Below, piece after piece: positions 1-64,000 of a stretch of 64,000 nucleotides of DNA. Positions within the stretch are counted from its first letter, which is position 1. Every line of letters starts with the position of its first letter. The notes under the pieces were generated by a model. That model saw only the letters and a program-made list of their open reading frames with translations, was not told the origin of the DNA and did no database searches. The position numbers were made by a program, and so were the translations under genes. This DNA comes from an uncultured Candidatus Poseidoniales archaeon (GTDB lineage: Archaea > Thermoplasmatota > Poseidoniia > Poseidoniales > Thalassarchaeaceae): the NCBI GenBank assembly GCA_964013425.1, contig CAXGWC010000003.1:50-64049 (forward strand). The letters run 5' to 3'.

Positions 1-1284
1 TGAGTCGTAACCGTCGAAGTCTGGATCGTCATCGGCATTGCTACCGTCATTTGGATGTATACCACTAAGATACTCCCAGCCATCGGGCATTCCGTCATTA
101 TCAGTATCCAATTCTTCTGGATCAGTGAAATTTGATGGACCCCAGGTATAGGCGACCTCGTACTCTTCCACATTGTTCAATCCGTCTTCGTCTGGATCAC
201 CGAATGCATCAGTCGCATTGGACGGATCCAGAAGGTCACTGTAGCAGTACTCAAATCCATCTGGCATTCCATCGCCATCAGTATCCCAATCACTAGGTCC
301 ATTCAACCTTCCATCGCCATCCATATCTTGCTCGAACCAGGTTAGATCACCAGGCTCAGACATGAACTCACTGAATGGTGATTGAAGACTGATAGTTCCA
401 AAAACTGGAACTCCGCAGTGAGTGCCTAATTCAATAAAACCGAATGCAATCTCATGTCTATCTGCAATTAGATCGCCGTCACTGTCCTCTTGGAGCGGAT
501 TAGTGTCATACCTCTCTTCAACGAAATTTCTCAGACCGTCGGGGGTTGGTTGCTCCAAATCCAACGCGGCATCGCAGGAAATCTCTCCGTCGGCATTAGC
601 TACGAGAGCAAAGTCTTCTTTACTTAGCTCGTTCATTATCTGCTGTCTAGCATCTGGCCCTTGGCTGTTCACGGATCCATCTGGAGTTAGGAAATAACAG
701 TCTCTATTGGCATTTAGAGGATCCAGTAACCGTAGGACGCCATTGGGCGTGATGATCTCGTGTACATGCATGGATTCCCACTTGTCATTCAAACCATCGT
801 CATCTGAGTCACTGTCCATAGGCTTGGTCCCTAGCGCAGCTTCTTCGGTATTCGTCAAGCCGTCCCTATCTGGATCACCATAGGGGCCATTATCGGGATT
901 GGGGAACGTTTCATTTTGTTCGCCTGTTTCATCTTCATTGTCAGTATCTGAGAATGGAATCTCAGAATCAGCGGGCTCCCCGTTGTCGAGTGGGTCCAAT
1001 CCATTCCTGATTTCCCAGCCATCATCTAAGCCATCGTTATCGGTATCAAACTCTCTCCAATCAGTACCATAAAGAGTCATTTCCATCCTATCTGGGATGC
1101 CATCGCCATCAGTGTCTGTCCCACCTTGTCCAGTGGATTCAATGTCTACAACATCTGACCCAGCTGGCTCAAAACCCCCTGACTCTGTTGTCGACAGCCC
1201 AGCCCCGATAATAGTGTAAATTCCGGCCAGACAGAGGGTTGCAACGATTGCAGTTACTGCATATTGGTTGTGATTCATGGCCAT
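1..1284 (-). CDS. Secreted thrombospondin type-3 (TSP3) Ca-binding repeat protein; N-terminal 428 aa only, C-terminus lies beyond the window start
   Basis: The minus-strand frame is open from ATG at 1284 (MAMNHNQYAVTAIVATLCLAGIYTIIGAG, a hydrophobic signal/anchor) to position 1. It is missing from the ORF track because it is open-ended. Frame was spot-checked by hand at 1-60 and 661-720. Repeated DxDxDGxxDxxE units are present: DTDGDGIPDRME, DTDNDGLDDGWE, DPDRDGLTNTEE, DSDDDGLNDKWE, DTDGDGMPDGFE, DPDEDGLNNVEEY, DTDNDGMPDGWEY. Confidence 0.8.
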   Translation of the reverse strand, partial: MAMNHNQYAVTAIVATLCLAGIYTIIGAGLSTTESGGFEPAGSDVVDIESTGQGGTDTDGDGIPDRMEMTLYGTDWREFDTDNDGLDDGWEIRNGLDPLDNGEPADSEIPFSDTDNEDETGEQNETFPNPDNGPYGDPDRDGLTNTEEAALGTKPMDSDSDDDGLNDKWESMHVHEIITPNGVLRLLDPLNANRDCYFLTPDGSVNSQGPDARQQIMNELSKEDFALVANADGEISCDAALDLEQPTPDGLRNFVEERYDTNPLQEDSDGDLIADRHEIAFGFIELGTHCGVPVFGTISLQSPFSEFMSEPGDLTWFEQDMDGDGRLNGPSDWDTDGDGMPDGFEYCYSDLLDPSNATDAFGDPDEDGLNNVEEYEVAYTWGPSNFTDPEELDTDNDGMPDGWEYLSGIHPNDGSNADDDPDFDGYDS

Positions 1285-1294
1285 TAATACACCC

Positions 1295-1312
1295 CGGCCC
1301 CCTAGGGGGCCG
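1295..1312. promoter_or_regulatory. Perfect 18-bp GC-rich palindrome CGGCCCCCTAGGGGGCCG; hairpin or operator candidate
   Basis: Read directly from the sequence. It lies 11 nt upstream of the ATG at 1284 and 45 nt downstream of the stop of the 1357-2331 gene on the same strand. A TTATAT element (minus strand, about 1334-1339) sits roughly 25 nt upstream of it. Confidence 0.4.
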
Positions 1313-1356
1313 ACCCTTTGACATTAGGGACGGATATAACATTTGACGGCCCAGGA

Positions 1357-2331
1357 TTATCTAGAAATGACAATGGAAGTTCTCTTTGGAGCTATATTCA
1401 CCGTTACGACTCCCTCTTCTGAGCCAATCTTAATTCGGCCCTTTACACCTGTCGATCTTTCCCAACAACCAAGCAATATGCCTCCTGAAATAGCAGGGTG
1501 GAAGCACCCAACAATCTCTGAATTCAACTCTCCATTTTCCGAGTTTAGTTTTGGTTCGGATAGTCTTCCTAATCCTTGAAGGGAGAGGTTTCTGATGGAT
1601 GAGTTTGTCCAGTCCTTTGCCTCTGAAATCATAACGTGCCTCTCACTATCCGAAAATAGTTGCCTGCATGAATCTGCAACGACCGTCCACCACATAGCTC
1701 TTTTTCCAACTACATCTTCCCAGAGGTAGTCCTCCTCGCGAGAATCTCTTATTGAGGCTATTTGAGCGAGTGTGAATTCTTCAAATCTCAAAATTAGGTC
1801 TCTGTGAATCATAATCTTTCTTTCGCCATCAATCTCCCATCCTCCCGATTCTAATTCCCTGATATCTTCCCACTGAAAGATACTAGAATTTTCTGTAAAT
1901 TCATCAGAGGCATTCCAATTCTTTTTCATTTCCTTGGGAGATGGTATATCCACTTCATCCTCAGTCAGTTCGACCATCAATACATCCTTTGATTCGGACC
2001 ATCTGAACTTATGTCTTTTTCCCGTAGCCACCTCCCAGGTACTAGCAATAATCCCTGCGTCTAAAGGGCCCGAACAAAATCTATTCACTAAAATAATGGT
2101 CTTTTCGGGAGAATCCTCTATAATTTCTATTTCACCTAAGCCCCTGCATAATCTTCCCTCTGAGAAATATTTCCATTTTCGTGGGTTCTTTCCTCGAGGA
2201 GAATCTTCCTGTAGAGACATAAGGAACTCCTCTGACTCAGAAGAAGCATGTGCTATTTTTCTACCAAGGCTGAGGCTTGTCTTCATCTCAAGATTTGAGA
2301 ATAGCGTGTTGATCCATCTCGGACTCACCAT
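1357..2331 (-). CDS. Hypothetical protein (324 aa), no recognisable motif
   Basis: Long ORF with an ATG start and protein-like composition. The opposite-strand ORFs here (1343-1579, 1934-2344) are S/P/L-rich shadow frames. Confidence 0.5.
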   Translation of the reverse strand: MVSPRWINTLFSNLEMKTSLSLGRKIAHASSESEEFLMSLQEDSPRGKNPRKWKYFSEGRLCRGLGEIEIIEDSPEKTIILVNRFCSGPLDAGIIASTWEVATGKRHKFRWSESKDVLMVELTEDEVDIPSPKEMKKNWNASDEFTENSSIFQWEDIRELESGGWEIDGERKIMIHRDLILRFEEFTLAQIASIRDSREEDYLWEDVVGKRAMWWTVVADSCRQLFSDSERHVMISEAKDWTNSSIRNLSLQGLGRLSEPKLNSENGELNSEIVGCFHPAISGGILLGCWERSTGVKGRIKIGSEEGVVTVNIAPKRTSIVISR

Positions 2332-2455
2332 CCATATTTTTTGACCGTTCCTATGTATATCGGATATTGAACCGTCCGGTTCTGATTTCCATCTTTCTTC
2401 TAAAATTTCAGGGAGTGATTTTTGTTTTCTGAAACGATCTAGTAATCCCAGATGA

Positions 2456-3658
2456 TCAACCCCCTAGGAAATCAGAGATCCTGTTGAATGCCTCGTCTAA
2501 GATTTCAATCGGGGGCAGGCATACCATTCTGAAGTGGCCATGACCGTACTCGGGAGAAAATCCTGATCCATGCACGACTAATACGTGTTTTTCTTCGAGT
2601 AGGCGTAGCACGAATTTTTTATCATCAGATGATAGCTTGTCGTCAGAAATTCTGACGAATAGGTAGAATGCCCCCCCTGGGGCCTCGCATTCAAGACCTT
2701 CTATTTGTGAAATCCTGTTGATGCAATAATCTAGTCTCTCCTTTATCCTACTGCGGTGACCTTTGATCCAATCTGTATCATCTGTCAGACCTGCAAGATA
2801 ACCAAACTGAGCTGGAGTGGAGGCACAGAGTCTACTCCTTAGTAGCCTCTCAACTCCATCGCGGACCAAACCTAGCTTGCCAGACGGGTCGTGCCATGCC
2901 ATATACCCTATCCTCCAGCCCGGAGCGAAGTAAACTTTTGAAACTCCATTCAAGGCCAAAACTGGAACTTTTTTGGACCGTGCCGCTACTGATACGAATT
3001 TATTTGTAAAATCCAAGCCATCATAGATCTCATCTGCTATTATGGTACATTTTGGCCACTGCTCGGCAATATGAATTAGGCTGTCTATCTCCTCAACGGA
3101 TGCGACGTTTCCGGTCGGATTGTTCGGATTGATTAGTACAAGTAGGCGGACGCTTTCATCCATTTTTGATTTGATATCGTCTAGATCGATGCGCCATCCA
3201 TCGCTTGGATCAAGGCGGTATTCTACGGTTGTGGCGCCATACATCTGTGGATAAGCCATGTAAGGGGGGTAATGTGGGCCTGGAGCCAATACTTTGTCTC
3301 CGGGCTCTAAGAACGATGCGAAGATAATCTGTAAAGCCTCAGTAACTCCATGTGTTACATAGACATCGTCCATTTCGCAAGCCCAGCCTTTTTTGTTCTC
3401 TGATACTGCAATAGCCTCACGTAATTCTGGGATCCCGTATGAAGGACCATATCCGTTTTTTTGATCGTCCAGAGCATCCTTGTACGCACTGATCATGTGC
3501 TTGGGAGTCGGAAGGCCATCAAACGCCAATGGGTCTCCTACATTCATTCGTATGATTTCATGACCTTGTTTCTCGAGTTCTACGGCTGGGACCACTACGT
3601 CCCGAATGGCATACTCTATTGCGGCGGCGCGAGCTGAAACATCGATTATCTCAACCAT
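2456..3658 (-). CDS. Class I/II PLP aminotransferase, alanine aminotransferase-like
   Basis: 400 aa. Motifs: NVGDP...YGPSYG, INPNNPTG, and SKVYFAPGWRIGY (PLP-lysine region). The N-terminus IRDVVVPAVELEKQG resembles archaeal AlaAT. It starts 4 nt after the alaS stop on the same strand. Confidence 0.8.
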   Translation of the reverse strand: MVEIIDVSARAAAIEYAIRDVVVPAVELEKQGHEIIRMNVGDPLAFDGLPTPKHMISAYKDALDDQKNGYGPSYGIPELREAIAVSENKKGWACEMDDVYVTHGVTEALQIIFASFLEPGDKVLAPGPHYPPYMAYPQMYGATTVEYRLDPSDGWRIDLDDIKSKMDESVRLLVLINPNNPTGNVASVEEIDSLIHIAEQWPKCTIIADEIYDGLDFTNKFVSVAARSKKVPVLALNGVSKVYFAPGWRIGYMAWHDPSGKLGLVRDGVERLLRSRLCASTPAQFGYLAGLTDDTDWIKGHRSRIKERLDYCINRISQIEGLECEAPGGAFYLFVRISDDKLSSDDKKFVLRLLEEKHVLVVHGSGFSPEYGHGHFRMVCLPPIEILDEAFNRISDFLGG

Positions 3659-3662
3659 GGTC

Positions 3663-6545
3663 TCACAGCCCTAGGAGTGTATTTGCAGCTTTAAGTGCAT
3701 TTGGGATGCCATCTCCGTTTGTCCCTCCCCCTTGAGCCATGGTCGGTCTGCCTCCACCACTGCCTCCAATATGTCCTGAGATGGCATTTAGAATCTCAAC
3801 GGCATTGTGTCTTTCTGAGGCGATAGAGTCTTCAGAACATGCTACAATTAACTTTCCGCCTCCTATTCTGGATCCGAGAATGGCCAGAGTCGGAGTTTCT
3901 GTGTCTCGAGTTAGCTGAGATAGCATAGTCATCATCTGCTTCATTTCACCGTCCACTTCCATGATGACATATCTGACTCCATCTACCGTCACCGAGTCAT
4001 CACCACTCCCAGTTGTCCTCAGTCTGACGATTTCAGCTTCAAGCGATTCGATCCTCTTCTGTTGGGATTTCCATTCCTCGAAAAACCTAGAAACTGCCTT
4101 AGGTAAGTCGTCTGAATGAACCCCGAGTACCTCTGATGCTTCACTCAATATGCGCTCTTGCCGCCTCGAGTGGTCCCTCGACGTCTCCCCTGCCACAATT
4201 TGCAGACGCTCTACCCCGTCTTGTACCTGACTGGCCTTTAGTATCCTAAGCTCCCCGATATTGGATGCTTGGTCGTGATGCGTCCCTCCGCAGGCCTGTG
4301 TGTCAAAGTCTCCAATACTGATAACTCTGATTCTATTGTTTTTCGGAGGTCCACCTTGATAGATTTCGAATCCATACTTCCTATCGGCTTCTGATCTCTG
4401 TAAGACCTCTTTCCTAATTTTTGGATTTGATTCAACAATATTGTTTGCCATATCTTCAATGGCCTCTATTTCTTGTCTGGTCAATCTTGAATGATGAGTG
4501 ATATCCAATCTGGCATATCTTGCACCCTTGTTGGATCCAGCTTGCCATATATGGGGACCTAGAATATTCCGAGCCGCGCCTCCGACTATGTGTACCGCGG
4601 TATGGTGATCCATCAATTGTTTTCTTCTATCCCAATCTAGAATTCCCTTTACCTTGCCTGGGGCGAGTGGGTTTTCCGTGAAGTGGAATATTACTCCATC
4701 TTGAGATTTAGTATCTAGGACCTCGTACTCATTGCCATCCTGTAAGAGTCGTCCTTGGTCACCTAATTGACCACCTCCTTCTGGATAGAATAATGTCCTA
4801 TCAGTCACCACAGCATATGAGGGAATAGATTCGACCTCTCCAGAGAATGTTAATCCTGAAATCATATCTTTTGTCAGGGGGATGCAATGTAGTACCTCAG
4901 CTTGAAATTCCAGAGCACTGGTATCCTCATAGAAATCTGGCTGAGTAGCTTCTATGTCACTTATTTCGAAGACTGCTTTCCTATCTTTTGTCTTTGAGGC
5001 GACCTTTGTTATTAGAGCGTTCCTTGCAGCCATATCGGCAGTGAATCCAACCCTGATCTCTAGATTTGGCCATCCAAGTTCCTTAGCTATTGATACCACC
5101 ATGTCAGGATTTAACCCCCTTTCTTCTGACAATCTGAATAGAATTTCATCATCAATATGTCTCGAATCGAGTGGAGTCTCCTTCAGTGCGGTCTTGACTG
5201 CGGCCCTCCCTTTCCTGAGCATCTCATTATATCTGGCTTCCTCCAGTTCCAGAATTTTCAGAATTCCGTCCTCGGATTGCACAAACCCGTCAATTTCTAG
5301 ATGAGTATGGATATGATGTTTGCCTAGCTCTGATAGACTGGTCGGTATCGACAGGGATTCTTTCATCCTGCAAACTCTTCTTACTAGCATTCTCACAAGG
5401 TATCCGGCCTTGTTGTTACTTGGCACAAGTCCGTCCCCAAGCATGTTGCATATCGCATGCATGTGATCTGGAATCGCATATATCGAGGATAGTGGTTCGG
5501 TTACTTTCTTTAGTTCGTCAATTGAGATTGATATCCCATTGTCTGAGAGTCTTTCAGACAGATTTCTGTAAAGTTCCTCTACATCAGTTCCGACATCTAT
5601 GTTTAGGATACCGGCTAATCTAGAGAGTTCGCTCAGTAATAATCCCATTTCTACTCTGAGATCTAATGAGTCAAGGAAAGAGTCGAAACCAGATAATTTT
5701 TTCAGCCAGTCGATAGATTCTGGATATATCGCCTCGTAGATTGTAGGAGTTCCCGCGGCAGCCCAGCAAAATCTCTCAAGGCCATATCCTGTGTCGATTA
5801 TTTGGAGTTTCATCTCACTGTACTTCTGCCCCTTGATTGTTATTTCCCCTTCTTCGTCCTCTTCCAGATTCATAAAGACCAAAGTGGCCAGCTCTAATCC
5901 TCCCACGATAACTTCCAATGCTGGTCCAGCATTTCCCCCCCCTGACCATGGATTTTCGACATAAGTAATGCTAGTTGACTCGATACCCAGTTCTTCAACT
6001 AGCAATTCATCACAGTATCTTACACATTGGTCTATCCAGTATACAACGTTCCCATCCATCGGCCTGTTGAAGGCGTGATGTGCCATCATTTCAAATGTGG
6101 AAAGATGCCTACCAGAGCGCCCTACTGCGGCTACGTCTGTTAGCCTGATACACGGCTGACTGATCCCTAGAGGGTTTGCTGGAGGAGGGACCATGCCACT
6201 AGTCACATGAGGCTGAAAATCAGCTATGCTGGCTATTGTGAGATGGATATCGTCTCTCCATCTGGCAATAACCGGATATGGGTCAATTCTGGTATGCCCC
6301 TTAGAGTCAAAGAAGCCCAGGAACGTCTCTCTCATCTCGTCTTTGAGCTGCTTTCCCCTAGATTCGAACCCTTCAATAATTGGATTTCCGATAAATGTGT
6401 ATGGATCTTCATTGGTATCTCCGCATGTTTCCCTATTGATATCCCTGGTCCAGAATCTTAAACCTGTTACCTTACATATTTTTAGTACGTGTCCGGATTC
6501 TTTCCAGTACGGAATACTGATGTCGCCGAACCCCATTGTCACCAT
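3663..6545 (-). CDS. alaS: Alanyl-tRNA synthetase, archaeal type
   Basis: 960 aa. The N-terminal catalytic region has FFDSKGHTRIDPYPVIARWRDDIHLTIASIADFQP. The editing domain has HxxxH (HHTAVHIVGG) and CxxxH (QACGGTHH). The C-terminus is Gly-rich and DHHA1-like (GGSGGGRPTMAQGGG). Confidence 0.9.
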   Translation of the reverse strand: MVTMGFGDISIPYWKESGHVLKICKVTGLRFWTRDINRETCGDTNEDPYTFIGNPIIEGFESRGKQLKDEMRETFLGFFDSKGHTRIDPYPVIARWRDDIHLTIASIADFQPHVTSGMVPPPANPLGISQPCIRLTDVAAVGRSGRHLSTFEMMAHHAFNRPMDGNVVYWIDQCVRYCDELLVEELGIESTSITYVENPWSGGGNAGPALEVIVGGLELATLVFMNLEEDEEGEITIKGQKYSEMKLQIIDTGYGLERFCWAAAGTPTIYEAIYPESIDWLKKLSGFDSFLDSLDLRVEMGLLLSELSRLAGILNIDVGTDVEELYRNLSERLSDNGISISIDELKKVTEPLSSIYAIPDHMHAICNMLGDGLVPSNNKAGYLVRMLVRRVCRMKESLSIPTSLSELGKHHIHTHLEIDGFVQSEDGILKILELEEARYNEMLRKGRAAVKTALKETPLDSRHIDDEILFRLSEERGLNPDMVVSIAKELGWPNLEIRVGFTADMAARNALITKVASKTKDRKAVFEISDIEATQPDFYEDTSALEFQAEVLHCIPLTKDMISGLTFSGEVESIPSYAVVTDRTLFYPEGGGQLGDQGRLLQDGNEYEVLDTKSQDGVIFHFTENPLAPGKVKGILDWDRRKQLMDHHTAVHIVGGAARNILGPHIWQAGSNKGARYARLDITHHSRLTRQEIEAIEDMANNIVESNPKIRKEVLQRSEADRKYGFEIYQGGPPKNNRIRVISIGDFDTQACGGTHHDQASNIGELRILKASQVQDGVERLQIVAGETSRDHSRRQERILSEASEVLGVHSDDLPKAVSRFFEEWKSQQKRIESLEAEIVRLRTTGSGDDSVTVDGVRYVIMEVDGEMKQMMTMLSQLTRDTETPTLAILGSRIGGGKLIVACSEDSIASERHNAVEILNAISGHIGGSGGGRPTMAQGGGTNGDGIPNALKAANTLLGL

Positions 6546-6585
6546 CCTCGCTCACGCATTGAAGGGTTTGACTTGAATTCGATTG

Positions 6586-6593
6586 TTTATATT
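6586..6593 (+). promoter_or_regulatory. TATA-box candidate (TTTATATT) for rtcB
   Basis: Its centre is about 29 nt upstream of the rtcB ATG (6619), which is the spacing expected for a leaderless or short-leader archaeal mRNA. It lies in the 73-nt divergent alaS/rtcB intergenic region. Confidence 0.4.
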
Positions 6594-6618
6594 GTGACGG
6601 CTATTTGAAAGGTTAGGC

Positions 6619-8103
6619 ATGCCACCCAAGCCCATGGGGGCACCATGGAAGAGGCATATGAAGCCAGATGGGCCTGGGAGAATTAGGATCTCAAAACACG
6701 GTAGGATGCTTACAGATGCGATACTGGTTTCGGATGAGAATCACATGTCTGGACATACTGATGATAGGTCCCCCACCCAGCTAGTGAATACTGCCAGCCT
6801 ACCAGGTATCGTTGGAGAAGCATGGGCCATGGCAGATTGGCATTTTGGATATGGATTCCCAATAGGGGGGGTGGTTGCCACCGATGTTAATTGGGGGGAG
6901 CAAGGAGGTTCAATTTCTCCCGGTGGTGTTGGCTTTGACATAAATTGCGGAGTGAGATTATGCTCTACTGATCTTCATATCTCAGAAATTGATCCTAAAC
7001 ACCTGGCTGAGGAGCTTTCAATGAAAATACCAGCAGGAGCAAGTAGGAAGGGTGGCGTTTCTCTACGGGATAAAGAATTAGATGATATCCTAGCTGGCGG
7101 AGCTTCTGCGGCGGTTGACTTGGGCCTAGCTGAGGCTAGAGACTTATCATGTATTGAATCAAACGGCTTGCTTGACAGCGAGAATAGGAATGTTGGAAAA
7201 AAGGCGATGAAAAGGGGTTTGAGCTCTCTCGGAACGTTGGGCTCCGGGAATCATTTCTTGGAGTTACAGGTGGTTGACAGGATTGTTGATGAAGAAGCGG
7301 CGAGGGCTTTTGGCTTGAGGATAGGCCAGGTAACAGCCATGATTCATTCTGGATCAAGAGGTCTTGGCCATCAAGTCTGTTCTGAGCATGTAGCGAATAT
7401 TGAATCTAATTACTCCAAGAGAGGAGATACTTGGTTTTCTGAAAAATGGGGCTTTTCTGTCCCTGATAGGCAACTAGCTTCCGCACCAATTCACAGTTCT
7501 GAAGGCGAGAGCTATTTCGATGCGATGAATGCTGCTGGAAATTTCGCATTTGCAAATAGGTCGGCACTAACTCAGAGGCTCCGTGATGTCCTGAGAAATG
7601 AGTATTCGGTGGATGGAGAATTGGACGTGGTTTATGATGTCAGTCATAATATTGCAAAGATAGAGGAGCACCATGTCGGAGGATGTAGGTGTAATTGTTG
7701 CGTCCATAGGAAGGGGGCCACTAGGGCGTTGGGAGGCAATCATCCTGAATTATCTTCCAGCTTCCCATTGGGCCAGCCTGTTCTAGTACCAGGAGATATG
7801 GGCACGGCATCGTGGGTCATGGCAGGTCCTGTAAACGGGGCCAATGATGCTTTTTCCTCTTCGTGTCATGGGGCCGGCAGGAGGCTTTCCAGAACTGCGG
7901 CCAAGGCATCTGTAGATTCTGAATTGCTGATTTCGGAGCTGGAAGAAAGGGGAATTCACATTAGGGCAAAAACCCCAAATGTTCTTTCAGAGGAGGCCCC
8001 TGAAGCGTACAAAGATGTTGATGAGGTGATTAGCCTGACCAATCGTGCAGGTCTAGCACGTCCAGTTGCTAGGATGAGGCCGGTATCTGTCATCAAGGGA
8101 TGA
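6619..8103 (+). CDS. rtcB: RNA-splicing ligase RtcB (3'-phosphate/5'-hydroxyl RNA ligase)
   Basis: 494 aa with RtcB metal and GTP motifs: GFDINCGVR, GSGNHFLE, HSGSRGLGH, PGDMG, SSCHGAGR. No intein-sized insertion. Confidence 0.9.
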   Translation: MPPKPMGAPWKRHMKPDGPGRIRISKHGRMLTDAILVSDENHMSGHTDDRSPTQLVNTASLPGIVGEAWAMADWHFGYGFPIGGVVATDVNWGEQGGSISPGGVGFDINCGVRLCSTDLHISEIDPKHLAEELSMKIPAGASRKGGVSLRDKELDDILAGGASAAVDLGLAEARDLSCIESNGLLDSENRNVGKKAMKRGLSSLGTLGSGNHFLELQVVDRIVDEEAARAFGLRIGQVTAMIHSGSRGLGHQVCSEHVANIESNYSKRGDTWFSEKWGFSVPDRQLASAPIHSSEGESYFDAMNAAGNFAFANRSALTQRLRDVLRNEYSVDGELDVVYDVSHNIAKIEEHHVGGCRCNCCVHRKGATRALGGNHPELSSSFPLGQPVLVPGDMGTASWVMAGPVNGANDAFSSSCHGAGRRLSRTAAKASVDSELLISELEERGIHIRAKTPNVLSEEAPEAYKDVDEVISLTNRAGLARPVARMRPVSVIKG

Positions 8104-8592
8104 TTATCTTGAACGGTACTCGATATCGATAATATCACCATCTTCCATCAGGTACTCCTCGTATAGTGAATTTACTTCACCATTGATCTTCAGAACCACC
8201 TCGTTTTCGTCGTCTGCATAATGGCCCAATATCTCTTGCTCGCTGAAAGACTCTCCCCAAATCTCGAAGAACGCACCCAATGGGGCAGTCATCGGACTCG
8301 GCGTTTCGATGTGTAACCTTCCTGAATCGTCATGTGTATGTATTCCCTTCATCCCATCACACCCTGGCTCTCCAATTCCAATATTTGGGCCGATTTCGAC
8401 TTGAGTTCCGTTGATAATGATGTTTAGTTGTACGTGCTCGTGAGTGGCTAATGAGTTATGATCATCCAGACAGACACTAGATATCCGCCAATTATTCTCA
8501 TCTTGGACAGTTTCTGTTGATGTGATAGTCAAAAACAGGAAGATGACAGTGCAAAGTCCAGCTACAGAAATTATTACATTCTCTGCTTTCAT
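8104..8592 (-). CDS. Small membrane-anchored extracytoplasmic protein with a His/Cys-rich motif (hypothetical)
   Basis: ATG at 8592 gives MKAENVIISVAGLCTVIFLFL (TM anchor), followed by HEHVQL...GEPGCDGMKGIHTHDDSGRLHIE. The track ORF begins at TTG 8637, and ATG 8625 is also possible. Confidence 0.5.
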   Translation of the reverse strand: MKAENVIISVAGLCTVIFLFLTITSTETVQDENNWRISSVCLDDHNSLATHEHVQLNIIINGTQVEIGPNIGIGEPGCDGMKGIHTHDDSGRLHIETPSPMTAPLGAFFEIWGESFSEQEILGHYADDENEVVLKINGEVNSLYEEYLMEDGDIIDIEYRSR

Positions 8593-8642
8593 GGAGATGG
8601 GAGAAGGCCAGTAGTCTTGAACCATTAGGCACTCCAAGTGTC

Positions 8643-9269
8643 ATGCCACTACAGGGAGACAGGCCGGAATATTGGGATTTGGCTAAAAAAGAGCTGTCTA
8701 GAAAGGACGATGTGCTCCAAGGGATAATCAATGAATTCGATGATCTAGAATTGGTATCTAGAGGGGATTTATTTTACACATTAATTAGATCGGTGATCGG
8801 CCAACAAATTTCTGTCAAGGCGGCTTCCACAGTTTGGTCTAGATTCTGCGAGAGAATTGGAGATATCGAACCCAAGAATATTCTATCAGCAGATATTGAA
8901 GAATTGAGAAGCTGTGGCCTGTCCAAGAGAAAGGCCGAGTATGTAATAGGAATATCTGAATCTTGGCCAGATTATCATTCTTTGAAGTGGAAAGAGATGA
9001 GTGATGAAGAAATAATACAGGAATTGATCAAATTAAGGGGAGTAGGAAAATGGACTGCAGAGATGATTCTGATTTTCACCATGCTTCGTCCTGATGTCTT
9101 TCCAATCGGAGACATAGGAATGATTAGGGGGATTGAAAAATCATACAACTCTGGAGAAAGGATGTCCAGAGAGGAGTTATATGCTATTTCAGAGAAGTGG
9201 AAGCCATGGCGTACTGTGGCCTGCTGTTTCATGTGGAGAACAGTGGATCCGGAGCCTGTGGAATATTGA
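8643..9269 (+). CDS. HhH-GPD base-excision DNA glycosylase (AlkA / 3-methyladenine glycosylase II-like)
   Basis: 208 aa. Helix-hairpin-helix LRGVGKWTAEMILIF is followed by PDVFPIGDIGM (catalytic Asp region). Confidence 0.7.
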   Translation: MPLQGDRPEYWDLAKKELSRKDDVLQGIINEFDDLELVSRGDLFYTLIRSVIGQQISVKAASTVWSRFCERIGDIEPKNILSADIEELRSCGLSKRKAEYVIGISESWPDYHSLKWKEMSDEEIIQELIKLRGVGKWTAEMILIFTMLRPDVFPIGDIGMIRGIEKSYNSGERMSREELYAISEKWKPWRTVACCFMWRTVDPEPVEY

Positions 9270-9479
9270 TCACATACAGTATCCGCGCTTTGGCTGATCG
9301 GGAATTGAGGGTGCGGAGCCAGTTTGAACTCCATCGGCCTCTTCCATTATGATGGTCAACAGTGTCTTGACTAACTGTCTAAGATCATCAACTTCTTCCC
9401 TAAGCTCTTCCAAAGATAAACTATCGTCCATTGCTACCACGCATCCCACCTGAGGGAATTCCCTCGAGGTGAAAACCAT
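9270..9479 (-). CDS. Small hypothetical protein (69 aa), possible coiled-coil
   Basis: ATG-initiated ORF with an amphipathic stretch, SLEELREEVDDLRQLVKTLLTIIME. No known motif, and its short length makes the call weak. Confidence 0.3.
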   Translation of the reverse strand: MVFTSREFPQVGCVVAMDDSLSLEELREEVDDLRQLVKTLLTIIMEEADGVQTGSAPSIPDQPKRGYCM

Positions 9480-9536
9480 GATTTGGCCTATAAATACAAG
9501 AGGTTGTGAAAGGGTTATGACGCCGTTTTCCGCATG

Positions 9537-9548
9537 ACAAACAAAAAG
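9537..9548 (-). terminator. Oligo-T terminator candidate after the 2,294-aa gene
   Basis: The minus strand reads CTTTTTGTTTGT starting 4 nt after the TAG stop (9552-9554). Archaeal termination typically uses T-runs. Confidence 0.4.
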
Positions 9549-9551
9549 TCG

Positions 9552-12500
9552 CTAGTACTCGTCTTCTTCCTCATAGTATTCGTAATCATCATCGTCGTAG
9601 TAGACGTCATCTTCACTCCCTCTTCGACTAATCAGGAAGCCTATGGCGGCTACAGCGATTACGGCAATTGCACCTATCATCATTATCGCACTGTCCGAAG
9701 ACCCTTCGTCCTCTGGAGGGGGCGGAACTACGCTAATTCCACCAATAGCGATATCTGCGGCATAGAAATCAGACTCTCCGATGGAACCATCTCCATCAAT
9801 GTCAGTAACGAGATATAGATTGGGCTGGCCAGGAGATGTTGCTTCCCACCTGAATGTGACCCTTACGCTGGTGGCTTCTGCCTCCAGTGGTATCTCCAAG
9901 TTAGGAGTCTGGGCTGTAGTGAGTGATTCCTTCCATCTCTCGGAAGACTGTCCATTCTCATCTACCTCATAGATTAGCTCGTAGAGACCAACAACCAATG
10001 TTCCGTCTCTCTTGCCTGTGTTTTCCCAAAATGTCTCGATTGTAACAATCTCATTCATCAGAGGTGCGCTGGGTGAGGATACAGATCTCACATATTCGCC
10101 AATGAACTCCATTATCCTCAATGCGGGTGCCCTTGGGATAGATTCACTTCCGAGACCAGATACTTCATTGCCTGCCTTGTCAGTGGACGTAATCCAGAAG
10201 GAGATCGAATCTCCCGCCTCGATTGACATTCCATTTTTTGGAGTCAGATCAAGTCTTGACTGGTATACGTCAGACCACTCTGAGGATGATGATCTGTCCC
10301 CTTCAAGGATCAACATTAGCTCGCCACTGTCTTCGGTACCAGTGACCGGTGAGTTGCCTCTCATGTAGACCCAAGAAACCTGGAGTGGCCCATCTTGCAT
10401 GCCTATCTGGTCGTTCATTGTGACTGTTACTTTGACGTCGTCTACCATATCTGACTCGATTATTGTTAGAGAGGAGTCAGGATACTTGAGCTGATCGAAT
10501 AGAGCTGTTGGCGCCCTACTATCGACAACTATCGAATAATCCGAATTTGCTGTTGATCCTCCCAGTCCTGGGACGTTTAAGACATTCAAAGAAACTGCCA
10601 TCGTAGGATCTAGAGGGACCCTGTCTGGAAGAGTCACGACAATTGAGAACGTCGAATCCTCGGCCAACTCTGTTTCACTAGTGATTTGCTGTGATCCGTA
10701 GATTACGAGTGCTTCGACCTTCAGGTCATCTGGTATACTGTTTATCGGCATTCCCGAGCCTGCATACATCAATGAACCAGTGACCATGAATTCATCTCCT
10801 TGCCTGAGGAAGAGCTGGTCCCCCACCTGATCCATAATGGGAGATGTAAGATCGGTCATAGAGTCAGGAATAGCTAGGAATTGGTTATCTAATAGCCATG
10901 ATAGCTCCCCAATGTTATTCTGGTAGGCAACGGTATTCAAATCATCTAATATCGAAACGCTGGGTTTACAGGACGGCTGTCCATCTTCCCAGGCGTAATC
11001 CCATGAAATCTCGAAATCTATGTTCAGCTCCGTTACGGCAGCGGTTACAGACTGTGTCTGAACAGACAAAGGCGTGACCATGCTATCGGGAGCTGACCAT
11101 AGAACGCCTCTTGAAGGGTCATAGGACATCTTGCCGACGTTACTTGGGCCGTCACCACATAGCATAATGGTGACATTATCCAGAGTTTCGATTCCATTAG
11201 GCTCATCAATCTGCATTGAGAATGTGTGACGGTGACCGGTCATTAGGTAACCTAGTTCTGTATTAAGAGAATATCCCGAGGCCGGTATACTAGTAGGCTC
11301 GTCCGTTGCGACTATCACGGAAGCCCAGGAGTTAGAAGCACCCGCAGAACCCCCGGTACCTCCTTCTTGGTAGGTAAGACCTGCCCAATCAGTGCCCTCG
11401 ATATACATATGAACCGGGCTATTGAAGTCTTGAGCTGAGACATCTATTCCGATGAAGTTAACCTGCTGTTGTCCGGTCATGCCGGAAGAAAGTGGCAGTG
11501 TTTGTCCCAGATACTCAGATTCATCGGCGACTCCATCCATGTTGACATCATCAGATGTCCCCCTCCAATACTTCAGAGTGATAGATTCGCCTCTAGCCTC
11601 AGATTCGTCAATGGTGACATAAACTGAGAGGGGGACAGTTGGATCCCATACTTTTCCATGGGCATCTTGGAGTCCGGTAGGAGTATTTACTTCCAGAGGA
11701 CCGGCTACTGGTGCTGAAGAGTCGATAATCACGGTAGTCTTAGGAGGAGTTCCAGAGGTATCCTCAGCCCCTACAGTAGAGCCCGATGGGCCGACGGTTA
11801 AGATAAGGGGGGAAAGGATTACTTCGTTCCCCAAAGTACTAGAAGATAACCAGTCGACGGTTGCTTCGAAAGAACCGTTCTCGCCCATGGTCATAGGGTA
11901 TAGTGCTCCCGACATGTTCAGTCCAACCAAGAAGTCTGAAGGCTGAGGCCTTGAATCAGAGGCATCTTGGAATCTAACCGTTCCAGAGACGTTGATATCG
12001 TTTGTTGACTTCACTGGGAATGGATAGAATGTTGAGAACTGATTTGAAAGTAACCTCCCATACTCGTCACGCACTTCGAATGACTCTATCTGTAAATCGT
12101 TTTCAACGGCCTTTGAGCTACCTTGTCCACTGAATGATACCGCTGGCCATACGAACTCTCCGTTCTCATCTAGTGCAGTGGAAACCCACCTGATTGAGTC
12201 TACGTCATCCCAATTCCAGTTGACGTCGAACATCCAATTGACTACGACATCATCATATCCATCAGAGTGAGTGACTATCTCGACATATGACTGCGATACA
12301 TCTAGTGGAGCGACAGTACTTCCAGATGTTTGGCTAATCGTCACTGGATCAGATCCTTGACCCCATAGTCCGTCATTGCCATTTTCTGCTCTGAAGGCAA
12401 TAATCTGACCATCAGATGCAGTCCCAGTGAGCTCTATAGCATTTAGCAGTGAGTTGTCATTTAGGTGATGATGTGCAGTTTCAATCTCGTTGATGACCCC

Positions 12501-15500
12501 ATCTGGATAGAGTGTATTGGGTACTTGGAAGTCTCTGTTAGTCATAATGAAATCATATACTAGTTCTCCAGCAACTGAAATTGAACCAGTCGAAGAGGAG
12601 ATAGTCACAGGTATTGCTATCTCTACTGGTGGTGGATCAGCTTGGGAGATTGTAGTATGATAGTCTGCTATTGGGACGGAAATATCTGACACGTTCTCGA
12701 ACATAGTATACCCAATTGCAAGTCCCGTTAGTGTGACTGTTTGACTTTGAGTTGAGGAAAGAGAAAACTCAACGACTCTCCAATCTCGGTCAGTTCCTGT
12801 GTCCGTCCAACCAGATGCCAGTGAGTTAATGCCTGAGATCTGGTACGGGTTCATCTCAGAAGTAAATCTCTCTGTAGCGGAGCCGGTTGAGAATGTTGCT
12901 CCCGCAATGCTGATGTCAACCGAGGATTCAAACCCGTCGGCATCCGATACTAGTGAAACCAACCCGCCATTGACACTTCCACTTGTGGGGATGACGGCGA
13001 ATGCAGAAGAGGGAGTTGCCCCTATTTGCATTGTTATGGATCTAGATCCGTCTAAGTAGCCGATATCAGATTGGCTTCCTAATAATTTGGTCTGCCAAGC
13101 ATAGTGCCCTCTGGAAAGGTCATTGGGGAATGACCAATCTAGGTTTCCATCATCTGCGAAGTCTATTTCAACATTGGATGCTGGCTCCCCGTAGAGATGA
13201 GTTATCTGAAGTCTGTCAATGTATCCGTTTGTTGGCAGTGTTACATGAAGTGAGTACCCTGTTCTGGGGCTGGCGAAGACTACAGAACCTCCTTTGGGAG
13301 AGCTACCCACAGGATTACCCGATTCGTCTCTGACTTCTATTTGCACGTTCACGGAAGAGTTGCCTCCGAAGCTTAGAGCCTTGATTGGCCTGACAGAATG
13401 AATGTAGTCTGAAGAAATCGTGCCAGATATATTAGTTGCATTAATCAATCCGTCGATCACTTCGACGTTGGTCATCTGCCAACCGTTTAGCCCCATCATA
13501 TCTGCAGTCAGGAGTCTATTTCCTCCGATCCTGATGAATTCCAGCATCGGTGTAGACAGGGGGTTCGTGGTATCCATGTTAACAGTCAGTTTGACCAATG
13601 GATAGGAGTCAGAATCTACTCCTGCCAGACTGATTGGGAAGTCAAGATTGGAGTACCCAGGAATACTGGCTCCGGATGTAGCGTCGACAAGGGACCCTGT
13701 GAGTGTGTTGTTCGCATAGTCATCTGTCGTTCCATCAATCTCTATGATTCCCCTGTTGAATTCATTTTCACCGGCGATAGCGAAGCTGGGGCTGGTCCAT
13801 GTTCCTGGTTGACTGAAGTTGCCCATCTTGATACCGACATTGTCAATATGCCATCCTGAGTTCGCGTCAGAGAATCTGGCTCCGAAGGCGAACTTGAACT
13901 GCACATCATCACCTTTGTAATCAGAGAGATCGACCTCATATGAGCCGAATTCGTTACTGTTACAATGAAGTCTTGTCCAGATTTCCAAGCCATCATTGAC
14001 GGTGTATGTTGTACTCGCATAGCTGTATTGTCTGTCAGTGTACGAAGGCATGTCCACATGTTGCCATTGGCCGCCATTGACATTCATCCACAAGGCGCCA
14101 CCAACATAGACATAATTACCAGTACCGTAGTCCATACAGGCATTCATGTCAAAGGCAAATGATGACTCCCCTATCCCCGATATGGTGTAGATAGGGGTCA
14201 CGAGGCTTGACTGGTATACAGCATCAGTTCCTCCATTCATACCAATCTTGTACATGTACGGGAAAGAAGATGCGCTATTGGGGCCATAAGCGATACCAGG
14301 CTCAGATAATCTCCAATCGCATCTCTCGGTGCCACAGGAACCCGCGCTTCCAGAAGTTCGTTGGAAGATATTGTAGAAGCCATCATGATAGTCACTTGGT
14401 GGAGCGGTAACCTGCGAGTCCTCGAAACCCATATCGATATTGATGAAACCAGAGTTCACAGTCATGAACTGCCACTCGTTGGTACCAGAGGTTGTCGCGT
14501 TCCCGGGTATCGTGAACTGAGAAATCATTTCTCCAAGGGAGTTTACTGTTCTGTACCCGAAGACAGTCAAACCTTCTCGATCGTCTGGATCGTTGGCGCC
14601 CCCAGGAGACCCATATTGCACGGAGGTGTCTGTCTGTACTACAAATCTCAGTAGACTTCCATTGACTCGGTTTGCTGCTGGCACCGAGTTAGATATTGTC
14701 ACCATTCCACCACTGTCATCGGTGTAGGAAATTCCGTTGACAACCACCTGTGGGGTATTGCCATCTTTATCCGCATATCCTGAGGATCCAGGTATGTTGC
14801 CCGATCTAGATCTGCATTGTGTCGCTGGTGAGAAATTTCCCGTTGAAGAGATATCAGTCCAGCTTGTCCCGTTATTATTTGAAAGCTCAATGCATGCATT
14901 GTCCCAGCTCGAACCTTCCAAATCCCAGTGGAGATCGAACTCCATCTCTGTCACATTGTATAGGTCTATAGGGACGGTTAGGTAGCCCATCTGGTTGTTA
15001 TTGTAATAACAATATGTACCATAGTTCTGGTATGAAGTGCCATTCACATCACACCCGTGGTGCCAAACTCCTTGGCCCGTACCATCGTTTCTGTAGTCGA
15101 CATCATCAATGAACCAACCTGGGAAAGACCCGGAACTGTTTGATGTCCAAACCCTGAATCTGAATTCTACCGATGCTACCGAGCTCATGCTGGGATCGGA
15201 GAAAAGGGCGCTTAGGTTCAGAGTTTCTGATTGCCAGCCACTGTGAGTAGCCCCAGTGAAAACTGGAAGATTGCCACTGGGGGCGCCGTTGACTTCTATA
15301 TCGGTGCTATCGATTGAGGAAGGATACCCCCCATCTGTCGCAACCCATTTCCAGACTCCACCGGATGTCTTGTACTCCAACCAAGCTCCTGCTTCTGAGG
15401 AGTCGAGGTGGAACCAATGGTCGAAGGATAGGTGGTAGTTGTTTCTGGTAGCATTGGTGGGAACTTGCATTATTGGCAATTTTAACCATGTATCCACACC

Positions 15501-16436
15501 AGCTGGAAGAGCCTCTCCTGGCTTAGTAGCAACTGCAACACCGCCTTCTGAGGCACTAGAGGGGACTATTCCGTAGGACATAGTCTGTTCTTGTCCACTC
15601 ACGGTCCCGTTGAAATCAAAGTTTGTGGCGCCCCAGTAAGTATCCAGGTTACAAAAGAAAAGTGTGCCATCTGTCTCTGTAGCGTTCAGTGATGTGTTTC
15701 CATCATAGTAGTTCCCATAGTCGTTTCCATAGACTAGGTATTTTCCTCCAAATGGGCATGTAGAGTTACCAGAATCAATAGGGCCCTGACTATACTGGAA
15801 AGATCCGTTTACAACTGTTCCATTGCTGACTGCACCGTTTCCTCCTTGTATTGTCTGGTTTGTCACACACAGGTAATCTACATGCGAGATCTCCGAGGAG
15901 TCGAGCAACCCGTTTCTGTTCTCATCGTAGCCCGAGGTAAGGTTGTAACCTGTTAGTCCGTTACAACTAGGGTGAGGGGCATACCCACCACTTGCTTCAA
16001 ACGCTATTCTGATTATATTTGCAGGGCCCTGTATGTAGTCGTTGCTCAAAGAAATACTATAGCTGTAATTGTCAAAATGAGTTATATCATTCAAGCTTCC
16101 ATCGTCCACCAAGGTGAGGTTCCCATCTCGATATTCAGTGGTGGTTCCTGAGCTAGTTCCATTTTCCAGCACGAAGATATCCATCTCGGTAGCAGGAGTC
16201 AGTGATGCGGCCATCGGAGAATCTGTCACATGGGCCCATCCATCCAATATTGTAGCGTTCCCAGGAGCTCTGAATCCGGTCAGTGTGGTGGACCCGCCTG
16301 CTGTGTTCACTGTGGACGGTCCAGCCCATGAAGTAGTTGCGGCGCTTGTGATAGGTGCTAGTAGCATCAGTAGTACCAAGGCTCCTGCGAGCCTCCTGTG
16401 GTAGTTCGACATGCTTGCCCGTATTCTTGTACACAT
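9552..16436 (-). CDS. Giant type-I surface protein (2,294 aa): signal peptide, jelly-roll (MAM / InhA-like) modules, Ig-like array, TM helix, acidic Tyr-rich cytoplasmic tail
   Basis: Uninterrupted 6.9-kb ORF. The N-terminus RRLAGALVLLMLLAPITSAATTSWA looks like a signal peptide. There is one EF-hand-type loop, DENRNGLLDSSE. Three modules resemble 'L.F.HW...S..GG.W' jelly-rolls: HLSFDHWFHL...KTSGGVWKW...PGWFIDDVDY; MEFDLHWDLEG...SNNNGTSWTDIS; VQFKFAFGARF...SGWHIDNVGI. N-x-S/T sequons are very frequent. The C-terminus is AIMMIGAIAVIAVAAIGFLI (TM) followed by SRRGSEDDVYYDDDDYEYYEEEDEY. Confidence 0.85.
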   Translation of the reverse strand: MCTRIRASMSNYHRRLAGALVLLMLLAPITSAATTSWAGPSTVNTAGGSTTLTGFRAPGNATILDGWAHVTDSPMAASLTPATEMDIFVLENGTSSGTTTEYRDGNLTLVDDGSLNDITHFDNYSYSISLSNDYIQGPANIIRIAFEASGGYAPHPSCNGLTGYNLTSGYDENRNGLLDSSEISHVDYLCVTNQTIQGGNGAVSNGTVVNGSFQYSQGPIDSGNSTCPFGGKYLVYGNDYGNYYDGNTSLNATETDGTLFFCNLDTYWGATNFDFNGTVSGQEQTMSYGIVPSSASEGGVAVATKPGEALPAGVDTWLKLPIMQVPTNATRNNYHLSFDHWFHLDSSEAGAWLEYKTSGGVWKWVATDGGYPSSIDSTDIEVNGAPSGNLPVFTGATHSGWQSETLNLSALFSDPSMSSVASVEFRFRVWTSNSSGSFPGWFIDDVDYRNDGTGQGVWHHGCDVNGTSYQNYGTYCYYNNNQMGYLTVPIDLYNVTEMEFDLHWDLEGSSWDNACIELSNNNGTSWTDISSTGNFSPATQCRSRSGNIPGSSGYADKDGNTPQVVVNGISYTDDSGGMVTISNSVPAANRVNGSLLRFVVQTDTSVQYGSPGGANDPDDREGLTVFGYRTVNSLGEMISQFTIPGNATTSGTNEWQFMTVNSGFINIDMGFEDSQVTAPPSDYHDGFYNIFQRTSGSAGSCGTERCDWRLSEPGIAYGPNSASSFPYMYKIGMNGGTDAVYQSSLVTPIYTISGIGESSFAFDMNACMDYGTGNYVYVGGALWMNVNGGQWQHVDMPSYTDRQYSYASTTYTVNDGLEIWTRLHCNSNEFGSYEVDLSDYKGDDVQFKFAFGARFSDANSGWHIDNVGIKMGNFSQPGTWTSPSFAIAGENEFNRGIIEIDGTTDDYANNTLTGSLVDATSGASIPGYSNLDFPISLAGVDSDSYPLVKLTVNMDTTNPLSTPMLEFIRIGGNRLLTADMMGLNGWQMTNVEVIDGLINATNISGTISSDYIHSVRPIKALSFGGNSSVNVQIEVRDESGNPVGSSPKGGSVVFASPRTGYSLHVTLPTNGYIDRLQITHLYGEPASNVEIDFADDGNLDWSFPNDLSRGHYAWQTKLLGSQSDIGYLDGSRSITMQIGATPSSAFAVIPTSGSVNGGLVSLVSDADGFESSVDISIAGATFSTGSATERFTSEMNPYQISGINSLASGWTDTGTDRDWRVVEFSLSSTQSQTVTLTGLAIGYTMFENVSDISVPIADYHTTISQADPPPVEIAIPVTISSSTGSISVAGELVYDFIMTNRDFQVPNTLYPDGVINEIETAHHHLNDNSLLNAIELTGTASDGQIIAFRAENGNDGLWGQGSDPVTISQTSGSTVAPLDVSQSYVEIVTHSDGYDDVVVNWMFDVNWNWDDVDSIRWVSTALDENGEFVWPAVSFSGQGSSKAVENDLQIESFEVRDEYGRLLSNQFSTFYPFPVKSTNDINVSGTVRFQDASDSRPQPSDFLVGLNMSGALYPMTMGENGSFEATVDWLSSSTLGNEVILSPLILTVGPSGSTVGAEDTSGTPPKTTVIIDSSAPVAGPLEVNTPTGLQDAHGKVWDPTVPLSVYVTIDESEARGESITLKYWRGTSDDVNMDGVADESEYLGQTLPLSSGMTGQQQVNFIGIDVSAQDFNSPVHMYIEGTDWAGLTYQEGGTGGSAGASNSWASVIVATDEPTSIPASGYSLNTELGYLMTGHRHTFSMQIDEPNGIETLDNVTIMLCGDGPSNVGKMSYDPSRGVLWSAPDSMVTPLSVQTQSVTAAVTELNIDFEISWDYAWEDGQPSCKPSVSILDDLNTVAYQNNIGELSWLLDNQFLAIPDSMTDLTSPIMDQVGDQLFLRQGDEFMVTGSLMYAGSGMPINSIPDDLKVEALVIYGSQQITSETELAEDSTFSIVVTLPDRVPLDPTMAVSLNVLNVPGLGGSTANSDYSIVVDSRAPTALFDQLKYPDSSLTIIESDMVDDVKVTVTMNDQIGMQDGPLQVSWVYMRGNSPVTGTEDSGELMLILEGDRSSSSEWSDVYQSRLDLTPKNGMSIEAGDSISFWITSTDKAGNEVSGLGSESIPRAPALRIMEFIGEYVRSVSSPSAPLMNEIVTIETFWENTGKRDGTLVVGLYELIYEVDENGQSSERWKESLTTAQTPNLEIPLEAEATSVRVTFRWEATSPGQPNLYLVTDIDGDGSIGESDFYAADIAIGGISVVPPPPEDEGSSDSAIMMIGAIAVIAVAAIGFLISRRGSEDDVYYDDDDYEYYEEEDEY

Positions 16437-16498
16437 TATGAATGAATTGGTTGTCTTGCATGAACTGAGCTAAAACCGTATGAATTAGTCTGCTAAAA

Positions 16499-16573
16499 TG
16501 GAGCCACTGGGGAGAATTGAACTCCCGACCTTCCCATTACCAATGGGATGCTATACCCCTAAGCCACAGTGGC
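16499..16573 (-). tRNA. tRNA-Thr (anticodon GGU), 75 nt, CCA encoded
   Basis: Hand-folded cloverleaf. Acceptor GCCACTG/CAGTGGC, anticodon stem TCCCA/TGGGA with loop TTGGTAA, T arm GGGAG-TTCAATT-CTCCC, discriminator U, then CCA. Confidence 0.9.
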
Positions 16574-16665
16574 GCTGAGTACGGGAATGGCCAGCTGCCT
16601 TTGGGTGTTACTATTAGAGGACTATCGATTAGCTCAAGACTGTAGTGGGTGTCCGACACTACATA

Positions 16666-16751
16666 GCCGAGATCGCATAGCCTGGTATTGCGCATGACTG
16701 GAAATCATGTGGGTTCATCCCTCCGGAGTTCAAATCTCCGTCTCGGCGCCA
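16666..16751 (+). tRNA. tRNA-Ser (anticodon GGA), 86 nt, class II with long variable arm, CCA encoded
   Basis: Acceptor GCCGAGA/TCTCGGC, anticodon stem CATGA/TCATG with loop CTGGAAA, 14-nt variable arm TGGGTTCATCCCTC, T arm CGGAG-TTCAAAT-CTCCG, discriminator G, then CCA. Confidence 0.9.
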
Positions 16752-16811
16752 CTAGAACTGACCAAATAATGCGCAAATCGTCGAGGGGCTTATGTCATCC
16801 ATCCATCGGTC

Positions 16812-17978
16812 ATGACCATGGAGGGGGCGACTGTGGCGACTGACGACCTCGAAGTCGAAGTGTCTGAAGTCCGAAGATTGTCTGACTTTAGTAAGGTGAC
16901 AAACCTAGGGGAAAGGTCGAGTCTTCTGTCGTTTATCGATACCCTGTTACTGCAATTTACATTTCACGTACATACTTCGAGAAAATTTTGGGGGAAATAT
17001 GAGGCTTTAGTGTTGGCTCTCGCATCAGCTTCGGTTGTAATGGGAGCTTGGGATTATGGAATAGATGAGATTTCCTCGGGGGGCGACTGGAGCAGAGGTG
17101 GACTGTTTGGCGAGGAGAGTGGTTTCCTCCATCTTGAAGAATGGTCGTTAATGTTGAGCTTGCTAACAATGATGGCCTGGGCATCGGCCTTGGTACTGAT
17201 GTGGGCCAGATATCCGATAATGAGAGAGAATCTGGTCTTCCTTGTGGTTGCATCATTCTCTGTCCAGTTAGGGCATATCTACTCCCACTCGGGCTCTCCA
17301 GACTTCCCCTCTGGTTCGGGGATATCAGATTTTGGAGGAGTAGCCTTGGGGAATCTCGTCATGATTTTCTTAGCTGTTTTTGTTGTCCACAGAGCTGTCA
17401 CTGAAACTAGGGACATTCATGTCGAAGAGAAGCACTCGCATCCGGATCCCAGGCTGGTTGAAAAGGCATGGAAAGACCATCGCCTTGATGCTTGGAGCGC
17501 TAGCCTTGTCATTTGGGTTTTAATGATCAATATCATGTCATGGTCTGGATCTCATGCCATTTCTCAAAGGCCACCATTCGAGGATGAAATACTAGGAATA
17601 TCTCTATTATATGTCACCTCAGGAATAGTATCTTTCTTCTTACTGATGCACATTGTTTGGTATCCTCATTTCATGCTGGGGGGTGGAGATCACACCATCC
17701 AGTCATCAAGGGCCAGAGAGGTCGCAGGGGTTTCGCTGGCCTCTAGAGAAGAGACCTTGCAAGGACTTTGTCCTGTGTGCGGTGCTGAAACTCCCGTCAT
17801 CAAAAAGCCCAATGGCAAGATAGAGGTCCATTGCTCTGACTCAGAATGCACTGGATGGGGTGTGCCTGGTGAGCCATGTTCTTCGTGCGCCAGAATTCTA
17901 CCACTCCGTCTTAAGTGTGAAAAATGTGGAAGTAGCTCTTCTGCCACTAGTCACTTCGTCAAGACGGATGCTTGGTAA
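16812..17978 (+). CDS. Polytopic membrane protein with two C-terminal zinc-ribbons (hypothetical)
   Basis: 388 aa with several hydrophobic helices. The C-terminus has CPVCGAETP...HCSDSEC and CSSCARILP...CEKCG (two CxxC...CxxC pairs). Its stop overlaps the longest ORF of the downstream subtilase. Confidence 0.6.
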   Translation: MTMEGATVATDDLEVEVSEVRRLSDFSKVTNLGERSSLLSFIDTLLLQFTFHVHTSRKFWGKYEALVLALASASVVMGAWDYGIDEISSGGDWSRGGLFGEESGFLHLEEWSLMLSLLTMMAWASALVLMWARYPIMRENLVFLVVASFSVQLGHIYSHSGSPDFPSGSGISDFGGVALGNLVMIFLAVFVVHRAVTETRDIHVEEKHSHPDPRLVEKAWKDHRLDAWSASLVIWVLMINIMSWSGSHAISQRPPFEDEILGISLLYVTSGIVSFFLLMHIVWYPHFMLGGGDHTIQSSRAREVAGVSLASREETLQGLCPVCGAETPVIKKPNGKIEVHCSDSECTGWGVPGEPCSSCARILPLRLKCEKCGSSSSATSHFVKTDAW

Positions 17979-18001
17979 TAGAATATGCCAGAGTGAATAT
18001 T

Positions 18002-19270
18002 ATGTCTGATGAAGAAATTAAGGAAGACGAGTCATTTATTGACAATTCTTCTCTGAATTTATTGATTAAGGTCACCTCTTCGCTGGTAGTTCTACTCAGT
18101 GTATTGATAATTTCTCTGTGGGCTGTATATCAAACCGCAGATGTCACATTCGGTGGCCCTCCCAGTTCACTAGAACTATGGGAGGACGAATACAGGGAGA
18201 TGACAGGGCTGGACAGGGTTGATGGTTTCGAAGGAAGTGGAGTGAAAATCTGCGTTGTTGATACTGGAATAGATATTAGCCACCCTGATCTAGAATTTGC
18301 CAATGTGATTGGTTGGAATGATCTTATTTCTGGTTCTGATTCCCCATATGATGATGAAGGCCATGGAACCGCCATGGTAGGAATTATTGCTTCAAAGGGC
18401 GGATTAAATGGAGTTTCTCCAGAAGCTGATTTACTAATTGCTAAGGCCATTTCAGATGATGGGTCTGGAACTGATTCGACTATTGCAGATGCGGTGGATT
18501 GGTGCGTAGATGAAGGCGCAGATATCATTTCTCTTAGCTTAGGTGGGAGTCAGGGATTTGGTTCTGGATTCTTCACTACGGACCAATTAGAGGAATCTGT
18601 ACAAGAAGCGATAGATTTGGGCGTTTATGTTGTGGCGGCTGCTGGAAATGATGGTGAAGATGACGATGGTGATGTGGAGTCGCCCGGTTCAGTGGAAGAC
18701 GTAATCTGTGTTGGTGCAGTAACTAGAACAAGCTCTATCTGGAGCGGGAGTTCTGTGGGGGATAACAATGGAAGATTATGGCCGAACCCAATTCTCCCCA
18801 GGCAGGACCCAGATAAGAAACCAGAAATCGTCGCGCCAGGTCATGAAGTCCCGATCCTGATGGCTCGAAGCACGGGGAGTGGAACTTGGTGGGGATGGTC
18901 AAGTGGAACCTCTGCAGCCACCGCATGGGTTTCTGGCTCTATAGCGATTTTTCTGGAGGCCAACCCTGATATGAAAAGAGATGGAGCGCAAGGGGGGGTT
19001 TCTGCAATATCTAATCTGAAAATGATAATGTCACAGAACTCCGAGATGAAGAATGATCAGGAAGATCACGATGACCATTATGGTTACGGATTACTTCGAA
19101 TAGATTTACTCATAGATGGAACTCAAAATTCCAGTTCAGATTCTGACCCTCTAGGCTCCAGTTTTTCTGATTTGGAAAAATTACAAGACATATATGTGCA
19201 AGAAATTCAAGTCACACGTCGGATGATGGCCAGTGTACCGCCTGATAGTTCTACGAAAGAAACAGAATGA
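18002..19270 (+). CDS. Membrane-anchored subtilisin-like serine protease (peptidase S8)
   Basis: The catalytic triad motifs are all present: VCVVDTGIDISHPDL (Asp), DDEGHGTAMVGIIAS (His), SGTSAATAWVSG (Ser). ATG 18002 gives MSDEE...LIKVTSSLVVLLSVLIISLWAV (N-terminal anchor). The track ORF begins at TTG 17972. Confidence 0.85.
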   Translation: MSDEEIKEDESFIDNSSLNLLIKVTSSLVVLLSVLIISLWAVYQTADVTFGGPPSSLELWEDEYREMTGLDRVDGFEGSGVKICVVDTGIDISHPDLEFANVIGWNDLISGSDSPYDDEGHGTAMVGIIASKGGLNGVSPEADLLIAKAISDDGSGTDSTIADAVDWCVDEGADIISLSLGGSQGFGSGFFTTDQLEESVQEAIDLGVYVVAAAGNDGEDDDGDVESPGSVEDVICVGAVTRTSSIWSGSSVGDNNGRLWPNPILPRQDPDKKPEIVAPGHEVPILMARSTGSGTWWGWSSGTSAATAWVSGSIAIFLEANPDMKRDGAQGGVSAISNLKMIMSQNSEMKNDQEDHDDHYGYGLLRIDLLIDGTQNSSSDSDPLGSSFSDLEKLQDIYVQEIQVTRRMMASVPPDSSTKETE

Positions 19271-20022
19271 TTAGCGCTAACATCTTTGATGAATGAAATC
19301 CATTGATTGAATGCAATAACCTTGGACTGGGCCTCTGTAGGCTCTTCCCCGGCTACCGGGAAGCCGACGTCGCCGGTAGGGACCTCTGGCTCCGGTACTA
19401 TCATTATCCCACCTGGTGAAAGTATATCAAATCCCGAGGATGCTGCCACCGGTCTGTCTGAGTCTGGTAAATCTATGATTACTAAAGATACAGGTAATGG
19501 AATATCACTAGGCCTGGCCGAAGACGGTAATGATGCGGAGGCGGCAGACCAACTAGTGACTTCTGCAGTTATCTCAATCCACGGCTTAGCAATCACTCTT
19601 GACCAAGATTCTGCATTGTATCTTCTGATTAGTCTATCGATAATTACTCCAAATCTAGCTCCTTCTTCGACGATAATAAAGGAGTCTGGCTTTGGTCTGG
19701 AAGGACTGTCCGGAATAGAGGGATCGCCACACCAAAGATCGAACAGCCACGCAGAAAGATGCCCTATCCCTCCTCCGACTAGTATGGCATTACCAAGTGG
19801 CACTCGTGATACGATATCTCTTATTCTACTCCTCAGTGATCGAGGCATTGTCCGAAGTCCCATCAACAGCATTTGCTCCCCGATAGAAGAAGCTATCTCA
19901 GGCTCAGTATCGGTCCTATCTGGATCTTCAGAAAGTAGTCTCTCCAACATCTCTCCCTCTGACATCTGTGGTAGTCCGAAACCATCATTGGCGGATGTCA
20001 TGAACAGCGATGGAAGCATCAT
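19207..20022 (-). CDS. Class I SAM-dependent (O-)methyltransferase-like protein (tentative)
   Basis: 271 aa with a Rossmann-like motif order: ILVGGGIGHLSAWL (motif I-like), IIVEEG (acidic end of beta-2), LVIIDLPDSD, LSPGGIMIV. The opposite-strand ORF 19307-20098 is Ser-rich low complexity. Confidence 0.45.
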   Translation of the reverse strand: MMLPSLFMTSANDGFGLPQMSEGEMLERLLSEDPDRTDTEPEIASSIGEQMLLMGLRTMPRSLRSRIRDIVSRVPLGNAILVGGGIGHLSAWLFDLWCGDPSIPDSPSRPKPDSFIIVEEGARFGVIIDRLIRRYNAESWSRVIAKPWIEITAEVTSWSAASASLPSSARPSDIPLPVSLVIIDLPDSDRPVAASSGFDILSPGGIMIVPEPEVPTGDVGFPVAGEEPTEAQSKVIAFNQWISFIKDVSANHSVSFVELSGGTLAIIRRVT

Positions 20023-20078
20023 TATTCAAGATTGGTCTGCGAGGATGCCTTCAAGAGACCCATTCGGGCCGGGTAGAC

Positions 20079-20687
20079 ATGAGCGGAGTGGGCGATGAGG
20101 ACGATATTATCGCTGATGTCACTGAATGTCCAACATGTTTGACTACGACAGAACATGAAATCCTGAAAAGAGTTTCCAGGGGCAAAGGAGAGGATCTTTT
20201 GGTAAGGTGCGTCGAATGCTCCGTCGTACATCTACTGAAACTTAGGCCGAACTCCTCCGTGAGCATCAAGACTACTCTCTCTGAAGGGTCAGAGAGTTCC
20301 TCGGTATTTGTTGAGTCGGATTCTGATGAGTCTATTTCAGTCGGAGATTTATTCGAAAGGGATGGTTCTTTCTGGTCTGTAACAAGGATAGAGATTGGAG
20401 ATAAGATGTCAGTAAAGTCTTGTAAAGCTGAGGAAATAGTCTCAATGTGGGCAGTGAATAAGAATACATGCGTTGTCAAGATTACCCTCACAGATGAAGA
20501 GACTAGTACTGCTTCGACAATTGACTGCGATCCAGAGAAGGAGTTCTCTTGTGGCACCGTTATGAGGATAGATGGCCGTAGATGGAGAATTAGGGCAATC
20601 CATACAGGTGAGGGCAGGACATTGAGAGGGAAGAGAGTCGCTGCTGACATACGAAGAATGTATCTTCATCCAGTTGTGAAGAGTTAG
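20079..20687 (+). CDS. Zinc-ribbon protein with two tandem small beta-rich modules (conserved archaeal hypothetical)
   Basis: CPTC-x26-CVEC ribbon near the N-terminus. Two similar segments follow: VGDLFERDGSFWSVTRIEIG and GTVMRIDGRRWRIRAIHTG. ATG 20079 is preferred, because the track start at 20010 would overlap the divergent gene. Confidence 0.55.
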   Translation: MSGVGDEDDIIADVTECPTCLTTTEHEILKRVSRGKGEDLLVRCVECSVVHLLKLRPNSSVSIKTTLSEGSESSSVFVESDSDESISVGDLFERDGSFWSVTRIEIGDKMSVKSCKAEEIVSMWAVNKNTCVVKITLTDEETSTASTIDCDPEKEFSCGTVMRIDGRRWRIRAIHTGEGRTLRGKRVAADIRRMYLHPVVKS

Positions 20688-21674
20688 CTATCTCCTGTTT
20701 GTCCATGGCATGAGTAGGGTCTTGAGGACATGAGTTGCAACTTCTGGGTTTTCATTCAATCTCCTTATCCCATACTCATACCATTGCTGACCATAAGGGA
20801 CGTATATCCTAGTCAGGTGTCCTTCAGAGTTTAGTTTTCTCCTCAGGTCTCCGCGCACCCCTAATAGGAACTGAAATTCATACCCCGGGCCCTTTCCTGA
20901 GAATGGTCTATCGCCACTATCGGGAGAGAGACCGTACTTATCCAATAATGATAGAGAATTTTCAATCACTGGATGGTCATGAGAAGCTATTGCAGTATAT
21001 GCACCGTTTCTTAGCATATGTTCGATTGCCATGTTTGTAGAATCAACAATTTCTCTATATCCAGTATGGGCTATTTCTTTTGGCTCAAGGTAGATTCCCT
21101 TGCAAATCCTAAAGTCTGAGTTATGACCTATTGCTTCGCATATCTTGTCTATATCGGAGATGGTTCGAAATAGTCTCCCTTGCAGAACTACACCAATATT
21201 TTTCAGCCCTTCAGACCTGATCCTAATCATCAATTCAATTGTTGAGTCGGTTACTCTGCTATCTTCCATGTCCAGTCTTACAAAAATATCGTTTTCAGAG
21301 GCCTTTCTCGTAATATTTAGGATATTTTCGAATGCTAATTCTTCGTTGATCAATAGTCCAAAGGCGGTCGGTTTAATCGATATATGGGCATCAATATTAT
21401 TTTCTTTGATTGAGTCGATTAGTTGAGCGTATTCTTTCAGGAAGAAGTTAGCCTCATCAATAGAAGTAATTTCCTCTCCGAGTACATCAACTGTAAAACA
21501 CGCCCCTTCAGAAGAGAGGCTTTTCATTGTAGTTATTGCATCCTCCAGCTTTGGCCCGGCTACGTATCTGCTCGCCACCATGCGGATTATTGGTTTTGGA
21601 GCCAGTGGCATAGTCGCGACTATCAGCTTCCCCAAGAACGCCATTAACAACCCGAGGAGGAGTCGAGACTTCAC
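20688..21674 (-). CDS. Proline dehydrogenase (PRODH/PutA catalytic-domain family)
   Basis: 328 aa with the PRODH TIM-barrel motif order: RLDMEDSRVTD, GVVLQGRLFRT, RICKGIYLEP, ASHDHPVI, EFQFLLGVRGDL, RIYVPYGQQWYEYGIRRLNENPE. Confidence 0.75.
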   Translation of the reverse strand: MKSRLLLGLLMAFLGKLIVATMPLAPKPIIRMVASRYVAGPKLEDAITTMKSLSSEGACFTVDVLGEEITSIDEANFFLKEYAQLIDSIKENNIDAHISIKPTAFGLLINEELAFENILNITRKASENDIFVRLDMEDSRVTDSTIELMIRIRSEGLKNIGVVLQGRLFRTISDIDKICEAIGHNSDFRICKGIYLEPKEIAHTGYREIVDSTNMAIEHMLRNGAYTAIASHDHPVIENSLSLLDKYGLSPDSGDRPFSGKGPGYEFQFLLGVRGDLRRKLNSEGHLTRIYVPYGQQWYEYGIRRLNENPEVATHVLKTLLMPWTNRR

Positions 21675-21676
21675 GA

Positions 21677-22621
21677 TTACTCTTGGGGGATCTCTTTACC
21701 TCTACGGATTAGTATGTCATTTTCAGCGAGTAATTCCCTAATTTCTTCTCTTTGCCAGCCCTTGAAAGATTTCCGATCAAGATGCACGAATATGTCTGCC
21801 CCAGGAAATGCTTGCTTAGTGGATTCGATAGCTGAAAGAATGGAGTCCTGCCACAAAATATTTGAATTCCTGCCAGCAATATCTTCAGTCATACCGAAAT
21901 CTAGCGAATAGCCTGCCAAAACATGGCCTAACCAGATGTTTCCCTTCTCCACCACTGCTTTGTGCCTAGGTGCATAATGCCCCCCTCCAAGCCCGACCAT
22001 GACATTCCCTTTTCCTTTCCACTCACCCAGTGGAGTACTACCATTCAGGCCCAGCACTTTGCAAAGAACACTGGCCCACAGGTTGAGCGCATCTTCTCTA
22101 CTCCAGTCAGACTGTGTAGATCCTATCTCGATGTAGAGAGTAGGAGATTCTAGAACTGGTCCGTGATGTGTTGCCTCCAATGTGAGGTCAAAATATTCAT
22201 CCAATCTTTTCTCTCGTGCCTCCTTCAACATTTCCCTGTACAGTGATGCAAACCTCGGAGATGGAGGGACCAATTGTCCGTTGATACCGCCTGATTTCCC
22301 AGGCAATCCAGGCGGATAAATACCAGGTAATCCGATAGCATGCAGGGTTATTGCAGGAGTGTCTGTTGAAGATACATGCCTAGAAAGGACTAGGACTTCG
22401 TTTATTTCACAAGAGACCTCTTTTTCATGAGTCAAATCTATGGAGTCTGCATGGACGTGGATATTTTCAATAGATAGGATGTGGACATCAGAAATCAGGT
22501 GTTTCACTACGCGACCATGGGAGTAAAACTCCTCTTCACCCCACTCAGAGGCCCTGAGTAACGAGTCTCGTAGGTTAACCGATGCATCATCGGACTCGGA
22601 ACATAGAATCAGTGTCGCCAT
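21677..22621 (-). CDS. dtdA: D-aminoacyl-tRNA deacylase, archaeal type
   Basis: Matches the archaeal DtdA motif pattern: LSRHVSS...PAITLHAIG, LEATHHGP, YIEIGSTQSDW, GLGGGHYAPRH, GHVLAGY. Confidence 0.85.
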   Translation of the reverse strand: MATLILCSESDDASVNLRDSLLRASEWGEEEFYSHGRVVKHLISDVHILSIENIHVHADSIDLTHEKEVSCEINEVLVLSRHVSSTDTPAITLHAIGLPGIYPPGLPGKSGGINGQLVPPSPRFASLYREMLKEAREKRLDEYFDLTLEATHHGPVLESPTLYIEIGSTQSDWSREDALNLWASVLCKVLGLNGSTPLGEWKGKGNVMVGLGGGHYAPRHKAVVEKGNIWLGHVLAGYSLDFGMTEDIAGRNSNILWQDSILSAIESTKQAFPGADIFVHLDRKSFKGWQREEIRELLAENDILIRRGKEIPQE

Positions 22622-22639
22622 ATTTCTCGCAGGGGAGCC

Positions 22640-23620
22640 ATGTATTCAATATTACAGCCACACCTTCAAGCAGTAGAGTCTTGCCGGGGATTCAGTATGG
22701 TCGATGACATAGGGTTCAATCCTATCAGGATTGATAGAGGGGGAGAGCACTCTATGATAGTCGGCTCGGACGGGCAAATGCTGGAAATCGATAGTCAGAA
22801 TGAGCAGGTGAATGAGGGAGCGATGTATCCATTTCCAGGAGTTTCATCGTGTGGGGTCGTTAGCTCCGATCATTGGATTGGCTCGTGGGTTGACAGAAGT
22901 ATGAGGAAGGCCTACATGGGCTCATTTCCATTGGGTGAAAAATGGGAATCTGCTAACTCAGACTCTGATGGCTCGGAAAATGGAGATGTTGATCATTCAG
23001 TAAGTAAATCTGCCTCTTGGACCAGAGAACTGCAGTCCGAGCCTCTAGCTATGTGTATGGTTGATGGAAATATCGTTTTTGCTTGTCTTGGTTCTGGGAT
23101 ATACATGATAGACGGGAACGCGAGTGAGATTTGGAGGTCACCATATCCCCGGTGGAGAGAGCTTGAAGACTTAGTTGGAATTGATTCGATTGTTTCCCTC
23201 CTACTAAAGGAGGATGAAATATATGCATTCTCATCATCTGGAGGTTACTCGGTTATCTCGATGGCTACCGGACATGAGATAAATAATGGTATTCTATCAA
23301 ACCTCCCAGATAGGGTACATGACGTTAGATATGATCAGGATTCCGGATGGATAATAATGCTACATGGCAAGAATGTAGCCATAATGAATGACCTGAATTC
23401 GAATCCAGCCATTTTCAGAGTTCCCGGACCTGTCATGGATGTGTTCCCTTGCGAGGGAGGGTGGAAATGGACAGGATGGAGGCATGATGGATATTTCTCT
23501 AATGGGAGACTGAGTACCTTCGGAAGGAATGAGGTAGGAATATCTCTATTCAACAATATAGTACTGACCAACAGTGGTACTTGGAAAATTTTTGAGGGCG
23601 ATGATCAGAAGTTCTTGTGA
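22640..23620 (+). CDS. Hypothetical protein, possibly beta-propeller-like
   Basis: 326-aa ORF with repeated G-x-hydrophobic beta-strand patterns and no catalytic motif. The true start is probably ATG 22697 (MVDDIGF), because only 18 nt separate 22640 from the divergent dtdA start. Confidence 0.5.
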
Positions 23621-23805
23621 GCTTCTTTTCCATCGTTCAAGAGTGTGTATCCGCACTTGCCACACGATTTGCGATCTTTGTGAACAGCTAGGAAAATACC
23701 TGGACCGCACCTAGGGTCGGGACAGAACTCGCCTCGTACTAATTTGTCATCTTCGACCTTGTATTTTGACCACTTCGAGTTTGCATTCGGGCTGTCTGAC
23801 ATCAC
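23605..23805 (-). CDS. rps27ae: 30S ribosomal protein S27ae (eS31)
   Basis: 66 aa: [41 protein letters not shown] (C4 zinc ribbon). Its start overlaps the S24e stop by 4 nt. Confidence 0.85.
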
Positions 23806-24119
23806 TCATCCCCCCCTTCTCCGTCAGCAGTTGGGTCATCTCCTCTGACCTTCTTGTGCCTCTCAACTATGAAATCTGGCTCGATAGTCGATGCTTCCTC
23901 TGTAGAGTATACGAGTGCCAGTCCAGTAGTTCTTGGCATTCCAAACCTAGTTGAAACGTTCTTGATGAAGATAAGCTCTTCCTTTGAGCCGGGTTCGACC
24001 TTAGCAGCGGCAGAAACCATCTGTGAAAGATCGGGAGTGGGAGAATTAGGGTGGTCCCAAACGAATCTAATTTCGACCCTGTTTAGCAGTGGGTTATCTT
24101 TTCTATCAATTACTTGCAT
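23802..24119 (-). CDS. rps24e: 30S ribosomal protein S24e
   Basis: 105 aa: [21 protein letters not shown]...[20 protein letters not shown]. Confidence 0.85.
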
Positions 24120-24127
24120 TTACTCAC

Positions 24128-24355
24128 CTACCTGATGTTGACTTTCAGAGCATAATTACCCGGCCTCGTAATATTGAGCCTCTTGGCGACTTCTGATCTG
24201 CCTGGATTAAGAATTACTACAAATCCTTGCCAATCAGTAGTTACAGGAGAGTTAGGGCAATGAGGGCATATTACTGGGTCATTTTTGTTATCTGGCTCAG
24301 GGAGAATCTGATTACATTCGCCACATGCAAATGGTTGCTTGGCCATTTCAATCAT
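24128..24355 (-). CDS. spt4: Transcription elongation factor Spt4 (RpoE'')
   Basis: Zinc ribbon CGECNQILP...ICPHCPNS followed by WQGFVVILNPGRSEVAKRL. The start is taken at ATG 24355 (MIEMAKQ) or 24346. The 93-aa track ORF would overlap rpo7. Confidence 0.75.
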   Translation of the reverse strand: MIEMAKQPFACGECNQILPEPDNKNDPVICPHCPNSPVTTDWQGFVVILNPGRSEVAKRLNITRPGNYALKVNIR

Positions 24356-24896
24356 TCTCCGTAATCCAACCAGCGGCGCCGAGCCCGTCCATCTTACAAT
24401 TAAGACCAATCTTACTTGCCCTCGGGTCGTTCTGATTGATAGCTTTGGAAACTACCCTGGAGCGTACATGGGACCCTTCTTCTATGTGCTTCCCAGATTG
24501 AGCCCCCTCAATTCTCCTAATGCCCATGTTAACCTGAATTGGTTCATCTAAAATTTGTGATTTGTGGAGTAGTGCCTCGACGGGTCCAATCCTTACGAAT
24601 GCTCCGTATTCAGAAACATCGGATACATATCCATCGACAACTTCGTTATTCTCCATGTTGAAGAGGAGCGCCTTGAAGCTGACAGCTTGATAGATTGCAC
24701 CATCCCCATGTATGATTTTTCCCCTTCCAACTGGCTTGTGATCAAAAGTTAAAACAGTGTAGTTTTCATCAACGTCGAATCGTCCCTCGAAGGCATCATT
24801 AGCGAGACTGTCTATGTGATCGACTAGACTCTGTCCCTCTCTAATATACTCTGCTGGGATACGAATAGTGTCTTCTCGCTCAACAATGCTGTACAT
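24348..24896 (-). CDS. rpoE: DNA-directed RNA polymerase subunit E' (Rpo7) with S1 domain
   Basis: From ATG 24896: MYSIVEREDTIRIPAEY..., then the S1 fold GYVSDVSEYGAFVRIGPVEALLHKSQ. GGAGG followed by an A-run lies immediately upstream of this ATG. The track ORF extends to TTG 25058, adding 54 non-conserved residues. Confidence 0.8.
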   Translation of the reverse strand: MYSIVEREDTIRIPAEYIREGQSLVDHIDSLANDAFEGRFDVDENYTVLTFDHKPVGRGKIIHGDGAIYQAVSFKALLFNMENNEVVDGYVSDVSEYGAFVRIGPVEALLHKSQILDEPIQVNMGIRRIEGAQSGKHIEEGSHVRSRVVSKAINQNDPRASKIGLNCKMDGLGAAGWITEND

Positions 24897-24935
24897 TTTT
24901 TTTCCTCCAAAACAGACCTCTCCAAGGTTTGCCAA

Positions 24936-24959
24936 GACGGGTGGGATATCCCTCCCGTC
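24936..24959. promoter_or_regulatory. 24-nt near-perfect palindrome GACGGGTGGGATATCCCTCCCGTC in the rpo7 operon leader
   Basis: Read from the sequence, with one T:T mismatch pair. It lies 40-63 nt upstream of the rpo7 ATG and contains the perfect core GGGATATCCC. Confidence 0.35.
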
Positions 24960-25109
24960 CTTCATCGGCTGAGCCTCTGGAGGAGAAGTCCGTGCATCGG
25001 CGACCTGCCTCTCCTGTATAAGCACAACGGATGCAAAGATATACTCGGCTAAGGTCAATAATCCCTCAGACCTACGGTCTGAGAGAGAATATGGTGCGAA
25101 CGTTCAAGA

Positions 25110-28100
25110 GTGTTACAAATACCATCTGCTAATCTGATGACATCTCTTGCAAGGGCGGACGGCAGGTGCAATCGCCGAAGAGCACTTATTATTTCGGCAT
25201 TAATGTCACTTGTGGTTTTCTACCCACTAGCTTTGGAGAAGGTCGTTGAGACTGGAATACCAGAAGATAGTTCGAATTTCGCCACCAGCATGTCGGATCC
25301 TTGGGAGGACGGAGACCAGCCATGGCCCCAACCAGGGAGGACCCCTGGTAGAATGTCTGCTAGTCCTGTCCATGACCCAATGGGTAGCGTAAACTCGCTT
25401 TCTTCCATTACCGACCCCGTAATTAACTGGGAGTATGGCAACTATGACATTGGAACCGATTCTCTTGGAACTCCAATTGGCGATTTTAGCGATTCACTTC
25501 AAGTTGATTCAGAATCTCATGAAAGATGCGGGGGGAGTTCACTATACACAGTTGTCGTTCAGACCGATACTTCCTCGGGAGATAGCTATCTGAGAATTAT
25601 CGAGGGAGAAGACTCCGACTTGGCATGGGAAGTTAATCTTGGTCAAACAGAGACGGTCAAAGCGTCTCCAATGATTGTCGATATCGATGGTTCTGCAGGT
25701 CCGGAAATTCTGGTTGTGTATGATTTAGCGGTGGGAAGTGATGTCACACTCCGAGTGGATGCATGGTCGCCCAGACTAGTTTGTGATGTTACCGGATGGT
25801 CACCTAGTGGCTCGCATGACAGTCAATTACTCTGGCATTGGGAGGAGCCTAATTTGATGATAAGTAGCGAGGATGGCCCATACACAGGAAGTATCTGGGG
25901 CGGACATAAGCCAACCTCACAACCGCTGCTCGCTGATTTAGACTTAGATGGGGATGCAGAGCTAGTGATATCTGCCATAAGAGAGAGTGATAATTCCCCA
26001 AAGGTCGTTGCAATCAATCTACCTTCTTCTGGCTCACCTACTAAGATTTGGGATAAGAGCTTGAGATATGGAAGTCATGGATCTGACCCTGTTTTTGTCC
26101 AGACTGATGATGATACAGCTTACGTGATGCTGACCACAACTGAATCGACAAATGGTGCGATGTGGCTATGGAAGCTTGACTCATCGAGTGGCGATCCAAG
26201 TTGGGATGGGAAGTCACTCGGCAACCTAGATGGGGACTCGAATGTACCTCATATCAGGTTACCTGGGCCGATCGTGGCTAATCTGGATCAGGATAGTAGT
26301 CCTGAGATTATTGTCACCATTCCAACCGATAGTGACTCATCGGGAAATCTTGACGGGGCCGAATTTAGAGGCTTGGAAGTCGCCAATGGATCTGAAATAT
26401 GGAGTTACACGTCCCCCAACGGATATGCTGATTCTCCACCTCTACCAATTGATACTGATGGTGACGGGGACCATGATAGAATGTGCTGGGTTACGTGGTG
26501 GCAAACCACTACAGCGAGGCATGGCATAACCGGATGCGTGGATGATACGGATACATCAAGTCCGAATGAAGCGTGGTATCGAGATTTGGAGCAAAGTAGT
26601 GGTACTCCGAATGATGAGATTGCTGTTTCACAGCCAATATGGATGGATATCGAGGGGACTGCAGAGCCTGAATTACTAGTTGCTTACGGCAGATCACTGT
26701 GGGGTTTTGATGGTTCAGAAGGTACTGGTTCGGCTATTGGAACAGAATGGTCAAATGATTTGGAGTTGAATCAGAGGACCTGGTCCTCGCCATCATTAGC
26801 AGACATTGATGGAGACAACACGCTAGATGTGATTATTGGTGCGACCGTAGTTTCACTGGAGCGAACTGATATCAGGCCTTTGCTTGATGGAAGAGGGATT
26901 GAATTTGATCCAACCTCTCCTAATCCAGGACAAAGTGTGCAGATTTCAGCATTCATTGAGAATTCTGGAACAGGTAATCCTGATTCCGATGTTGATGCAG
27001 TTTTGTATGCTGATGGAATAGAGATAGGGAGGGAGAGATTTTCATCCATGCAACCTGTTTCTCCTTCCGGAACAGGGTCTTTCGAATCTTTCTCTGTCGA
27101 GTGGTCAGGACCACTAGGAGACCATGAGTTTACATTGGAGATTGATCCATTTTCCAACCTAACTCAGACTAGAACAGATAATGATGTGTACTCCAAGACC
27201 TTGTCAATAATCCCCACATATAATGTCACATTTGAAATTTCATCAGAGCCATTGAGAGTCAATCCTGGGGATTCAGCTGAGACCTCTCCGATAGTAAGGT
27301 CCACTGGGAGATTATCGGGTACTTGGTCATTGGAAATAGATGGTTCGCAACTTCCTCAGGGTTGGACATGGGAGGATGTGACGCCTGGAGGGAGTAGTAG
27401 CGTTCAGATCGCTACTGGGGAGTCTTGGTCTCCCCTAATCGAGATAGTCGCTCCCTCTACGGCCCTAGGATCGGATTCAGGTTTCCTTGGCCTGACTATG
27501 TCTCTGGATAGTGACTCCAACATTAGTGTTTCATCCATACTTCCCATTGAGGCAAATAGGACAAGGGGATTATCCATCAGAGGCCCCGAGGGCGCATCCT
27601 ACAGCTCTGGTTATGGATTAATTGGAGATTCTGCTAGAGCATGGATTGTTGTGGAAAATATCGGAAATGCTGTGGAAAATCAAATCTCATTGGATTGGGG
27701 GAATACACTTTGGGGTAGTGATTTACGATTGATTGACAGTGATGGGAATGAGAGGTTTGCATTGGTTCTTGACCCAGGGGAGAGGCTAGTTTTGGAAGCT
27801 AACCTTGATGTTCCATTTGTTGATGAAAATCAACAGATAGTACTAATTGGTGATCAGGTTGAGACGGCTTTGACGCTATGTGTGGACGGGGATGATGGAT
27901 GTCAAACTGTGGATTTAGCTTTCATTGCTTCCGGAGTAGTAAGTAGGAGTCATATCAGAAGTGTCCCTTCAAATGGCCTGGAGTGGATAATAGAAGCTGA
28001 CGCTCCTGTAGGTGAAGATATCCTATCATGGTCATTATCATCGGCTGGAATGGCAAAAACCGGTTGGTCTTGGACTGCATCGGGTGATTTACGAATAAAC

Positions 28101-30806
28101 GGGGACAATCTTTCAATGAATGTTTCCAACGGAGGTGGGTCGGGTTATCTGTCTCTGAATCTTCCAAGTAATGCGCCCCCTGCATTTCACTATTTCGAAG
28201 ATTCTAGTGAAGAGTCAATATCTCATTCTCTCAGGTTATCAATAGAGATTCTTCAAATTTTTAGATCTTCGATGGTAGTCTCATCGCCCAGTGAGCAGCC
28301 TGTCCTTGTAGAGGTGGAAGATGAGTCCTTGGTTGTATTAAGGTTAGAAAATTCAGGAAATGGAGATGATTCATTCAATCTGGGTTATTCGCTAATACTA
28401 AATGATAATATCACGGAGGATCCTGGAGTTGATGTCTCCTTTTCTAGAGATTTGGTTTCTCTTTCGGCAGGTAGCCTCACCACCGTTCCAGTAACCGTAC
28501 TTCTCCCTGAAAATACCCCTGCCAGAGTCCCTATGAAGATTTCATTCTCTATGCAATCAGTGGGAGATTCTACTATTCTATCTACTGTCGAGATAGTATT
28601 TGAGGCCAGGCAGGACCATCAGTGGAATGTCTATCCATTCCTTTCTAGCGAGTCGGGAAATATAGATGCTGATGGGAAAACATTTCAAGCGGATCCTGGA
28701 GAGTCTGTCTCATTGGATGTTCAAGTGACAAACGTCGGAAATCTAGTGGATGATCTAACTCTTCAAACATCCGTTATTACCTCCCTTCAGAGTGGAGATT
28801 CATCAACGGATTGGATTTCCAGTGGGAGTGCTATTTCTAATTTGGGAGTAAACGAAACAGAGGTGATTTCCGTCGATACTTTCATTCCTCTTGATGCATG
28901 GAGCGGATCATCAGCGGAGGTAACTGTTACCGCCATAGCACAAGGTCAAGAGATTACATCATTCTCGTTCTCTGTAGTGTCGGGACATGTTCCTTCCTGG
29001 AATGCGTTAGTTGATCAGGCGAACCTGGAAGTCGCAACCCACGGATCTGAAATCACACTATCTGTATTACAGACGGGGAATTCTCCTAGTCGTCCCTATA
29101 TCTCGATGTTTATCTCGGGTGAGCAAGGATGGGAAATTAGTAATGTATCAGAAATGCCAATCATAAACCCGGGGGAGAGTGCCCCCCTGTCTCTCAATAT
29201 TACTCCTCCGGGGGATGCTATACACGGAAGGGCAGTTGAGTTGACCATAAGAATCAAGGAAGGAGATTCCAGTGGACTATCAGAGATAGTATTCCCATTG
29301 AGAGTTGCAGTGACGTATGATTTCTCTTTGTCTGGACAGGGAAATTGGGTAGTTAGTCAAAATGGCGGGTATCCTCTAGCATTTATTGAAAATCGAGGTA
29401 ATGCTCCAACAACAATTTCACTCGATGTTCTTAGCCTACCGCCAGGTTGGCAAGTTTCAGGTCCCACCCAGGTGGTGATTGGCGTAGGGGAAATTACTGG
29501 AGTCCCATTGGAAGTCGTCCCCTCTTCAGATTGGGATGGTTCAACAAAAACTATCAGAATAGATGCTCAGGATGAAGCTGGTAATCTAGACAGTATTCTT
29601 TTAGACACTCAATATGAGGATTATTCATGGTCATCGAGTCCGGTAATCATAACTACTTCAGGCGATAGCTATATCCTGGAAATCCATCGTACAAATTCAG
29701 ATAGTTTAGTGGTTGATTCTGCCAACGGTCCACTCACGTGGAGGGATGCAGGTGGATGGCTATGGGACTCTTATTCCAGAGGAAACGGAAGTCTGAGTGT
29801 TAATTCATCTACAATACTTGAGTATAGATCATGGGTATCAGAACCATCCCTAAGACAGGGAAGTTGCTCAATAGGTGGGGATGTAGATGCCATTGAAGCT
29901 AGTTGTACAATAATGAATGGTAGTGAAAAATTTGGTTACACAGTTATCCTATCGGATGACAGGGGCAATATGCTAGATTCAATTTCAGGATTACTAGAGC
30001 AAGGGGAGTCATCGGGGATGATTAACCTAAGTGCTAATGGATGGGAACCTACGCCAGGTAGGAGTGAGCTAACTATTAGGGCTATTGATTCGAGAGGAAT
30101 CGAGTTTTCATCTGATAGCAATACATTCGAGGTTAGAAGGACCGATTGGAATATCGGATTGGTAGGCTTGGAGATAATCGGAACAGGTCAAGAACAAGAA
30201 GTATTCATTCTCACAAAGAGAGATAATCATCAGATTTTAGATGGTTCAATATGTTTAATCACCATTCTTGCGGGTAACGCATTCTCTGCAGAATACCTAG
30301 TCGATATGTCTGAATCTAGTGCCTTAGCACCCAGACCAGCCATAGATAGGCCTAATGTCGCTGACGGGGTAGAGTTAGTGGCTACAATAAGTTGCGAGTT
30401 CCCTTGGGATATTGATTCCGACCCTTCAGACAATGAAGCTAGAATTATACTATCTGGCTCGGGAGAATCTGAAGGAGGTTTCAGTGACTCGAGCACTGCA
30501 ATAGCATCGGCCAGCTTGGTAATTGGAATTTCTATTGCTTTCGCATGGATGGCTAGAAACTTCCGAGAGAGCAAGGAAATGATGGAGAGAACTAGGCTAG
30601 CAGTAGAGAAGAAGGCATTAGAGAAGAAGGCAAATATGGCTAAGGAAATGGATTCTCCAAGTCAAAAAGTGGTACAAGAAGAGGGTGTAGTCGATAATCT
30701 TGGAGATATCACAGAAGTTCCCACTGAAGAGATACCCGATCAAGTAGATGATAACTCGATGGATAGCTTCGAGGAGCGTCTTAATCGACTAAGATCAGAT
30801 AAGTAG
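25110..30806 (+). CDS. Giant integrin-like surface protein (1,898 aa): signal/anchor, FG-GAP-type beta-propeller repeats, CARDB domain, array of NEW3/CARDB-like Ig modules, TM helix, charged cytoplasmic tail
   Basis: Six FG-GAP-like repeats: SPMIVDIDGSAGPEILVV, PLLADLDLDGDAELVISA, IVANLDQDSSPEIIVT, LPIDTDGDGDHD, IWMDIEGTAEPELLVA, SLADIDGDNTLDVIIGA. The CARDB-like segment runs NPGQSVQISAFIENSGTGN...GDHEFTLEIDPF...TDNDV. Repeated 'NPG(D/E)S...GW' modules follow. The C-terminal TM is AIASASLVIGISIAFAWMA, then a K/E-rich tail. The start is GTG 25110 or ATG 25137 (MTSLARADGRCNRRRALIISALMSLVVF). Confidence 0.85.
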   Translation: MLQIPSANLMTSLARADGRCNRRRALIISALMSLVVFYPLALEKVVETGIPEDSSNFATSMSDPWEDGDQPWPQPGRTPGRMSASPVHDPMGSVNSLSSITDPVINWEYGNYDIGTDSLGTPIGDFSDSLQVDSESHERCGGSSLYTVVVQTDTSSGDSYLRIIEGEDSDLAWEVNLGQTETVKASPMIVDIDGSAGPEILVVYDLAVGSDVTLRVDAWSPRLVCDVTGWSPSGSHDSQLLWHWEEPNLMISSEDGPYTGSIWGGHKPTSQPLLADLDLDGDAELVISAIRESDNSPKVVAINLPSSGSPTKIWDKSLRYGSHGSDPVFVQTDDDTAYVMLTTTESTNGAMWLWKLDSSSGDPSWDGKSLGNLDGDSNVPHIRLPGPIVANLDQDSSPEIIVTIPTDSDSSGNLDGAEFRGLEVANGSEIWSYTSPNGYADSPPLPIDTDGDGDHDRMCWVTWWQTTTARHGITGCVDDTDTSSPNEAWYRDLEQSSGTPNDEIAVSQPIWMDIEGTAEPELLVAYGRSLWGFDGSEGTGSAIGTEWSNDLELNQRTWSSPSLADIDGDNTLDVIIGATVVSLERTDIRPLLDGRGIEFDPTSPNPGQSVQISAFIENSGTGNPDSDVDAVLYADGIEIGRERFSSMQPVSPSGTGSFESFSVEWSGPLGDHEFTLEIDPFSNLTQTRTDNDVYSKTLSIIPTYNVTFEISSEPLRVNPGDSAETSPIVRSTGRLSGTWSLEIDGSQLPQGWTWEDVTPGGSSSVQIATGESWSPLIEIVAPSTALGSDSGFLGLTMSLDSDSNISVSSILPIEANRTRGLSIRGPEGASYSSGYGLIGDSARAWIVVENIGNAVENQISLDWGNTLWGSDLRLIDSDGNERFALVLDPGERLVLEANLDVPFVDENQQIVLIGDQVETALTLCVDGDDGCQTVDLAFIASGVVSRSHIRSVPSNGLEWIIEADAPVGEDILSWSLSSAGMAKTGWSWTASGDLRINGDNLSMNVSNGGGSGYLSLNLPSNAPPAFHYFEDSSEESISHSLRLSIEILQIFRSSMVVSSPSEQPVLVEVEDESLVVLRLENSGNGDDSFNLGYSLILNDNITEDPGVDVSFSRDLVSLSAGSLTTVPVTVLLPENTPARVPMKISFSMQSVGDSTILSTVEIVFEARQDHQWNVYPFLSSESGNIDADGKTFQADPGESVSLDVQVTNVGNLVDDLTLQTSVITSLQSGDSSTDWISSGSAISNLGVNETEVISVDTFIPLDAWSGSSAEVTVTAIAQGQEITSFSFSVVSGHVPSWNALVDQANLEVATHGSEITLSVLQTGNSPSRPYISMFISGEQGWEISNVSEMPIINPGESAPLSLNITPPGDAIHGRAVELTIRIKEGDSSGLSEIVFPLRVAVTYDFSLSGQGNWVVSQNGGYPLAFIENRGNAPTTISLDVLSLPPGWQVSGPTQVVIGVGEITGVPLEVVPSSDWDGSTKTIRIDAQDEAGNLDSILLDTQYEDYSWSSSPVIITTSGDSYILEIHRTNSDSLVVDSANGPLTWRDAGGWLWDSYSRGNGSLSVNSSTILEYRSWVSEPSLRQGSCSIGGDVDAIEASCTIMNGSEKFGYTVILSDDRGNMLDSISGLLEQGESSGMINLSANGWEPTPGRSELTIRAIDSRGIEFSSDSNTFEVRRTDWNIGLVGLEIIGTGQEQEVFILTKRDNHQILDGSICLITILAGNAFSAEYLVDMSESSALAPRPAIDRPNVADGVELVATISCEFPWDIDSDPSDNEARIILSGSGESEGGFSDSSTAIASASLVIGISIAFAWMARNFRESKEMMERTRLAVEKKALEKKANMAKEMDSPSQKVVQEEGVVDNLGDITEVPTEEIPDQVDDNSMDSFEERLNRLRSDK

Positions 30807-30816
30807 TGGTGAATGT

Positions 30817-31443
30817 ATGAGTATGAATTCAAATCTACCATACTTCCACACATTTGATCCCATAGCTAGTGATCCTCTGGACATTATCCCAGCAGTGCTT
30901 TCTTCCATGGGCGGAGATCACGGAGAATTGAAGGAAAAGAGTCCATTTTCAATTGATATTAAGAACCTAAAGGAAGGTATTGAGCCTACTTTTGACCCTG
31001 CTACAATGTTGTATATTTCCATTGGAGAATTAGATTCAGAGGGAAGAAGGACTGAGCCGATAGACTCCAGTTCTGGTAAGGAAAGGCTGGGGCGATTTCC
31101 ATACGGGGATGGAAATATCATAACATACCTCCTAGAAAATACCAAGCAGAAAGGAGATATGACGGTACTTCATGATCTCCTAGCGAAACTTTCTGACGGA
31201 TTATCTGAAGATAATCTTGGAGAAATAGGATTTAGACATGGTTTTGGAGGATTAACACTACTTGGGTGGCTGAATAACGAAGAAGTATCGGAGTTGAGTA
31301 GCGCTATTCGGTCTGGACGTTGGAAGGTTCTGTCTGAAGAACCACTAGATGGAGGGGTTGATTATGCTTTCAGACTCTTGCTTGCAATGCTAAGGACGGC
31401 ACAAAGAAGAAGATGTGGAGTTCTTATGAGAAGACACTCTTAG
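30817..31443 (+). CDS. Hypothetical cytoplasmic protein (208 aa), translationally coupled to the 1,898-aa gene
   Basis: ATG lies 10 nt after the giant's TAG, preceded by GTGGTGA (SD-like, 30806-30812). No TM segment or known motif. Confidence 0.55.
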   Translation: MSMNSNLPYFHTFDPIASDPLDIIPAVLSSMGGDHGELKEKSPFSIDIKNLKEGIEPTFDPATMLYISIGELDSEGRRTEPIDSSSGKERLGRFPYGDGNIITYLLENTKQKGDMTVLHDLLAKLSDGLSEDNLGEIGFRHGFGGLTLLGWLNNEEVSELSSAIRSGRWKVLSEEPLDGGVDYAFRLLLAMLRTAQRRRCGVLMRRHS

Positions 31444-32400
31444 CTAGAATTTTTCACCGGTCAGGCGTTCAAACATTCCTGCATATAGGTCTGCGGTTTG
31501 TTTGATGATTTTACTTGGAAGAGCTGGAATGGGTGGTTCTTCCGAACCTATCTCTCTAGCTTGATAGAGCTCTTCATAGTGGCCGGTTGAGAGATAATGC
31601 TCCCTGACAAACTCCTTGGATAGAGATACGATATTTCCATTCTCATAATCATCAGCTGCCCACCACCTATCTTCGTCCAGAGTCCCGAATGAGTCAACAA
31701 GAACGGGTACGCGACCAGGTCCAAGTGCGAATTCTTTTTTTCCATCGACATGTATCAAGCCCCTTTTGGATGCTTCACTATGAATAATTTCATCTATTTT
31801 AACAACGATATCAAGGATGGTGTCGAACTCCTCATCACTTAAATTAGAAATCTCCAAGGCTTCTTTACGATCCAGTAACCTGTCGAATTTCTCAAATTTA
31901 GTAGAGACTTCTAGATACGGGGATGGTAATTTAATACCTTCATGTAATACAGTTCCTGGATCGAATCCAAATTCCTCGGGGCCGACGTCTCCTCTGTCAT
32001 ACCTTCTCCATCCTCCTCCCGCTAAGTAGTGTCTGCATATGACCTCAAGAGGAACGAAAACATTCTCCATATCGCGGGGAATCGCGCCGGGCTCTCTGAT
32101 TACTTCGAATCGACGCGCTAGAACTCTATCTGGTGCATTCATTTCGATAATGTGGGTATCACATATTCCGGCTTCTTCAACAAGTTTGAACCAATGGCAC
32201 GAAGTCCTGTTTAGGCTTTCTCCCTTTCTGGGGACCAAGCTTGGTATGATCTGATCGAAGACACTAATCTGATCGGTATACCTAAATTCTATGATATCTG
32301 GATCATCCGTACTCCATACTTCCTTTACTTTGCCCTTGTACAGCATGCCTACCATGGCATAAGGAGGGGAGAGATGATGATGAACATTACTGAAGGACAT
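31444..32400 (-). CDS. purC: Phosphoribosylaminoimidazole-succinocarboxamide (SAICAR) synthase
   Basis: Motifs: LYKGKVKEVWSTDD...FRYTDQISVFD, LEVICRHYLAGG, LVDSFGTLDEDRWW. The conserved N-terminus suggests the real start is ATG 32355 or 32346. Confidence 0.8.
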   Translation of the reverse strand: MSFSNVHHHLSPPYAMVGMLYKGKVKEVWSTDDPDIIEFRYTDQISVFDQIIPSLVPRKGESLNRTSCHWFKLVEEAGICDTHIIEMNAPDRVLARRFEVIREPGAIPRDMENVFVPLEVICRHYLAGGGWRRYDRGDVGPEEFGFDPGTVLHEGIKLPSPYLEVSTKFEKFDRLLDRKEALEISNLSDEEFDTILDIVVKIDEIIHSEASKRGLIHVDGKKEFALGPGRVPVLVDSFGTLDEDRWWAADDYENGNIVSLSKEFVREHYLSTGHYEELYQAREIGSEEPPIPALPSKIIKQTADLYAGMFERLTGEKF

Positions 32401-32461
32401 TCAGATTTTCGAGTACCGCCGGGACTATATCCGAGGAACCTCGCCACAAGAGAGCGAGCGG

Positions 32462-34600
32462 ATGTTTGAAACAATGAATTCTGAGAGGCGGAGAAGGTAT
32501 CCTTTGGCATTTCCAAGCTTTTTTCCGATTTTATTGATGTCATTACTAGTAGTTTCCATCCCAGCTAATGCACAGGAGTATAGAAGCGGCTGGGACATTA
32601 TTGAAAGTGGCACCTTAGAAGACCTCTATTCAGTAGAGTCTCAAGGAAATGAGATTTGGGCATTTGGAGAAAATGGGATTATGATAATTAGTTTAGATGG
32701 GGGTCTAACTTGGGAGGTTAGCGAATCCCTAACCTCATCTGATTTGACAATATCTAGCTCTGGCTATGGATCATTTCTAGCAGCTAGTAGTGACGGTACA
32801 ATTTTACTTAAGTCAAACAATGATTCAGAATGGTCGGACATCACATTTGACTTCGGAGATGAGTTGATTCATGGAGCATGTCTTACTGATGTGTCTGAAT
32901 TGGTAATAGTCGGTGGAAATGGGACCATCTGGACCTATAAGATGCAGGAGTGGACCAATCGTTCAGTTTCAGGATGGGATTTGTTAGACGTATCTTTCTT
33001 GGATTCTGAAAGAGGAATCGCTGTCGGGGAACATGGGACAATTCTATTCTCAGGTGATAGTGGAGAATCCTGGGATTACAGAGATGCACCTACAGAGGCT
33101 TCATCTTCAAAGATTACTGATGTAGAGTTCTTCAGTGAAATAAGAGCATATGCAATTACAGATGATGGAGGAGTCATCAAGTCTTCTAGAGAAATTAACA
33201 CTGCAGTGGGTTTTCTCTGGAATATGCAGTATTTTGAATCTGAGGGTAACTCTGCCAACCTCGGAGAAAATCTAACATCGATTGAGATAGCAACGACAAA
33301 TAAATTTCTTCTTTCTGGCAAACAGGGATACCTCTCTATGAGTAAAGACGGAGGGAATATAGTCACCAAACAGATCACACCCCTCGATAATTCGACATCA
33401 TTCAATGACATTACAATGATGGATAGCTTCAACGGTGTAGCAGTTGGCAGTAATGGCTCCTTACTTCTAACGGAGAGGTCTGGAGAGGACGAGCAGATTG
33501 GTTTTGAGGTTATGGACTTCTCGGAATTCGGAAACTTTGTAGACTATTCCAAGGGGATGTTGATAGATGGTTTGTACGCTACAATTAACATAGTAATGTT
33601 CGGAATTTTCCTTGGATTCTTCTTAGGGGTATCTCTCTCAATGATGAAGACATCACCCACTACTTTGAAAGAAATTTCTCAGAGGAGAAGCCTAACAGTT
33701 GTTAGAATCGCTGGAGTCATCTTTACGGTTATTGGAGTCTCCCTCCTGAGACACTTAGTTCCTACAATTAGAAACTTAGGATTGGATGGTTGGGAATATA
33801 TTTACGCTCCGATTGGAATCATTAATCCTGATGGAATAACGGGCGATCTGCAATTTGAAAACTTCCTATTTCTCATACTTGGAGTTAGTCTCTTACTATT
33901 AGGAATATTATTCGTTTCGGCTAATGGCGAGTATAAGAAATCTCATTTCAATATCGTAGGCAGGGATATTGTCTGGAATCCTTGGGGGGTCAGGCCTCTA
34001 AATTTCCTTGCAACGATCTATACAGACATCTTTAGGAATACCCCACTAATTGTTCAGTTTTTATTCATACATTTCGGAGTCCAGATAGGCGCCTTTATCG
34101 GAGACCCTGGTGCAGAGATGTTGGAGGATTCAAGTAATTTTATCCTTTCATTCTTGAGAGATGATATACTTTCAAACAGAGCCTGTGTTAGTGCTATTTT
34201 TGCGTTGGGACTGAACTCTGGAGCGTATCAATGTGAGACCATTCGAGGAGCTATTTCGGCTATACCATCGGGACAGATGGAAGCGGGAAGAAGCATAGGT
34301 CTGAATTATATGCAAACGATGAGACTTGTAATAATGCCTCAAGCAATTAGGATATGCATTCCTCCGATGGGCAACGAGATGGTAAATCTAGTACTAAACT
34401 CGTCACTCGCAATGGTTATTGGCTATTCAGAGCTTACCCGGAAGGCCAAGCTGATCAACGCAGTTACTTTCCAAGTGTTCTGGTCATATGGGATGGTCTT
34501 GATTTCATACTTTATTGTTACATGGACACTAGCATTATTCCTAAGATACCTCGAGAATAAGACGAGGATTCCTGGACTTGGAATATCCGGAGGGAGCTGA
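32462..34600 (+). CDS. Fusion protein: N-terminal extracytoplasmic BNR/Ycf48-like beta-propeller plus polar amino-acid ABC transporter permease (HisM/GlnP family)
   Basis: 712 aa. Signal/anchor: RRRRYPLAFPSFFPILLMSLLVVSIPANAQE. Residues about 40-340 carry repeated propeller blades: SLDGGLTWE, SSDGTILL, GGNGTIWT, SGDSGESW, TDDGGVIK, SKDGGN, GSNGSLLL. Residues about 365-712 carry PAAT permease motifs: FRNTPLIVQFLFIHFG and SGAYQCETIRGAISAIPSGQMEAGRSIGLNYMQTMRLVIMPQAIRICIPPMGNEMVNLVLNSSLAMVIGYSELT. Confidence 0.8.
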   Translation: MFETMNSERRRRYPLAFPSFFPILLMSLLVVSIPANAQEYRSGWDIIESGTLEDLYSVESQGNEIWAFGENGIMIISLDGGLTWEVSESLTSSDLTISSSGYGSFLAASSDGTILLKSNNDSEWSDITFDFGDELIHGACLTDVSELVIVGGNGTIWTYKMQEWTNRSVSGWDLLDVSFLDSERGIAVGEHGTILFSGDSGESWDYRDAPTEASSSKITDVEFFSEIRAYAITDDGGVIKSSREINTAVGFLWNMQYFESEGNSANLGENLTSIEIATTNKFLLSGKQGYLSMSKDGGNIVTKQITPLDNSTSFNDITMMDSFNGVAVGSNGSLLLTERSGEDEQIGFEVMDFSEFGNFVDYSKGMLIDGLYATINIVMFGIFLGFFLGVSLSMMKTSPTTLKEISQRRSLTVVRIAGVIFTVIGVSLLRHLVPTIRNLGLDGWEYIYAPIGIINPDGITGDLQFENFLFLILGVSLLLLGILFVSANGEYKKSHFNIVGRDIVWNPWGVRPLNFLATIYTDIFRNTPLIVQFLFIHFGVQIGAFIGDPGAEMLEDSSNFILSFLRDDILSNRACVSAIFALGLNSGAYQCETIRGAISAIPSGQMEAGRSIGLNYMQTMRLVIMPQAIRICIPPMGNEMVNLVLNSSLAMVIGYSELTRKAKLINAVTFQVFWSYGMVLISYFIVTWTLALFLRYLENKTRIPGLGISGGS

Positions 34601-36723
<2,123 letters not shown>

Positions 36724-36798
36724 TTAGGTACCAGCCGCTTTTGCGAGAAGCCTCGCCCTTTTGAATCATATCCCAACAGGACATGCATGAAATACCAA

Positions 36799-38115
36799 TT
36801 AAGAGAATAGGATATTCTCGGATACTTTTGAAACCTTATCCTCATATCCTGGCAGAGTCATAACATAGAACACGGCCTGACTAACCTGCCTGTTTCTGAG
36901 TGCCTCGGCGATTGGAGTGTGTTCCCTAAACCATCTAGTTCTCCCATCATCTCCAATAATTCTGATATCCACCTGAGACATCCTCGGCTCAGCGAGTAAG
37001 AGCTTGATATTTGGTACATCTATAGCAACATAACCTGACTCGAGTCCAGATCTCCTAGCGATCTCATCCTCAAATTCTATTCTCTTTTCGGAATTAGAAG
37101 CAAGTTCAGCTAGTAAATTGATATCTTCTTCAGTTAGATCTTGCCTTCTTCTGGATAAACATACTTTCAGGAGTTGTCTATACTTTAGTCTCCTAATCAT
37201 ATCTCTGGCGAAATCACCCGCCTCATGCAGTACTTGCCAAATCTCTGCGTCCACTCTCCTCTGGAGATCAAAAGATTCTGGGGTGTTTTCTTCACTTCGC
37301 TCTACTGCCCTCGAAAGCATTACCTCCGTAACTCTGGTGACCCGATGGAAATATACTGCACTGTACATCAAACCTCTGGCTACAAGCATTCCTTCTAGCG
37401 CTGGGAGACCTCCTTCTTCCACTGAGATATCACCTCCATGCCTTTCTAGGCACATTATTAGCCTTCTGTGATCTATTATTCCATGCTTTACACCAGTAAA
37501 GTGTGAATCTCTAAGAAGGTAGTCAATTTGATCGCAGTCTACAGGGCCATGAATCAAGTGAGCCATAGTCTTGTCATCTTGAACAAAATCTGTTTTCCCT
37601 TCAGACCAAGAAAGGAGGTTTCTCTCTGAGCCCTTGGCATCTGGGCCTCTGATTAGACCAGCAACCTCCTTAGGATCTATGCCGTGATTCTCAAGAATCT
37701 CGGGAACGCTTATTCTGTTCTGAATTGAAGAGTCTTCGCCATCCCTCAATACATCATAATCGCCAACAATTATTCCCTCTGTAATTGACATGTGGTCTAA
37801 ACCTCCTCTCTCGTGCAAGATATGCTCCAAAGTATGAGAATATGGCCCATGACCTACATCATGCAATAGGGCCGCAACGCTGACTGTATCAGTCTCATAA
37901 CTATCGAGTCCGAGAGACTCTGCCATCATACTAGAAACATGTGATACTCCGAGGGAGTGCTCAAAACGGGTATGGTGCGCTCCTGGGAATACCAAATGTG
38001 CCAGTCCTAGTTGTTTGATATGGCTTAGCTTATTCATCTCGGGGGTTTTGAGAAGCTCCTCTCTGACTCCGTCAATCCTAAACTGTCCATGGATGGCGTC
38101 ATTGATTGTTTTCAT
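36799..38115 (-). CDS. HD-domain phosphohydrolase (SAMHD1/dGTPase-like, COG1078-type)
   Basis: Motifs: TRFEHSLGVSH, AALLHDVGHGPYSH, DCDQIDYLLRDSHFTGV. The conserved family N-terminus MKTINDAIHG places the start at ATG 38115; the track ORF begins at ATG 38187. Confidence 0.75.
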   Translation of the reverse strand: MKTINDAIHGQFRIDGVREELLKTPEMNKLSHIKQLGLAHLVFPGAHHTRFEHSLGVSHVSSMMAESLGLDSYETDTVSVAALLHDVGHGPYSHTLEHILHERGGLDHMSITEGIIVGDYDVLRDGEDSSIQNRISVPEILENHGIDPKEVAGLIRGPDAKGSERNLLSWSEGKTDFVQDDKTMAHLIHGPVDCDQIDYLLRDSHFTGVKHGIIDHRRLIMCLERHGGDISVEEGGLPALEGMLVARGLMYSAVYFHRVTRVTEVMLSRAVERSEENTPESFDLQRRVDAEIWQVLHEAGDFARDMIRRLKYRQLLKVCLSRRRQDLTEEDINLLAELASNSEKRIEFEDEIARRSGLESGYVAIDVPNIKLLLAEPRMSQVDIRIIGDDGRTRWFREHTPIAEALRNRQVSQAVFYVMTLPGYEDKVSKVSENILFS

Positions 38116-38171
38116 TGCAAGCCCGGTATACGCGAGAGTGTGCCCCCCATTAATGGAACTGCTGAGAGATA

Positions 38172-38219
38172 ATACAATTAATTGCATTTCATTTGTATTT
38201 CATATGAGATACAATTAAT
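38172..38219. repeat. Two copies of ATACAATTAAT (38172-38182 and 38209-38219) in the divergent HD / RHH promoter region
   Basis: Exact 11-nt direct repeat, 37 nt centre-to-centre, each preceded by GAGA(T). Candidate TATA or operator elements upstream of the ribbon-helix-helix regulator gene. Confidence 0.4.
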
Positions 38220-38257
38220 ACCCCCCTCCCCTTTCGACGGACAAGAAGGTAGCCAGT

Positions 38258-38626
38258 ATGTCCGGTCATAGCCCAATGATTTCGATGAGAATACCTGAAG
38301 ATCATCTTCTGGAGCTAGATCAATTGGTTGGATTGGATGGAATGAGAAATCGATCTGATGTTATTCGAACTGCGATTAGAAAATACCTCTCTGATGAGCA
38401 TCTCATTAGTGGCGACAAGGTGGAAGTTAACCTAGGACCAGATCTAAGTTCTAGGATGGAGGATTTCTGCAAGTTGCATGGTGAAAAACCTGACTCGGTT
38501 TTGAGGCAGGCCGCCAGGGAACATATCAGGAATGTTACACTTGAAGATACAAAAGTTACAGATTTAATTTATTCTAGAATGAATGAACTTAGAGAAAGAA
38601 GCAATGATGATTCAAACGCTATATGA
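38258..38626 (+). CDS. Ribbon-helix-helix (CopG/NikR-N-like) DNA-binding protein
   Basis: ISMRIPEDHLLELDQLV...RNRSDVIRTAIRKYL fits the beta-alpha-alpha RHH pattern. A second helix pair (PDSVLRQAAREHI) follows. Confidence 0.65.
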   Translation: MSGHSPMISMRIPEDHLLELDQLVGLDGMRNRSDVIRTAIRKYLSDEHLISGDKVEVNLGPDLSSRMEDFCKLHGEKPDSVLRQAAREHIRNVTLEDTKVTDLIYSRMNELRERSNDDSNAI

Positions 38627-38627
38627 G

Positions 38628-38759
38628 GCGAGGGAAATGTGTGAGGACGGGATGCACGGAACCACCGCGGGGGGGCCTGATGGCTCCCTCGCACCCAAAT
38701 ATAACGGTCTAAGGGGACTCAGGGACAGGGCCATGAAAGCTCTGGGAAACAGTTTCTAG
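38628..38759 (+). other. GC-rich structured element, or a 40-codon small ORF, between the RHH gene and XPD
   Basis: An 8-bp stem GCGAGGGA (38628-38635) / TCCCTCGC (38685-38692) encloses a G/C-rich 49 nt. Palindrome GAAACAGTTTC lies at 38746-38756. Alternatively, ATG 38637 to TAG 38759 encodes MCEDGMHGTTAGGPDGSLAPKYNGLRGLRDRAMKALGNSF. No tRNA or C/D-box fold was found. Confidence 0.25.
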
Positions 38760-38808
38760 GGATTAATGTCTACCCAATCTTCTTGGCCGTCCTTTTCACG
38801 GTAAAGCT

Positions 38809-40809
38809 ATGAGTGAGGGTGCCGTGGGTAAATCTGGCATATTTTTCGCTCATGAAGTAGCTAGGAAATCCCAGTACGAGATGATTTCAGATGGAATTGA
38901 TACTCTTACTGAGGGAGGATTCCTCCTAGCGGCCGCCCCGACTGGAATTGGAAAAACAGCGGCAGCGCTGGCTTCAGCCCTCCAAGCCTCATTTGATAAT
39001 AATCTGGCGACTGAAAAACCGAAGATAATTTTCATGACTGGGAGGCAGTCTCAACATAGAATCGTAGTCGATACTGTTCGTCAGATTAACTCTAGGATAC
39101 CAGAAGGCATTCCAAAAATAACTTTGATAGATATTATTGGCAGAGAAGGGATGTGCGAATATGTAGATCGTTCTACTGGAAAATGTAGTTGTGAAGGGGA
39201 CGTAGTTGAAGAAACTCGTAAAGCTAGACGCTCAGACCTGAGAAAGAAGTTACTAGAAGAGCCTCGACATGTTGATTGGAGTGTAAAATATGGCAAATCC
39301 AGAAAAGTCTGTTCTTGGGCTACAGCCAGAATGGCGGCAGGGCACGCAGACATTCTTGTATGCGACTACAATCATGTTTTCGTGGAGAGGGTTAGGGAGG
39401 CTTCCCTGCCTGCGATGGGTATTGAGTTGGAAAACTCTATTCTAATTGTAGATGAAGCACACAACCTACCTGACAGGATTAGGAGTGGATTGGAGAGAAG
39501 AGTAACAGATGATGTCTTCAATAGGGCTTTGGATAATATAGCGGAATACAAGGGAAATTTAGAGAAGGCTAATTCAAATCTCGACTTGCCTGAATCCGGA
39601 CAGCTTAGAGATGTAAGGCATCTAGAGATGCAGGTTAAGTCCCTTCAGATCCCTATGATGAATTGGTTGAAAGAAAGGAAGAAGGAGAATGAAATGACGA
39701 AGGGGGATGATATGAGAGTCCCTACTCAAGATTTCCTAGATGTATTTTCCAAAGCTACTGAAGGGGTTCTGGAGGAGGACGAGGGGGACGACATATCCAG
39801 AATTTTGTTGATGATAAGGCGTTTATTCTCTGTGACAATAGACGAGGAAGAAGATTCAGAAGACGAGGAGCAGAATGATTGTACCAGAATAGCTGAAATG
39901 CTAGAAATTTGTATAAGGTTCAGAAACAGTTCCGCTTTGTCCCTGGTATTTGATGAACTTCTTGATAGCCCGCGTATTACTTGCCATCTTCTTGACCCAA
40001 GTGTAGTGGGGAAATCTGTGTTCGAGAGTTGCCGTGGATCGATTCTTATGTCTGGCACTCTCTTCCCTCCTATGATGTATTCAGAGATACTAGGCATACC
40101 GGCCAACAGGACTGTTTGCAAGGTATATTCATCGGACTTCCCAGTTGAGAATAGGCCAGTTCTGATCGCGAGTGATGTAACTAGTAAATTCACAGAGCGT
40201 GAAAGAAGTATCCCCCTTATAGGGCAACATGTCAGAGCAGTTATTGAGAACACAGACGGAAATGTAGCCATCTTCGCGCCCAGCTACACTATGTTGGAAA
40301 GAATACATTCAGATTTCATAAATTTAGGATGGAATGGGGGTAGAGTAATTCTGAAGGAAGAGCAAAGAATGAGTAAGGGAAGAGTTGAATCTATGGTTTC
40401 AAGACTCTATGAACAGAAACAAATGGGAGGAGCCGTAATCTTTGGAGTTCTAAATGGTAAGCTTTCTGAGGGTGTCGACTATTCTGATAATGTCCTTGAT
40501 TCATTAGTTTGCATAGGCCTTCCACTTCCTCCTCCTAGTTCCAAACAGGATTCTTTGATAGATTACTTTACTAAGAAATTTGACAGAAATAGAGCTTGGA
40601 AGTATGCCAGCCTCCAACCTGCCGTCAATAGTGTTCTTCAAGCCCTTGGAAGACCGATAAGGAAGAAGGAAGATAGAGCAATAATTGTATTACTAGAGAG
40701 TCGAATATTGGAACGCAGGGTGAGTGATTGTATGCCTTCAATGATGAAGATCCAAACCTCAAGTCCCTCCAGAACTGCAGAGAGAGTAAAGGCATTCTTC
40801 GAGATCTAG
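38809..40809 (+). CDS. XPD/Rad3-family 5'-3' DNA helicase with FeS domain
   Basis: 666 aa. Walker A AAPTGIGKT and four FeS cysteines (GMCEYV, GKCSCEG, KVCSW). Also VCDYNHVF, DEAHNL (motif II), and C-terminal motifs SGTL, GKLSEGVDY, QALGRPIR. Confidence 0.8.
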   Translation: MSEGAVGKSGIFFAHEVARKSQYEMISDGIDTLTEGGFLLAAAPTGIGKTAAALASALQASFDNNLATEKPKIIFMTGRQSQHRIVVDTVRQINSRIPEGIPKITLIDIIGREGMCEYVDRSTGKCSCEGDVVEETRKARRSDLRKKLLEEPRHVDWSVKYGKSRKVCSWATARMAAGHADILVCDYNHVFVERVREASLPAMGIELENSILIVDEAHNLPDRIRSGLERRVTDDVFNRALDNIAEYKGNLEKANSNLDLPESGQLRDVRHLEMQVKSLQIPMMNWLKERKKENEMTKGDDMRVPTQDFLDVFSKATEGVLEEDEGDDISRILLMIRRLFSVTIDEEEDSEDEEQNDCTRIAEMLEICIRFRNSSALSLVFDELLDSPRITCHLLDPSVVGKSVFESCRGSILMSGTLFPPMMYSEILGIPANRTVCKVYSSDFPVENRPVLIASDVTSKFTERERSIPLIGQHVRAVIENTDGNVAIFAPSYTMLERIHSDFINLGWNGGRVILKEEQRMSKGRVESMVSRLYEQKQMGGAVIFGVLNGKLSEGVDYSDNVLDSLVCIGLPLPPPSSKQDSLIDYFTKKFDRNRAWKYASLQPAVNSVLQALGRPIRKKEDRAIIVLLESRILERRVSDCMPSMMKIQTSSPSRTAERVKAFFEI

Positions 40810-40849
40810 TGAGCAATGGGTTCATGTCAGACCTTCTCTTCCACCCTTC

Positions 40850-41323
40850 ATGGAATGGGTCAGGGTTTCGATAGGGGAAGAGAAAAGTACCGATCCTCCA
40901 ATGCCCGCGCTTACAGGATCACACAATGGCTTGGACTCTGATGCCTCGACATCACACCGAAAATTCTTTTCAGATATTCCTCATATGACAGAAGTGATTG
41001 ATAATCATGAAAGATCCACAAAAAAAGTATTGATTCCAGGAAATGACTCATTGGGCGGCTATGACTCGATCAAATTATTCGAGGAGCGAATAACCGCAAT
41101 TGGTGCTGATTCTCTGGGGGATGGATTAGAGATTCCTCTATCTAAAACTGTCAGAGAAGAGGTGCTTCTTCAAAGGGCGACTACTGAATCAGGGCAGTTA
41201 GTCAGGTTAGTTGCACCAGAAAAATTTGGAGGCAGGATAGAGTCATTCATGCTGCCAAATGGAACTACCTTGAATGAGGCCTACTGGGATGGAGATAGAT
41301 TGAAGATAACCTTCAATTACTAA
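40850..41323 (+). CDS. Hypothetical protein (157 aa)
   Basis: ATG-initiated ORF with ordinary composition and no motif. Its stop overlaps the stop of the convergent giant gene (CTAA). Confidence 0.45.
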   Translation: MEWVRVSIGEEKSTDPPMPALTGSHNGLDSDASTSHRKFFSDIPHMTEVIDNHERSTKKVLIPGNDSLGGYDSIKLFEERITAIGADSLGDGLEIPLSKTVREEVLLQRATTESGQLVRLVAPEKFGGRIESFMLPNGTTLNEAYWDGDRLKITFNY

Positions 41324-44300
41324 TCTTCGATTATTTTTCCTTTGGACCTTGATGGAACGTCCTCTAATTGATCGATTTCTTGTAATACCGAGTTGAGAGC
41401 CATTTGCGCGCTTTCCCTGTGTTGGTTACCCAGAACGTGACTTGAGTACCTCGCTTCTTCGAATATCCTATCCAGAGATAGTAAAGCCTGTTCGCTTATT
41501 GGAAGTGCACTTCTGATTGCCATTTCGAATTCTCTTACGGTTTCGAAATCTCTTCTGAGGAATCCCCTGCTCATTAGTATCTTGCAAAGTCCTTCATAGC
41601 AATTGAATATCGCTTCCCTAACTTCGTCTCCAGCGGCTAGAAGTTCTGCAGTGTAGCTAAAGACACCAGCTAACTCATCAATAGCGGCCTTCTTTCTGTT
41701 TCTTATGGTTACTACCAGAGCTGAAACTCCGATCATAAATGCCACCAGAAGAACTGAAATTATTGCGGGCCTCAATAGAGAGTCGGAAGCTTCTGCCTGA
41801 TAGTTTATGCTGACTTCACTAAACTGAGCAAGTTGAGTGGCGTTGACCGGGTCAATAATATCCGAGTCAGAGCTAAACTCAATTTTCAACTCGCCCCAAA
41901 AATCCCTATCCCAGAATGAGTGGTCATCATGGAATGATTCGAACTGATAGTCAAAAATTCCATTCACATCAGTCATCCCAACGACAGTAAAAAGAGTATC
42001 CGTATCATTGGTTAATCTGGCAGTAATTGAGACTCCTTCGACAGGAGGTGCTCGATTATCATCAGAAGCAGTTACGTTGATTTTTCCAGAAATCTTAGAT
42101 TGTCCTCTCTCGATAAATATTCCATCGGGAATGAATACAAAGTCGACACTAACTAGAATCTGTAAGTCGAATTCAACTGATGCCCCATTAAGGAATCTCT
42201 CGGCATCTGGTTCTACATCTATAGTGAAGATAGAATTACCAGGAGGCATGTATGTCTTTGCATTGGAAGTGATGAGGAACTGTCCTGTGGCTTGGTCCCA
42301 TGAAATAATTGCATTAGGCTCAAGAGAACCCTCCCAAAGGAGCGACATCTCCATCTCTTCCATTGTATTTCCGTCTCCTCCAATTTCTAGTACTCTACCT
42401 CTGACCCTGATTGGCCTAGTTTCGTCACTTCTGACTACCTCATCAGAGATGAGGAGTATTTCCACATTGATATCCGCTCTTGAGAAAACAGTAGTATTTG
42501 TCGAGTCGGATAGATATAGTTCCTCTCCGTAGAAATGGACCGAAACTAGGTGATCTCCGCGAGATATCGAATATCCCAGTTCGTGCGTGAATGAGAAAGT
42601 CCCATCAACCCCAGTAGTCACCACTAGTATCTCAATGCCATCCAAAAGGAATGAGACTTCCCTATTCTCTAATCCCGGGGTACCGGGGGTGTCAGAATCA
42701 TATAGCCTTCCAGAGAAGTTCCACGAACCGCCCCTTGTTGCTACGCTGTTCTCGACATTCAAGGTAATAGTAGTGTGATATGCAATTGTGAGATTTGTTT
42801 CGACTGAGGTCTGCCTGTAGTAGCCTTGGTCGGGAGATATTACAGTTACTGGGTGGACCCCCACATCAAGGAATTCTGAAACAACCCAAGAAAGATGCCA
42901 ACTACCATCTTCTTCGGTCACTGTGGTCCCTATCAATATGCCATCAACAAATATCTGTAGTGAGTGGTTGGAGAGCCAACCATCGGGAAGATTATCCCTC
43001 ACATCACCCCTTAGATTCAGTACATCTCCAACCGCGACTGGGGTTGGATTTTCCACAGTCAGGGTTGTTGGAGAGAACACAGTGAAGATTGTTGTTGAGT
43101 TTGAGCCAAGAATGAATTCCTCACCCTGGAATAATAACATGACCTCCCTTGGTCCCAGAGGCATATCGGAGGGAACGGGGAAAAATAGACTGAATGAGCC
43201 GTTTCCATCTACACTAAGTGATGTCAGCATTTGACCATTCATGTATGCGTCGAGGGTCCTATTTGGAAGAGGCCTTCCGGCTCCATCGGTCAAAATTCCT
43301 TCAATCAGTAACAGTTCATTTCTATCTATTTCTCCCTGAGGAGTAGTTAGGACCACCTGTGAAGTTTGCGTTACATTGAATGGAGAGGTAGTAATTGAAG
43401 ATAGGTAATACTCTGGATTCAGCGAGTCTCCTTGCCCCATCGGATCTACCCATGTAAAACCACCTAGGAACTCAATACTGAATGTATGCTGACCATAGTC
43501 CATGTCAAGTGGAAGATCATATGTGATTTGCCATGCCCCAGATGTAGAGTTTGAAACGTCAATATACTGTGGACCTACATCAATTCCATCGATGTGAAGA
43601 TGGACCACTCCACCCTTCGGAGAGCCGTCCTCTACTAAAGGCAATCCGCGCTCATCTAAGAGTGTGCCACTGAATACCACTCGCTCCCCGGCTACGGCAG
43701 AGCCAGAGATGTTTGACACCTCTATCACAGTTGGAGCTAGAATGATTATCCTAGTCCATGTTTGGTCTCCTGATAAGCCAGTAGTTCCATTGATCCCGTC
43801 AAAAACTGCCGTCACAGTCATCGGCCCTGGATCCCTATTTGGATCGGTTGACAGATTCGTGTTGATCAGACCATTTGAATCTGTAAATCCTGACCAAGTC
43901 TCGAGCCCATCCACTAGGATCTTGACCTCCACATTAGCGACATTCTCTCCAGCATTGTCCATTATAGAAATATTGAGATTTGTGGGGTCGCCTCTGATGG
44001 TTCTTGCATCGGGGTCCAAATCGGTTGGATCAATGATAGAAATCATTGAGAAGCCCCTACTATCGAAGGTTCCATTACTTGAGCTTGAGCTGTAGTAGTT
44101 CACAGTAGGAGTGTAAGTTGCTGAGATATTGTGGGCCCCTCTAGGGAATGTCATGTCCAAGAAAATCCTGGCTGACCAACTACCATCAGGATCCACAGCT
44201 CCCCCAGAAACAGTGAATCCAGTAGAAACATCGTCGATTAAGAAGGTCAGACTTGGTGAGAGTGGATTTCCTGATCTATCAACAATACCGCTTCCGTTAC

Positions 44301-47300
44301 TGGACGTAAGATTTCCAGATACATCCAGGAAATCACCAGCAGTCGGGTTAGCGGTGATGGGATTAAATGATATTGAGGTCGGAGATCTGACGATAATCGT
44401 GTTGATGTAGGTGAACGAATTATGCAGAGTCTCAGTTCCATTCGATCCATTGAACACGAGCATGACTGAGATCGCCCCCAGAGGATGAGAGTGCGGGACA
44501 TCGAATGAAAAATTTACGTAACCACCAGAATTGGAAGAAATCTCAGATGTCAGCCAGGTATCATGGAATTTGGCGGATACGTTCATCCCGACGATTTCTC
44601 TGTCATTGTTGGATGACTCTGCGAGCTTAGCCCCAAAGGAAACTGAGGACCCTCGGTCCACTATTGTGTTTATCAGTGGAATCCGATCAATGAATTGAAC
44701 AACCCCTCTTACCAGAATCGAATCAGAACCTGTTCCTGTTAAGTAAAACGGACTACTCCCATTTTCAACACTAACTACGACTGTCTTGAGTCCGTTTGAA
44801 ACCCCGTCTCCCAATGGATCGGTCGGTACAGAAACTGAAAATGTCCCATTGGGGGAAGTCGCAAAACCGGTTACTAGCTTCTCATTAGGATCATCTAGGA
44901 AGAAAATCTCTATTGAGACTGGTCCACTAACTGTCCTATTGATGTCGAAGGAATCCATAACTTTACCTGTAACTAAGAATGACTGACCTGCAGTTACTTC
45001 GGGGAGAGGGGAGTTATCAATCCGGACGTTGCTTAAGACCTGAACTGTCAGGTTCATGTAGCTCTCGTTGGCAAGCCATCTGCCTGCATCTTGAGTTTCA
45101 AGTGAGTCGGTTAAGTCATCTGGAGCTAATATGAGTACGTCATAATAGCCAGGAGGAGCATCGCTTGGGATCGTTGACTGGAATTCAACAACACCATCAT
45201 TTCCAGTGACAGAGGTATTCATTAGTTGCTGAAGAGAACCTCCCCAATCGAAGTATATTTCCACAGTGGCGTTGGACAGCCTCTCGTTACTCTCGAGATC
45301 CCTAACTGTCGCTGAAGCGGACAAATTTTCTCCTGCGACCACTATTGCACTAGTATTCGCAGATTGGACATCGAACATTGTCTGTATCCCTATATCGAGG
45401 GAGTTTTCCGTAGCAGGATCGAAGAAGTAGGGTATTCCGCCAGGTGAGTTCTTTTCGAAGTCTAAGACCAGAATCGCCTGATAAACTCCAGAGCCAATCC
45501 CGCTAGGCATTGAGAATGATATGTTGTACTCTCCAGTGGTAGTATCTAACCACTCAGATCCCAATGTGTACCTATCTGGGGGAAGGGGGTTGCCATCTGG
45601 TCCAGCAGGTAGGCTTGATGGGACATCCAAGAAGAGGGAGACTGAGGTGTTGTTACCTAACACTGAGGAATTTAGATCGGAATCGATTACTGATCCTGAG
45701 ATCCATGTAGTGTTGCCCATTGGTACCCATTCGGTACCAAGATTGAAAATCGGTGAAGCCCTACCTTGTATCCTGACATCGTCAGTTGTTTGGTTAGGAC
45801 CAACCCAAGTGGAACCGTTGTAGCTCAGTACCCACGGATAGTCACCTGCAGGAGTTGAGAGCGATGGAGACCAAGAGGGTACTATTTTGGGAACATCTGG
45901 GTCGGAGATATTCCAAACTTCGGTGTCATTGACCGAAAGGGAGAAGAGGCCTGGGAAGGTAGTGATTTCTGCTCCAGTGTGATCGGACAGAGAGACTAAA
46001 ATGTCTGATGTGGTTCCTTTTGCGGCTGGAATCATTGTGTAATTGAATACGATGTAGCTCTTTATGCCATGTTGGTCAACTACCGTGGTTTCATCCTTTG
46101 CGAAAAGCTGATCGGCCAGATATTGATACCTAATTTCAACAAGTCCTGCGGGAATAGGGACATCAGAATCTAGGAAAGTCCAATTTACGGCGAATTGTCC
46201 AGGATTAGAGAGCCAGTCACTATCGTTCAGATACCAGGAATTGAGGGTTTGGAAAGGAGCATTAGTCCCAGATCTCCTCATTTGTAATGTCAGGGTCCCA
46301 TTCAGAGACTCTGGTATCTCAGATTTGCTGAGAGCGGTGCCATTGAGATAAATTCTATTATTAATCTCTAGTATTGTATTGTTCAATCCCTGACCTTCCA
46401 GTGAAATGGTTAGGTTTGGAGCCTGAGTGAGATTCAGATTGATTGTTTCTGAGTACGGCCTGATGTGGAAAACAGGACCTGATGCATTGTTCAGATCGAA
46501 CTGATGCCAACCTGTGTAATCAAGTGTGGCCGGAATAAGCCCTTCTTGCTCGCTTTCATTGATAGACACTGAGAACTCGAAATATCCCCCCGGTCCGATA
46601 CTGGATATCAGACTAACTGGGCCATCTTGTGAGGTAGTATAGTTCATCAGTATCTGCATACTATCAATTGATGAAATATCGTTGTAAGGGACATTCTCAA
46701 GAGAAACTGATCCAGTAATGGTGGTATTGACACCTATTCCTATTTTTGGCTCTGTGAGTGGTTGAGGCTCACTTAAGGATAGTGTAATATCATCGGTAAC
46801 GTTTACGTTCCATCCCGAGAAAATACCTTGGGTGCCCACATAATCAAGTGTCTTAGTCATTATGACCAATGAGGAATTGCCTGGATTAACTGCTTCATTG
46901 GGCATTCCCGTGATGTTGAATGAGCCATTGGAGTCAGTTACAGCCGTGCCTACCAGATGCTGGGAAACTGCCGCCAAGCCTGGAATTTGATTGGTCATAT
47001 TTGATTCGACGAGATACATATCAACTCCTACTCCTGCGACGGACGTCTGATTATCTGTGAACCTTAGAGTGCCGTTCATCCATATCGACTGGCCAGATAG
47101 GTCTCTGTCCAACCACAGTGGGCCCCAAGACTCGTCGGTTACCTCAACTAGTGACATTGCCGGACAAGCCTCGAATGGAATCCATCCCAAATCTGCATTT
47201 CCAAGATTTTGATTGGTTTGTAAGTGAACCTCTACCCACGAAGTAAAGTCTTTTCCATAAACCTCGAAAGCTTCACCGTTCCAATAACCTCCGGAGAATC

Positions 47301-50289
47301 CTGTTACCTTCCTAACAGGTATATCTGCAGTTCTTAGCATGACGGCAAAGAGCGAAGTGAATTGGTCACAGCTTCCCTCAAATGAATTATTGAGAATCCA
47401 ATATGCCATATCCGATTCTTCTTCTAAACCAGAAGGAACACTTGTTCCATTGTTATTTCTCAGAAATGTAATGGTATCATTACCTTCTGATATGAAGTCA
47501 GCTATGGCAGAAACTTTATCCCAAGCCGATAAAGCTCCGGAGTCATTGATTACAGATTGTGTTATTCCAGAGACGAGCTCATTCATATTGCCCCTTGAGG
47601 TGAAGAACGGGGGAAGATCAGTGGCATAATCAGTTCCCGTAAACACGGTAGAGTTGTCCCTAATCGCCTGAGTGATATTTACTTGTGGAGTGGTGATAAA
47701 CATTGTATCAATTGAAGAACCATCTACAATTATATCCCTTGTGAAATTAGAAAAATTCAACCCTGCTGTTGGATCAGTCCAGCCTGTGAAATTTACAGTA
47801 TTGTGAGGCAGGATAAGCTCCTCTCCGATATCAGCCACTCCCGCACCTCTGTAACTAATCTCCCAGCCCATTAGGGTCGAGTTATCCCAGAATTGCTGGT
47901 CTGAGACCCCTTGTGTTGTAGAGAATCCGGGTACCATTTCAGTATTGCCTACAAGAGAGGTATTCACGCCCCATGATATCCCAGTGTATTGATCATAGGT
48001 GTGCCATCTCCAGTAGATTTTATTCTCAGGATTTAGTATCGATGATTGATTTGTGGCATAGAGGTATATGGAATTAGGAGAAATATCGTCCGACGGGTCC
48101 CATGGATTGTTCGGAGAGTCTTCACATAGGCCGTCCCAGTAGTCCGAGGTACACTCCTGTCCGTCTGGGATGCCCCCTCCGTCAGTATCTGGATCTCTCC
48201 AGTCAGTTCCAGTTGAGTTTTCGATTGTATCTGGGATTCCATCTCCGTCTGTGTCGACAGGATTTCTATCATCATTGGGGTTATCTTGAGGATTTGTACC
48301 GTCAATATATTCCTGGAAATCTGTCACTCCTCCATTATCGGTATCTGACAAATTCCAAAGGGTGAAGTAAGTATCGTTAGTGAAGTTCCCCCCCATGCCA
48401 GGAAAGGATACTATGCAACCTGTTGTATTTTCGAAGTAATTATTCAACCCATCACCATCGGAGTCTAGTAGGTTTTCACACGGGTCAAGAGGGTCAGTAC
48501 CATTCAGAATTTCATCTAAATCTTCTACTCCATCCGAATCGGTATCCACAAGATTAGGATTTGTGGGGAATCCCCATGTTGACAGATACTCCTCCCAATC
48601 GGCGAGTCCGTCTCCATCTGAATCGGAGTAGTCATCGTCACAAATTGGATCATTAACTGCCCCTACAGTAGCATCCCAACACCACGAGAAGTTGGTGAAG
48701 AGGACTGTGGATGTGTTGGCCGGCAGGTCTACGTTAACGCTTCTTAGTACGTCTGAATCTATGCTTTCATATCGAAACTCCAACAGAGTCCCATTCGAAA
48801 GAACATAATATGCCATAGGGGCATCTGTCTGTCTCCAATCTAAAGGTGATTGATCTAATTGAGAAGTCGAGTTGAGAGTTAAGGAAGATGTGACTGAGTC
48901 CCAGCCAATTATTTGGAGTGTAAGTTCCTCTTCTGATAAGCAGGGATCAGAGTTGTGGAAAGGTAGAATTTCATCACCATCAGATACCCCCCCACCATCT
49001 GTGTCGAAAACGTTCCAGAGTGTGCATGTCATGTTCTCCTCCCAATTCTGAATACCATCGCCATCAAAGTCTCCTGCATCCTCTATCCTAGTTGGATCGG
49101 TTTCATTCATATCCACTATGCCATTGCCATTGAGATCCTCCTCCCCATCATCGAATTGATCCCCGTCTGTATTGTTGTTTCTAGGGTCACTAGCTTGTGG
49201 TGGATCTCCGTACTGGCCATTGACCTCGACTCCATCTTCGATGCCATCGGAATCAGTATCAACAGAGGTAGGGTCTGTCAGGAGAATTAATGCCTCATAC
49301 GAGTCATTTAGACCGTCTCCGTCTGTATCGTTTGATTGCGGGTCAGTGGATGTAATACCATCTACCTCGGCAGTTAGAAATTGACATCCCCCTGGGCCCA
49401 GTGACAATACTGGATTACAAGGCGATTCGGTTGCAGTCATGGCTAGTGGGCCGGGTCTGAAATACTGCGTAGGAGGAGTCGTAGAGCCATTTCTGGTCCC
49501 CCATGCCGGATTGACATATTCCTTAAGGTTGATCAGTCCATCTCCATCCGGATCTCCAAATGTACCATCCATATTACTGTTAGATGTCGGATCTAATCCA
49601 TTAGCGGCTTCCCATCCGTCGGGCATTCCATCCCCGTCGGTGTCCCATCCATCTGGGTCCTCATCGGCGATACCATCACCGTCATCATCATCACTAGAGC
49701 AGTTGGCATCACCATCGCCATCTCCGTCGAAGTTATCCACCATTCCATCCTTATCATCGTCAAATGTGTTGAAGCAAATATTTCCTCTTGGATCTTCATC
49801 TGCACCATCAGAATTTAGACCTTGAATGAGTTGCATGGCACTTTCTTCATCCCAATCCCTGACTGGAACGGTTCCGTTCCACCATACCCCGTTATCTAGC
49901 ACGTTTGGAGTAGATGTCAAATCCCAACCAGAGGGCATAGAATATTGATACTCATTGAGATTGGTAAATGCATCCCCATCTGGATCTCCGGTAGATCCGT
50001 TGTCCCCGTTCTGAGATAGAGGATTTAGTCCATACTGCCACTCCCACCCGTCTGGAAGTCCGTCATTATCTGAGTCCCAGTCTTGAGGTTGTGTATTGAT
50101 GTAGAATTCGAGACCGTATGATAGTCCGTCTCCATCCTGATCTGAAGACGCTAAAGCCTCCCAAGCACTGAACTCCAACGCTGAGTACGAAGAAAGTAGC
50201 ATTAAGAGCGAGAATGTAATTGCTGAGCGGTGTTTTCTGTTCGACTTCGTGTCTTTTGAAAGATTCACAATAGAGCCCACGCTACTCAC
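41320..50289 (-). CDS. Giant type-I membrane protein (2,989 aa): signal/anchor, TSP3 Ca-binding repeat region, transglutaminase-like core, at least 11 prealbumin/Ig-like modules, TM helix, cytoplasmic DUF4129-like domain
   Basis: Uninterrupted 9-kb ORF; see the sub-features below. The start is GTG 50289, or more likely GTG 50280, which lies 5 nt downstream of GAGGTGA (50286-50292). The N-terminus is KHRSAITFSLLMLLSSYSALEFSAWEALA. Confidence 0.9.
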   Translation of the reverse strand: MSSVGSIVNLSKDTKSNRKHRSAITFSLLMLLSSYSALEFSAWEALASSDQDGDGLSYGLEFYINTQPQDWDSDNDGLPDGWEWQYGLNPLSQNGDNGSTGDPDGDAFTNLNEYQYSMPSGWDLTSTPNVLDNGVWWNGTVPVRDWDEESAMQLIQGLNSDGADEDPRGNICFNTFDDDKDGMVDNFDGDGDGDANCSSDDDDGDGIADEDPDGWDTDGDGMPDGWEAANGLDPTSNSNMDGTFGDPDGDGLINLKEYVNPAWGTRNGSTTPPTQYFRPGPLAMTATESPCNPVLSLGPGGCQFLTAEVDGITSTDPQSNDTDGDGLNDSYEALILLTDPTSVDTDSDGIEDGVEVNGQYGDPPQASDPRNNNTDGDQFDDGEEDLNGNGIVDMNETDPTRIEDAGDFDGDGIQNWEENMTCTLWNVFDTDGGGVSDGDEILPFHNSDPCLSEEELTLQIIGWDSVTSSLTLNSTSQLDQSPLDWRQTDAPMAYYVLSNGTLLEFRYESIDSDVLRSVNVDLPANTSTVLFTNFSWCWDATVGAVNDPICDDDYSDSDGDGLADWEEYLSTWGFPTNPNLVDTDSDGVEDLDEILNGTDPLDPCENLLDSDGDGLNNYFENTTGCIVSFPGMGGNFTNDTYFTLWNLSDTDNGGVTDFQEYIDGTNPQDNPNDDRNPVDTDGDGIPDTIENSTGTDWRDPDTDGGGIPDGQECTSDYWDGLCEDSPNNPWDPSDDISPNSIYLYATNQSSILNPENKIYWRWHTYDQYTGISWGVNTSLVGNTEMVPGFSTTQGVSDQQFWDNSTLMGWEISYRGAGVADIGEELILPHNTVNFTGWTDPTAGLNFSNFTRDIIVDGSSIDTMFITTPQVNITQAIRDNSTVFTGTDYATDLPPFFTSRGNMNELVSGITQSVINDSGALSAWDKVSAIADFISEGNDTITFLRNNNGTSVPSGLEEESDMAYWILNNSFEGSCDQFTSLFAVMLRTADIPVRKVTGFSGGYWNGEAFEVYGKDFTSWVEVHLQTNQNLGNADLGWIPFEACPAMSLVEVTDESWGPLWLDRDLSGQSIWMNGTLRFTDNQTSVAGVGVDMYLVESNMTNQIPGLAAVSQHLVGTAVTDSNGSFNITGMPNEAVNPGNSSLVIMTKTLDYVGTQGIFSGWNVNVTDDITLSLSEPQPLTEPKIGIGVNTTITGSVSLENVPYNDISSIDSMQILMNYTTSQDGPVSLISSIGPGGYFEFSVSINESEQEGLIPATLDYTGWHQFDLNNASGPVFHIRPYSETINLNLTQAPNLTISLEGQGLNNTILEINNRIYLNGTALSKSEIPESLNGTLTLQMRRSGTNAPFQTLNSWYLNDSDWLSNPGQFAVNWTFLDSDVPIPAGLVEIRYQYLADQLFAKDETTVVDQHGIKSYIVFNYTMIPAAKGTTSDILVSLSDHTGAEITTFPGLFSLSVNDTEVWNISDPDVPKIVPSWSPSLSTPAGDYPWVLSYNGSTWVGPNQTTDDVRIQGRASPIFNLGTEWVPMGNTTWISGSVIDSDLNSSVLGNNTSVSLFLDVPSSLPAGPDGNPLPPDRYTLGSEWLDTTTGEYNISFSMPSGIGSGVYQAILVLDFEKNSPGGIPYFFDPATENSLDIGIQTMFDVQSANTSAIVVAGENLSASATVRDLESNERLSNATVEIYFDWGGSLQQLMNTSVTGNDGVVEFQSTIPSDAPPGYYDVLILAPDDLTDSLETQDAGRWLANESYMNLTVQVLSNVRIDNSPLPEVTAGQSFLVTGKVMDSFDINRTVSGPVSIEIFFLDDPNEKLVTGFATSPNGTFSVSVPTDPLGDGVSNGLKTVVVSVENGSSPFYLTGTGSDSILVRGVVQFIDRIPLINTIVDRGSSVSFGAKLAESSNNDREIVGMNVSAKFHDTWLTSEISSNSGGYVNFSFDVPHSHPLGAISVMLVFNGSNGTETLHNSFTYINTIIVRSPTSISFNPITANPTAGDFLDVSGNLTSSNGSGIVDRSGNPLSPSLTFLIDDVSTGFTVSGGAVDPDGSWSARIFLDMTFPRGAHNISATYTPTVNYYSSSSSNGTFDSRGFSMISIIDPTDLDPDARTIRGDPTNLNISIMDNAGENVANVEVKILVDGLETWSGFTDSNGLINTNLSTDPNRDPGPMTVTAVFDGINGTTGLSGDQTWTRIIILAPTVIEVSNISGSAVAGERVVFSGTLLDERGLPLVEDGSPKGGVVHLHIDGIDVGPQYIDVSNSTSGAWQITYDLPLDMDYGQHTFSIEFLGGFTWVDPMGQGDSLNPEYYLSSITTSPFNVTQTSQVVLTTPQGEIDRNELLLIEGILTDGAGRPLPNRTLDAYMNGQMLTSLSVDGNGSFSLFFPVPSDMPLGPREVMLLFQGEEFILGSNSTTIFTVFSPTTLTVENPTPVAVGDVLNLRGDVRDNLPDGWLSNHSLQIFVDGILIGTTVTEEDGSWHLSWVVSEFLDVGVHPVTVISPDQGYYRQTSVETNLTIAYHTTITLNVENSVATRGGSWNFSGRLYDSDTPGTPGLENREVSFLLDGIEILVVTTGVDGTFSFTHELGYSISRGDHLVSVHFYGEELYLSDSTNTTVFSRADINVEILLISDEVVRSDETRPIRVRGRVLEIGGDGNTMEEMEMSLLWEGSLEPNAIISWDQATGQFLITSNAKTYMPPGNSIFTIDVEPDAERFLNGASVEFDLQILVSVDFVFIPDGIFIERGQSKISGKINVTASDDNRAPPVEGVSITARLTNDTDTLFTVVGMTDVNGIFDYQFESFHDDHSFWDRDFWGELKIEFSSDSDIIDPVNATQLAQFSEVSINYQAEASDSLLRPAIISVLLVAFMIGVSALVVTIRNRKKAAIDELAGVFSYTAELLAAGDEVREAIFNCYEGLCKILMSRGFLRRDFETVREFEMAIRSALPISEQALLSLDRIFEEARYSSHVLGNQHRESAQMALNSVLQEIDQLEDVPSRSKGKIIED
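41323..41775 (-). other. C-terminal TM helix (41704-41775) plus a 127-aa cytoplasmic DUF4129-like domain (41323-41703)
   Basis: The TM helix is LLRPAIISVLLVAFMIGVSALVVTI, followed by RNRKK (positive-inside rule). The tail has ETVREFEMAIRSALPISEQALLSLDRIFEEARYSSHVL, which matches the T.RE....L...L..L...FE.ARYS pattern typical of DUF4129. Confidence 0.6.
41785..47142 (-). repeat. Array of prealbumin/Ig-like (CarboxypepD_reg-like) modules (residues about 1050-2835)
   Basis: At least 11 recurrences of the T/S-x-x-x-G-x-(F/W) strand motif: TDSNGSFNITG, TGNDGVVEF, TSPNGTFSVSV, SNSGGYVNFSF, VDPDGSWSARI, TDSNGLINTNL, STSGAWQITY, VDGNGSFSLFF, TEEDGSWHLSW, TGVDGTFSFTH, TDVNGIFDYQF. Confidence 0.6.
47155..48069 (-). 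other. Transglutaminase-like (papain-fold) domain of the 2,989-aa protein (residues about 741-1045)
   Basis: The N-terminal flank YWRWHTYDQYTGISW fits the 'Y..Y.G..W' region. The core EGSCDQFTSLFAVMLRTADIPVRKVTGFSGG...DFTSWVEVHL...LGWIPFEACP aligns by eye to the G.C..F..LF.A.LR..GIPAR.V.G...HAWVEVY...GW...DPT pattern. Confidence 0.65.
48085..50145 (-). repeat. TSP3 (thrombospondin type-3) Ca-binding repeat region of the 2,989-aa protein (residues about 49-735)
   Basis: Many DxDxDGxxDxxE loops: DSDNDGLPDGWE, DPDGDAFTNLNEY, DTDGDGMPDGWE, DPDGDGLINLKEY, DTDGDGLNDSYE, DTDSDGIEDGVE, DFDGDGIQNWEE, DSDGDGLADWEEY, DTDSDGVEDLDE, DSDGDGLNNYFE, DTDGDGIPDTIE. Confidence 0.8.
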
Positions 50290-50358
50290 CTCTTACCTAG
50301 GGCGGAAAGTAGGGCTCTTAAGAGGAATGGAGCGTCGTTCGGACGTTGCCTCAAACTA

Positions 50359-53322
50359 TTAGACGAGTTCAATGTCGTCATCGTCGTAGACATCTTCCTC
50401 ATCTTCTTCTTCCTCTTCCAGAGAAACAACCGGCGCGGGTATGTCATCAACTTCCTCTGAGTCATCTTCTGAGTCATCGGAAATAGCGTTCAAATAAGCC
50501 ATGTGAGATTTCCATCTTCGACGATTCAATGCTGATTGGGTGCCGGCAATAAGAAGCATAATGCCGATGATACCAACTACATATGTTGAAAGTCTTGGAT
50601 GAGTGAACTCATTCACTAGACGTTCTATCAGGGAGTCGATGCCAACGGTCATTACAACCGTTGCCCTAGCAGTAGAATCATCAGGCCAGCTTTGGTCGGT
50701 ATCGAAGGGCGTTGCACTAACCATTATCCTAGAGGAGTCGCCATTGTTGGAAGACACCGGGACAGTGACCTCTAGGACGAAGGTTACCTCATCAAAGGCC
50801 TCCAGGACAACTAGAACTGATCCGGAAGGACCGTCGATCTCTACACTCCATGAAGAGGAGTCAGATTCGGCCTCGAGAAGAATCGTAAGCGGACTATTTC
50901 CAAGATTCTTCACTTTCATCTGAATTTCTACTGTGTCTCCTGGAGATAATAGCCTATTTGGAGAAACCTGTACGATTTCTAGTGTTGGCTCATCAGAGTC
51001 TATTTCGAACACCATCGGGAGATCAAAATATCTTGGGTCTTCGTCAGGGGTGTCTTCTACAACCCTTAGATATACGGTATGATTCCCGAACTCGACCTGG
51101 CTAGTGAGGGTGATGGTCACAAAAACTTCGGTATCATCACCGGGTGCTAGAGAGACTCTTGGAACAGCATTCCCAGAGTCATCCTCTATTCTGAACTGCC
51201 ATTGCCCATATGCCGCATTCCTGTCTTTGTTCTCTTCTAATGAGGCTGGATTCTGGATCCTCCACCATGTAGCGGACTCCCCCGATGTCATTGTATTTGT
51301 GATTTTAGCCCTCAGGGAGACTTCAGCATTTCCGGAGCCAGGGGAACAGAGAGATACTGTAATGTGCCCAAGTGGGGAGCCATCGCAGTCATAGGAAACC
51401 TCCGCCCTGATTCCGAATGTCCTCTGAATTGTGAATTCGATTGTAGAGGACAGGTTACTCTGGCCGGTGCTGACTACTTCTAATTCGACAGTACCTATAT
51501 CTGGGTCCAGTCTATCGGAGGAAGGTTTGATGAGGATTCTGAGGGTTTGTGTCTCATGTCTGTCGAGGAGAGCGGTGTGAAAAGTCCCATCACCATCGTC
51601 CTCTAGAATTCTCTCGCCCGTGTCATTGTCATAAACCTGAATTATGGCTTTAGCCCTTTGAAGAACGTCAATCTTGAACTCATCTGCATCAAAACCAGTA
51701 TTGAAAATCTCCATCAAGAAGGGAGTAAATTGGTCATAGTCAACATAGCTGTTTGCAGAAGCATCGAAGTCGTCTGGCCTTGAAGAATTAGCTACAGCAA
51801 CCTCATGATCTTCGGACCATATCGAAACTTGTGGAGGTTGGAAAACATCCATCTTCTTCAGGTCCAGTTGTAATGTGTCTTGATGAACTACCTGCAACAC
51901 ACCATCTACCTCTGCCTCAGCTACAGCCCTGATATCAATCGAGCCTGGAGCACCAGTGAGATCTTCAGGGGCGGTCAAGGTAAGGATTGGATTGAGGATG
52001 TCACCTCCAGAGTTTAACGTGTATCCTCCAGGAGAGTCGAACTCTATTAGCCACGAACTAGGGAAATTTGTCAATACTTCTAGCTCTACATCCATTGATT
52101 TGGTCGAGTCCCCCCTGTGTACCATCTGGAGGGAGATAGGGGTTGTCTGCTCGGGGGCTATGTATTCGGTTGACCTATCTTGCCGGTGATTTAGTGCAAC
52201 CCCCCACTGCTCCATATTTACAGGCTCATGCTCTACTATCACGCTGTTTCCCTGAATATCAGATACTTCGAGCTCGACTGAGTATTCGCCTGAAGGAATC
52301 CCACTAGGGTATGACCATAGATACTCTCCGAAAATACCTTGGCTTGTGTCCTCAATATCCTCATCATCCTCGTCAATAACATGATCAATTCTGTATATGC
52401 CATTGGGGTCCCTCATCAACAATCTTACCGAGTCGACATCATATCTCCCGAAGCTACTTTTAACATCGAATGAGAATTGCATTACCCTCTCCGAGAGGAC
52501 ATCATTAGGATACCAATCCAACTCGGCCCCTTCTGCTAGCTCCGCTCCCTCTCTTTGTAGCAGAACCAAGCTGTTAGCGATCGCATTGGCTTCAATTTCC
52601 AGAGTACTGAATCTTTCATCACCATCAATTTCGTTCCATGCGACTTCTGCTTCACAGCTCGATGAACCTCCCCATGGACTTCCACCTCCACTATCGCATC
52701 CTGACATGTCAGCATCGATTATTAATTCCAAGCGTTCATCCTTGTCTATTGTGAAAGTCTCATCACTACCAATATCGATTTCAAATGTCTCATGATCGAA
52801 GCTACAACTTTGAGTCAGTCCGGGATTGCATGCTTCTGAAGACCAAGATGCCGATCCAACCTGAGATCCAGATGCTTTTAGTGTGAGAGTCCAGTCAACA
52901 CTAGCGGTATCGGGACCTGTAGATCTCAGAAATATCCCGATTGGCAGATAATACGAGCCAGAGCCCGAGCCGTGATTGGGCCTACCTGCTATCTCGAGAC
53001 TGGAGAGCATCGGACTGGTCCTGAATTCGATGCTACTACTTAATGCGCTCATGGACTCCTGTCCCCCGGACTCGGGAACTTGTGTGGTGATGTATCCATC
53101 TCCCCCTGCAGATGAATTCTGAGATGCGATATACATCGTATAGAGGTTCATCTGAACATCGCTATTAGAATTGAAATTTGTGGTTTCGTTTAGCTCACTA
53201 TTGGAAACTGTAGAGGCTCCATATGGAATGAGAAGGACCAAGCAAAGAACCAGTGCCATAGCTCTGCTCTTACGAACGTAGTTCGCTGTACTTCTCCCTT
53301 GCACGATTAAGCGCCCACACAA
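50359..53322 (-). CDS. Large type-I surface protein (987 aa): signal, Cys-containing N-domain, NEW3/CARDB-like Ig modules, TM helix, acidic cytoplasmic tail
   Basis: Start is TTG 53322 (RKSRAMALVLCLVLLIPYGAST signal) or ATG 53259. It is all-beta-like, with repeated modules such as LSPGDTVEIQMKVKNLGNSPLTILLE. The C-terminus is YVVGIIGIMLLIAGTQSAL (TM) + NRRRWK...EEEEEDEEDVYDDDDIELV. It lies 69 nt upstream of the 2,989-aa gene on the same strand. Confidence 0.85.
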   Translation of the reverse strand: MCGRLIVQGRSTANYVRKSRAMALVLCLVLLIPYGASTVSNSELNETTNFNSNSDVQMNLYTMYIASQNSSAGGDGYITTQVPESGGQESMSALSSSIEFRTSPMLSSLEIAGRPNHGSGSGSYYLPIGIFLRSTGPDTASVDWTLTLKASGSQVGSASWSSEACNPGLTQSCSFDHETFEIDIGSDETFTIDKDERLELIIDADMSGCDSGGGSPWGGSSSCEAEVAWNEIDGDERFSTLEIEANAIANSLVLLQREGAELAEGAELDWYPNDVLSERVMQFSFDVKSSFGRYDVDSVRLLMRDPNGIYRIDHVIDEDDEDIEDTSQGIFGEYLWSYPSGIPSGEYSVELEVSDIQGNSVIVEHEPVNMEQWGVALNHRQDRSTEYIAPEQTTPISLQMVHRGDSTKSMDVELEVLTNFPSSWLIEFDSPGGYTLNSGGDILNPILTLTAPEDLTGAPGSIDIRAVAEAEVDGVLQVVHQDTLQLDLKKMDVFQPPQVSIWSEDHEVAVANSSRPDDFDASANSYVDYDQFTPFLMEIFNTGFDADEFKIDVLQRAKAIIQVYDNDTGERILEDDGDGTFHTALLDRHETQTLRILIKPSSDRLDPDIGTVELEVVSTGQSNLSSTIEFTIQRTFGIRAEVSYDCDGSPLGHITVSLCSPGSGNAEVSLRAKITNTMTSGESATWWRIQNPASLEENKDRNAAYGQWQFRIEDDSGNAVPRVSLAPGDDTEVFVTITLTSQVEFGNHTVYLRVVEDTPDEDPRYFDLPMVFEIDSDEPTLEIVQVSPNRLLSPGDTVEIQMKVKNLGNSPLTILLEAESDSSSWSVEIDGPSGSVLVVLEAFDEVTFVLEVTVPVSSNNGDSSRIMVSATPFDTDQSWPDDSTARATVVMTVGIDSLIERLVNEFTHPRLSTYVVGIIGIMLLIAGTQSALNRRRWKSHMAYLNAISDDSEDDSEEVDDIPAPVVSLEEEEEDEEDVYDDDDIELV

Positions 53323-53445
53323 GTGGCGTTAAAGCGTTCGTGCGCCTTGGGCTGCTGATACGTCAATTATGGGGGTCGGCAATATGACTCATTTCGAGGC
53401 CTAGAAGCGCTCGATTCAAGGAGTATGACCTCTTCCTATTAACCT

Positions 53446-53531
53446 GCAGAGGTACCCGAGCTGGTCAAAGGGGCCGGACTTAAGCTCCGGTGCATAGTGC
53501 TTCGCAGGTTCAAATCCTGCCCTCTGCACCA
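53446..53531 (+). tRNA. tRNA-Leu (anticodon UAA), 86 nt, class II, CCA encoded
   Basis: Acceptor GCAGAGG/CCTCTGC, anticodon stem CCGGA/TCCGG with loop CTTAAGC, 13-nt variable arm, T arm GCAGG-TTCAAAT-CCTGC, discriminator A, then CCA. Its 3' end abuts the folB stop on the opposite strand. Confidence 0.9.
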
Positions 53532-53936
53532 CTATCTCTTCCTAGTCATCTCACAGCCGAATTTTGCATCTCCTTCGAGAACATCCATCTTAGTGATTTT
53601 TACTGATGCCTCAGAAACTTGGAGTGGGATCATTAGCCTGTCCAGTATTATTGAGCCTAAGGACTCAAGCAGTGAGAGTCTGCTTCCATTAATTGAATCC
53701 TCTACTGATTCCAATAAATATTCATAATTAACTACCTCTGTAATCTTGTCTGATTTTGGGGGATCTGATCCGGGTATCGATACCTCGATATCAAAACGTA
53801 ACTTTTGGGGTTGGCCTATCTCATGGTTGTGAATTCCGATATCTACTTCCCTGAATAGTTCCCTCAGAAAGATCACTGTCCTTCCGGGCCCCTTCTCAAC
53901 AGTAAAATGACGGGGTCCATCTGAATAGTGGTCCAT
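53532..53936 (-). CDS. folB: Dihydroneopterin aldolase family protein (FolB-like)
   Basis: From ATG 53936: IGIHNHEIGQPQKLRFDIEVSI...SDKITEVVNYEYLLESVEDSI...LLESLGSIILDRLM...ASVKITKMDV. This fits the E..GQ..F..D......SD.....V.Y......LLE.L...I.......V.V.K pattern. The start lies 2 nt after the SDR stop (TAAGATG). Confidence 0.7.
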   Translation of the reverse strand: MDHYSDGPRHFTVEKGPGRTVIFLRELFREVDIGIHNHEIGQPQKLRFDIEVSIPGSDPPKSDKITEVVNYEYLLESVEDSINGSRLSLLESLGSIILDRLMIPLQVSEASVKITKMDVLEGDAKFGCEMTRKR

Positions 53937-53937
53937 C

Positions 53938-54699
53938 TTATTCCTCCGTCTCAAAGACGACGTCCCTACTCCTAGATAAGAATCGTTCACCGGAATCTGC
54001 ATAAATTATCTGACCAGTTACTGACTTGGCCGACATGAGATAAACTACGGCCTCTGCAATATCTGATGCCGAGGGGCCGGATTGCAATGGGGATTGAGAT
54101 TGTGCCTTCTCAAAGCCCTGAATTGTTTGCTCTGGACTTGGTAGCGTGTGGCCGGGAGCCACAGCATTTACCCTAATCGAAGGGGCCAAACCCCTGGCAA
54201 GTGTCTCAGTCAATCCGGCCATGGCGAAACGCGAGGCGGTATAAGACAGATAATCCGGGTTTGGCTGGGAGATCTTTTGATCCAGGATGTTGACCACCGA
54301 ACCTACCTTACCTGATGGAAGATTTCGACTAAGCTCTGAGATAAGTAAAGTGGGCGAAAGGGCGTTGACATGCATGTGTCGATTCCAAGATTCCATTGTA
54401 ACGTTGGAAATATCATCGAACCTGAATAATGAGGCATTATTTACAACTCCTGATACTGGACCCAGTTCATGTTTGATTTCTTCGAATAATTTAGCCGGCA
54501 TGGATTGATCCAATAAGTCTCCAGAAAAACAGGCAGCCTTACCTCCTCTGGAGTTGATAATGTCTGCTAAATCAGACGCCTCATTTTCCGAAGAATTGTA
54601 GTGTATTGCTATAGTGTACCCGGACTCGGAAAGGCTCAAGCAGATCTCTCTTCCAATCCTCACTGCGCCTCCTGTGACCAATATGACAGGTGCGTCCAT
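53938..54699 (-). CDS. Short-chain dehydrogenase/reductase, pteridine-reductase-like
   Basis: From ATG 54699: MDAPVILVTGGAVRIGREI (TGxxxRxG cofactor motif), then NNAS, and YTASRFAMAGLTETLARGLAP (Y-x3-R where Y-x3-K is expected). The track ORF starts at TTG 54750. Confidence 0.7.
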   Translation of the reverse strand: MDAPVILVTGGAVRIGREICLSLSESGYTIAIHYNSSENEASDLADIINSRGGKAACFSGDLLDQSMPAKLFEEIKHELGPVSGVVNNASLFRFDDISNVTMESWNRHMHVNALSPTLLISELSRNLPSGKVGSVVNILDQKISQPNPDYLSYTASRFAMAGLTETLARGLAPSIRVNAVAPGHTLPSPEQTIQGFEKAQSQSPLQSGPSASDIAEAVVYLMSAKSVTGQIIYADSGERFLSRSRDVVFETEE

Positions 54700-54798
54700 G
54701 GCCTCGGGAAGAGTTTCACTCCTATTACGGGTTGTATTGAACAACCCCAAAGGGGTCTATGAGAACGATTAACTCCGTACCTCTATGCGGTACATACG

Positions 54799-55857
54799 AT
54801 GGCGACGCGACTACCGACCGTTGACTCATCTCAAATTACTACAAATTCCTGTTCTGGAACTCCTGTCGAGAGGGCTAAAGATATTGTACCAAGGGAGAGG
54901 AAAAGACTTCCGAATTGGTTCAAGACCAGTCTTCCGATTGGAAAGTCCCAGTCCGTTTACAATAGTACCATGGCTAGTGTCAAGGATAACGACCTGAACA
55001 CTGTTTGCGTTGAGGCAAGATGCCCCAATATCCATGATTGCTGGGGAAGGGGAACTGCAACTTTCATGATTGCCGGGGATGTTTGTACAAGGGGTTGTAG
55101 ATTCTGTGCCGTCAATACTGCGAAAACCCCTCCTCCATTGAACCCTGATGAGCCAGAAGATCTTGCGACTGCGATTGAGAGCATGGGAATAAATCATGCA
55201 GTTATTACCGTTGTCAACAGAGACGACCTGCCCGATGGGGGGGCGAATCACTACAGGGAATGTATAATGGCAGTTCACGATAGATGTCCAGATGTAGGAA
55301 TTGAGTTACTTTGCTCCGACCTCGACGGTAACTTAGAATCTCTAAAAACACTGCTGAATGGATTGCCTATTCGTGTTTTTGCTCACAATGTTGAGTGTGT
55401 TCCAAGGCTAGACAAGATTGTTAGAGACAGAAGAGCCTCATTTTCACAATCTTTGGAAATTCTCTCTGAGGCCAAGAATTTGCGTCCAGATCTGAAGACT
55501 AAGACCAGTATCATGGTGGGCATAGGAGAGACTGACTCTGAGGTGATTGAAGCGATGGAGATGATTAGATCCTCGGAAGTTGATATGATTACTCTAGGTC
55601 AGTATCTCCAACCTGGTGAGCGTCATTTGCCCGTCGATAGATTCCCTGAGCCATCTCAATTCGCTGATTGGGACAAGGAAGCTAGAGAGATGGGGTTCTC
55701 TGCCGTTGCCAGTGGCCCCCTAGTGAGGTCTAGCTATCGCGCTGGACTTCTTTGGGAGGAGGCCATGGGCTTGGAGCCAATAGTTACCAGAGAGTCAACT
55801 GGTTCAGCGGTTAGTCACCTTACGTTTTCACGGGCTGAAGGAGGCCAAAAGATATGA
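54799..55857 (+). CDS. lipA: Lipoyl synthase (radical SAM)
   Basis: Auxiliary-cluster motif CEARCPNIHDCW, radical-SAM motif CTRGCRFCAV, and a C-terminal RSSYRAG-type motif (VRSSYRAG). Confidence 0.9.
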   Translation: MATRLPTVDSSQITTNSCSGTPVERAKDIVPRERKRLPNWFKTSLPIGKSQSVYNSTMASVKDNDLNTVCVEARCPNIHDCWGRGTATFMIAGDVCTRGCRFCAVNTAKTPPPLNPDEPEDLATAIESMGINHAVITVVNRDDLPDGGANHYRECIMAVHDRCPDVGIELLCSDLDGNLESLKTLLNGLPIRVFAHNVECVPRLDKIVRDRRASFSQSLEILSEAKNLRPDLKTKTSIMVGIGETDSEVIEAMEMIRSSEVDMITLGQYLQPGERHLPVDRFPEPSQFADWDKEAREMGFSAVASGPLVRSSYRAGLLWEEAMGLEPIVTRESTGSAVSHLTFSRAEGGQKI

Positions 55858-55879
55858 GTGTTGAAAGGGTGTATGAACC

Positions 55880-57121
55880 ATGAGCGGGGGAAACGGGGCG
55901 GACCCACTTCACGTTCCCGATGCACCACATAGGCCAGGGGATGAAGCTGGTTTCGTTGAATGGCCATGGTCCCCAGGGGATTTGGAAAAGCCAAACATAG
56001 ATTGTGATGCTCCTGAAACTACCTCACTCGCAGAGGGGCTAGTGAGGGTTCTTGGCGATGATAATAAGGCCTCAGGGAATTGGGATCCAAAGCTCTCCGT
56101 AGAAGAGATGATATCGGGACTTGAGCATATGATGAGGCTTCGAATATTCGATGACAGAATGATGAAAATGCAGAGAACTGGTAAGCTCTCATTTTACATG
56201 CGATCTTACGGAGAGGAGGCGGTTGCTATTGCTCAGACAATGGCCCTTAAAGAACAAGACTGGCTATTCCCAACTTACAGACAGCCAGGTGCACAATTCG
56301 TCAGAGGAAGGGACATGATTAGTATGATTTGCCATTGCATTGGTAACGAAATGGATAATGTCAAAGGTAGACAAATGCCTGTTCACTATACTTACAGGGA
56401 CGGACGATTCATTTCTGTTTCAAGTCCTGTTGGGACACAGTTTAGCCAGGCCGTTGGAGTAGCTTTGGCTTCTGATTACAAGGGACTTGACGAAGTCACG
56501 ATTACATGGATTGGCGATGGCGCTAGTGCGGAGGGGGACTATCATTACGCGTTGAATTTTGCCAGTATCTTTCAAGCACCAGTGATACTGAACGTTGTTA
56601 ACAATCAATGGGCAATCTCCACACACAAAAATTTCGCAAGTAAAAATGGTAATTTTGCTGTCAGGGGACTGCCACATGGAATTCCCAGTATACGTGTTGA
56701 CGGGAATGATTTCTTGGCCCTTTATTCTGTTACTGCTTGGGCTAGAGAAAGAGCATCTGTAGGACTAGGGCCTACTCACATAGAAGTCTTGACATATCGC
56801 GCAGGAGCCCATAGCAGTAGCGATGATCCATCCAGATATAGGCCGTCCGATGTCCACTCACTTTGGCCTGGAGGGGATCCCATATATCGCCTTAGAGACC
56901 ATCTCAAAGAGATAGGAGTATGGTCAGACGAAGAACATCGAAAGCTATCCGAAAAAATAGACTCAGAGGTGATGGCGGCATACAAAGAAGCTGTCAAATT
57001 TGGAGATTTAGCTAATGGCCCGTATCCATCATCTGACGCGATTTTCACAGAAGTTTATGAGAACCCTCCCTGGCATCTAAAAGAACAGTGGGATGAAATG
57101 AAGAAATGGAGGGATTCATGA
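55880..57121 (+). CDS. 2-oxoacid dehydrogenase E1 component, alpha subunit (TPP-dependent, branched-chain/pyruvate type)
   Basis: TPP-binding motif GDGASAEGDYHYALNFASIFQAPVILNVVNNQWAIST, followed by YRAGAHSSSDDPSRYR. Confidence 0.85.
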   Translation: MSGGNGADPLHVPDAPHRPGDEAGFVEWPWSPGDLEKPNIDCDAPETTSLAEGLVRVLGDDNKASGNWDPKLSVEEMISGLEHMMRLRIFDDRMMKMQRTGKLSFYMRSYGEEAVAIAQTMALKEQDWLFPTYRQPGAQFVRGRDMISMICHCIGNEMDNVKGRQMPVHYTYRDGRFISVSSPVGTQFSQAVGVALASDYKGLDEVTITWIGDGASAEGDYHYALNFASIFQAPVILNVVNNQWAISTHKNFASKNGNFAVRGLPHGIPSIRVDGNDFLALYSVTAWARERASVGLGPTHIEVLTYRAGAHSSSDDPSRYRPSDVHSLWPGGDPIYRLRDHLKEIGVWSDEEHRKLSEKIDSEVMAAYKEAVKFGDLANGPYPSSDAIFTEVYENPPWHLKEQWDEMKKWRDS

Positions 57122-58131
57122 TGCCTAACATGAATATGGTAGAATCAGTAAATAATGCCTTGGACACAATGCTCTCAAAGGATAACGATGTCATAATGTT
57201 CGGTGAAGATATTGGATACTTTGGCGGTGTTTTCAGAACCTGTGATGGCCTGCAAGAGAAGCACGGAAAACATAGGGTATTTGATTCTCCACTTTCAGAG
57301 GGAGGAATTGCGGCTACAGCTTTCGGGATGGGGATTAATGGACTCAGGCCTGTTGTTGAGATTCAATTCGCTGACTATATATTCCCTGCTTACGATCAGA
57401 TAGTTAACGAGATGGCCAAGGTCAGACATCGTTCTGGGGGAGAGTTCTGGTGTCCTGTAACCATAAGGACCCCTGCAGGAGGTGGAATCAGAGGTGGCCA
57501 CCATCACTCACAATCACCTGAGGCACAGTTTACTCACACGCCAGGACTCAAAGTTGTTTATTGCTCAACCCCTTACAATGCCAAGGGGCTGTTGATAAGC
57601 GCCATAGAGGATAATGATCCAGTTATTTTCTTCGAGCCCAAGAGATGCTACAGAGGACCTTTCTATGGGGATCCACACAATGTCCCGACTTGGGCCGGGC
57701 ATCCAGAGGCAGAGGTTCCTGAATCCCATTATTCGATTCCCCTGGGCGAGGCTCGATTGGCTATGGAGGGTGACAGGTGTACGGTAATCTCTTGGGGTGC
57801 GATGGTTCATGTTTGCGAGCAGGCAATCAGGGATAGTGGGATATCTTGCGATCTAATTGATCTCCAAACTCTGGTCCCATGGGATAGAGAAGCTGTAGTC
57901 TCATCGATTCAAAAGACTGGTAGGTGCGTAATCGTTCATGAGGCTCCAAAAACTAGTGGATTCGGAGCTGAAATGGCTGCTTCTATCCAGGAGCGGTGCT
58001 TTTGGAGTCTTGAATCCCCCATAGAGAGGGTGACTGGATGGGACACTCCTTTTCCCCATACTACTGAATGGGATTACATGCCCGGTCCAGGCAGAGTGGC
58101 CGCGGCGATAGCGAAAACACAGGAGGATTAA
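57118..58131 (+). CDS. 2-oxoacid dehydrogenase E1 component, beta subunit
   Basis: MMPNMNMVESVNNALDTML...GEDIGYFGGVFRTCDGLQEKHG..RVFDSPLSE. Its ATG overlaps the E1alpha stop (ATGA), and GGAGGGA lies upstream. Confidence 0.9.
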   Translation: MMPNMNMVESVNNALDTMLSKDNDVIMFGEDIGYFGGVFRTCDGLQEKHGKHRVFDSPLSEGGIAATAFGMGINGLRPVVEIQFADYIFPAYDQIVNEMAKVRHRSGGEFWCPVTIRTPAGGGIRGGHHHSQSPEAQFTHTPGLKVVYCSTPYNAKGLLISAIEDNDPVIFFEPKRCYRGPFYGDPHNVPTWAGHPEAEVPESHYSIPLGEARLAMEGDRCTVISWGAMVHVCEQAIRDSGISCDLIDLQTLVPWDREAVVSSIQKTGRCVIVHEAPKTSGFGAEMAASIQERCFWSLESPIERVTGWDTPFPHTTEWDYMPGPGRVAAAIAKTQED

Positions 58132-58132
58132 C

Positions 58133-59419
58133 ATGGCGAAATATGATTTCAAGCTACCCGACATAGGAGAAGGAGTCGTGGAGGGTGAAGTAGTCACTTG
58201 GCACGTATCCGTAGGGGATTCAGTTTCTGAGGATGACCCCATTGTTGATGTCATGACTGATAAGGCCACTGTAACTATTCCGTCCCCGACAGATGGCACT
58301 GTTCTGTCCCTCAATGGAGAGGTAGGAGACATGATTGCTGTTGGTTCCGTGCTGATAGAGTTCGATACCGACGGAACTGTTTCCGAAACCCCCAATGATG
58401 CTGAAGAGCCAGAAGTAGTTGAAGAAGAGGAGCCGGAAGAAGAAAAGAAGCCGCCCACGAAAGTCGAAAAGAAAGCAGAGGTAAAAGCTCCTGAAATTTC
58501 GAAGCCGATTGAACGGCCGGCTCCCGAAATACCTGTGTCTAGTTCCAAAACAGTGCTAGCCAGCCCGGCTGTCAGAAGAAGAGCCAGAGAATCGGGAATA
58601 GATCTTTCATCATTGAACGGCAGTGGCCCAGCTGGAAGAATTAGACATGCGGACATAGATGCCTTCGTTGCGGGAGGAGGAGCCATAATGGGAGCTCCAC
58701 CTGTGGCATACTCTACGAAGAGGAACGGCATTAGTGAGGTCAAAATTGTTGGTCTCAGGAGGAAGATTTCCGAGCAGATGGTCAAGAGTGCGTTTTCAAT
58801 ACCTCATTTCTCATATTTTGAGGAGGTTGACGTTACGGAGCTTGAAGCATTGAGGCAGGCACTGAATGCTAGTCGTGGCGAGGATCAGCCGAAACTTACG
58901 TACTTGCCTTTCATTATGCTAGCCCTAGCTAAGATTATGCCAGAACATCCTGAATGTAATGGATACTTCTATGATGAAGAGGGAGTAGTCCATCGTCATG
59001 AGGCCGTAAACTTGGGAATAGCCACACAGACAGATAGAGGACTGTACGTTCCAGTAGTCAAGAATGTCGAGGCCATGGACGTCTGGCAGGCGGCAAGCGA
59101 CCTGATCCGTGTTTCGGGAGCTGCGAGAACGGGGACAGCTAGTCTCGATGACCTAACAGGTTCCACTTTCACAATTACCAGTCTTGGAAGAGAAGGGGGG
59201 CTTGGTGCGACACCAATAATTAATCATCCAGAGATGGCCATATTGGGGGTGCACAAAGCCAGAGATATGCCAGTTGTCAGAAGCGGAAATATCGAAGTCA
59301 GGAGAATCATGAATCTCTCCAGCTCATTCGATCATAGAGTGATCGATGGAGCAAATGGAGCTAGCCTTATTCAGCATCTGAAAAGAATGCTAGAGTATCC
59401 TGCTATGATATTCATGTGA
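58133..59419 (+). CDS. Dihydrolipoamide acyltransferase (E2)
   Basis: One lipoyl domain (VMTDKATVTIPSP), a Pro/Glu/Lys linker, a subunit-binding domain (ASPAVRRRARESGIDLSSLNGSGPAGRI), and a catalytic domain with DHRVIDGA. Confidence 0.9.
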   Translation: MAKYDFKLPDIGEGVVEGEVVTWHVSVGDSVSEDDPIVDVMTDKATVTIPSPTDGTVLSLNGEVGDMIAVGSVLIEFDTDGTVSETPNDAEEPEVVEEEEPEEEKKPPTKVEKKAEVKAPEISKPIERPAPEIPVSSSKTVLASPAVRRRARESGIDLSSLNGSGPAGRIRHADIDAFVAGGGAIMGAPPVAYSTKRNGISEVKIVGLRRKISEQMVKSAFSIPHFSYFEEVDVTELEALRQALNASRGEDQPKLTYLPFIMLALAKIMPEHPECNGYFYDEEGVVHRHEAVNLGIATQTDRGLYVPVVKNVEAMDVWQAASDLIRVSGAARTGTASLDDLTGSTFTITSLGREGGLGATPIINHPEMAILGVHKARDMPVVRSGNIEVRRIMNLSSSFDHRVIDGANGASLIQHLKRMLEYPAMIFM

Positions 59420-59425
59420 GGTGAC

Positions 59426-60865
59426 ATGATGACTGAAATTAGAAAATGTCAAGTCTTGATTATTGGCGCAGGACCTGGTGGTTATGTAGCTGGGATTAGG
59501 GCCGGTCAGCTCGGCCTTGATACCATTGTCGTAGAAGGAGATAAATCAGGGGGGACCTGTCTAATCAGAGGTTGCATTCCTAGTAAGGCCATGATACATG
59601 CGGCTGAAAGATTTGAGTCACTTTCGAAGCATAGTTCCGAGAATGGACATATGGGCATCACGATATCATCTGAACCAGTGCTGGATATGCCATCACTCAT
59701 CTCTTGGAAGGATTCAATTGTAGAGCGTTTGAATAAAGGTGTGGAATCTCTGTTGAAGGGAGCTGGTGTAGATTTAGTAAGGGGATGGGCGACTTTCACC
59801 GGCCCTAAGAGGTGTACTGTAAAAACATCAGAAGGCGATATAGAAATTGAGGCTGAGAACGTAATTATAGCAACTGGATCTAGTCACATAGACCTTCCCT
59901 TCATGCCTTGTGATGAGGAGTTCATACTCTCCTCAACAGGAGCTCTTGAGTTAGATTCCTTACCCTCAAAGGTTGCCATAGTTGGAGGTGGTTATATTGG
60001 GTTAGAGCTCGGGTGCGCACTTTCTAAATTAGGCTCAGAGGTAACGGTAATTGAGGGGATGGACTGTGTATTAGGAATATTCGACAAGGAGCTCCGAAGG
60101 CCTCTGGAGATATGGCTGAAGAAGCATGGAGTCTCTATCCATACTAACTCTCTGGCAAAGAGTGCCGAGGTTAAGGGGAGAGGCGCCTCAAAGAAAGTCG
60201 AGCTCTCTTTCGAAAAGGATGGTGAGCTTCAATCGATTAAGGTTGACAAGGTATTGGTAACTGTTGGAAGGAAGCCAAATACCAAGGATTGGGGATTAGA
60301 GACTATGGGAGTAAGAATGGATCACTCCGGACGATTCATCAGAATTGACAGACAATGCAGGACAAATGTCCCCGGTGTTTTCGCAATCGGTGACGTTTCT
60401 GGAGAGCCAATGCTGGCACACAAGGCTAGTTCGCAGGGGGAGATGGTAGCTGAGATTATTTCAGGATTAAACCGGGAGTTTGACAAGATTGCTATCCCTG
60501 CCATCGTTTTCACTGAACCTGAGATAGTTTCTGTGGGTCTGATGCCTGATGAAGCTAAAGAGAGAGGCGAGGAGATAATTGTTGGGAAGTTTCCACTAGC
60601 CGCAAACGGTAGAGCTCTTACTCTTGAAGCAGAGAAAACAGGCGGATTTATCAGAGTTGTAGCTCGAGATTCTGACCATGTCATACTAGGAATACAGGCA
60701 GTAGGCAGTCATGTAGCTGAACTCCACGGAGAGTTTGTACTAGCTCTGGAGATGGGCGCACTCTTGGAGGATATTGCCGATACAGTGCACGCTCATCCGA
60801 CCATGACAGAGGCGTTCCACGAAAGCGTTCTGAAATCTCTGGGACACGCTATCCATTCAGCATGA
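59426..60865 (+). CDS. lpdA: Dihydrolipoyl dehydrogenase (E3)
   Basis: FAD motif IIGAGPGGY, redox disulfide GGTCLIRGCIPSK, NAD motif VGGGYIGLE, and C-terminal HAHPTMTE. Confidence 0.9.
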   Translation: MMTEIRKCQVLIIGAGPGGYVAGIRAGQLGLDTIVVEGDKSGGTCLIRGCIPSKAMIHAAERFESLSKHSSENGHMGITISSEPVLDMPSLISWKDSIVERLNKGVESLLKGAGVDLVRGWATFTGPKRCTVKTSEGDIEIEAENVIIATGSSHIDLPFMPCDEEFILSSTGALELDSLPSKVAIVGGGYIGLELGCALSKLGSEVTVIEGMDCVLGIFDKELRRPLEIWLKKHGVSIHTNSLAKSAEVKGRGASKKVELSFEKDGELQSIKVDKVLVTVGRKPNTKDWGLETMGVRMDHSGRFIRIDRQCRTNVPGVFAIGDVSGEPMLAHKASSQGEMVAEIISGLNREFDKIAIPAIVFTEPEIVSVGLMPDEAKERGEEIIVGKFPLAANGRALTLEAEKTGGFIRVVARDSDHVILGIQAVGSHVAELHGEFVLALEMGALLEDIADTVHAHPTMTEAFHESVLKSLGHAIHSA

Positions 60866-60874
60866 GGTGGATTC

Positions 60875-61543
60875 TTGTCGGAGATAAAAATACTCCATCT
60901 CGGAGTGGAGGAGTATTCTACAGTTTTTGAGAAGATGAAAAAATTACAAGAAAGAAGAATCGAGGATGAAATAACGGATACTCTGATTTTCGTTATTCAT
61001 CCAGAGGTTGTCACCTTGGGTCCAAAGGCAGTAAGGGATGGAGTGGAGATTGAAGATTACCAGATATTTGAGACAGATAGAGGAGGGGGGGCAACATGGC
61101 ATGGGCCTGGACAACTAGTTGTCTATCCAATAATTAAATGGGAAGGAGAGTTCCAAAGTGTCAGAGCAGTGATATCCCTATTGGAGGATTGGGCAATATC
61201 GGCTTTCGAAGTATGTGGCATTGAGTCCTACAAAGATAAAGCGATGCAAGGAGTATGGGTCGATGGACACAAAATTTGTTCCATTGGGCTTTCTTTCTTT
61301 AAGTGGGTGAGTAGGCATGGTATGTCAATTAATGTGAATACACCGGGTTCCAGACTGGAGAGGGTCTCTGGATGTGGCATGCAGGAAGGAACCCATACTT
61401 GTCTACACAAGCTCGGATATTGTTTCGATAAGGAAGGGGATAAGATTGATGTCAAAAGAATTGAGGATGCATTTTTTGAGACATGTGAGAAAATCCTAGG
61501 CAGGGTTCCTAGTTATTGTACGAGCGAGGACATGAGGACTTAG
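60875..61543 (+). CDS. lipB: Lipoyl(octanoyl) transferase
   Basis: Motifs: HPEVVTLG, RGGGATWHGPGQLVVYPI, KICSIG. A TTG start is supported by GAGGTGG (60864-60870) 4 nt upstream and by the conserved N-terminal IKILHLGVEEY. Confidence 0.75.
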   Translation: MSEIKILHLGVEEYSTVFEKMKKLQERRIEDEITDTLIFVIHPEVVTLGPKAVRDGVEIEDYQIFETDRGGGATWHGPGQLVVYPIIKWEGEFQSVRAVISLLEDWAISAFEVCGIESYKDKAMQGVWVDGHKICSIGLSFFKWVSRHGMSINVNTPGSRLERVSGCGMQEGTHTCLHKLGYCFDKEGDKIDVKRIEDAFFETCEKILGRVPSYCTSEDMRT

Positions 61544-61544
61544 A

Positions 61545-62738
61545 ATGATTCCAGAGAAAGGCCCACTTGCTAGACTATGGGGATTAGAACCCAATACAGT
61601 CTTCCTAAACCATGGATCATTCGGTGCATCTCCCATTGCTGTTCGTGAAGAACAGGATAGAATCAGAAATGAAATGGAGGAAGACCCGGTATATTTTGTA
61701 GAGAGGAAAATGAAAAATCTATGGGAAGAGTCTATTTTTGAGCTATCCAGATTCCTAAATGCGGATCCGGAAGGTATGGTCTTCGTTACCAATGCGACAA
61801 TGGGAGTAAATACTGTACTCAGATCTCTAAAACTTTCACCGGGAGATGAAATTATTGTTCCGGATCATGCATATCAGGCTTGTAAGAATGCGATTGATTT
61901 CGTCACCGGGAGATCTGGAGCGAGGACAGTAATTGTGCGGATTCCTTTCCGGGTGGTCGATGAATCCGAAATCGTTGAGCCAATTTTGTCTGCAGTAACC
62001 AGCAGAACCGTATTAGCAATGATAGATACTGTTTCTAGCCCTACGGGCGTGAGAATGCCATTTGAGAGCCTAGTGTATCAACTACAAAACAGGGGTGTCG
62101 ATGTCCTAGTTGATGCTGCTCATGGACCTGGAATTGTTCCTCTCGATATCAGTAAGTTGAATCCGGCTTACATAACTGGAAATTGCCACAAGTGGTTATG
62201 TACCCCGAAGGGCTCAGCTTTTCTGCATATTAGGGAAGACAAGCGGATGAAAATTAGGCCACTTAACATAGGTCATGGCTATTCAAGTGATTTACCCGTA
62301 GCAGAGAAATTCCGTTTTGAATTTGACTGGTCGGGTACACGGGACCCTAGTCCCTGGCTGTGTATTCCATTCTCTATTGGGTACTTGGGAAGTCAGATCA
62401 GAGGAGGTTGGGAGGGGATAATGACGAAGAACAAGAAGATGATACTTCAAGGTAGAGAGCTTCTATGCGACGCCCTGGGGACCACACCCCCGACACCAGA
62501 TTACATGATTTCTTCGATGTCATCAGTTGAGTTCCCATGGGAGGGTGAAGTCCTCCCCCCTCCACAGGATGGTGAACCCACCCATAACTTACTTTATGAT
62601 GAATACAGGATTCAAGTACCGGTGATTTCATGGCCTGTTCATAGTACCAAATACATCAGGATCTCAGCTCATATTTACAACACTAAGGAGGAGTATGAAT
62701 ATCTCTCAGAATCGCTAAAATCAATATTAGGGAGTTAG
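61545..62738 (+). CDS. Class V PLP-dependent enzyme (isopenicillin-N epimerase / L-cysteine desulfhydrase-like)
   Basis: LNHGSFGASP N-terminal motif, TNATMGVN, DAAHGPG, and the PLP-lysine region GNCHKWLCTPKGSAFL. It starts 2 nt after the lipB stop. Confidence 0.75.
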   Translation: MIPEKGPLARLWGLEPNTVFLNHGSFGASPIAVREEQDRIRNEMEEDPVYFVERKMKNLWEESIFELSRFLNADPEGMVFVTNATMGVNTVLRSLKLSPGDEIIVPDHAYQACKNAIDFVTGRSGARTVIVRIPFRVVDESEIVEPILSAVTSRTVLAMIDTVSSPTGVRMPFESLVYQLQNRGVDVLVDAAHGPGIVPLDISKLNPAYITGNCHKWLCTPKGSAFLHIREDKRMKIRPLNIGHGYSSDLPVAEKFRFEFDWSGTRDPSPWLCIPFSIGYLGSQIRGGWEGIMTKNKKMILQGRELLCDALGTTPPTPDYMISSMSSVEFPWEGEVLPPPQDGEPTHNLLYDEYRIQVPVISWPVHSTKYIRISAHIYNTKEEYEYLSESLKSILGS

Positions 62739-62774
62739 GCAACCATTGAAGGCATGTAGCATTGCCGGCTAACC

Positions 62775-63353
62775 ATGCCTAGTGCAGTTGTAGCGATAAC
62801 TGGGGCCTCGGGTGCCCGCTATGGAGTTAGGTTAGTCGAGCAGCTGAGTCTAGCTGGATGGGAAATTGATCTCATAATAAGTAAAGCCGGTAAAATCAAC
62901 CTCAAACTTGAGTGTGGAATAGGGGCGGCAGAGCTCGATGAAGTTGAGGGTGTCTCAATACACAATAACGCGAATCTTGCAGCCAGACCGGCCTCCGGAT
63001 CAGCATTGTATGATGCCTATGTAATCTGTCCAGCTAGCGGAACGACCATAGGAAAAATTGGAGCAGGAATATCCGATAATCTATCAACCAGAAGCGCTCT
63101 TGTTGCTATCAAGGAGAGAAGGAAGCTGATTATTGTGCCAAGGGAAACTCCATCGCCCACACCTCACCTAGAAGCTATGGCAAAGATGTCCTCGTGGGGA
63201 GTTGTCATATTACCAGCGAATCCGGGATTCTACAATTCACCAGAGTCAATTGATGACTTAATCGACTTCGTCGTGGCTAGAATTTTGGATCAGATGGGGG
63301 TGTCACACACTCTCGGCAGGAGATGGACCGGTGATGAAGCAACACTTGAGTAA
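62775..63353 (+). CDS. ubiX: Flavin prenyltransferase UbiX
   Basis: ITGASGARYGVRLVEQL, ICPASGTTIGKIGAGISDNL, LIIVPRETP. Confidence 0.85.
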   Translation: MPSAVVAITGASGARYGVRLVEQLSLAGWEIDLIISKAGKINLKLECGIGAAELDEVEGVSIHNNANLAARPASGSALYDAYVICPASGTTIGKIGAGISDNLSTRSALVAIKERRKLIIVPRETPSPTPHLEAMAKMSSWGVVILPANPGFYNSPESIDDLIDFVVARILDQMGVSHTLGRRWTGDEATLE

Positions 63354-63414
63354 TCGAGTTATTTTCAGATAATCTCCAGAATGGGTTCAATAGTCAGCGT
63401 GAACTAAGAATAGC

Positions 63415-64000
63415 GTGAGCGACACCTCTGAATGGTCTAATCTATCAGTATCTGAACTCAAAGACTACCTCAGAGAAAGAGGAATGCCAGTTTCTGGGAA
63501 GAAGGAGGAGCTAGTTAGAAGAGTTGAAGAAAGTTCTGTTTTTCAAGCTGAAGTTGCTAATTTTCCATCTGATAATAAGGGATTTAGTGGATTATTAGAT
63601 AGGATTAGAAGTTTACCGTTTTCCACACTAGTGGTGATTTCGATATTAGTTATTGGCGGGTCTGGAGGAGCAGTTGTATATGGTGATGAAATAATGGATT
63701 TTATCCAAGGGGATCCAGAATATGTACTCATTGATTTTGATACTGACAAGACTAGGGAATTTGCTCAGACGCTGGTTGATATGGGACATCCTGAGTGGGA
63801 AGGGAGAATGTCCGGAACCGTAGAAGAGGAAAATACGGCTAATGCAATTAAGAGTAATTTTACATCAATGGGGATACCATCTACAATGGATGAGTTTGAT
63901 GTGAATATGTTTGAAATTGGAGATGAGCCCGATTTATCCATATGCGTACCTGGAGATATCGGGAATATTTTCGGTGGACCGACCCCCTGCTCAGGCGCTG
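63415..64000 (+). CDS. SAP-domain / TM / extracytoplasmic (possibly M28 peptidase-like) protein, partial (3' end beyond the window)
   Basis: The frame is open from GTG 63415 (in-frame TGA at 63400-63402) to the window end. SAP motif: LSVSELKDYLRERGMPVSGKKEELVRRVEE. TM helix: LPFSTLVVISILVIGGSGGAVVYG. Then HPEWEGRMSGTVEEENTANAIKSNFTSMGI, which resembles the R.(S/A)GT..E..AA.YI...F...G start of M28 peptidases. Confidence 0.6.
   Translation, partial: MSDTSEWSNLSVSELKDYLRERGMPVSGKKEELVRRVEESSVFQAEVANFPSDNKGFSGLLDRIRSLPFSTLVVISILVIGGSGGAVVYGDEIMDFIQGDPEYVLIDFDTDKTREFAQTLVDMGHPEWEGRMSGTVEEENTANAIKSNFTSMGIPSTMDEFDVNMFEIGDEPDLSICVPGDIGNIFGGPTPCSGA

What the first reader, a model, noticed from the sequence alone, without database searches (positions are those of the whole stretch)
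32462..34600. ABC amino-acid permease fused to a BNR/Ycf48-like beta-propeller, with no substrate-binding protein gene
The operon has only two genes: this 712-aa protein and a GlnQ-like ATPase. Polar amino-acid (PAAT) importers need a periplasmic-binding-protein-fold receptor, which is either a separate gene or a fusion to the permease. Here the roughly 300-aa extracytoplasmic N-terminal domain instead carries about seven propeller-blade motifs (DGGLTWE, SGDSGESW, SKDGGN, GSNGSLLL...). No PBP-fold gene flanks the operon; the neighbours are purC upstream (divergent) and gdhA downstream (convergent). The propeller may be a new kind of transporter receptor or docking module, or it may tether the importer to surface or particle glycans.
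Basis: partly seen in the sequence, partly recalled or inferred. Interest (0 to 1): 0.7.

Follow-up and report, generated by a model that had tools for sequence, protein, structure and literature searches.

The report
Propeller-fused amino-acid ABC permease, binding-protein gene lost
A marine archaeon (Marine Group IIb) encodes an amino-acid ABC importer whose membrane subunit carries a seven-bladed Ycf48-like propeller on the outside. Sister lineages and Asgard relatives keep a classical binding-protein gene next to the same fusion, so the propeller is an old add-on and this lineage has simply lost the linked binding-protein gene.

Summary
Window 32462-34600(+) encodes a 712-aa protein made of a signal peptide, a 7-bladed Ycf48-like beta-propeller, and a polar-amino-acid (PAAT) ABC permease that carries an extra 2-TM hairpin. 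A GlnQ-like ATPase gene abuts its stop codon. purC and gdhA flank the pair on the other strand, and no binding-protein gene was detected in the 64-kb window.

The fusion is not an artefact. It occurs in more than 120 protein clusters and 158 species genomes. All 80 listed loci are Poseidoniales, and every genome checked is MGIIb.

- Shorter propeller-permease fusions exist in Heimdall-group Asgard archaea. All 4 loci examined there carry a membrane-anchored SBP_bac_3 gene, adjacent in 3 and 5.6 kb away in 1.
- 16 of 72 evaluable MGIIb species loci, and 33 of 33 metagenome loci with flanks, have a homologous, circularly permuted SBP gene between purC and the fusion.
- That group includes the sister clade of the window's lineage.

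The propeller therefore coexisted with a classical receptor. The linked SBP gene was lost about four times, once in this lineage.

The propeller is most likely an accessory docking or scaffold module. A receptor role in SBP-less lineages is not excluded (about 0.2). An unlinked aapJ-type SBP, reported in the literature for MGIIb, could act in trans.

This is a new variant of a known kind, of moderate interest.

The parts
32401..32461 (+). 61-bp spacer between divergent purC and the fusion gene. It holds a TATA-like CTATAT about 33 nt before the ATG and leaves no room for an SBP gene or a remnant of one.
   Evidence: Sequence read. In 16 sister or related MGIIb loci this position holds a 323-328-aa SBP gene.
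32462..32575 (+). Residues 1-38: Sec-type signal peptide-like segment (RRRR, a hydrophobic core at 13-36, then ANA|QE).
   Evidence: Hydropathy peak 13-38. Cleavage is inferred from the sequence and was not tested.
32591..33472 (+). Residues 44-337: seven-bladed Ycf48-like (BNR/Asp-box) beta-propeller, extracytoplasmic. The N-terminal strand 44-48 closes blade 7.
   Evidence: Pfam PF14870 at 58 bits. phmmer against PDB finds Ycf48 2xbg at 5e-11. AF2 strand pattern. Foldseek top 12 hits are all Ycf48, TM-score on target 0.69-0.75. W44, W66, D79, G81, W84, W204, R207, P210, R228, S241 and W253 are invariant or near-invariant in both MGIIb and Asgard fusions.
33473..33553 (+). Residues 338-364: acidic, aromatic linker (GEDEQIGFEVMDFSEFGNFVDYSK). 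It is highly conserved within MGIIb, which suggests a structured interfacial element.
   Evidence: Conservation 0.62, higher than the propeller at 0.48. Invariant G341, G347, F348, F356, F359, V360 and K364. Low pLDDT.
33554..33652 (+). Residues 365-397: permease TM1 (N-terminus outside, C-terminus inside).
   Evidence: Aligns to ArtQ residues 14-46 of 4yms. Hydropathy.
33653..33991 (+). Residues 398-510: MGIIb-specific insertion in the TM1-TM2 cytoplasmic loop. It consists of two extra TM helices (about 409-436 and 465-485) bracketing a conserved outside loop, LGLDGWEYIYAPIG.
   Evidence: A gap of about 110 aa relative to ArtQ between its residues 46 and 48. The TIGR01726 hit is split into two stretches. 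Hydropathy. The insertion is absent from Asgard fusions of 560-650 aa and much larger in P0063 and P0100.
33992..34600 (+). Residues 511-712 plus the stop codon: conserved PAAT permease core (TM2 to TM5). It contains the EAA coupling loop E607-A-G-R-S-I-G613...I624-M-P626 and a TM2-TM3 outside loop about 25 aa longer than usual (546-574).
   Evidence: PF00528. ArtQ of Art(QN)2, 4yms, at 5.5e-30. Core conservation 0.85 across MGIIb.
34601..35341 (+). GlnQ/HisP-type ABC ATPase, 246 aa, with its start codon directly abutting the permease stop codon.
   Evidence: NCBIfam GlnQ at 2.3e-85 and PF00005 at 1e-38. Start/stop junction. Always follows the fusion gene in related loci.
31444..32400 (-). purC (SAICAR synthetase), the conserved divergent neighbour (context only).
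   Evidence: PF01259 at 1.4e-39. Conserved in essentially every MGIIb locus that has upstream flank.
35338..36702 (-). gdhA (glutamate dehydrogenase), the convergent neighbour. It is conserved in many MGIIb lineages but not all (context, and a weak hint at an amino-acid substrate).
   Evidence: PF00208 and PF02812. Presence and absence across loci.

Best explanation
What it is. This is a type I, polar-amino-acid (PAAT/HisQM-GlnP-ArtQ family) ABC importer of a Marine Group IIb archaeon (Thalassarchaeaceae). It is most likely built as a homodimer of the 712-aa permease plus two GlnQ-like ATPases.

The permease layout. Each permease chain starts with a signal peptide and a Ycf48-like seven-bladed propeller that lies outside the cell, joined by a conserved linker to TM1.

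Evolutionary history. The module [membrane-anchored SBP_bac_3 | propeller-permease | ATPase] is ancestral. It is seen in Heimdall-group Asgard archaea and in several MGIIb lineages. The propeller is therefore an accessory extracytoplasmic domain that worked alongside a classical binding protein, not a substitute for one. The window's lineage, like at least three other MGIIb lineages, has lost the linked SBP gene while keeping the permease and ATPase under strong constraint.

Inferred mechanism. The propeller acts as a docking or scaffold platform on the outer face of the transporter. Two analogies support this. Ycf48 docks on the lumenal surface of the membrane protein D1, and the MalF P2 domain holds MalE on the maltose transporter. 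The propeller would hold or position the membrane-anchored binding protein, or stabilise the complex. In SBP-less lineages the substrate would be delivered either by an unlinked PAAT-type SBP (MGIIb genomes are reported to carry a highly transcribed aapJ-type gene) or less efficiently without one.

Shown versus inferred. Shown: the domain identities, the fold, the distribution, the coexistence with the SBP and its repeated loss. Inferred: the homodimer stoichiometry, signal-peptide cleavage, the docking role and the substrate (a polar amino acid).
For: Domains and fold.

The fusion is real and widespread in MGIIb. Genomes UBA62, 121, 36, 58, 23, 86 and 173 are all MGIIb in the Tully 2019 supplement.

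Asgard fusions: HMMER representative search, Pfam, source names Heimdallarchaeota, Kariarchaeaceae and Hodarchaeales.

SBP next to Asgard fusions: L090 divergent and adjacent, L087 directly after the ATPase, L089 divergent and adjacent (48% identical to the L090 SBP; Pfam SBP_bac_3 3e-26), L088 5.6 kb upstream.

SBP in MGIIb:
- 16 species loci carry a 323-328-aa SBP gene between purC and the fusion. It has a signal peptide and a C-terminal TM anchor.
- An HMM built from the Asgard SBPs scores these genes at 2e-13 to 8e-21.
- Pfam SBP_bac_3 gives 34-37 bits against a cut-off of 26.4.
- In 33 of 33 metagenome loci with usable flanks the SBP sits in the same place and never elsewhere.

Tree: SBP-bearing loci fall in two separate clades, one of which is sister to the window's clade. 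This implies about 4 losses.

No remodelling after loss: no residue is fixed differently between SBP+ and SBP- fusions.

The SBP is evolutionarily labile: it is 34% identical between loci whose permease core is 97% identical and whose propeller is 76% identical.

Precedents: Ycf48 docks on the membrane protein D1 through a basic patch (PMC10403576). Ycf48-like COG4447 propellers are cofit with and adjacent to RND transporters (bioRxiv 10.1101/072470).

Against: - There is no direct evidence for what the propeller binds.
- The SBP diverged drastically in one subgroup without matching change in the propeller. This argues against a tight propeller-SBP interface.
- Four independent losses of the SBP gene, with the transporter retained, would be odd if the SBP were essential, unless a trans SBP exists.
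- The propeller sits at the N-terminus of TM1, exactly where fused binding domains sit in GlnP-type permeases. That placement fits a receptor role equally well.
- The NJ tree has no support values.
- The metagenome search for relocated SBPs was limited to two peptide patterns.
Confidence: 0.5

Rival explanations
1. The propeller is itself a substrate receptor. It would capture a free amino acid or the C-terminus of a peptide and deliver it to the translocation pathway. It would do this either as a second receptor beside the SBP (compare the two binding domains of GlnPQ) or as the only receptor in SBP-less lineages such as this one.
For: - The propeller occupies the position of the fused binding domains of GlnP-type permeases: signal peptide, then extracytoplasmic domain, then TM1.
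- The linked SBP gene was lost about 4 times while the fusion and ATPase stayed highly conserved.
- No relocated copy was found.
- Ycf48 is a peptide- and carboxylate-binding propeller (structures 'YCF48 bound to D1 peptide'; Arg patch).
- Two arginines (R207, R228) plus S241 and W253 are invariant in both MGIIb and Asgard propellers.
- MGIIb-specific conserved outside elements (the hairpin loop LGLDGWE..P.G and the linker) could form a docking surface.
Against: - The propeller coexists with a classical SBP in all 4 Asgard loci and in 16 MGIIb species loci.
- No residue change is fixed in SBP-less relative to SBP-bearing lineages.
- The propeller evolves 2-5 times faster than the TMD core, and if anything slightly faster in SBP-less pairs.
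- Only 1 of the 3 Ycf48 Arg-patch positions that the pairwise alignment covers is Arg here.
- By strand position, R207 and R228 probably lie on opposite faces (this is inference).
- MGIIb genomes are reported to have an unlinked aapJ-type SBP.
Confidence: 0.2
2. The propeller is an envelope, particle or partner-protein anchor. It would tie the importer to the S-layer, to glycans or particles, or to secreted peptidases, so that amino acids released by extracellular proteolysis are taken up on the spot. It would have no direct role in the transport cycle.
For: - BNR/Asp-box and Sortilin-Vps10-type propellers are common in surface and glycan-active proteins. There are weak Pfam Sortilin-Vps10 hits in the Asgard forms and a weak F510_1955 glycosylhydrolase hit here.
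- Many stand-alone relatives are T9SS-sorted surface proteins.
- The neighbourhood is rich in giant surface proteins, a subtilase and M60-like peptidases.
- MGII are described as particle- and protein-degrading (PMC6336850).
Against: - No catalytic or carbohydrate-binding signature was detected.
- The surface-protein neighbours are not consistently linked to the operon.
- The conserved linker and the very short tether to TM1 keep the propeller at the membrane surface rather than reaching outward.
Confidence: 0.15
3. The fusion is a frameshift or assembly artefact of two separate genes.
For: One long-read contig (L126) has the gene split into 411 + 293 aa.
Against: The uninterrupted fusion occurs in more than 120 protein clusters from independent assemblies and in 158 species genomes. 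It also occurs in Asgard archaea. There is no start codon or spacer between the domains, the linker is conserved, and the topology is consistent (N-terminus outside, joined to TM1).
Confidence: 0.01

Closest known systems
Art(QN)2 / HisQMP2 / GlnPQ-type polar amino-acid (PAAT, TC 3.A.1.3) type I ABC importers
   Same: The permease core is homologous to ArtQ (4yms, 5.5e-30). It has the HEQRo 3-TM signature, the EAA loop and an adjacent GlnQ/HisP-type ATPase. A single permease gene implies a homodimer, as in Art(QN)2 and GlnPQ. As in GlnP, an extracytoplasmic domain preceded by a signal peptide is fused before TM1.
   Different: The fused domain is a 7-bladed propeller, not a type II periplasmic-binding-protein fold. 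A 110-aa, 2-TM hairpin is inserted between TM1 and TM2. No SBP gene lies in this locus or window, although relatives have one.
Ycf48/HCF136, the photosystem II assembly factor (PDB 2xbg, 5oj3, 8am5)
   Same: It is the best sequence and structure match for the N-terminal domain: a seven-bladed propeller with Asp-box-like turns, located outside the cytoplasm next to a membrane. Ycf48 works by docking onto the exposed surface of a polytopic membrane protein, which is the model I borrow.
   Different: The organism is a non-photosynthetic archaeon. The domain is covalently fused to a transporter rather than being a stand-alone lipoprotein. The NCBIfam Ycf48 equivalog scores 52 bits against a cut-off of 326. 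Identity is 14-18%. The Arg patch is not conserved position for position.
COG4447 Ycf48-like BNR propellers encoded next to RND (COG1033) transporters with DUF1302/DUF1329 in Proteobacteria
   Same: A Ycf48-like propeller is genetically coupled to a membrane transporter and shares its phenotypes. This is a precedent for the propeller as a transporter accessory.
   Different: That system involves a separate protein, an RND exporter and a bacterial periplasm. Here the propeller is fused, the transporter is an ABC importer, and the host is archaeal.
MalF P2 loop of the maltose importer MalFGK2-MalE
   Same: It is an extra extracytoplasmic domain belonging to a type I importer permease, and it contacts and positions the binding protein. 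This is the functional analogy for an accessory docking domain (from established knowledge; the review PMC6906923 is listed).
   Different: P2 is an Ig-like insertion between TM helices, not an N-terminal propeller, and there is no homology. Contact between the propeller and the SBP is not shown here.

Membership tests
PAAT-family type I ABC importer permease (BPD_transp_1 / HEQRo_perm_3TM) | BPD_transp_1 domain above the Pfam gathering score | tested here: met
   PF00528 at 56.3 bits against 26.4, residues 511-702.
PAAT-family type I ABC importer permease (BPD_transp_1 / HEQRo_perm_3TM) | N-terminal His/Glu/Gln/Arg/opine 3-TM signature (TIGR01726) | tested here: met
   47.5 bits against a cut-off of 42.2, but split into 2 stretches by the 110-aa insertion.
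PAAT-family type I ABC importer permease (BPD_transp_1 / HEQRo_perm_3TM) | EAA coupling loop and an adjacent HisP/GlnQ-type ATPase | tested here: met
   E607-A-G-R-S-I-G613 ... I624-M-P626, read from the sequence. ATPase matches GlnQ at 2.3e-85 and its start codon abuts the permease stop codon.
PAAT-family type I ABC importer permease (BPD_transp_1 / HEQRo_perm_3TM) | Cognate SBP_bac_3 (PF00497) receptor, either encoded with the system or fused to it | tested here: not met
   None in the operon, the flanks or the 64-kb window. It is met in relatives: 4 of 4 Asgard loci and 16 of 72 MGIIb species loci.
PAAT-family type I ABC importer permease (BPD_transp_1 / HEQRo_perm_3TM) | ATP-driven uptake of a polar amino acid | not testable with these tools
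   Needs proteoliposome or whole-cell transport assays.
Ycf48/HCF136 photosystem II assembly factor | Seven-bladed beta-propeller fold with a Pfam PSII_BNR match | tested here: met
   PF14870 at 58.3 bits against 27. Foldseek top 12 hits are Ycf48, TM-score on target 0.69-0.75. 7 blades by DSSP.
Ycf48/HCF136 photosystem II assembly factor | Equivalog-level sequence match (NCBIfam PRK13684) | tested here: not met
   52 bits against a cut-off of 326.
Ycf48/HCF136 photosystem II assembly factor | Conserved Arg patch (Arg180, 196, 215, 219, 220, 237 in Synechocystis) that binds D1 | tested here: inconclusive
   In the phmmer alignment to 2xbg, the segment RTTSRR of Ycf48 aligns with RSVSGW here, so 1 of 3 Arg is kept. 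The family has its own invariant R207 and R228. No structure superposition with coordinates was possible.
Ycf48/HCF136 photosystem II assembly factor | Stand-alone lumenal lipoprotein of an oxygenic phototroph acting on D1 | tested here: not met
   The domain is fused to an ABC permease in MGIIb and Asgard archaea, which have no photosystem II (established knowledge).
GlnP-type permeases with fused substrate-binding domains | Signal peptide plus an extracytoplasmic domain fused N-terminally to the PAAT TMD | tested here: met
   Architecture.
GlnP-type permeases with fused substrate-binding domains | The fused domain has the type II periplasmic-binding-protein fold (PF00497) | tested here: not met
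   No PF00497 hit. The fold is a propeller.

The most novel reading that the evidence does not exclude
In MGIIb lineages that have lost the SBP gene, including this one, the Ycf48-like propeller has become the substrate-capturing receptor of a type I ABC importer. That would be the first non-PBP-fold receptor for this class of transporter, in one of the most abundant archaeal groups of the surface ocean.
Probability: 0.2. Interest if true: 0.85.

Novelty: new variant of a known kind. Interest (0 to 1): 0.5.

Why it matters
Type I ABC importers are textbook examples of dependence on a periplasmic-binding-protein-fold receptor. This family puts a large, conserved beta-propeller on the permease. 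It is found in two ecologically important archaeal groups: MGIIb, among the most abundant planktonic archaea, and Heimdall-group Asgard archaea.

In the paper library searched here the architecture is visible only as automated annotation ('YCF48-related protein', 'amino acid ABC permease'). My searches found no paper describing it.

The family also offers a natural experiment. Closely related lineages exist with and without the linked binding protein, which makes two questions directly testable:
- What does an accessory extracytoplasmic domain contribute to an ABC importer?
- Can such an importer dispense with its classical receptor?

There is a practical point for ocean metagenomics too. Scoring amino-acid uptake capacity by SBP marker genes alone would miss this transporter in most MGIIb lineages.

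Tried and rejected
1. Frameshift or assembly artefact. Rejected on distribution. One split copy on a long-read contig (L126) looks like a sequencing error.

2. Hidden PBP fold in residues 40-340. Rejected by Foldseek and phmmer.

3. The Pfam-less neighbours of some MGIIb loci (391 and 302 aa in L003 and L005) as divergent SBPs. Rejected. They are low-complexity surface proteins and are not hit by the SBP HMM.

4. Window ORFs without Pfam hits (1357-2331, 16812-17978, 22640-23620, 30817-31443) as SBPs. Rejected by inspection and by the HMM.

5. Relocated SBP in SBP-less lineages. The metagenome scan with the MGIIb SBP alignment found the gene only beside the fusion. The first attempt, which included the Asgard sequences, failed because no stretch was conserved enough. 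The scan used only two peptide patterns, so divergent copies could be missed.

6. Lineage-specific remodelling of the fusion after SBP loss. No residue is fixed differently. The propeller/core divergence ratio is only modestly higher in SBP-less pairs, and those pairs are not independent.

7. Whole-genome SBP census. Not possible.

8. Tully 2019 supplements for KO tables (K09969, K02030). Nothing is held.

9. Literature on propeller-fused ABC permeases. None found.
Full report
**1. Observation**

The ORF at 32462-34600(+) is real: 712 aa with an ATG start. Its TGA stop directly abuts the ATG of a 246-aa ORF at 34601-35341.

Pfam finds PSII_BNR/Ycf48 (58 bits, cut-off 27) in the N-terminal third and BPD_transp_1 at residues 511-702. 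NCBIfam places the C-terminal part with cystine, GlnP, EhuC and HisM-type permeases, and it passes the HEQRo_perm_3TM model. The second gene is GlnQ-like (2e-85).

The neighbours are purC (divergent) and gdhA (convergent), followed by an HD-domain protein.

The N-terminus (RRRR, a hydrophobic stretch at 13-36, then ANA|QE) looks like a Sec signal peptide. Cleavage is inferred.

**2. Fold of the N-terminal domain**

I built an AlphaFold2 model from a 42-sequence family alignment (A1). It gives seven four-stranded blades over residues 44-337, with the N-terminal strand closing blade 7. pLDDT is 85-90 for blades 1-5 and 65-80 for blades 6-7. The membrane part is modelled with low confidence.

Foldseek against the PDB returns Ycf48 structures as the top 12 hits (E about 1e-13, TM-score on target 0.69-0.75, rmsd 3.7-4.2 Å over about 306-336 columns). 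Generic WD40 propellers follow, and no periplasmic-binding-protein fold appears. phmmer against PDB sequences agrees (Ycf48 2xbg, 5e-11).

**3. The permease**

The closest solved relative is ArtQ of the homodimeric Art(QN)2 importer (4yms, 5.5e-30). The alignment shows two differences from ArtQ:
- About 110 residues (398-510) are inserted between ArtQ positions 46 and 48, which is the TM1-TM2 cytoplasmic loop.
- The TM2-TM3 outside loop is about 25 residues longer.

Hydropathy shows that the insertion contains two additional TM helices bracketing a conserved outside loop, LGLDGWEYIYAPIG. The insertion keeps the topology intact.

A single permease gene plus a single ATPase gene implies a (TMD)2(NBD)2 homodimer with two propellers. 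This is inference by analogy with Art(QN)2 and GlnPQ.

**4. The fusion is not an artefact**

The same architecture occurs in more than 120 protein clusters at 42-97% identity, 704-939 aa long, and in 158 GTDB species genomes. All 80 loci returned are Poseidoniales.

The closest genome, UBA62 (94% identity), and six other genomes spread across the family tree are all MGIIb in the genome table of Tully 2019. The window therefore comes from a Thalassarchaeaceae (MGIIb) archaeon.

The order purC | fusion-ATPase | (gdhA) is conserved almost everywhere. One long-read contig has the gene split 411 + 293 aa, which is probably a frameshift error.

**5. Relatives outside MGII**

An exhaustive HMMER search with the permease half found a second tier of fusions of 560-650 aa that lack the 2-TM insertion. 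Pfam confirms PSII_BNR plus BPD_transp_1 in them. Their source names are Heimdallarchaeota (OLS19808.1), Kariarchaeaceae and Hodarchaeales.

Two Hodarchaeota relatives carry a polytopic N-terminal extension instead of a propeller.

The nearest stand-alone propellers are bacterial 'photosystem II stability/assembly factor-like' proteins at only 23-29% identity.

**6. The key result: a classical binding protein accompanies the fusion in relatives**

Asgard loci. All four loci examined have an SBP_bac_3 gene:
- divergently adjacent in L090;
- immediately after the ATPase in L087;
- divergently adjacent in L089, where the gene had no precomputed Pfam hit but is 48% identical to the L090 SBP and scores 3e-26 for SBP_bac_3;
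- 5.6 kb upstream in L088.

These SBPs have a signal peptide and a C-terminal TM anchor.

MGIIb species loci. I built an HMM from the four Asgard SBPs and searched all six-frame ORFs of the window and 86 MGII loci. It hit one ORF in each of 16 MGIIb loci (E 2e-13 to 8e-21). A second-round HMM found no others, and none in the window.

In all 16 the gene encodes 323-328 aa with a signal peptide and a C-terminal anchor. It lies between purC and the fusion, transcribed divergently from the fusion. The two copies scanned (L046, L027) pass the Pfam SBP_bac_3 gathering score at 34-37 bits against 26.4.

Of the 80 species loci, 72 have enough upstream sequence to judge. 16 have the SBP, and in the other 56 purC directly abuts the fusion.

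Metagenome loci. A metagenome scan with the MGIIb SBP alignment returned 35 loci. All 33 with usable flanks have fusion-ATPase-gdhA on one side and purC on the other. Within the reach of the two search patterns, this SBP is never found anywhere else.

**7. Loss, not absence**

I built a neighbour-joining tree of 82 MGIIb fusions rooted with 7 Asgard fusions. SBP-bearing loci fall in two separate places:
- a 13-locus clade whose sister clade lacks the SBP;
- L018-L020 (including Ca. Thalassarchaeum betae), which is sister to the window's own clade (the window plus L007-L016, all 712 aa and all SBP-less).

Three facts point to the three-gene module as ancestral. The gene order matches that in Asgard loci. 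The SBPs are homologous. And they share an unusual N-terminal placement of the helix that is normally C-terminal (alignment A2).

The linked SBP gene would then have been lost about four times, once on the branch leading to this window.

Caveats: the tree has no support values, and recombinational spread of the SBP gene among MGIIb lineages cannot be excluded.

**8. What changed after loss**

Nothing systematic. No alignment column is fixed differently in SBP+ and SBP- fusions.

The propeller evolves 2-5 times faster than the TMD core in both groups. It is slightly faster in SBP- pairs, though those pairs are not independent.

The SBP itself is labile. It is 34% identical between L026 and L035, where the propeller is 76% and the core 97% identical. 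The canonical carboxylate-binding Arg of the MTKTAER motif is not kept in the MGIIb SBPs.

Propeller residues conserved in both MGIIb and Asgard fusions are the Asp-box and structural Gly/Trp residues, plus R207, P210, R228, S241 and W253.

**9. Mechanism**

Shown:
- a PAAT-type ABC importer whose permease carries an extracytoplasmic Ycf48-like propeller;
- the architecture coexists with a cognate membrane-anchored SBP in the ancestral and several extant forms;
- the linked SBP gene is gone here.

Inferred:
- The propeller is an accessory docking or scaffold module.
- Ycf48 docks through a basic patch on the exposed surface of the polytopic protein D1 and holds its C-terminal tail (PMC10403576).
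- Ycf48-like COG4447 propellers are cofit with and adjacent to RND transporters (10.1101/072470).
- The MalF P2 domain positions MalE on a type I importer (established knowledge).

In SBP-less lineages the substrate may come from an unlinked SBP. Tully 2019 reports an 'L-amino acid' SBP in most MGIIb subclades. [quoted passage not shown] The O1 and O3 loci examined here have no SBP beside the fusion, so such a gene must lie elsewhere in those genomes.

I could not check whether that SBP has its own permease.

The main rival is a propeller that is itself a receptor (about 0.2). It explains the repeated SBP loss and the GlnP-like placement of the domain. It is weakened by the coexistence with an SBP and by the lack of remodelling after loss.

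The substrate is unknown. The family assignment, the conserved gdhA, purC and aminotransferase neighbours, and the amino-acid-catabolism content of the window fit a polar amino acid but prove nothing.

**10. Comparison and novelty**

It works like, and its TMD and NBD belong to, the PAAT family. The feature 'cognate SBP encoded with the system' is not met in this window but is met in relatives.

Its N-terminal domain has the Ycf48 fold and passes the Pfam family threshold. It is not a Ycf48 orthologue: the equivalog model scores 52 against 326 bits, the host has no photosystem, and the domain is fused.

It has the domain order of GlnP-type fused permeases but not their fold.

The library searches found no paper describing propeller-fused ABC importer permeases. 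Databases carry only automatic names.

**11. Verdict**

New variant of a known kind, interest 0.5. The 'no binding protein, so the propeller is the receptor' reading is only partly supported.

Noticed in passing
L027:8878-9846(-), L046:8946-9914(-) and 14 other MGIIb loci; Asgard L090:24-1061(-), L087:12633-13625(-), L088:3442-4404(+), L089:8760-9845(-): The MGIIb binding protein is a circular permutant of the Asgard one. Lobe 2, which lies C-terminal in the Asgard SBPs, sits at the N-terminus in MGIIb. Both groups also carry, near the N-terminus, the helix (GNxELLxA..AL..I..SG.....Y..WF.GE) that is C-terminal in ordinary SBP_bac_3 proteins. The canonical carboxylate-binding Arg (MTKTAER) is not conserved in the MGIIb form.
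   Followed up: partly
SBP genes of L028, L035, L037, L038, L042, L060 compared with L020, L026, L027 and others: One MGIIb SBP subgroup has diverged to 30-36% identity from the other, while the adjacent permease core stayed 83-97% identical and the ATPase 75-86% identical. This points to strongly accelerated SBP evolution, from either relaxed constraint or a change of specificity.
   Followed up: partly
window 33653-33991 (residues 398-510); P0063 (918 aa), P0100 (939 aa), P0059 (892 aa): The TM1-TM2 cytoplasmic loop of the permease is an insertion hot spot. All MGIIb forms have a 2-TM hairpin there. Some have several hundred extra residues with many more predicted TM helices. Asgard forms have none.
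   Followed up: partly
P0194 (619 aa) and P0208 (520 aa), Hodarchaeota: These close permease relatives carry a polytopic, roughly 330-400-aa N-terminal membrane extension instead of a propeller.
   Followed up: no
L126:5001-7140 (1.495-Mb pilon-polished contig of ERZ28548060): The fusion gene is split into 411-aa (propeller) and 293-aa (permease) ORFs 22 bp apart. This is probably a long-read frameshift rather than a natural split.
   Followed up: no
window 9552-16436(-), 25110-30806(+), 41320-50289(-), 50359-53322(-): Four very large predicted surface proteins of 2294, 1898, 2989 and 987 aa. Homologues of the 1898-aa protein show weak FG-GAP and CARDB hits, and the 2989-aa homologue has a transglutaminase core. 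The 1898-aa gene is syntenic with the transporter locus across MGIIb.
   Followed up: no
window 54799-62738(+), 20688-21674(-), 17972-19270(+), 2456-3658(-), 21677-22621(-): The window is rich in protein and amino-acid catabolism genes. There is a lipoyl synthase, then a 2-oxoacid dehydrogenase complex (E1 alpha, E1 beta, E2, E3), a lipoate ligase and a class-V aminotransferase in one cluster. There is also a proline dehydrogenase, a subtilase S8, a class I/II aminotransferase and a D-aminoacyl-tRNA deacylase.
   Followed up: no
window 22640-23620(+), 1357-2331(-), 16812-17978(+), 30817-31443(+): Four ORFs of 208-388 aa have no Pfam hit. The 388-aa one is polytopic with a C-terminal Cys-rich, zinc-ribbon-like tail. 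The 208-aa one is conserved next to purC in other MGIIb loci.
   Followed up: no

Follow-up and report, generated by a model that had tools for sequence, protein, structure and literature searches.

Two neighbouring genes of an uncultured Candidatus Poseidoniales archaeon encode large proteins, the bigger of which joins calcium-type repeats, a transglutaminase fold, a long Ig-like array and a DUF4129-like domain in one polypeptide of about 3,000 aa. The first-pass annotation of this DNA had considered the pair a candidate attachment or covalent cross-linking apparatus, and the locus raises the question of whether the giant is an enzyme, a sensor or a structural part of the cell envelope.

A gene pair shared across Marine Group II archaea

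The window, a 64,000-nt stretch of assembly GCA_964013425.1 (CAXGWC010000003.1, positions 50-64,049), holds the two genes head to tail on the minus strand, on which all features of the pair given below are located, with the partner gene (50359-53259) upstream of the giant (41320-50280). The underlying open reading frames (ORFs) span 41320..50289 (2,989 aa) and 50359..53322 (987 aa) and are separated by 69 nt, and a GAGGTGA Shine-Dalgarno sequence is found at 50286-50292, both as described in the first-pass annotation. The first GTG of the giant's ORF falls within this GAGGTGA, and translation likely starts at the GTG at 50280, 5 nt past it, giving 2,986 aa plus stop; a 100%-identical database protein (P0001) has this same length. 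The resulting intergenic spacer (50281..50358, 78 nt) harbours the GAGGTGA and no run of five or more Ts. For the partner, the ATG at 53259 is the most likely start, which would give a signal-like N-terminus (MALVLCLVLLIPYGAS) and 966 aa, a length shared by several partner orthologues. Downstream of the giant, a convergent small ORF (40850-41323) showed marginal conservation (24% identity, E 7e-4) and no family match.

More than 120 full-length orthologues are collinear with the giant at 40-100% identity, with lengths of 2,935-3,017 aa and 99-100% coverage of the query. Among species representatives, 496 genome stretches matched the giant, and the best 80 of these 496 all belong to Poseidoniales (Marine Group II, MGII) and include single-cell and long-read assemblies. 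The partner, whose orthologues are 31-98% identical, is encoded upstream on the same strand in all 59 informative loci and directly adjacent to the giant in 56 of them. The spacer has a median length of 76 nt (75 loci), with a run of five or more Ts in only seven of the 75 and none in the other 68. These values make the previously suggested co-transcription plausible, and the two genes are probably expressed together. An artefactual origin of the long ORF, by chimeric assembly or frameshift fusion, has next to no probability: collinear ORFs of the above lengths and coverage recur in hundreds of independent assemblies, those of single-cell and long-read metagenome-assembled genomes among them, and nothing speaks for an artefact beyond one relative (P0248) that is split into 2,701 and 249 aa.

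Domain architecture of the giant and its partner

Pfam searches, motif counts, AF2 models with Foldseek, a repeat HMM and a hydropathy scan bore out the full domain order previously proposed for the giant. An alignment of orthologue N-termini revealed a signal peptide (residues 1-45; 50146..50280) with a conserved A-x-A site right before the first DQDGDG; this weakly hydrophobic segment is the single one at the N-terminus, and Pfam returned no match to the polytopic TgpA_N domain (DUF3488). The following TSP3 repeat region (residues 46-724; 48109..50145) contains 16 DxDxDG motifs, compared to 0.41 +/- 0.64 in 2,000 shuffles of residues 45-725, as well as 12 copies of the strict calcium-type motif DxDxDGxxDxxE, compared to 0.11 in shuffles, and its repeats are predicted to bind calcium. 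Its 12 invariant cysteines form six neighbour pairs. Conservation within the giant is highest in the TSP3 region (column identity ~0.8 over residues 51-450) and the DUF4129 tail. Pfam TSP3_bac scored 24.6 bits (cut-off 25), and a PDB sequence search with the region gave nothing meaningful. NCBIfam models revealed repeat similarity to the Myxococcus adhesins CglD (E 3e-23) and MtsD (E 6e-19), which have calcium-type TSP3 repeats in common with the giant but lack a transglutaminase module, an Ig stalk, a TM helix and DUF4129. Both scores were far below the family cut-offs (82 vs 400 and 68 vs 800 bits, respectively), so that the repeat type alone is shared.

Beyond the transglutaminase-fold module, an Ig-like/prealbumin-like array (residues 1062-2825; 41806..47097) comprises ~16 beta-sandwich modules. 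An iterated HMM identified 13 related modules of ~110 aa between residues 1062 and 2694, with gaps that fit ~3 more, and Pfam matched Big_3_5 (45.1 bits, cut-off 35.5) in addition to Big_1, MG2 and CarboxypepD_reg. The MG2 match and one to MG4 are sub-threshold and generic Ig-like, and the alpha-2-macroglobulin-type thioester motif C[GL]EQ is absent from the giant. Column identity in this stalk is ~0.5, compared to ~0.8 in the TSP3 head and 0.83 at residues 2901-2950 of the DUF4129 tail. The array is rich in N-X-S/T sequons, of which the giant carries 93 (44 of them conserved) where 37 are expected, and its orthologues 77-89 where 34-42 are expected, suggesting that the stalk is heavily N-glycosylated.

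The hydropathy scan and the alignment identified a TM helix at residues 2831-2862 (41695..41790), the sole strong hydrophobic segment of the giant, which is followed by RNRKK and a cytoplasmic DUF4129-like tail (residues 2863-2986; 41323..41694) with an invariant FLRRDFETVREFE core. The earlier assignment of this tail to DUF4129 gained profile support in many orthologues, with the domain recorded in more than half of those listed (E <= 1e-5 in orthologue L002), whereas the giant itself scored 22.7 bits, about 2 below the cut-off of 24.8. A tail HMM detected the tails of other TgpA-family members. PDB sequence searches with the Ig array and with the DUF4129 tail gave nothing meaningful.

The partner consists of a signal peptide, ~6-7 beta-sandwich domains, one TM helix and an acidic cytoplasmic tail. 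Its AF2 model (26 sequences, pLDDT 74) shows an all-beta ectodomain (residues 38-872), a TM helix (890-926) and a disordered acidic tail. This tail (54 aa with 23 D/E; 50362..50523) ends in a conserved Y-DDDD-IELV, in which D961, E964 and L965 are invariant over MGIIa and MGIIb and Y958, D960, I963 and V966 nearly invariant (12-sequence alignment). Sequons are not enriched in the partner (6 vs 6.8 expected). Foldseek with the partner model retrieved only generic Ig/MG/ASH arrays, such as hydin-like and alpha-2-macroglobulin-like chains, and a PDB search with the partner profile gave nothing meaningful. An 835-aa gene product encoded beside a non-MGII relative of the giant (P0289) was ruled out as a partner homologue (hhalign probability 0.1). 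A second giant encoded in the window (2,294 aa; 9552-16436) has a tail similar to the partner's Y-DDDD-IELV and would be a candidate for DUF4129 docking if the pair were the principal surface structure, as considered below.

A TgpA-like module without its catalytic triad

Residues 725-1060 (47101..48108) combine a beta-sandwich with a transglutaminase core. Profile support for this segment had been set beforehand as a test, and Pfam Transglut_core matched residues 924-1041 (2,989-aa numbering) with 43.8 bits (cut-off 23). An AF2 model of residues 725-1075 reached a pLDDT of 89; in alignment A1 the last few query residues are misplaced, an error whose effect is confined to the low-confidence C-terminus of the first model. 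The best PDB match in Foldseek was the periplasmic domain of TgpA (6g49; E 2.9e-13, 310 columns, TM-score 0.61 normalised by target), followed by 3isr. In the sequence match to 6g49, GSCDQF aligned at the catalytic Cys and DFTSW opposite DAHAW, placing Cys971 (47368-47370) at the nucleophile position and Thr1013 (47242-47244) at that of the His. Comparing 32 orthologues showed that the His position is occupied by T, S, R, H or Q and the Asp position (1037) by E, D, N or Q, with no conserved His column anywhere in the module. In contrast, Cys971 is invariant, as is a family-specific Cys1039 (47164-47166), and all 14 ectodomain cysteines of the giant are invariant or nearly so and arranged in neighbour pairs. 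Because Cys1039 is invariant and family-specific and the other ectodomain cysteines are also paired, Cys971 and Cys1039 probably form a disulfide. The loss of the catalytic His, the variable Asp position and this probable disulfide together indicate that the module is most likely a binding or structural pseudoenzyme rather than a cross-linker or protease, and the covalent cross-linking proposed earlier is not supported for the MGII family. In the non-MGII relatives that were aligned, the catalytic His ('AH.W') is kept, except in three degenerate copies in multi-core proteins, and D/E-P-T-P is mostly kept where aligned. The loss is thus a derived trait of the MGII family.

These comparisons place the giant, as a derived form that has undergone expansion, in the TgpA-type family, defined by a transglutaminase core, a TM helix and DUF4129. 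As in the giant, TgpA of Pseudomonas aeruginosa (PA2873) has an extracytoplasmic beta-sandwich and transglutaminase core followed by a TM helix and cytoplasmic DUF4129. However, TgpA keeps its triad and starts with a polytopic TgpA_N domain, whereas the archaeal protein, about four times larger, has lost the catalytic His and a conserved Asp, carries a signal peptide and ~680 aa of TSP3-type repeats instead, and has an insertion of ~1,760 aa, made up of Ig-like modules, ahead of the TM helix. Typical relatives (TgpA_N + Transglut_core + DUF4129) measure 650-800 aa, in line with the earlier remark that such proteins are normally smaller. The first-pass annotation had also noted that they usually adjoin MoxR and DUF58 genes, both missing here. 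Indeed, MoxR (AAA_3) and DUF58 genes lie next to the non-MGII relatives P0289 and P0265, whereas Pfam found neither AAA_3/MoxR nor DUF58 among window ORFs of at least 120 aa, and tblastn found neither across 83 MGII loci (2.02 Mb, ~10 kb on each side) or in the window.

The impression that the expansion is singular could not be sustained, as other TgpA-family giants of 2,800-3,140 aa have Ig arrays between their transglutaminase cores and TM + DUF4129. P0257 and P0289 (2,801-3,142 aa) resemble the giant in size and carry CarboxypepD_reg, Big and MG-type arrays, and an archaeal two-core form, P0265 (1,446 aa), likewise has Ig-like domains in this position. Unlike the giant, all three start with a TgpA_N-type membrane domain or 3-4 N-terminal hydrophobic segments, have 2-4 transglutaminase cores with an intact His (and, in P0257 and P0289, HEAT repeats), and lack both TSP3 repeats and a 966-aa partner.

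A candidate envelope structure and its alternatives

The explanation that we favour, with a confidence that stands about midway, is that the pair forms a non-catalytic, calcium-stabilised and glycosylated envelope fibre, scaffold or adhesion structure of MGII archaea. After cleavage of its signal peptide, the giant would be a type I membrane protein with a distal head in which calcium-binding TSP3-type repeats, reinforced by six conserved disulfide pairs, would be combined with the TgpA-like module. The stalk of ~16 heavily N-glycosylated Ig-like modules would lead to the single TM helix, and the highly conserved, helical DUF4129 domain would tie the fibre to the cytoplasmic side. The partner, with its beta-sandwich domains strung out from a membrane anchor and its acidic tail in the cytoplasm, would join the giant in one structure, an association suggested by gene order, and this structure would work without the MoxR/DUF58 partners of other family members. 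The calcium-dependent attachment and cytoplasmic output proposed earlier are plausible as putative roles. The strong conservation of the head is more in keeping with a fixed ligand or self-assembly than with attachment to varied particles, so the structure could be a scaffold or an adhesin.

An active surface transglutaminase or cysteine protease, which would be positioned by the TSP3 and Ig modules and cross-link or trim envelope or prey proteins, appears improbable given the substitutions at the His and Asp positions, the absence of another conserved His and the invariant mate of Cys971. Transglut_core does score above the Pfam threshold, the fold is that of TgpA, which is active in vitro (PMC3507681), and an invariant nucleophile is unusual in a dead enzyme, such that a non-canonical mechanism or redox control by Cys971/Cys1039 may apply. 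We assign a similarly low probability to a transmembrane sensor that would pass ligand or calcium binding by the head through the TM helix to a signalling DUF4129. Conservation does peak in the cytoplasmic tail, which has invariant Arg/Glu-rich motifs, and all of the TgpA family keeps the TM + DUF4129 unit. On the other hand, no enzymatic or signalling activity is known for DUF4129, the genes neighbouring the pair are housekeeping genes with no linked kinase, regulator or nucleotide-cyclase gene, and a stalk of ~1,760 aa of loosely conserved Ig modules would be a poor conduit for conformational signals.

Many archaeal S-layer glycoproteins are built from Ig-like strings with many sequons and a C-terminal membrane anchor, and two-gene operons with a membrane-anchored second subunit occur among them. 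By analogy, the pair could be the main, S-layer-like envelope lattice of MGII, in which the Ig modules of the giant would cover the surface like tiles, with the 966-aa protein as membrane stalk. We consider this unlikely, albeit worth keeping in mind: the pair is near-universal, constant in length and syntenic throughout the order, and Ig-like arrays, sequon enrichment and C-terminal membrane anchors are shared features, but no homology to archaeal S-layer proteins was detected, other giant surface proteins encoded in the window are equally plausible candidates, and, to our knowledge, neither a conserved cytoplasmic domain nor a TgpA-like module has been described in any S-layer protein. Searchable literature yielded no MGII S-layer protein. 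Rather doubtful, too, is a wider reading, in which the pair would be the principal MGII surface structure, with the TgpA-derived pseudoenzyme as a calcium-dependent, glycosylated fibre or lattice subunit whose DUF4129 would dock the acidic tails of partner proteins in the cytoplasm; if true, tail docking would be the first function assigned to DUF4129.

The gene pair has a parallel in the PFNA cluster of bifidobacteria (pkb2-fn3-MoxR-duf58-tgm), which likewise links the gene of an FN3/Ig-like membrane or secreted protein to that of a transglutaminase-like membrane protein (PMC8430577). Its kinase, MoxR ATPase and DUF58 are all missing from the MGII pair locus, and no sequence relationship between the partner and the PFNA proteins was found. 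Literature searches on MGII with transglutaminase and on DUF4129 with transglutaminase returned no relevant paper and none describing the pair.

MGII archaea are uncultured, and the searchable literature holds no description of their cell surface. Among planktonic archaea of ocean surface waters, they are described as the most abundant (PMC6461757). An order-wide, syntenic protein of a single length (~3,000 aa) and its partner thereby offer a tangible candidate for a core structure of the envelope or of attachment in these organisms. In enrichments, antibodies, proteomics or cryo-ET could be directed at it. No function has been assigned to the TgpA/DUF4129 family even in Pseudomonas, where TgpA has in vitro transglutaminase activity and viability depends critically on it (PMC3507681). 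The MGII branch amounts to a natural experiment for this family, having kept the fold, TM helix and DUF4129 tail and lost the catalytic His, the polytopic N-domain and the MoxR/DUF58 neighbours (within ~10 kb on either side). Judging from this pattern, what the family conserves may be a role other than catalysis.

A conserved gene pair in Marine Group II archaea

ORF listing recovered two minus-strand genes in the window as the first-pass annotation had described them, at 41320..50289 (2,989 aa) and 50359..53322 (987 aa), separated by 69 nt. The mechanical first start of the downstream gene, hereafter the giant, falls within a GAGGTGA motif; its likely start is the GTG at 50280, 5 nt past this motif, which gives 2,986 aa, equal in length to a 100%-identical database protein (residue numbers below follow the 2,986-aa protein). 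For the upstream gene, the partner, the ATG at 53259 is the most likely start, yielding 966 aa with the N-terminus MALVLCLVLLIPYGAS.

The window is archaeal, coding for RtcB, an Rpb7-like subunit, an archaeal D-aminoacyl-tRNA deacylase and XPD helicase, and the named relatives are Candidatus Thalassarchaeum and Thalassarchaeaceae, i.e. Marine Group II (MGII). More than 120 clusters among the matches listed were full-length, collinear orthologues of the giant (2,935-3,017 aa, 99-100% coverage). With one genome scanned per species, 496 stretches coding for a relative were recovered, the best 80 of which were all from MGII/Poseidoniales, in MAGs, single-cell genomes and long-read assemblies; one divergent copy was split (2,701 + 249 aa) with its neighbours unchanged. 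The giant ORF is order-wide and is not an artefact, an explanation to which we assign a negligible probability. Partner orthologues showed 31-98% identity, and the synteny survey suggested at first pass placed the partner upstream on the same strand in 59/59 loci with enough upstream DNA, immediately adjacent in 56. The spacer had a median of 76 nt and contained a run of at least five T in 7 of 75 loci; its length and the rarity of T runs are consistent with co-transcription, without proving it.

Housekeeping genes, largely conserved in MGIIa and MGIIb, flank the pair. One flank carries lipoyl synthase, 2-oxoacid dehydrogenase, short-chain dehydrogenase, FolB and tRNA-Leu; the opposite flank carries a small ORF, XPD, an RHH protein and glutamate dehydrogenase. 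Directly adjoining the pair, the genes for lipoyl synthase, 2-oxoacid dehydrogenase E1 alpha, E1 beta, E2 and E3, and lipoate-protein ligase form one plus-strand cluster (54799-61543), which, at least for the portion in view, is likewise placed in loci of MGIIa and MGIIb. tRNA-Leu(TAA) (53446-53531, plus strand) lies opposite in strand to the pair, between the partner start and a FolB-like gene. On the other side, a 157-aa plus-strand ORF (40850-41323), for which no family match was found, runs towards the giant, with a 4-nt overlap at the giant's stop codon. Other MGII loci likewise have a small convergent ORF in this place, with barely conserved sequence (24% identity, E 7e-4). Elsewhere in the window are tRNA-Thr(GGT) and tRNA-Ser(GGA) (16499-16751), as well as a 712-aa protein (32462-34600, plus strand) in which a Ycf48/BNR-like beta-propeller (PSII_BNR) is joined to an ABC-transporter permease domain (BPD_transp_1), an unusual fusion, and an ABC ATPase gene comes after it.

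Domain anatomy of the two proteins

The architecture first proposed for the giant proved right. Pfam searches gave matches above threshold for Transglut_core (43.8 bits, cut-off 23) and Big_3_5, and sub-threshold ones for TSP3_bac (24.6 bits, cut-off 25), DUF4129 (22.7 bits, cut-off 24.8), MG2, Big_1 and CarboxypepD_reg. The giant opens with a predicted signal peptide, its conserved A-x-A site directly ahead of the first DQDGDG. Residues 46-724 hold 16 DxDxDG motifs, compared with 0.41 expected from shuffles, and 12 invariant Cys in six neighbouring pairs. The likeness of this TSP3 region to the Myxococcus adhesins CglD and MtsD is at the level of the repeats only. Residues 725-1075 were modelled with high confidence (AF2 pLDDT 89) as a beta-sandwich plus transglutaminase core; among solved structures, the TgpA periplasmic domain from Pseudomonas (6g49, E 2.9e-13, 310 columns) matched this model best. 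An iterated profile identified 13 related beta-sandwich modules of ~110 aa each between residues 1062 and 2694, leaving room for about three more. After a single hydrophobic helix (2831-2862) come RNRKK and a 124-aa tail, whose core FLRRDFETVREFE was invariant across 32 orthologues. N-X-S/T sequons numbered 93 where 37 were expected, an excess shared by the orthologues, with 44 sites conserved.

Sequon counts revealed no such enrichment in the partner. Its AF2 model (pLDDT 74) comprised an all-beta ectodomain of ~6-7 sandwiches and a TM helix, with the tail disordered, and Foldseek matched only generic Ig/MG/ASH arrays, making its earlier label, an Ig-module protein, a fair description. Acidic residues make up 23 of the 54 tail positions, and a conserved Y-DDDD-IELV closes the tail. 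Two other large surface proteins are encoded in the window. A 2,294-aa protein (9552-16436, minus strand) combines a signal peptide with a C-terminal TM helix and a short tail, acidic and Tyr-rich, EDDVYYDDDDYEYYEEEDEY, which resembles that of the partner EEDVYDDDDIELV; the two acidic tails may represent a cytoplasmic docking or sorting motif common to MGII surface proteins. In the third, of 1,898 aa (25110-30806, plus strand), FG-GAP, CARDB and NPCBM_assoc domains are accompanied by a C-terminal TM helix and a long, charged tail.

A degenerate transglutaminase module

Alignment to TgpA (P. aeruginosa PA2873) showed that the giant retains the nucleophile Cys (GSC971DQF), whereas the catalytic His of the TgpA motif 'DAHAW' is replaced by Thr in 'DFTSW'. 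Across 32 orthologues with 40-84% identity, the His column was T/S/R/H/Q and the Asp column E/D/N/Q, and no conserved His column was present anywhere in the module. Non-MGII relatives recovered by exhaustive search, both 650-800-aa TgpA-like proteins and multi-core giants, kept 'AH.W' except in three degenerate copies within multi-core proteins, and most had 'D/E-P-T-P' where that stretch aligned; '[DENQ]-x-C-P' was found in the MGII branch alone, indicating that in this branch the His disappeared and Cys1039 arose. In some cores of the multi-core relatives, the Cys position is Ser, Ala or Gly. Cys971 and Cys1039 are the sole Cys between residues 720 and 2893 of the giant, both are invariant, and all other ectodomain Cys are also paired with a neighbour. 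From these patterns we infer that Cys971 and Cys1039 form a disulfide and that the module is non-catalytic.

The giant shares the module fold and TM+DUF4129 end of TgpA-type proteins and lacks TgpA_N, the catalytic triad and, in the window and 83 MGII loci, MoxR/DUF58 linkage; it is best classified in this family, as a derived member. That MoxR and DUF58 genes usually accompany such proteins was borne out by the two non-MGII relatives placeable on contigs, both adjoined by AAA_3/MoxR and DUF58 genes, and by the bifidobacterial PFNA cluster (PMC8430577). These two uncharacterised relatives are P0289, a 3,142-aa protein (L084, 8001-23146) in which four transglutaminase cores are combined with HEAT repeats, Ig arrays and DUF4129, and an archaeal 1,446-aa two-core protein (L085, 8001-16922). 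With their MoxR and DUF58 neighbours as queries, tblastn found no match in the window and 83 MGII loci (2.02 Mb in total), for the window in agreement with the first-pass annotation. Expansion alone is not unique to the giant: P0289 and a further relative, P0257 (2,801-3,142 aa for the two), have four cores, HEAT repeats and Ig arrays ahead of TM+DUF4129. Specific to MGII are the signal peptide and TSP3 head, the single His-less core with its extra Cys, and the 966-aa partner.

Proposed role of the pair

The first-pass interpretation thus held for the architecture and the missing MoxR/DUF58 partners, but not for cross-linking chemistry, given the lost His and variable Asp column. We consider an active cross-linker or protease improbable, the retained Cys971 notwithstanding, and we rate just as low a transmembrane sensor built on the TM helix and tail. 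An S-layer-like main envelope lattice formed by the pair is somewhat less improbable, albeit still unlikely. For Rinke et al. (PMC6461757), the 'thrombospondin genes' widespread in Poseidoniales hinted at adhesion; our literature search found no description of the giant, of its transglutaminase/DUF4129 character or of the pair.

Most likely, at about even odds, the pair is a surface fibre or scaffold that is glycosylated, stabilised by calcium and non-catalytic. In such a fibre or scaffold, TSP3 repeats and the pseudo-transglutaminase module would form the head and the Ig array the stalk, the DUF4129 tail would provide a cytoplasmic anchor or coupling, and the giant would be co-expressed with its beta-sandwich membrane partner. 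Column identity was high in head and tail and looser in the stalk, a pattern in keeping with a spacer that joins fixed interaction surfaces at its two ends.
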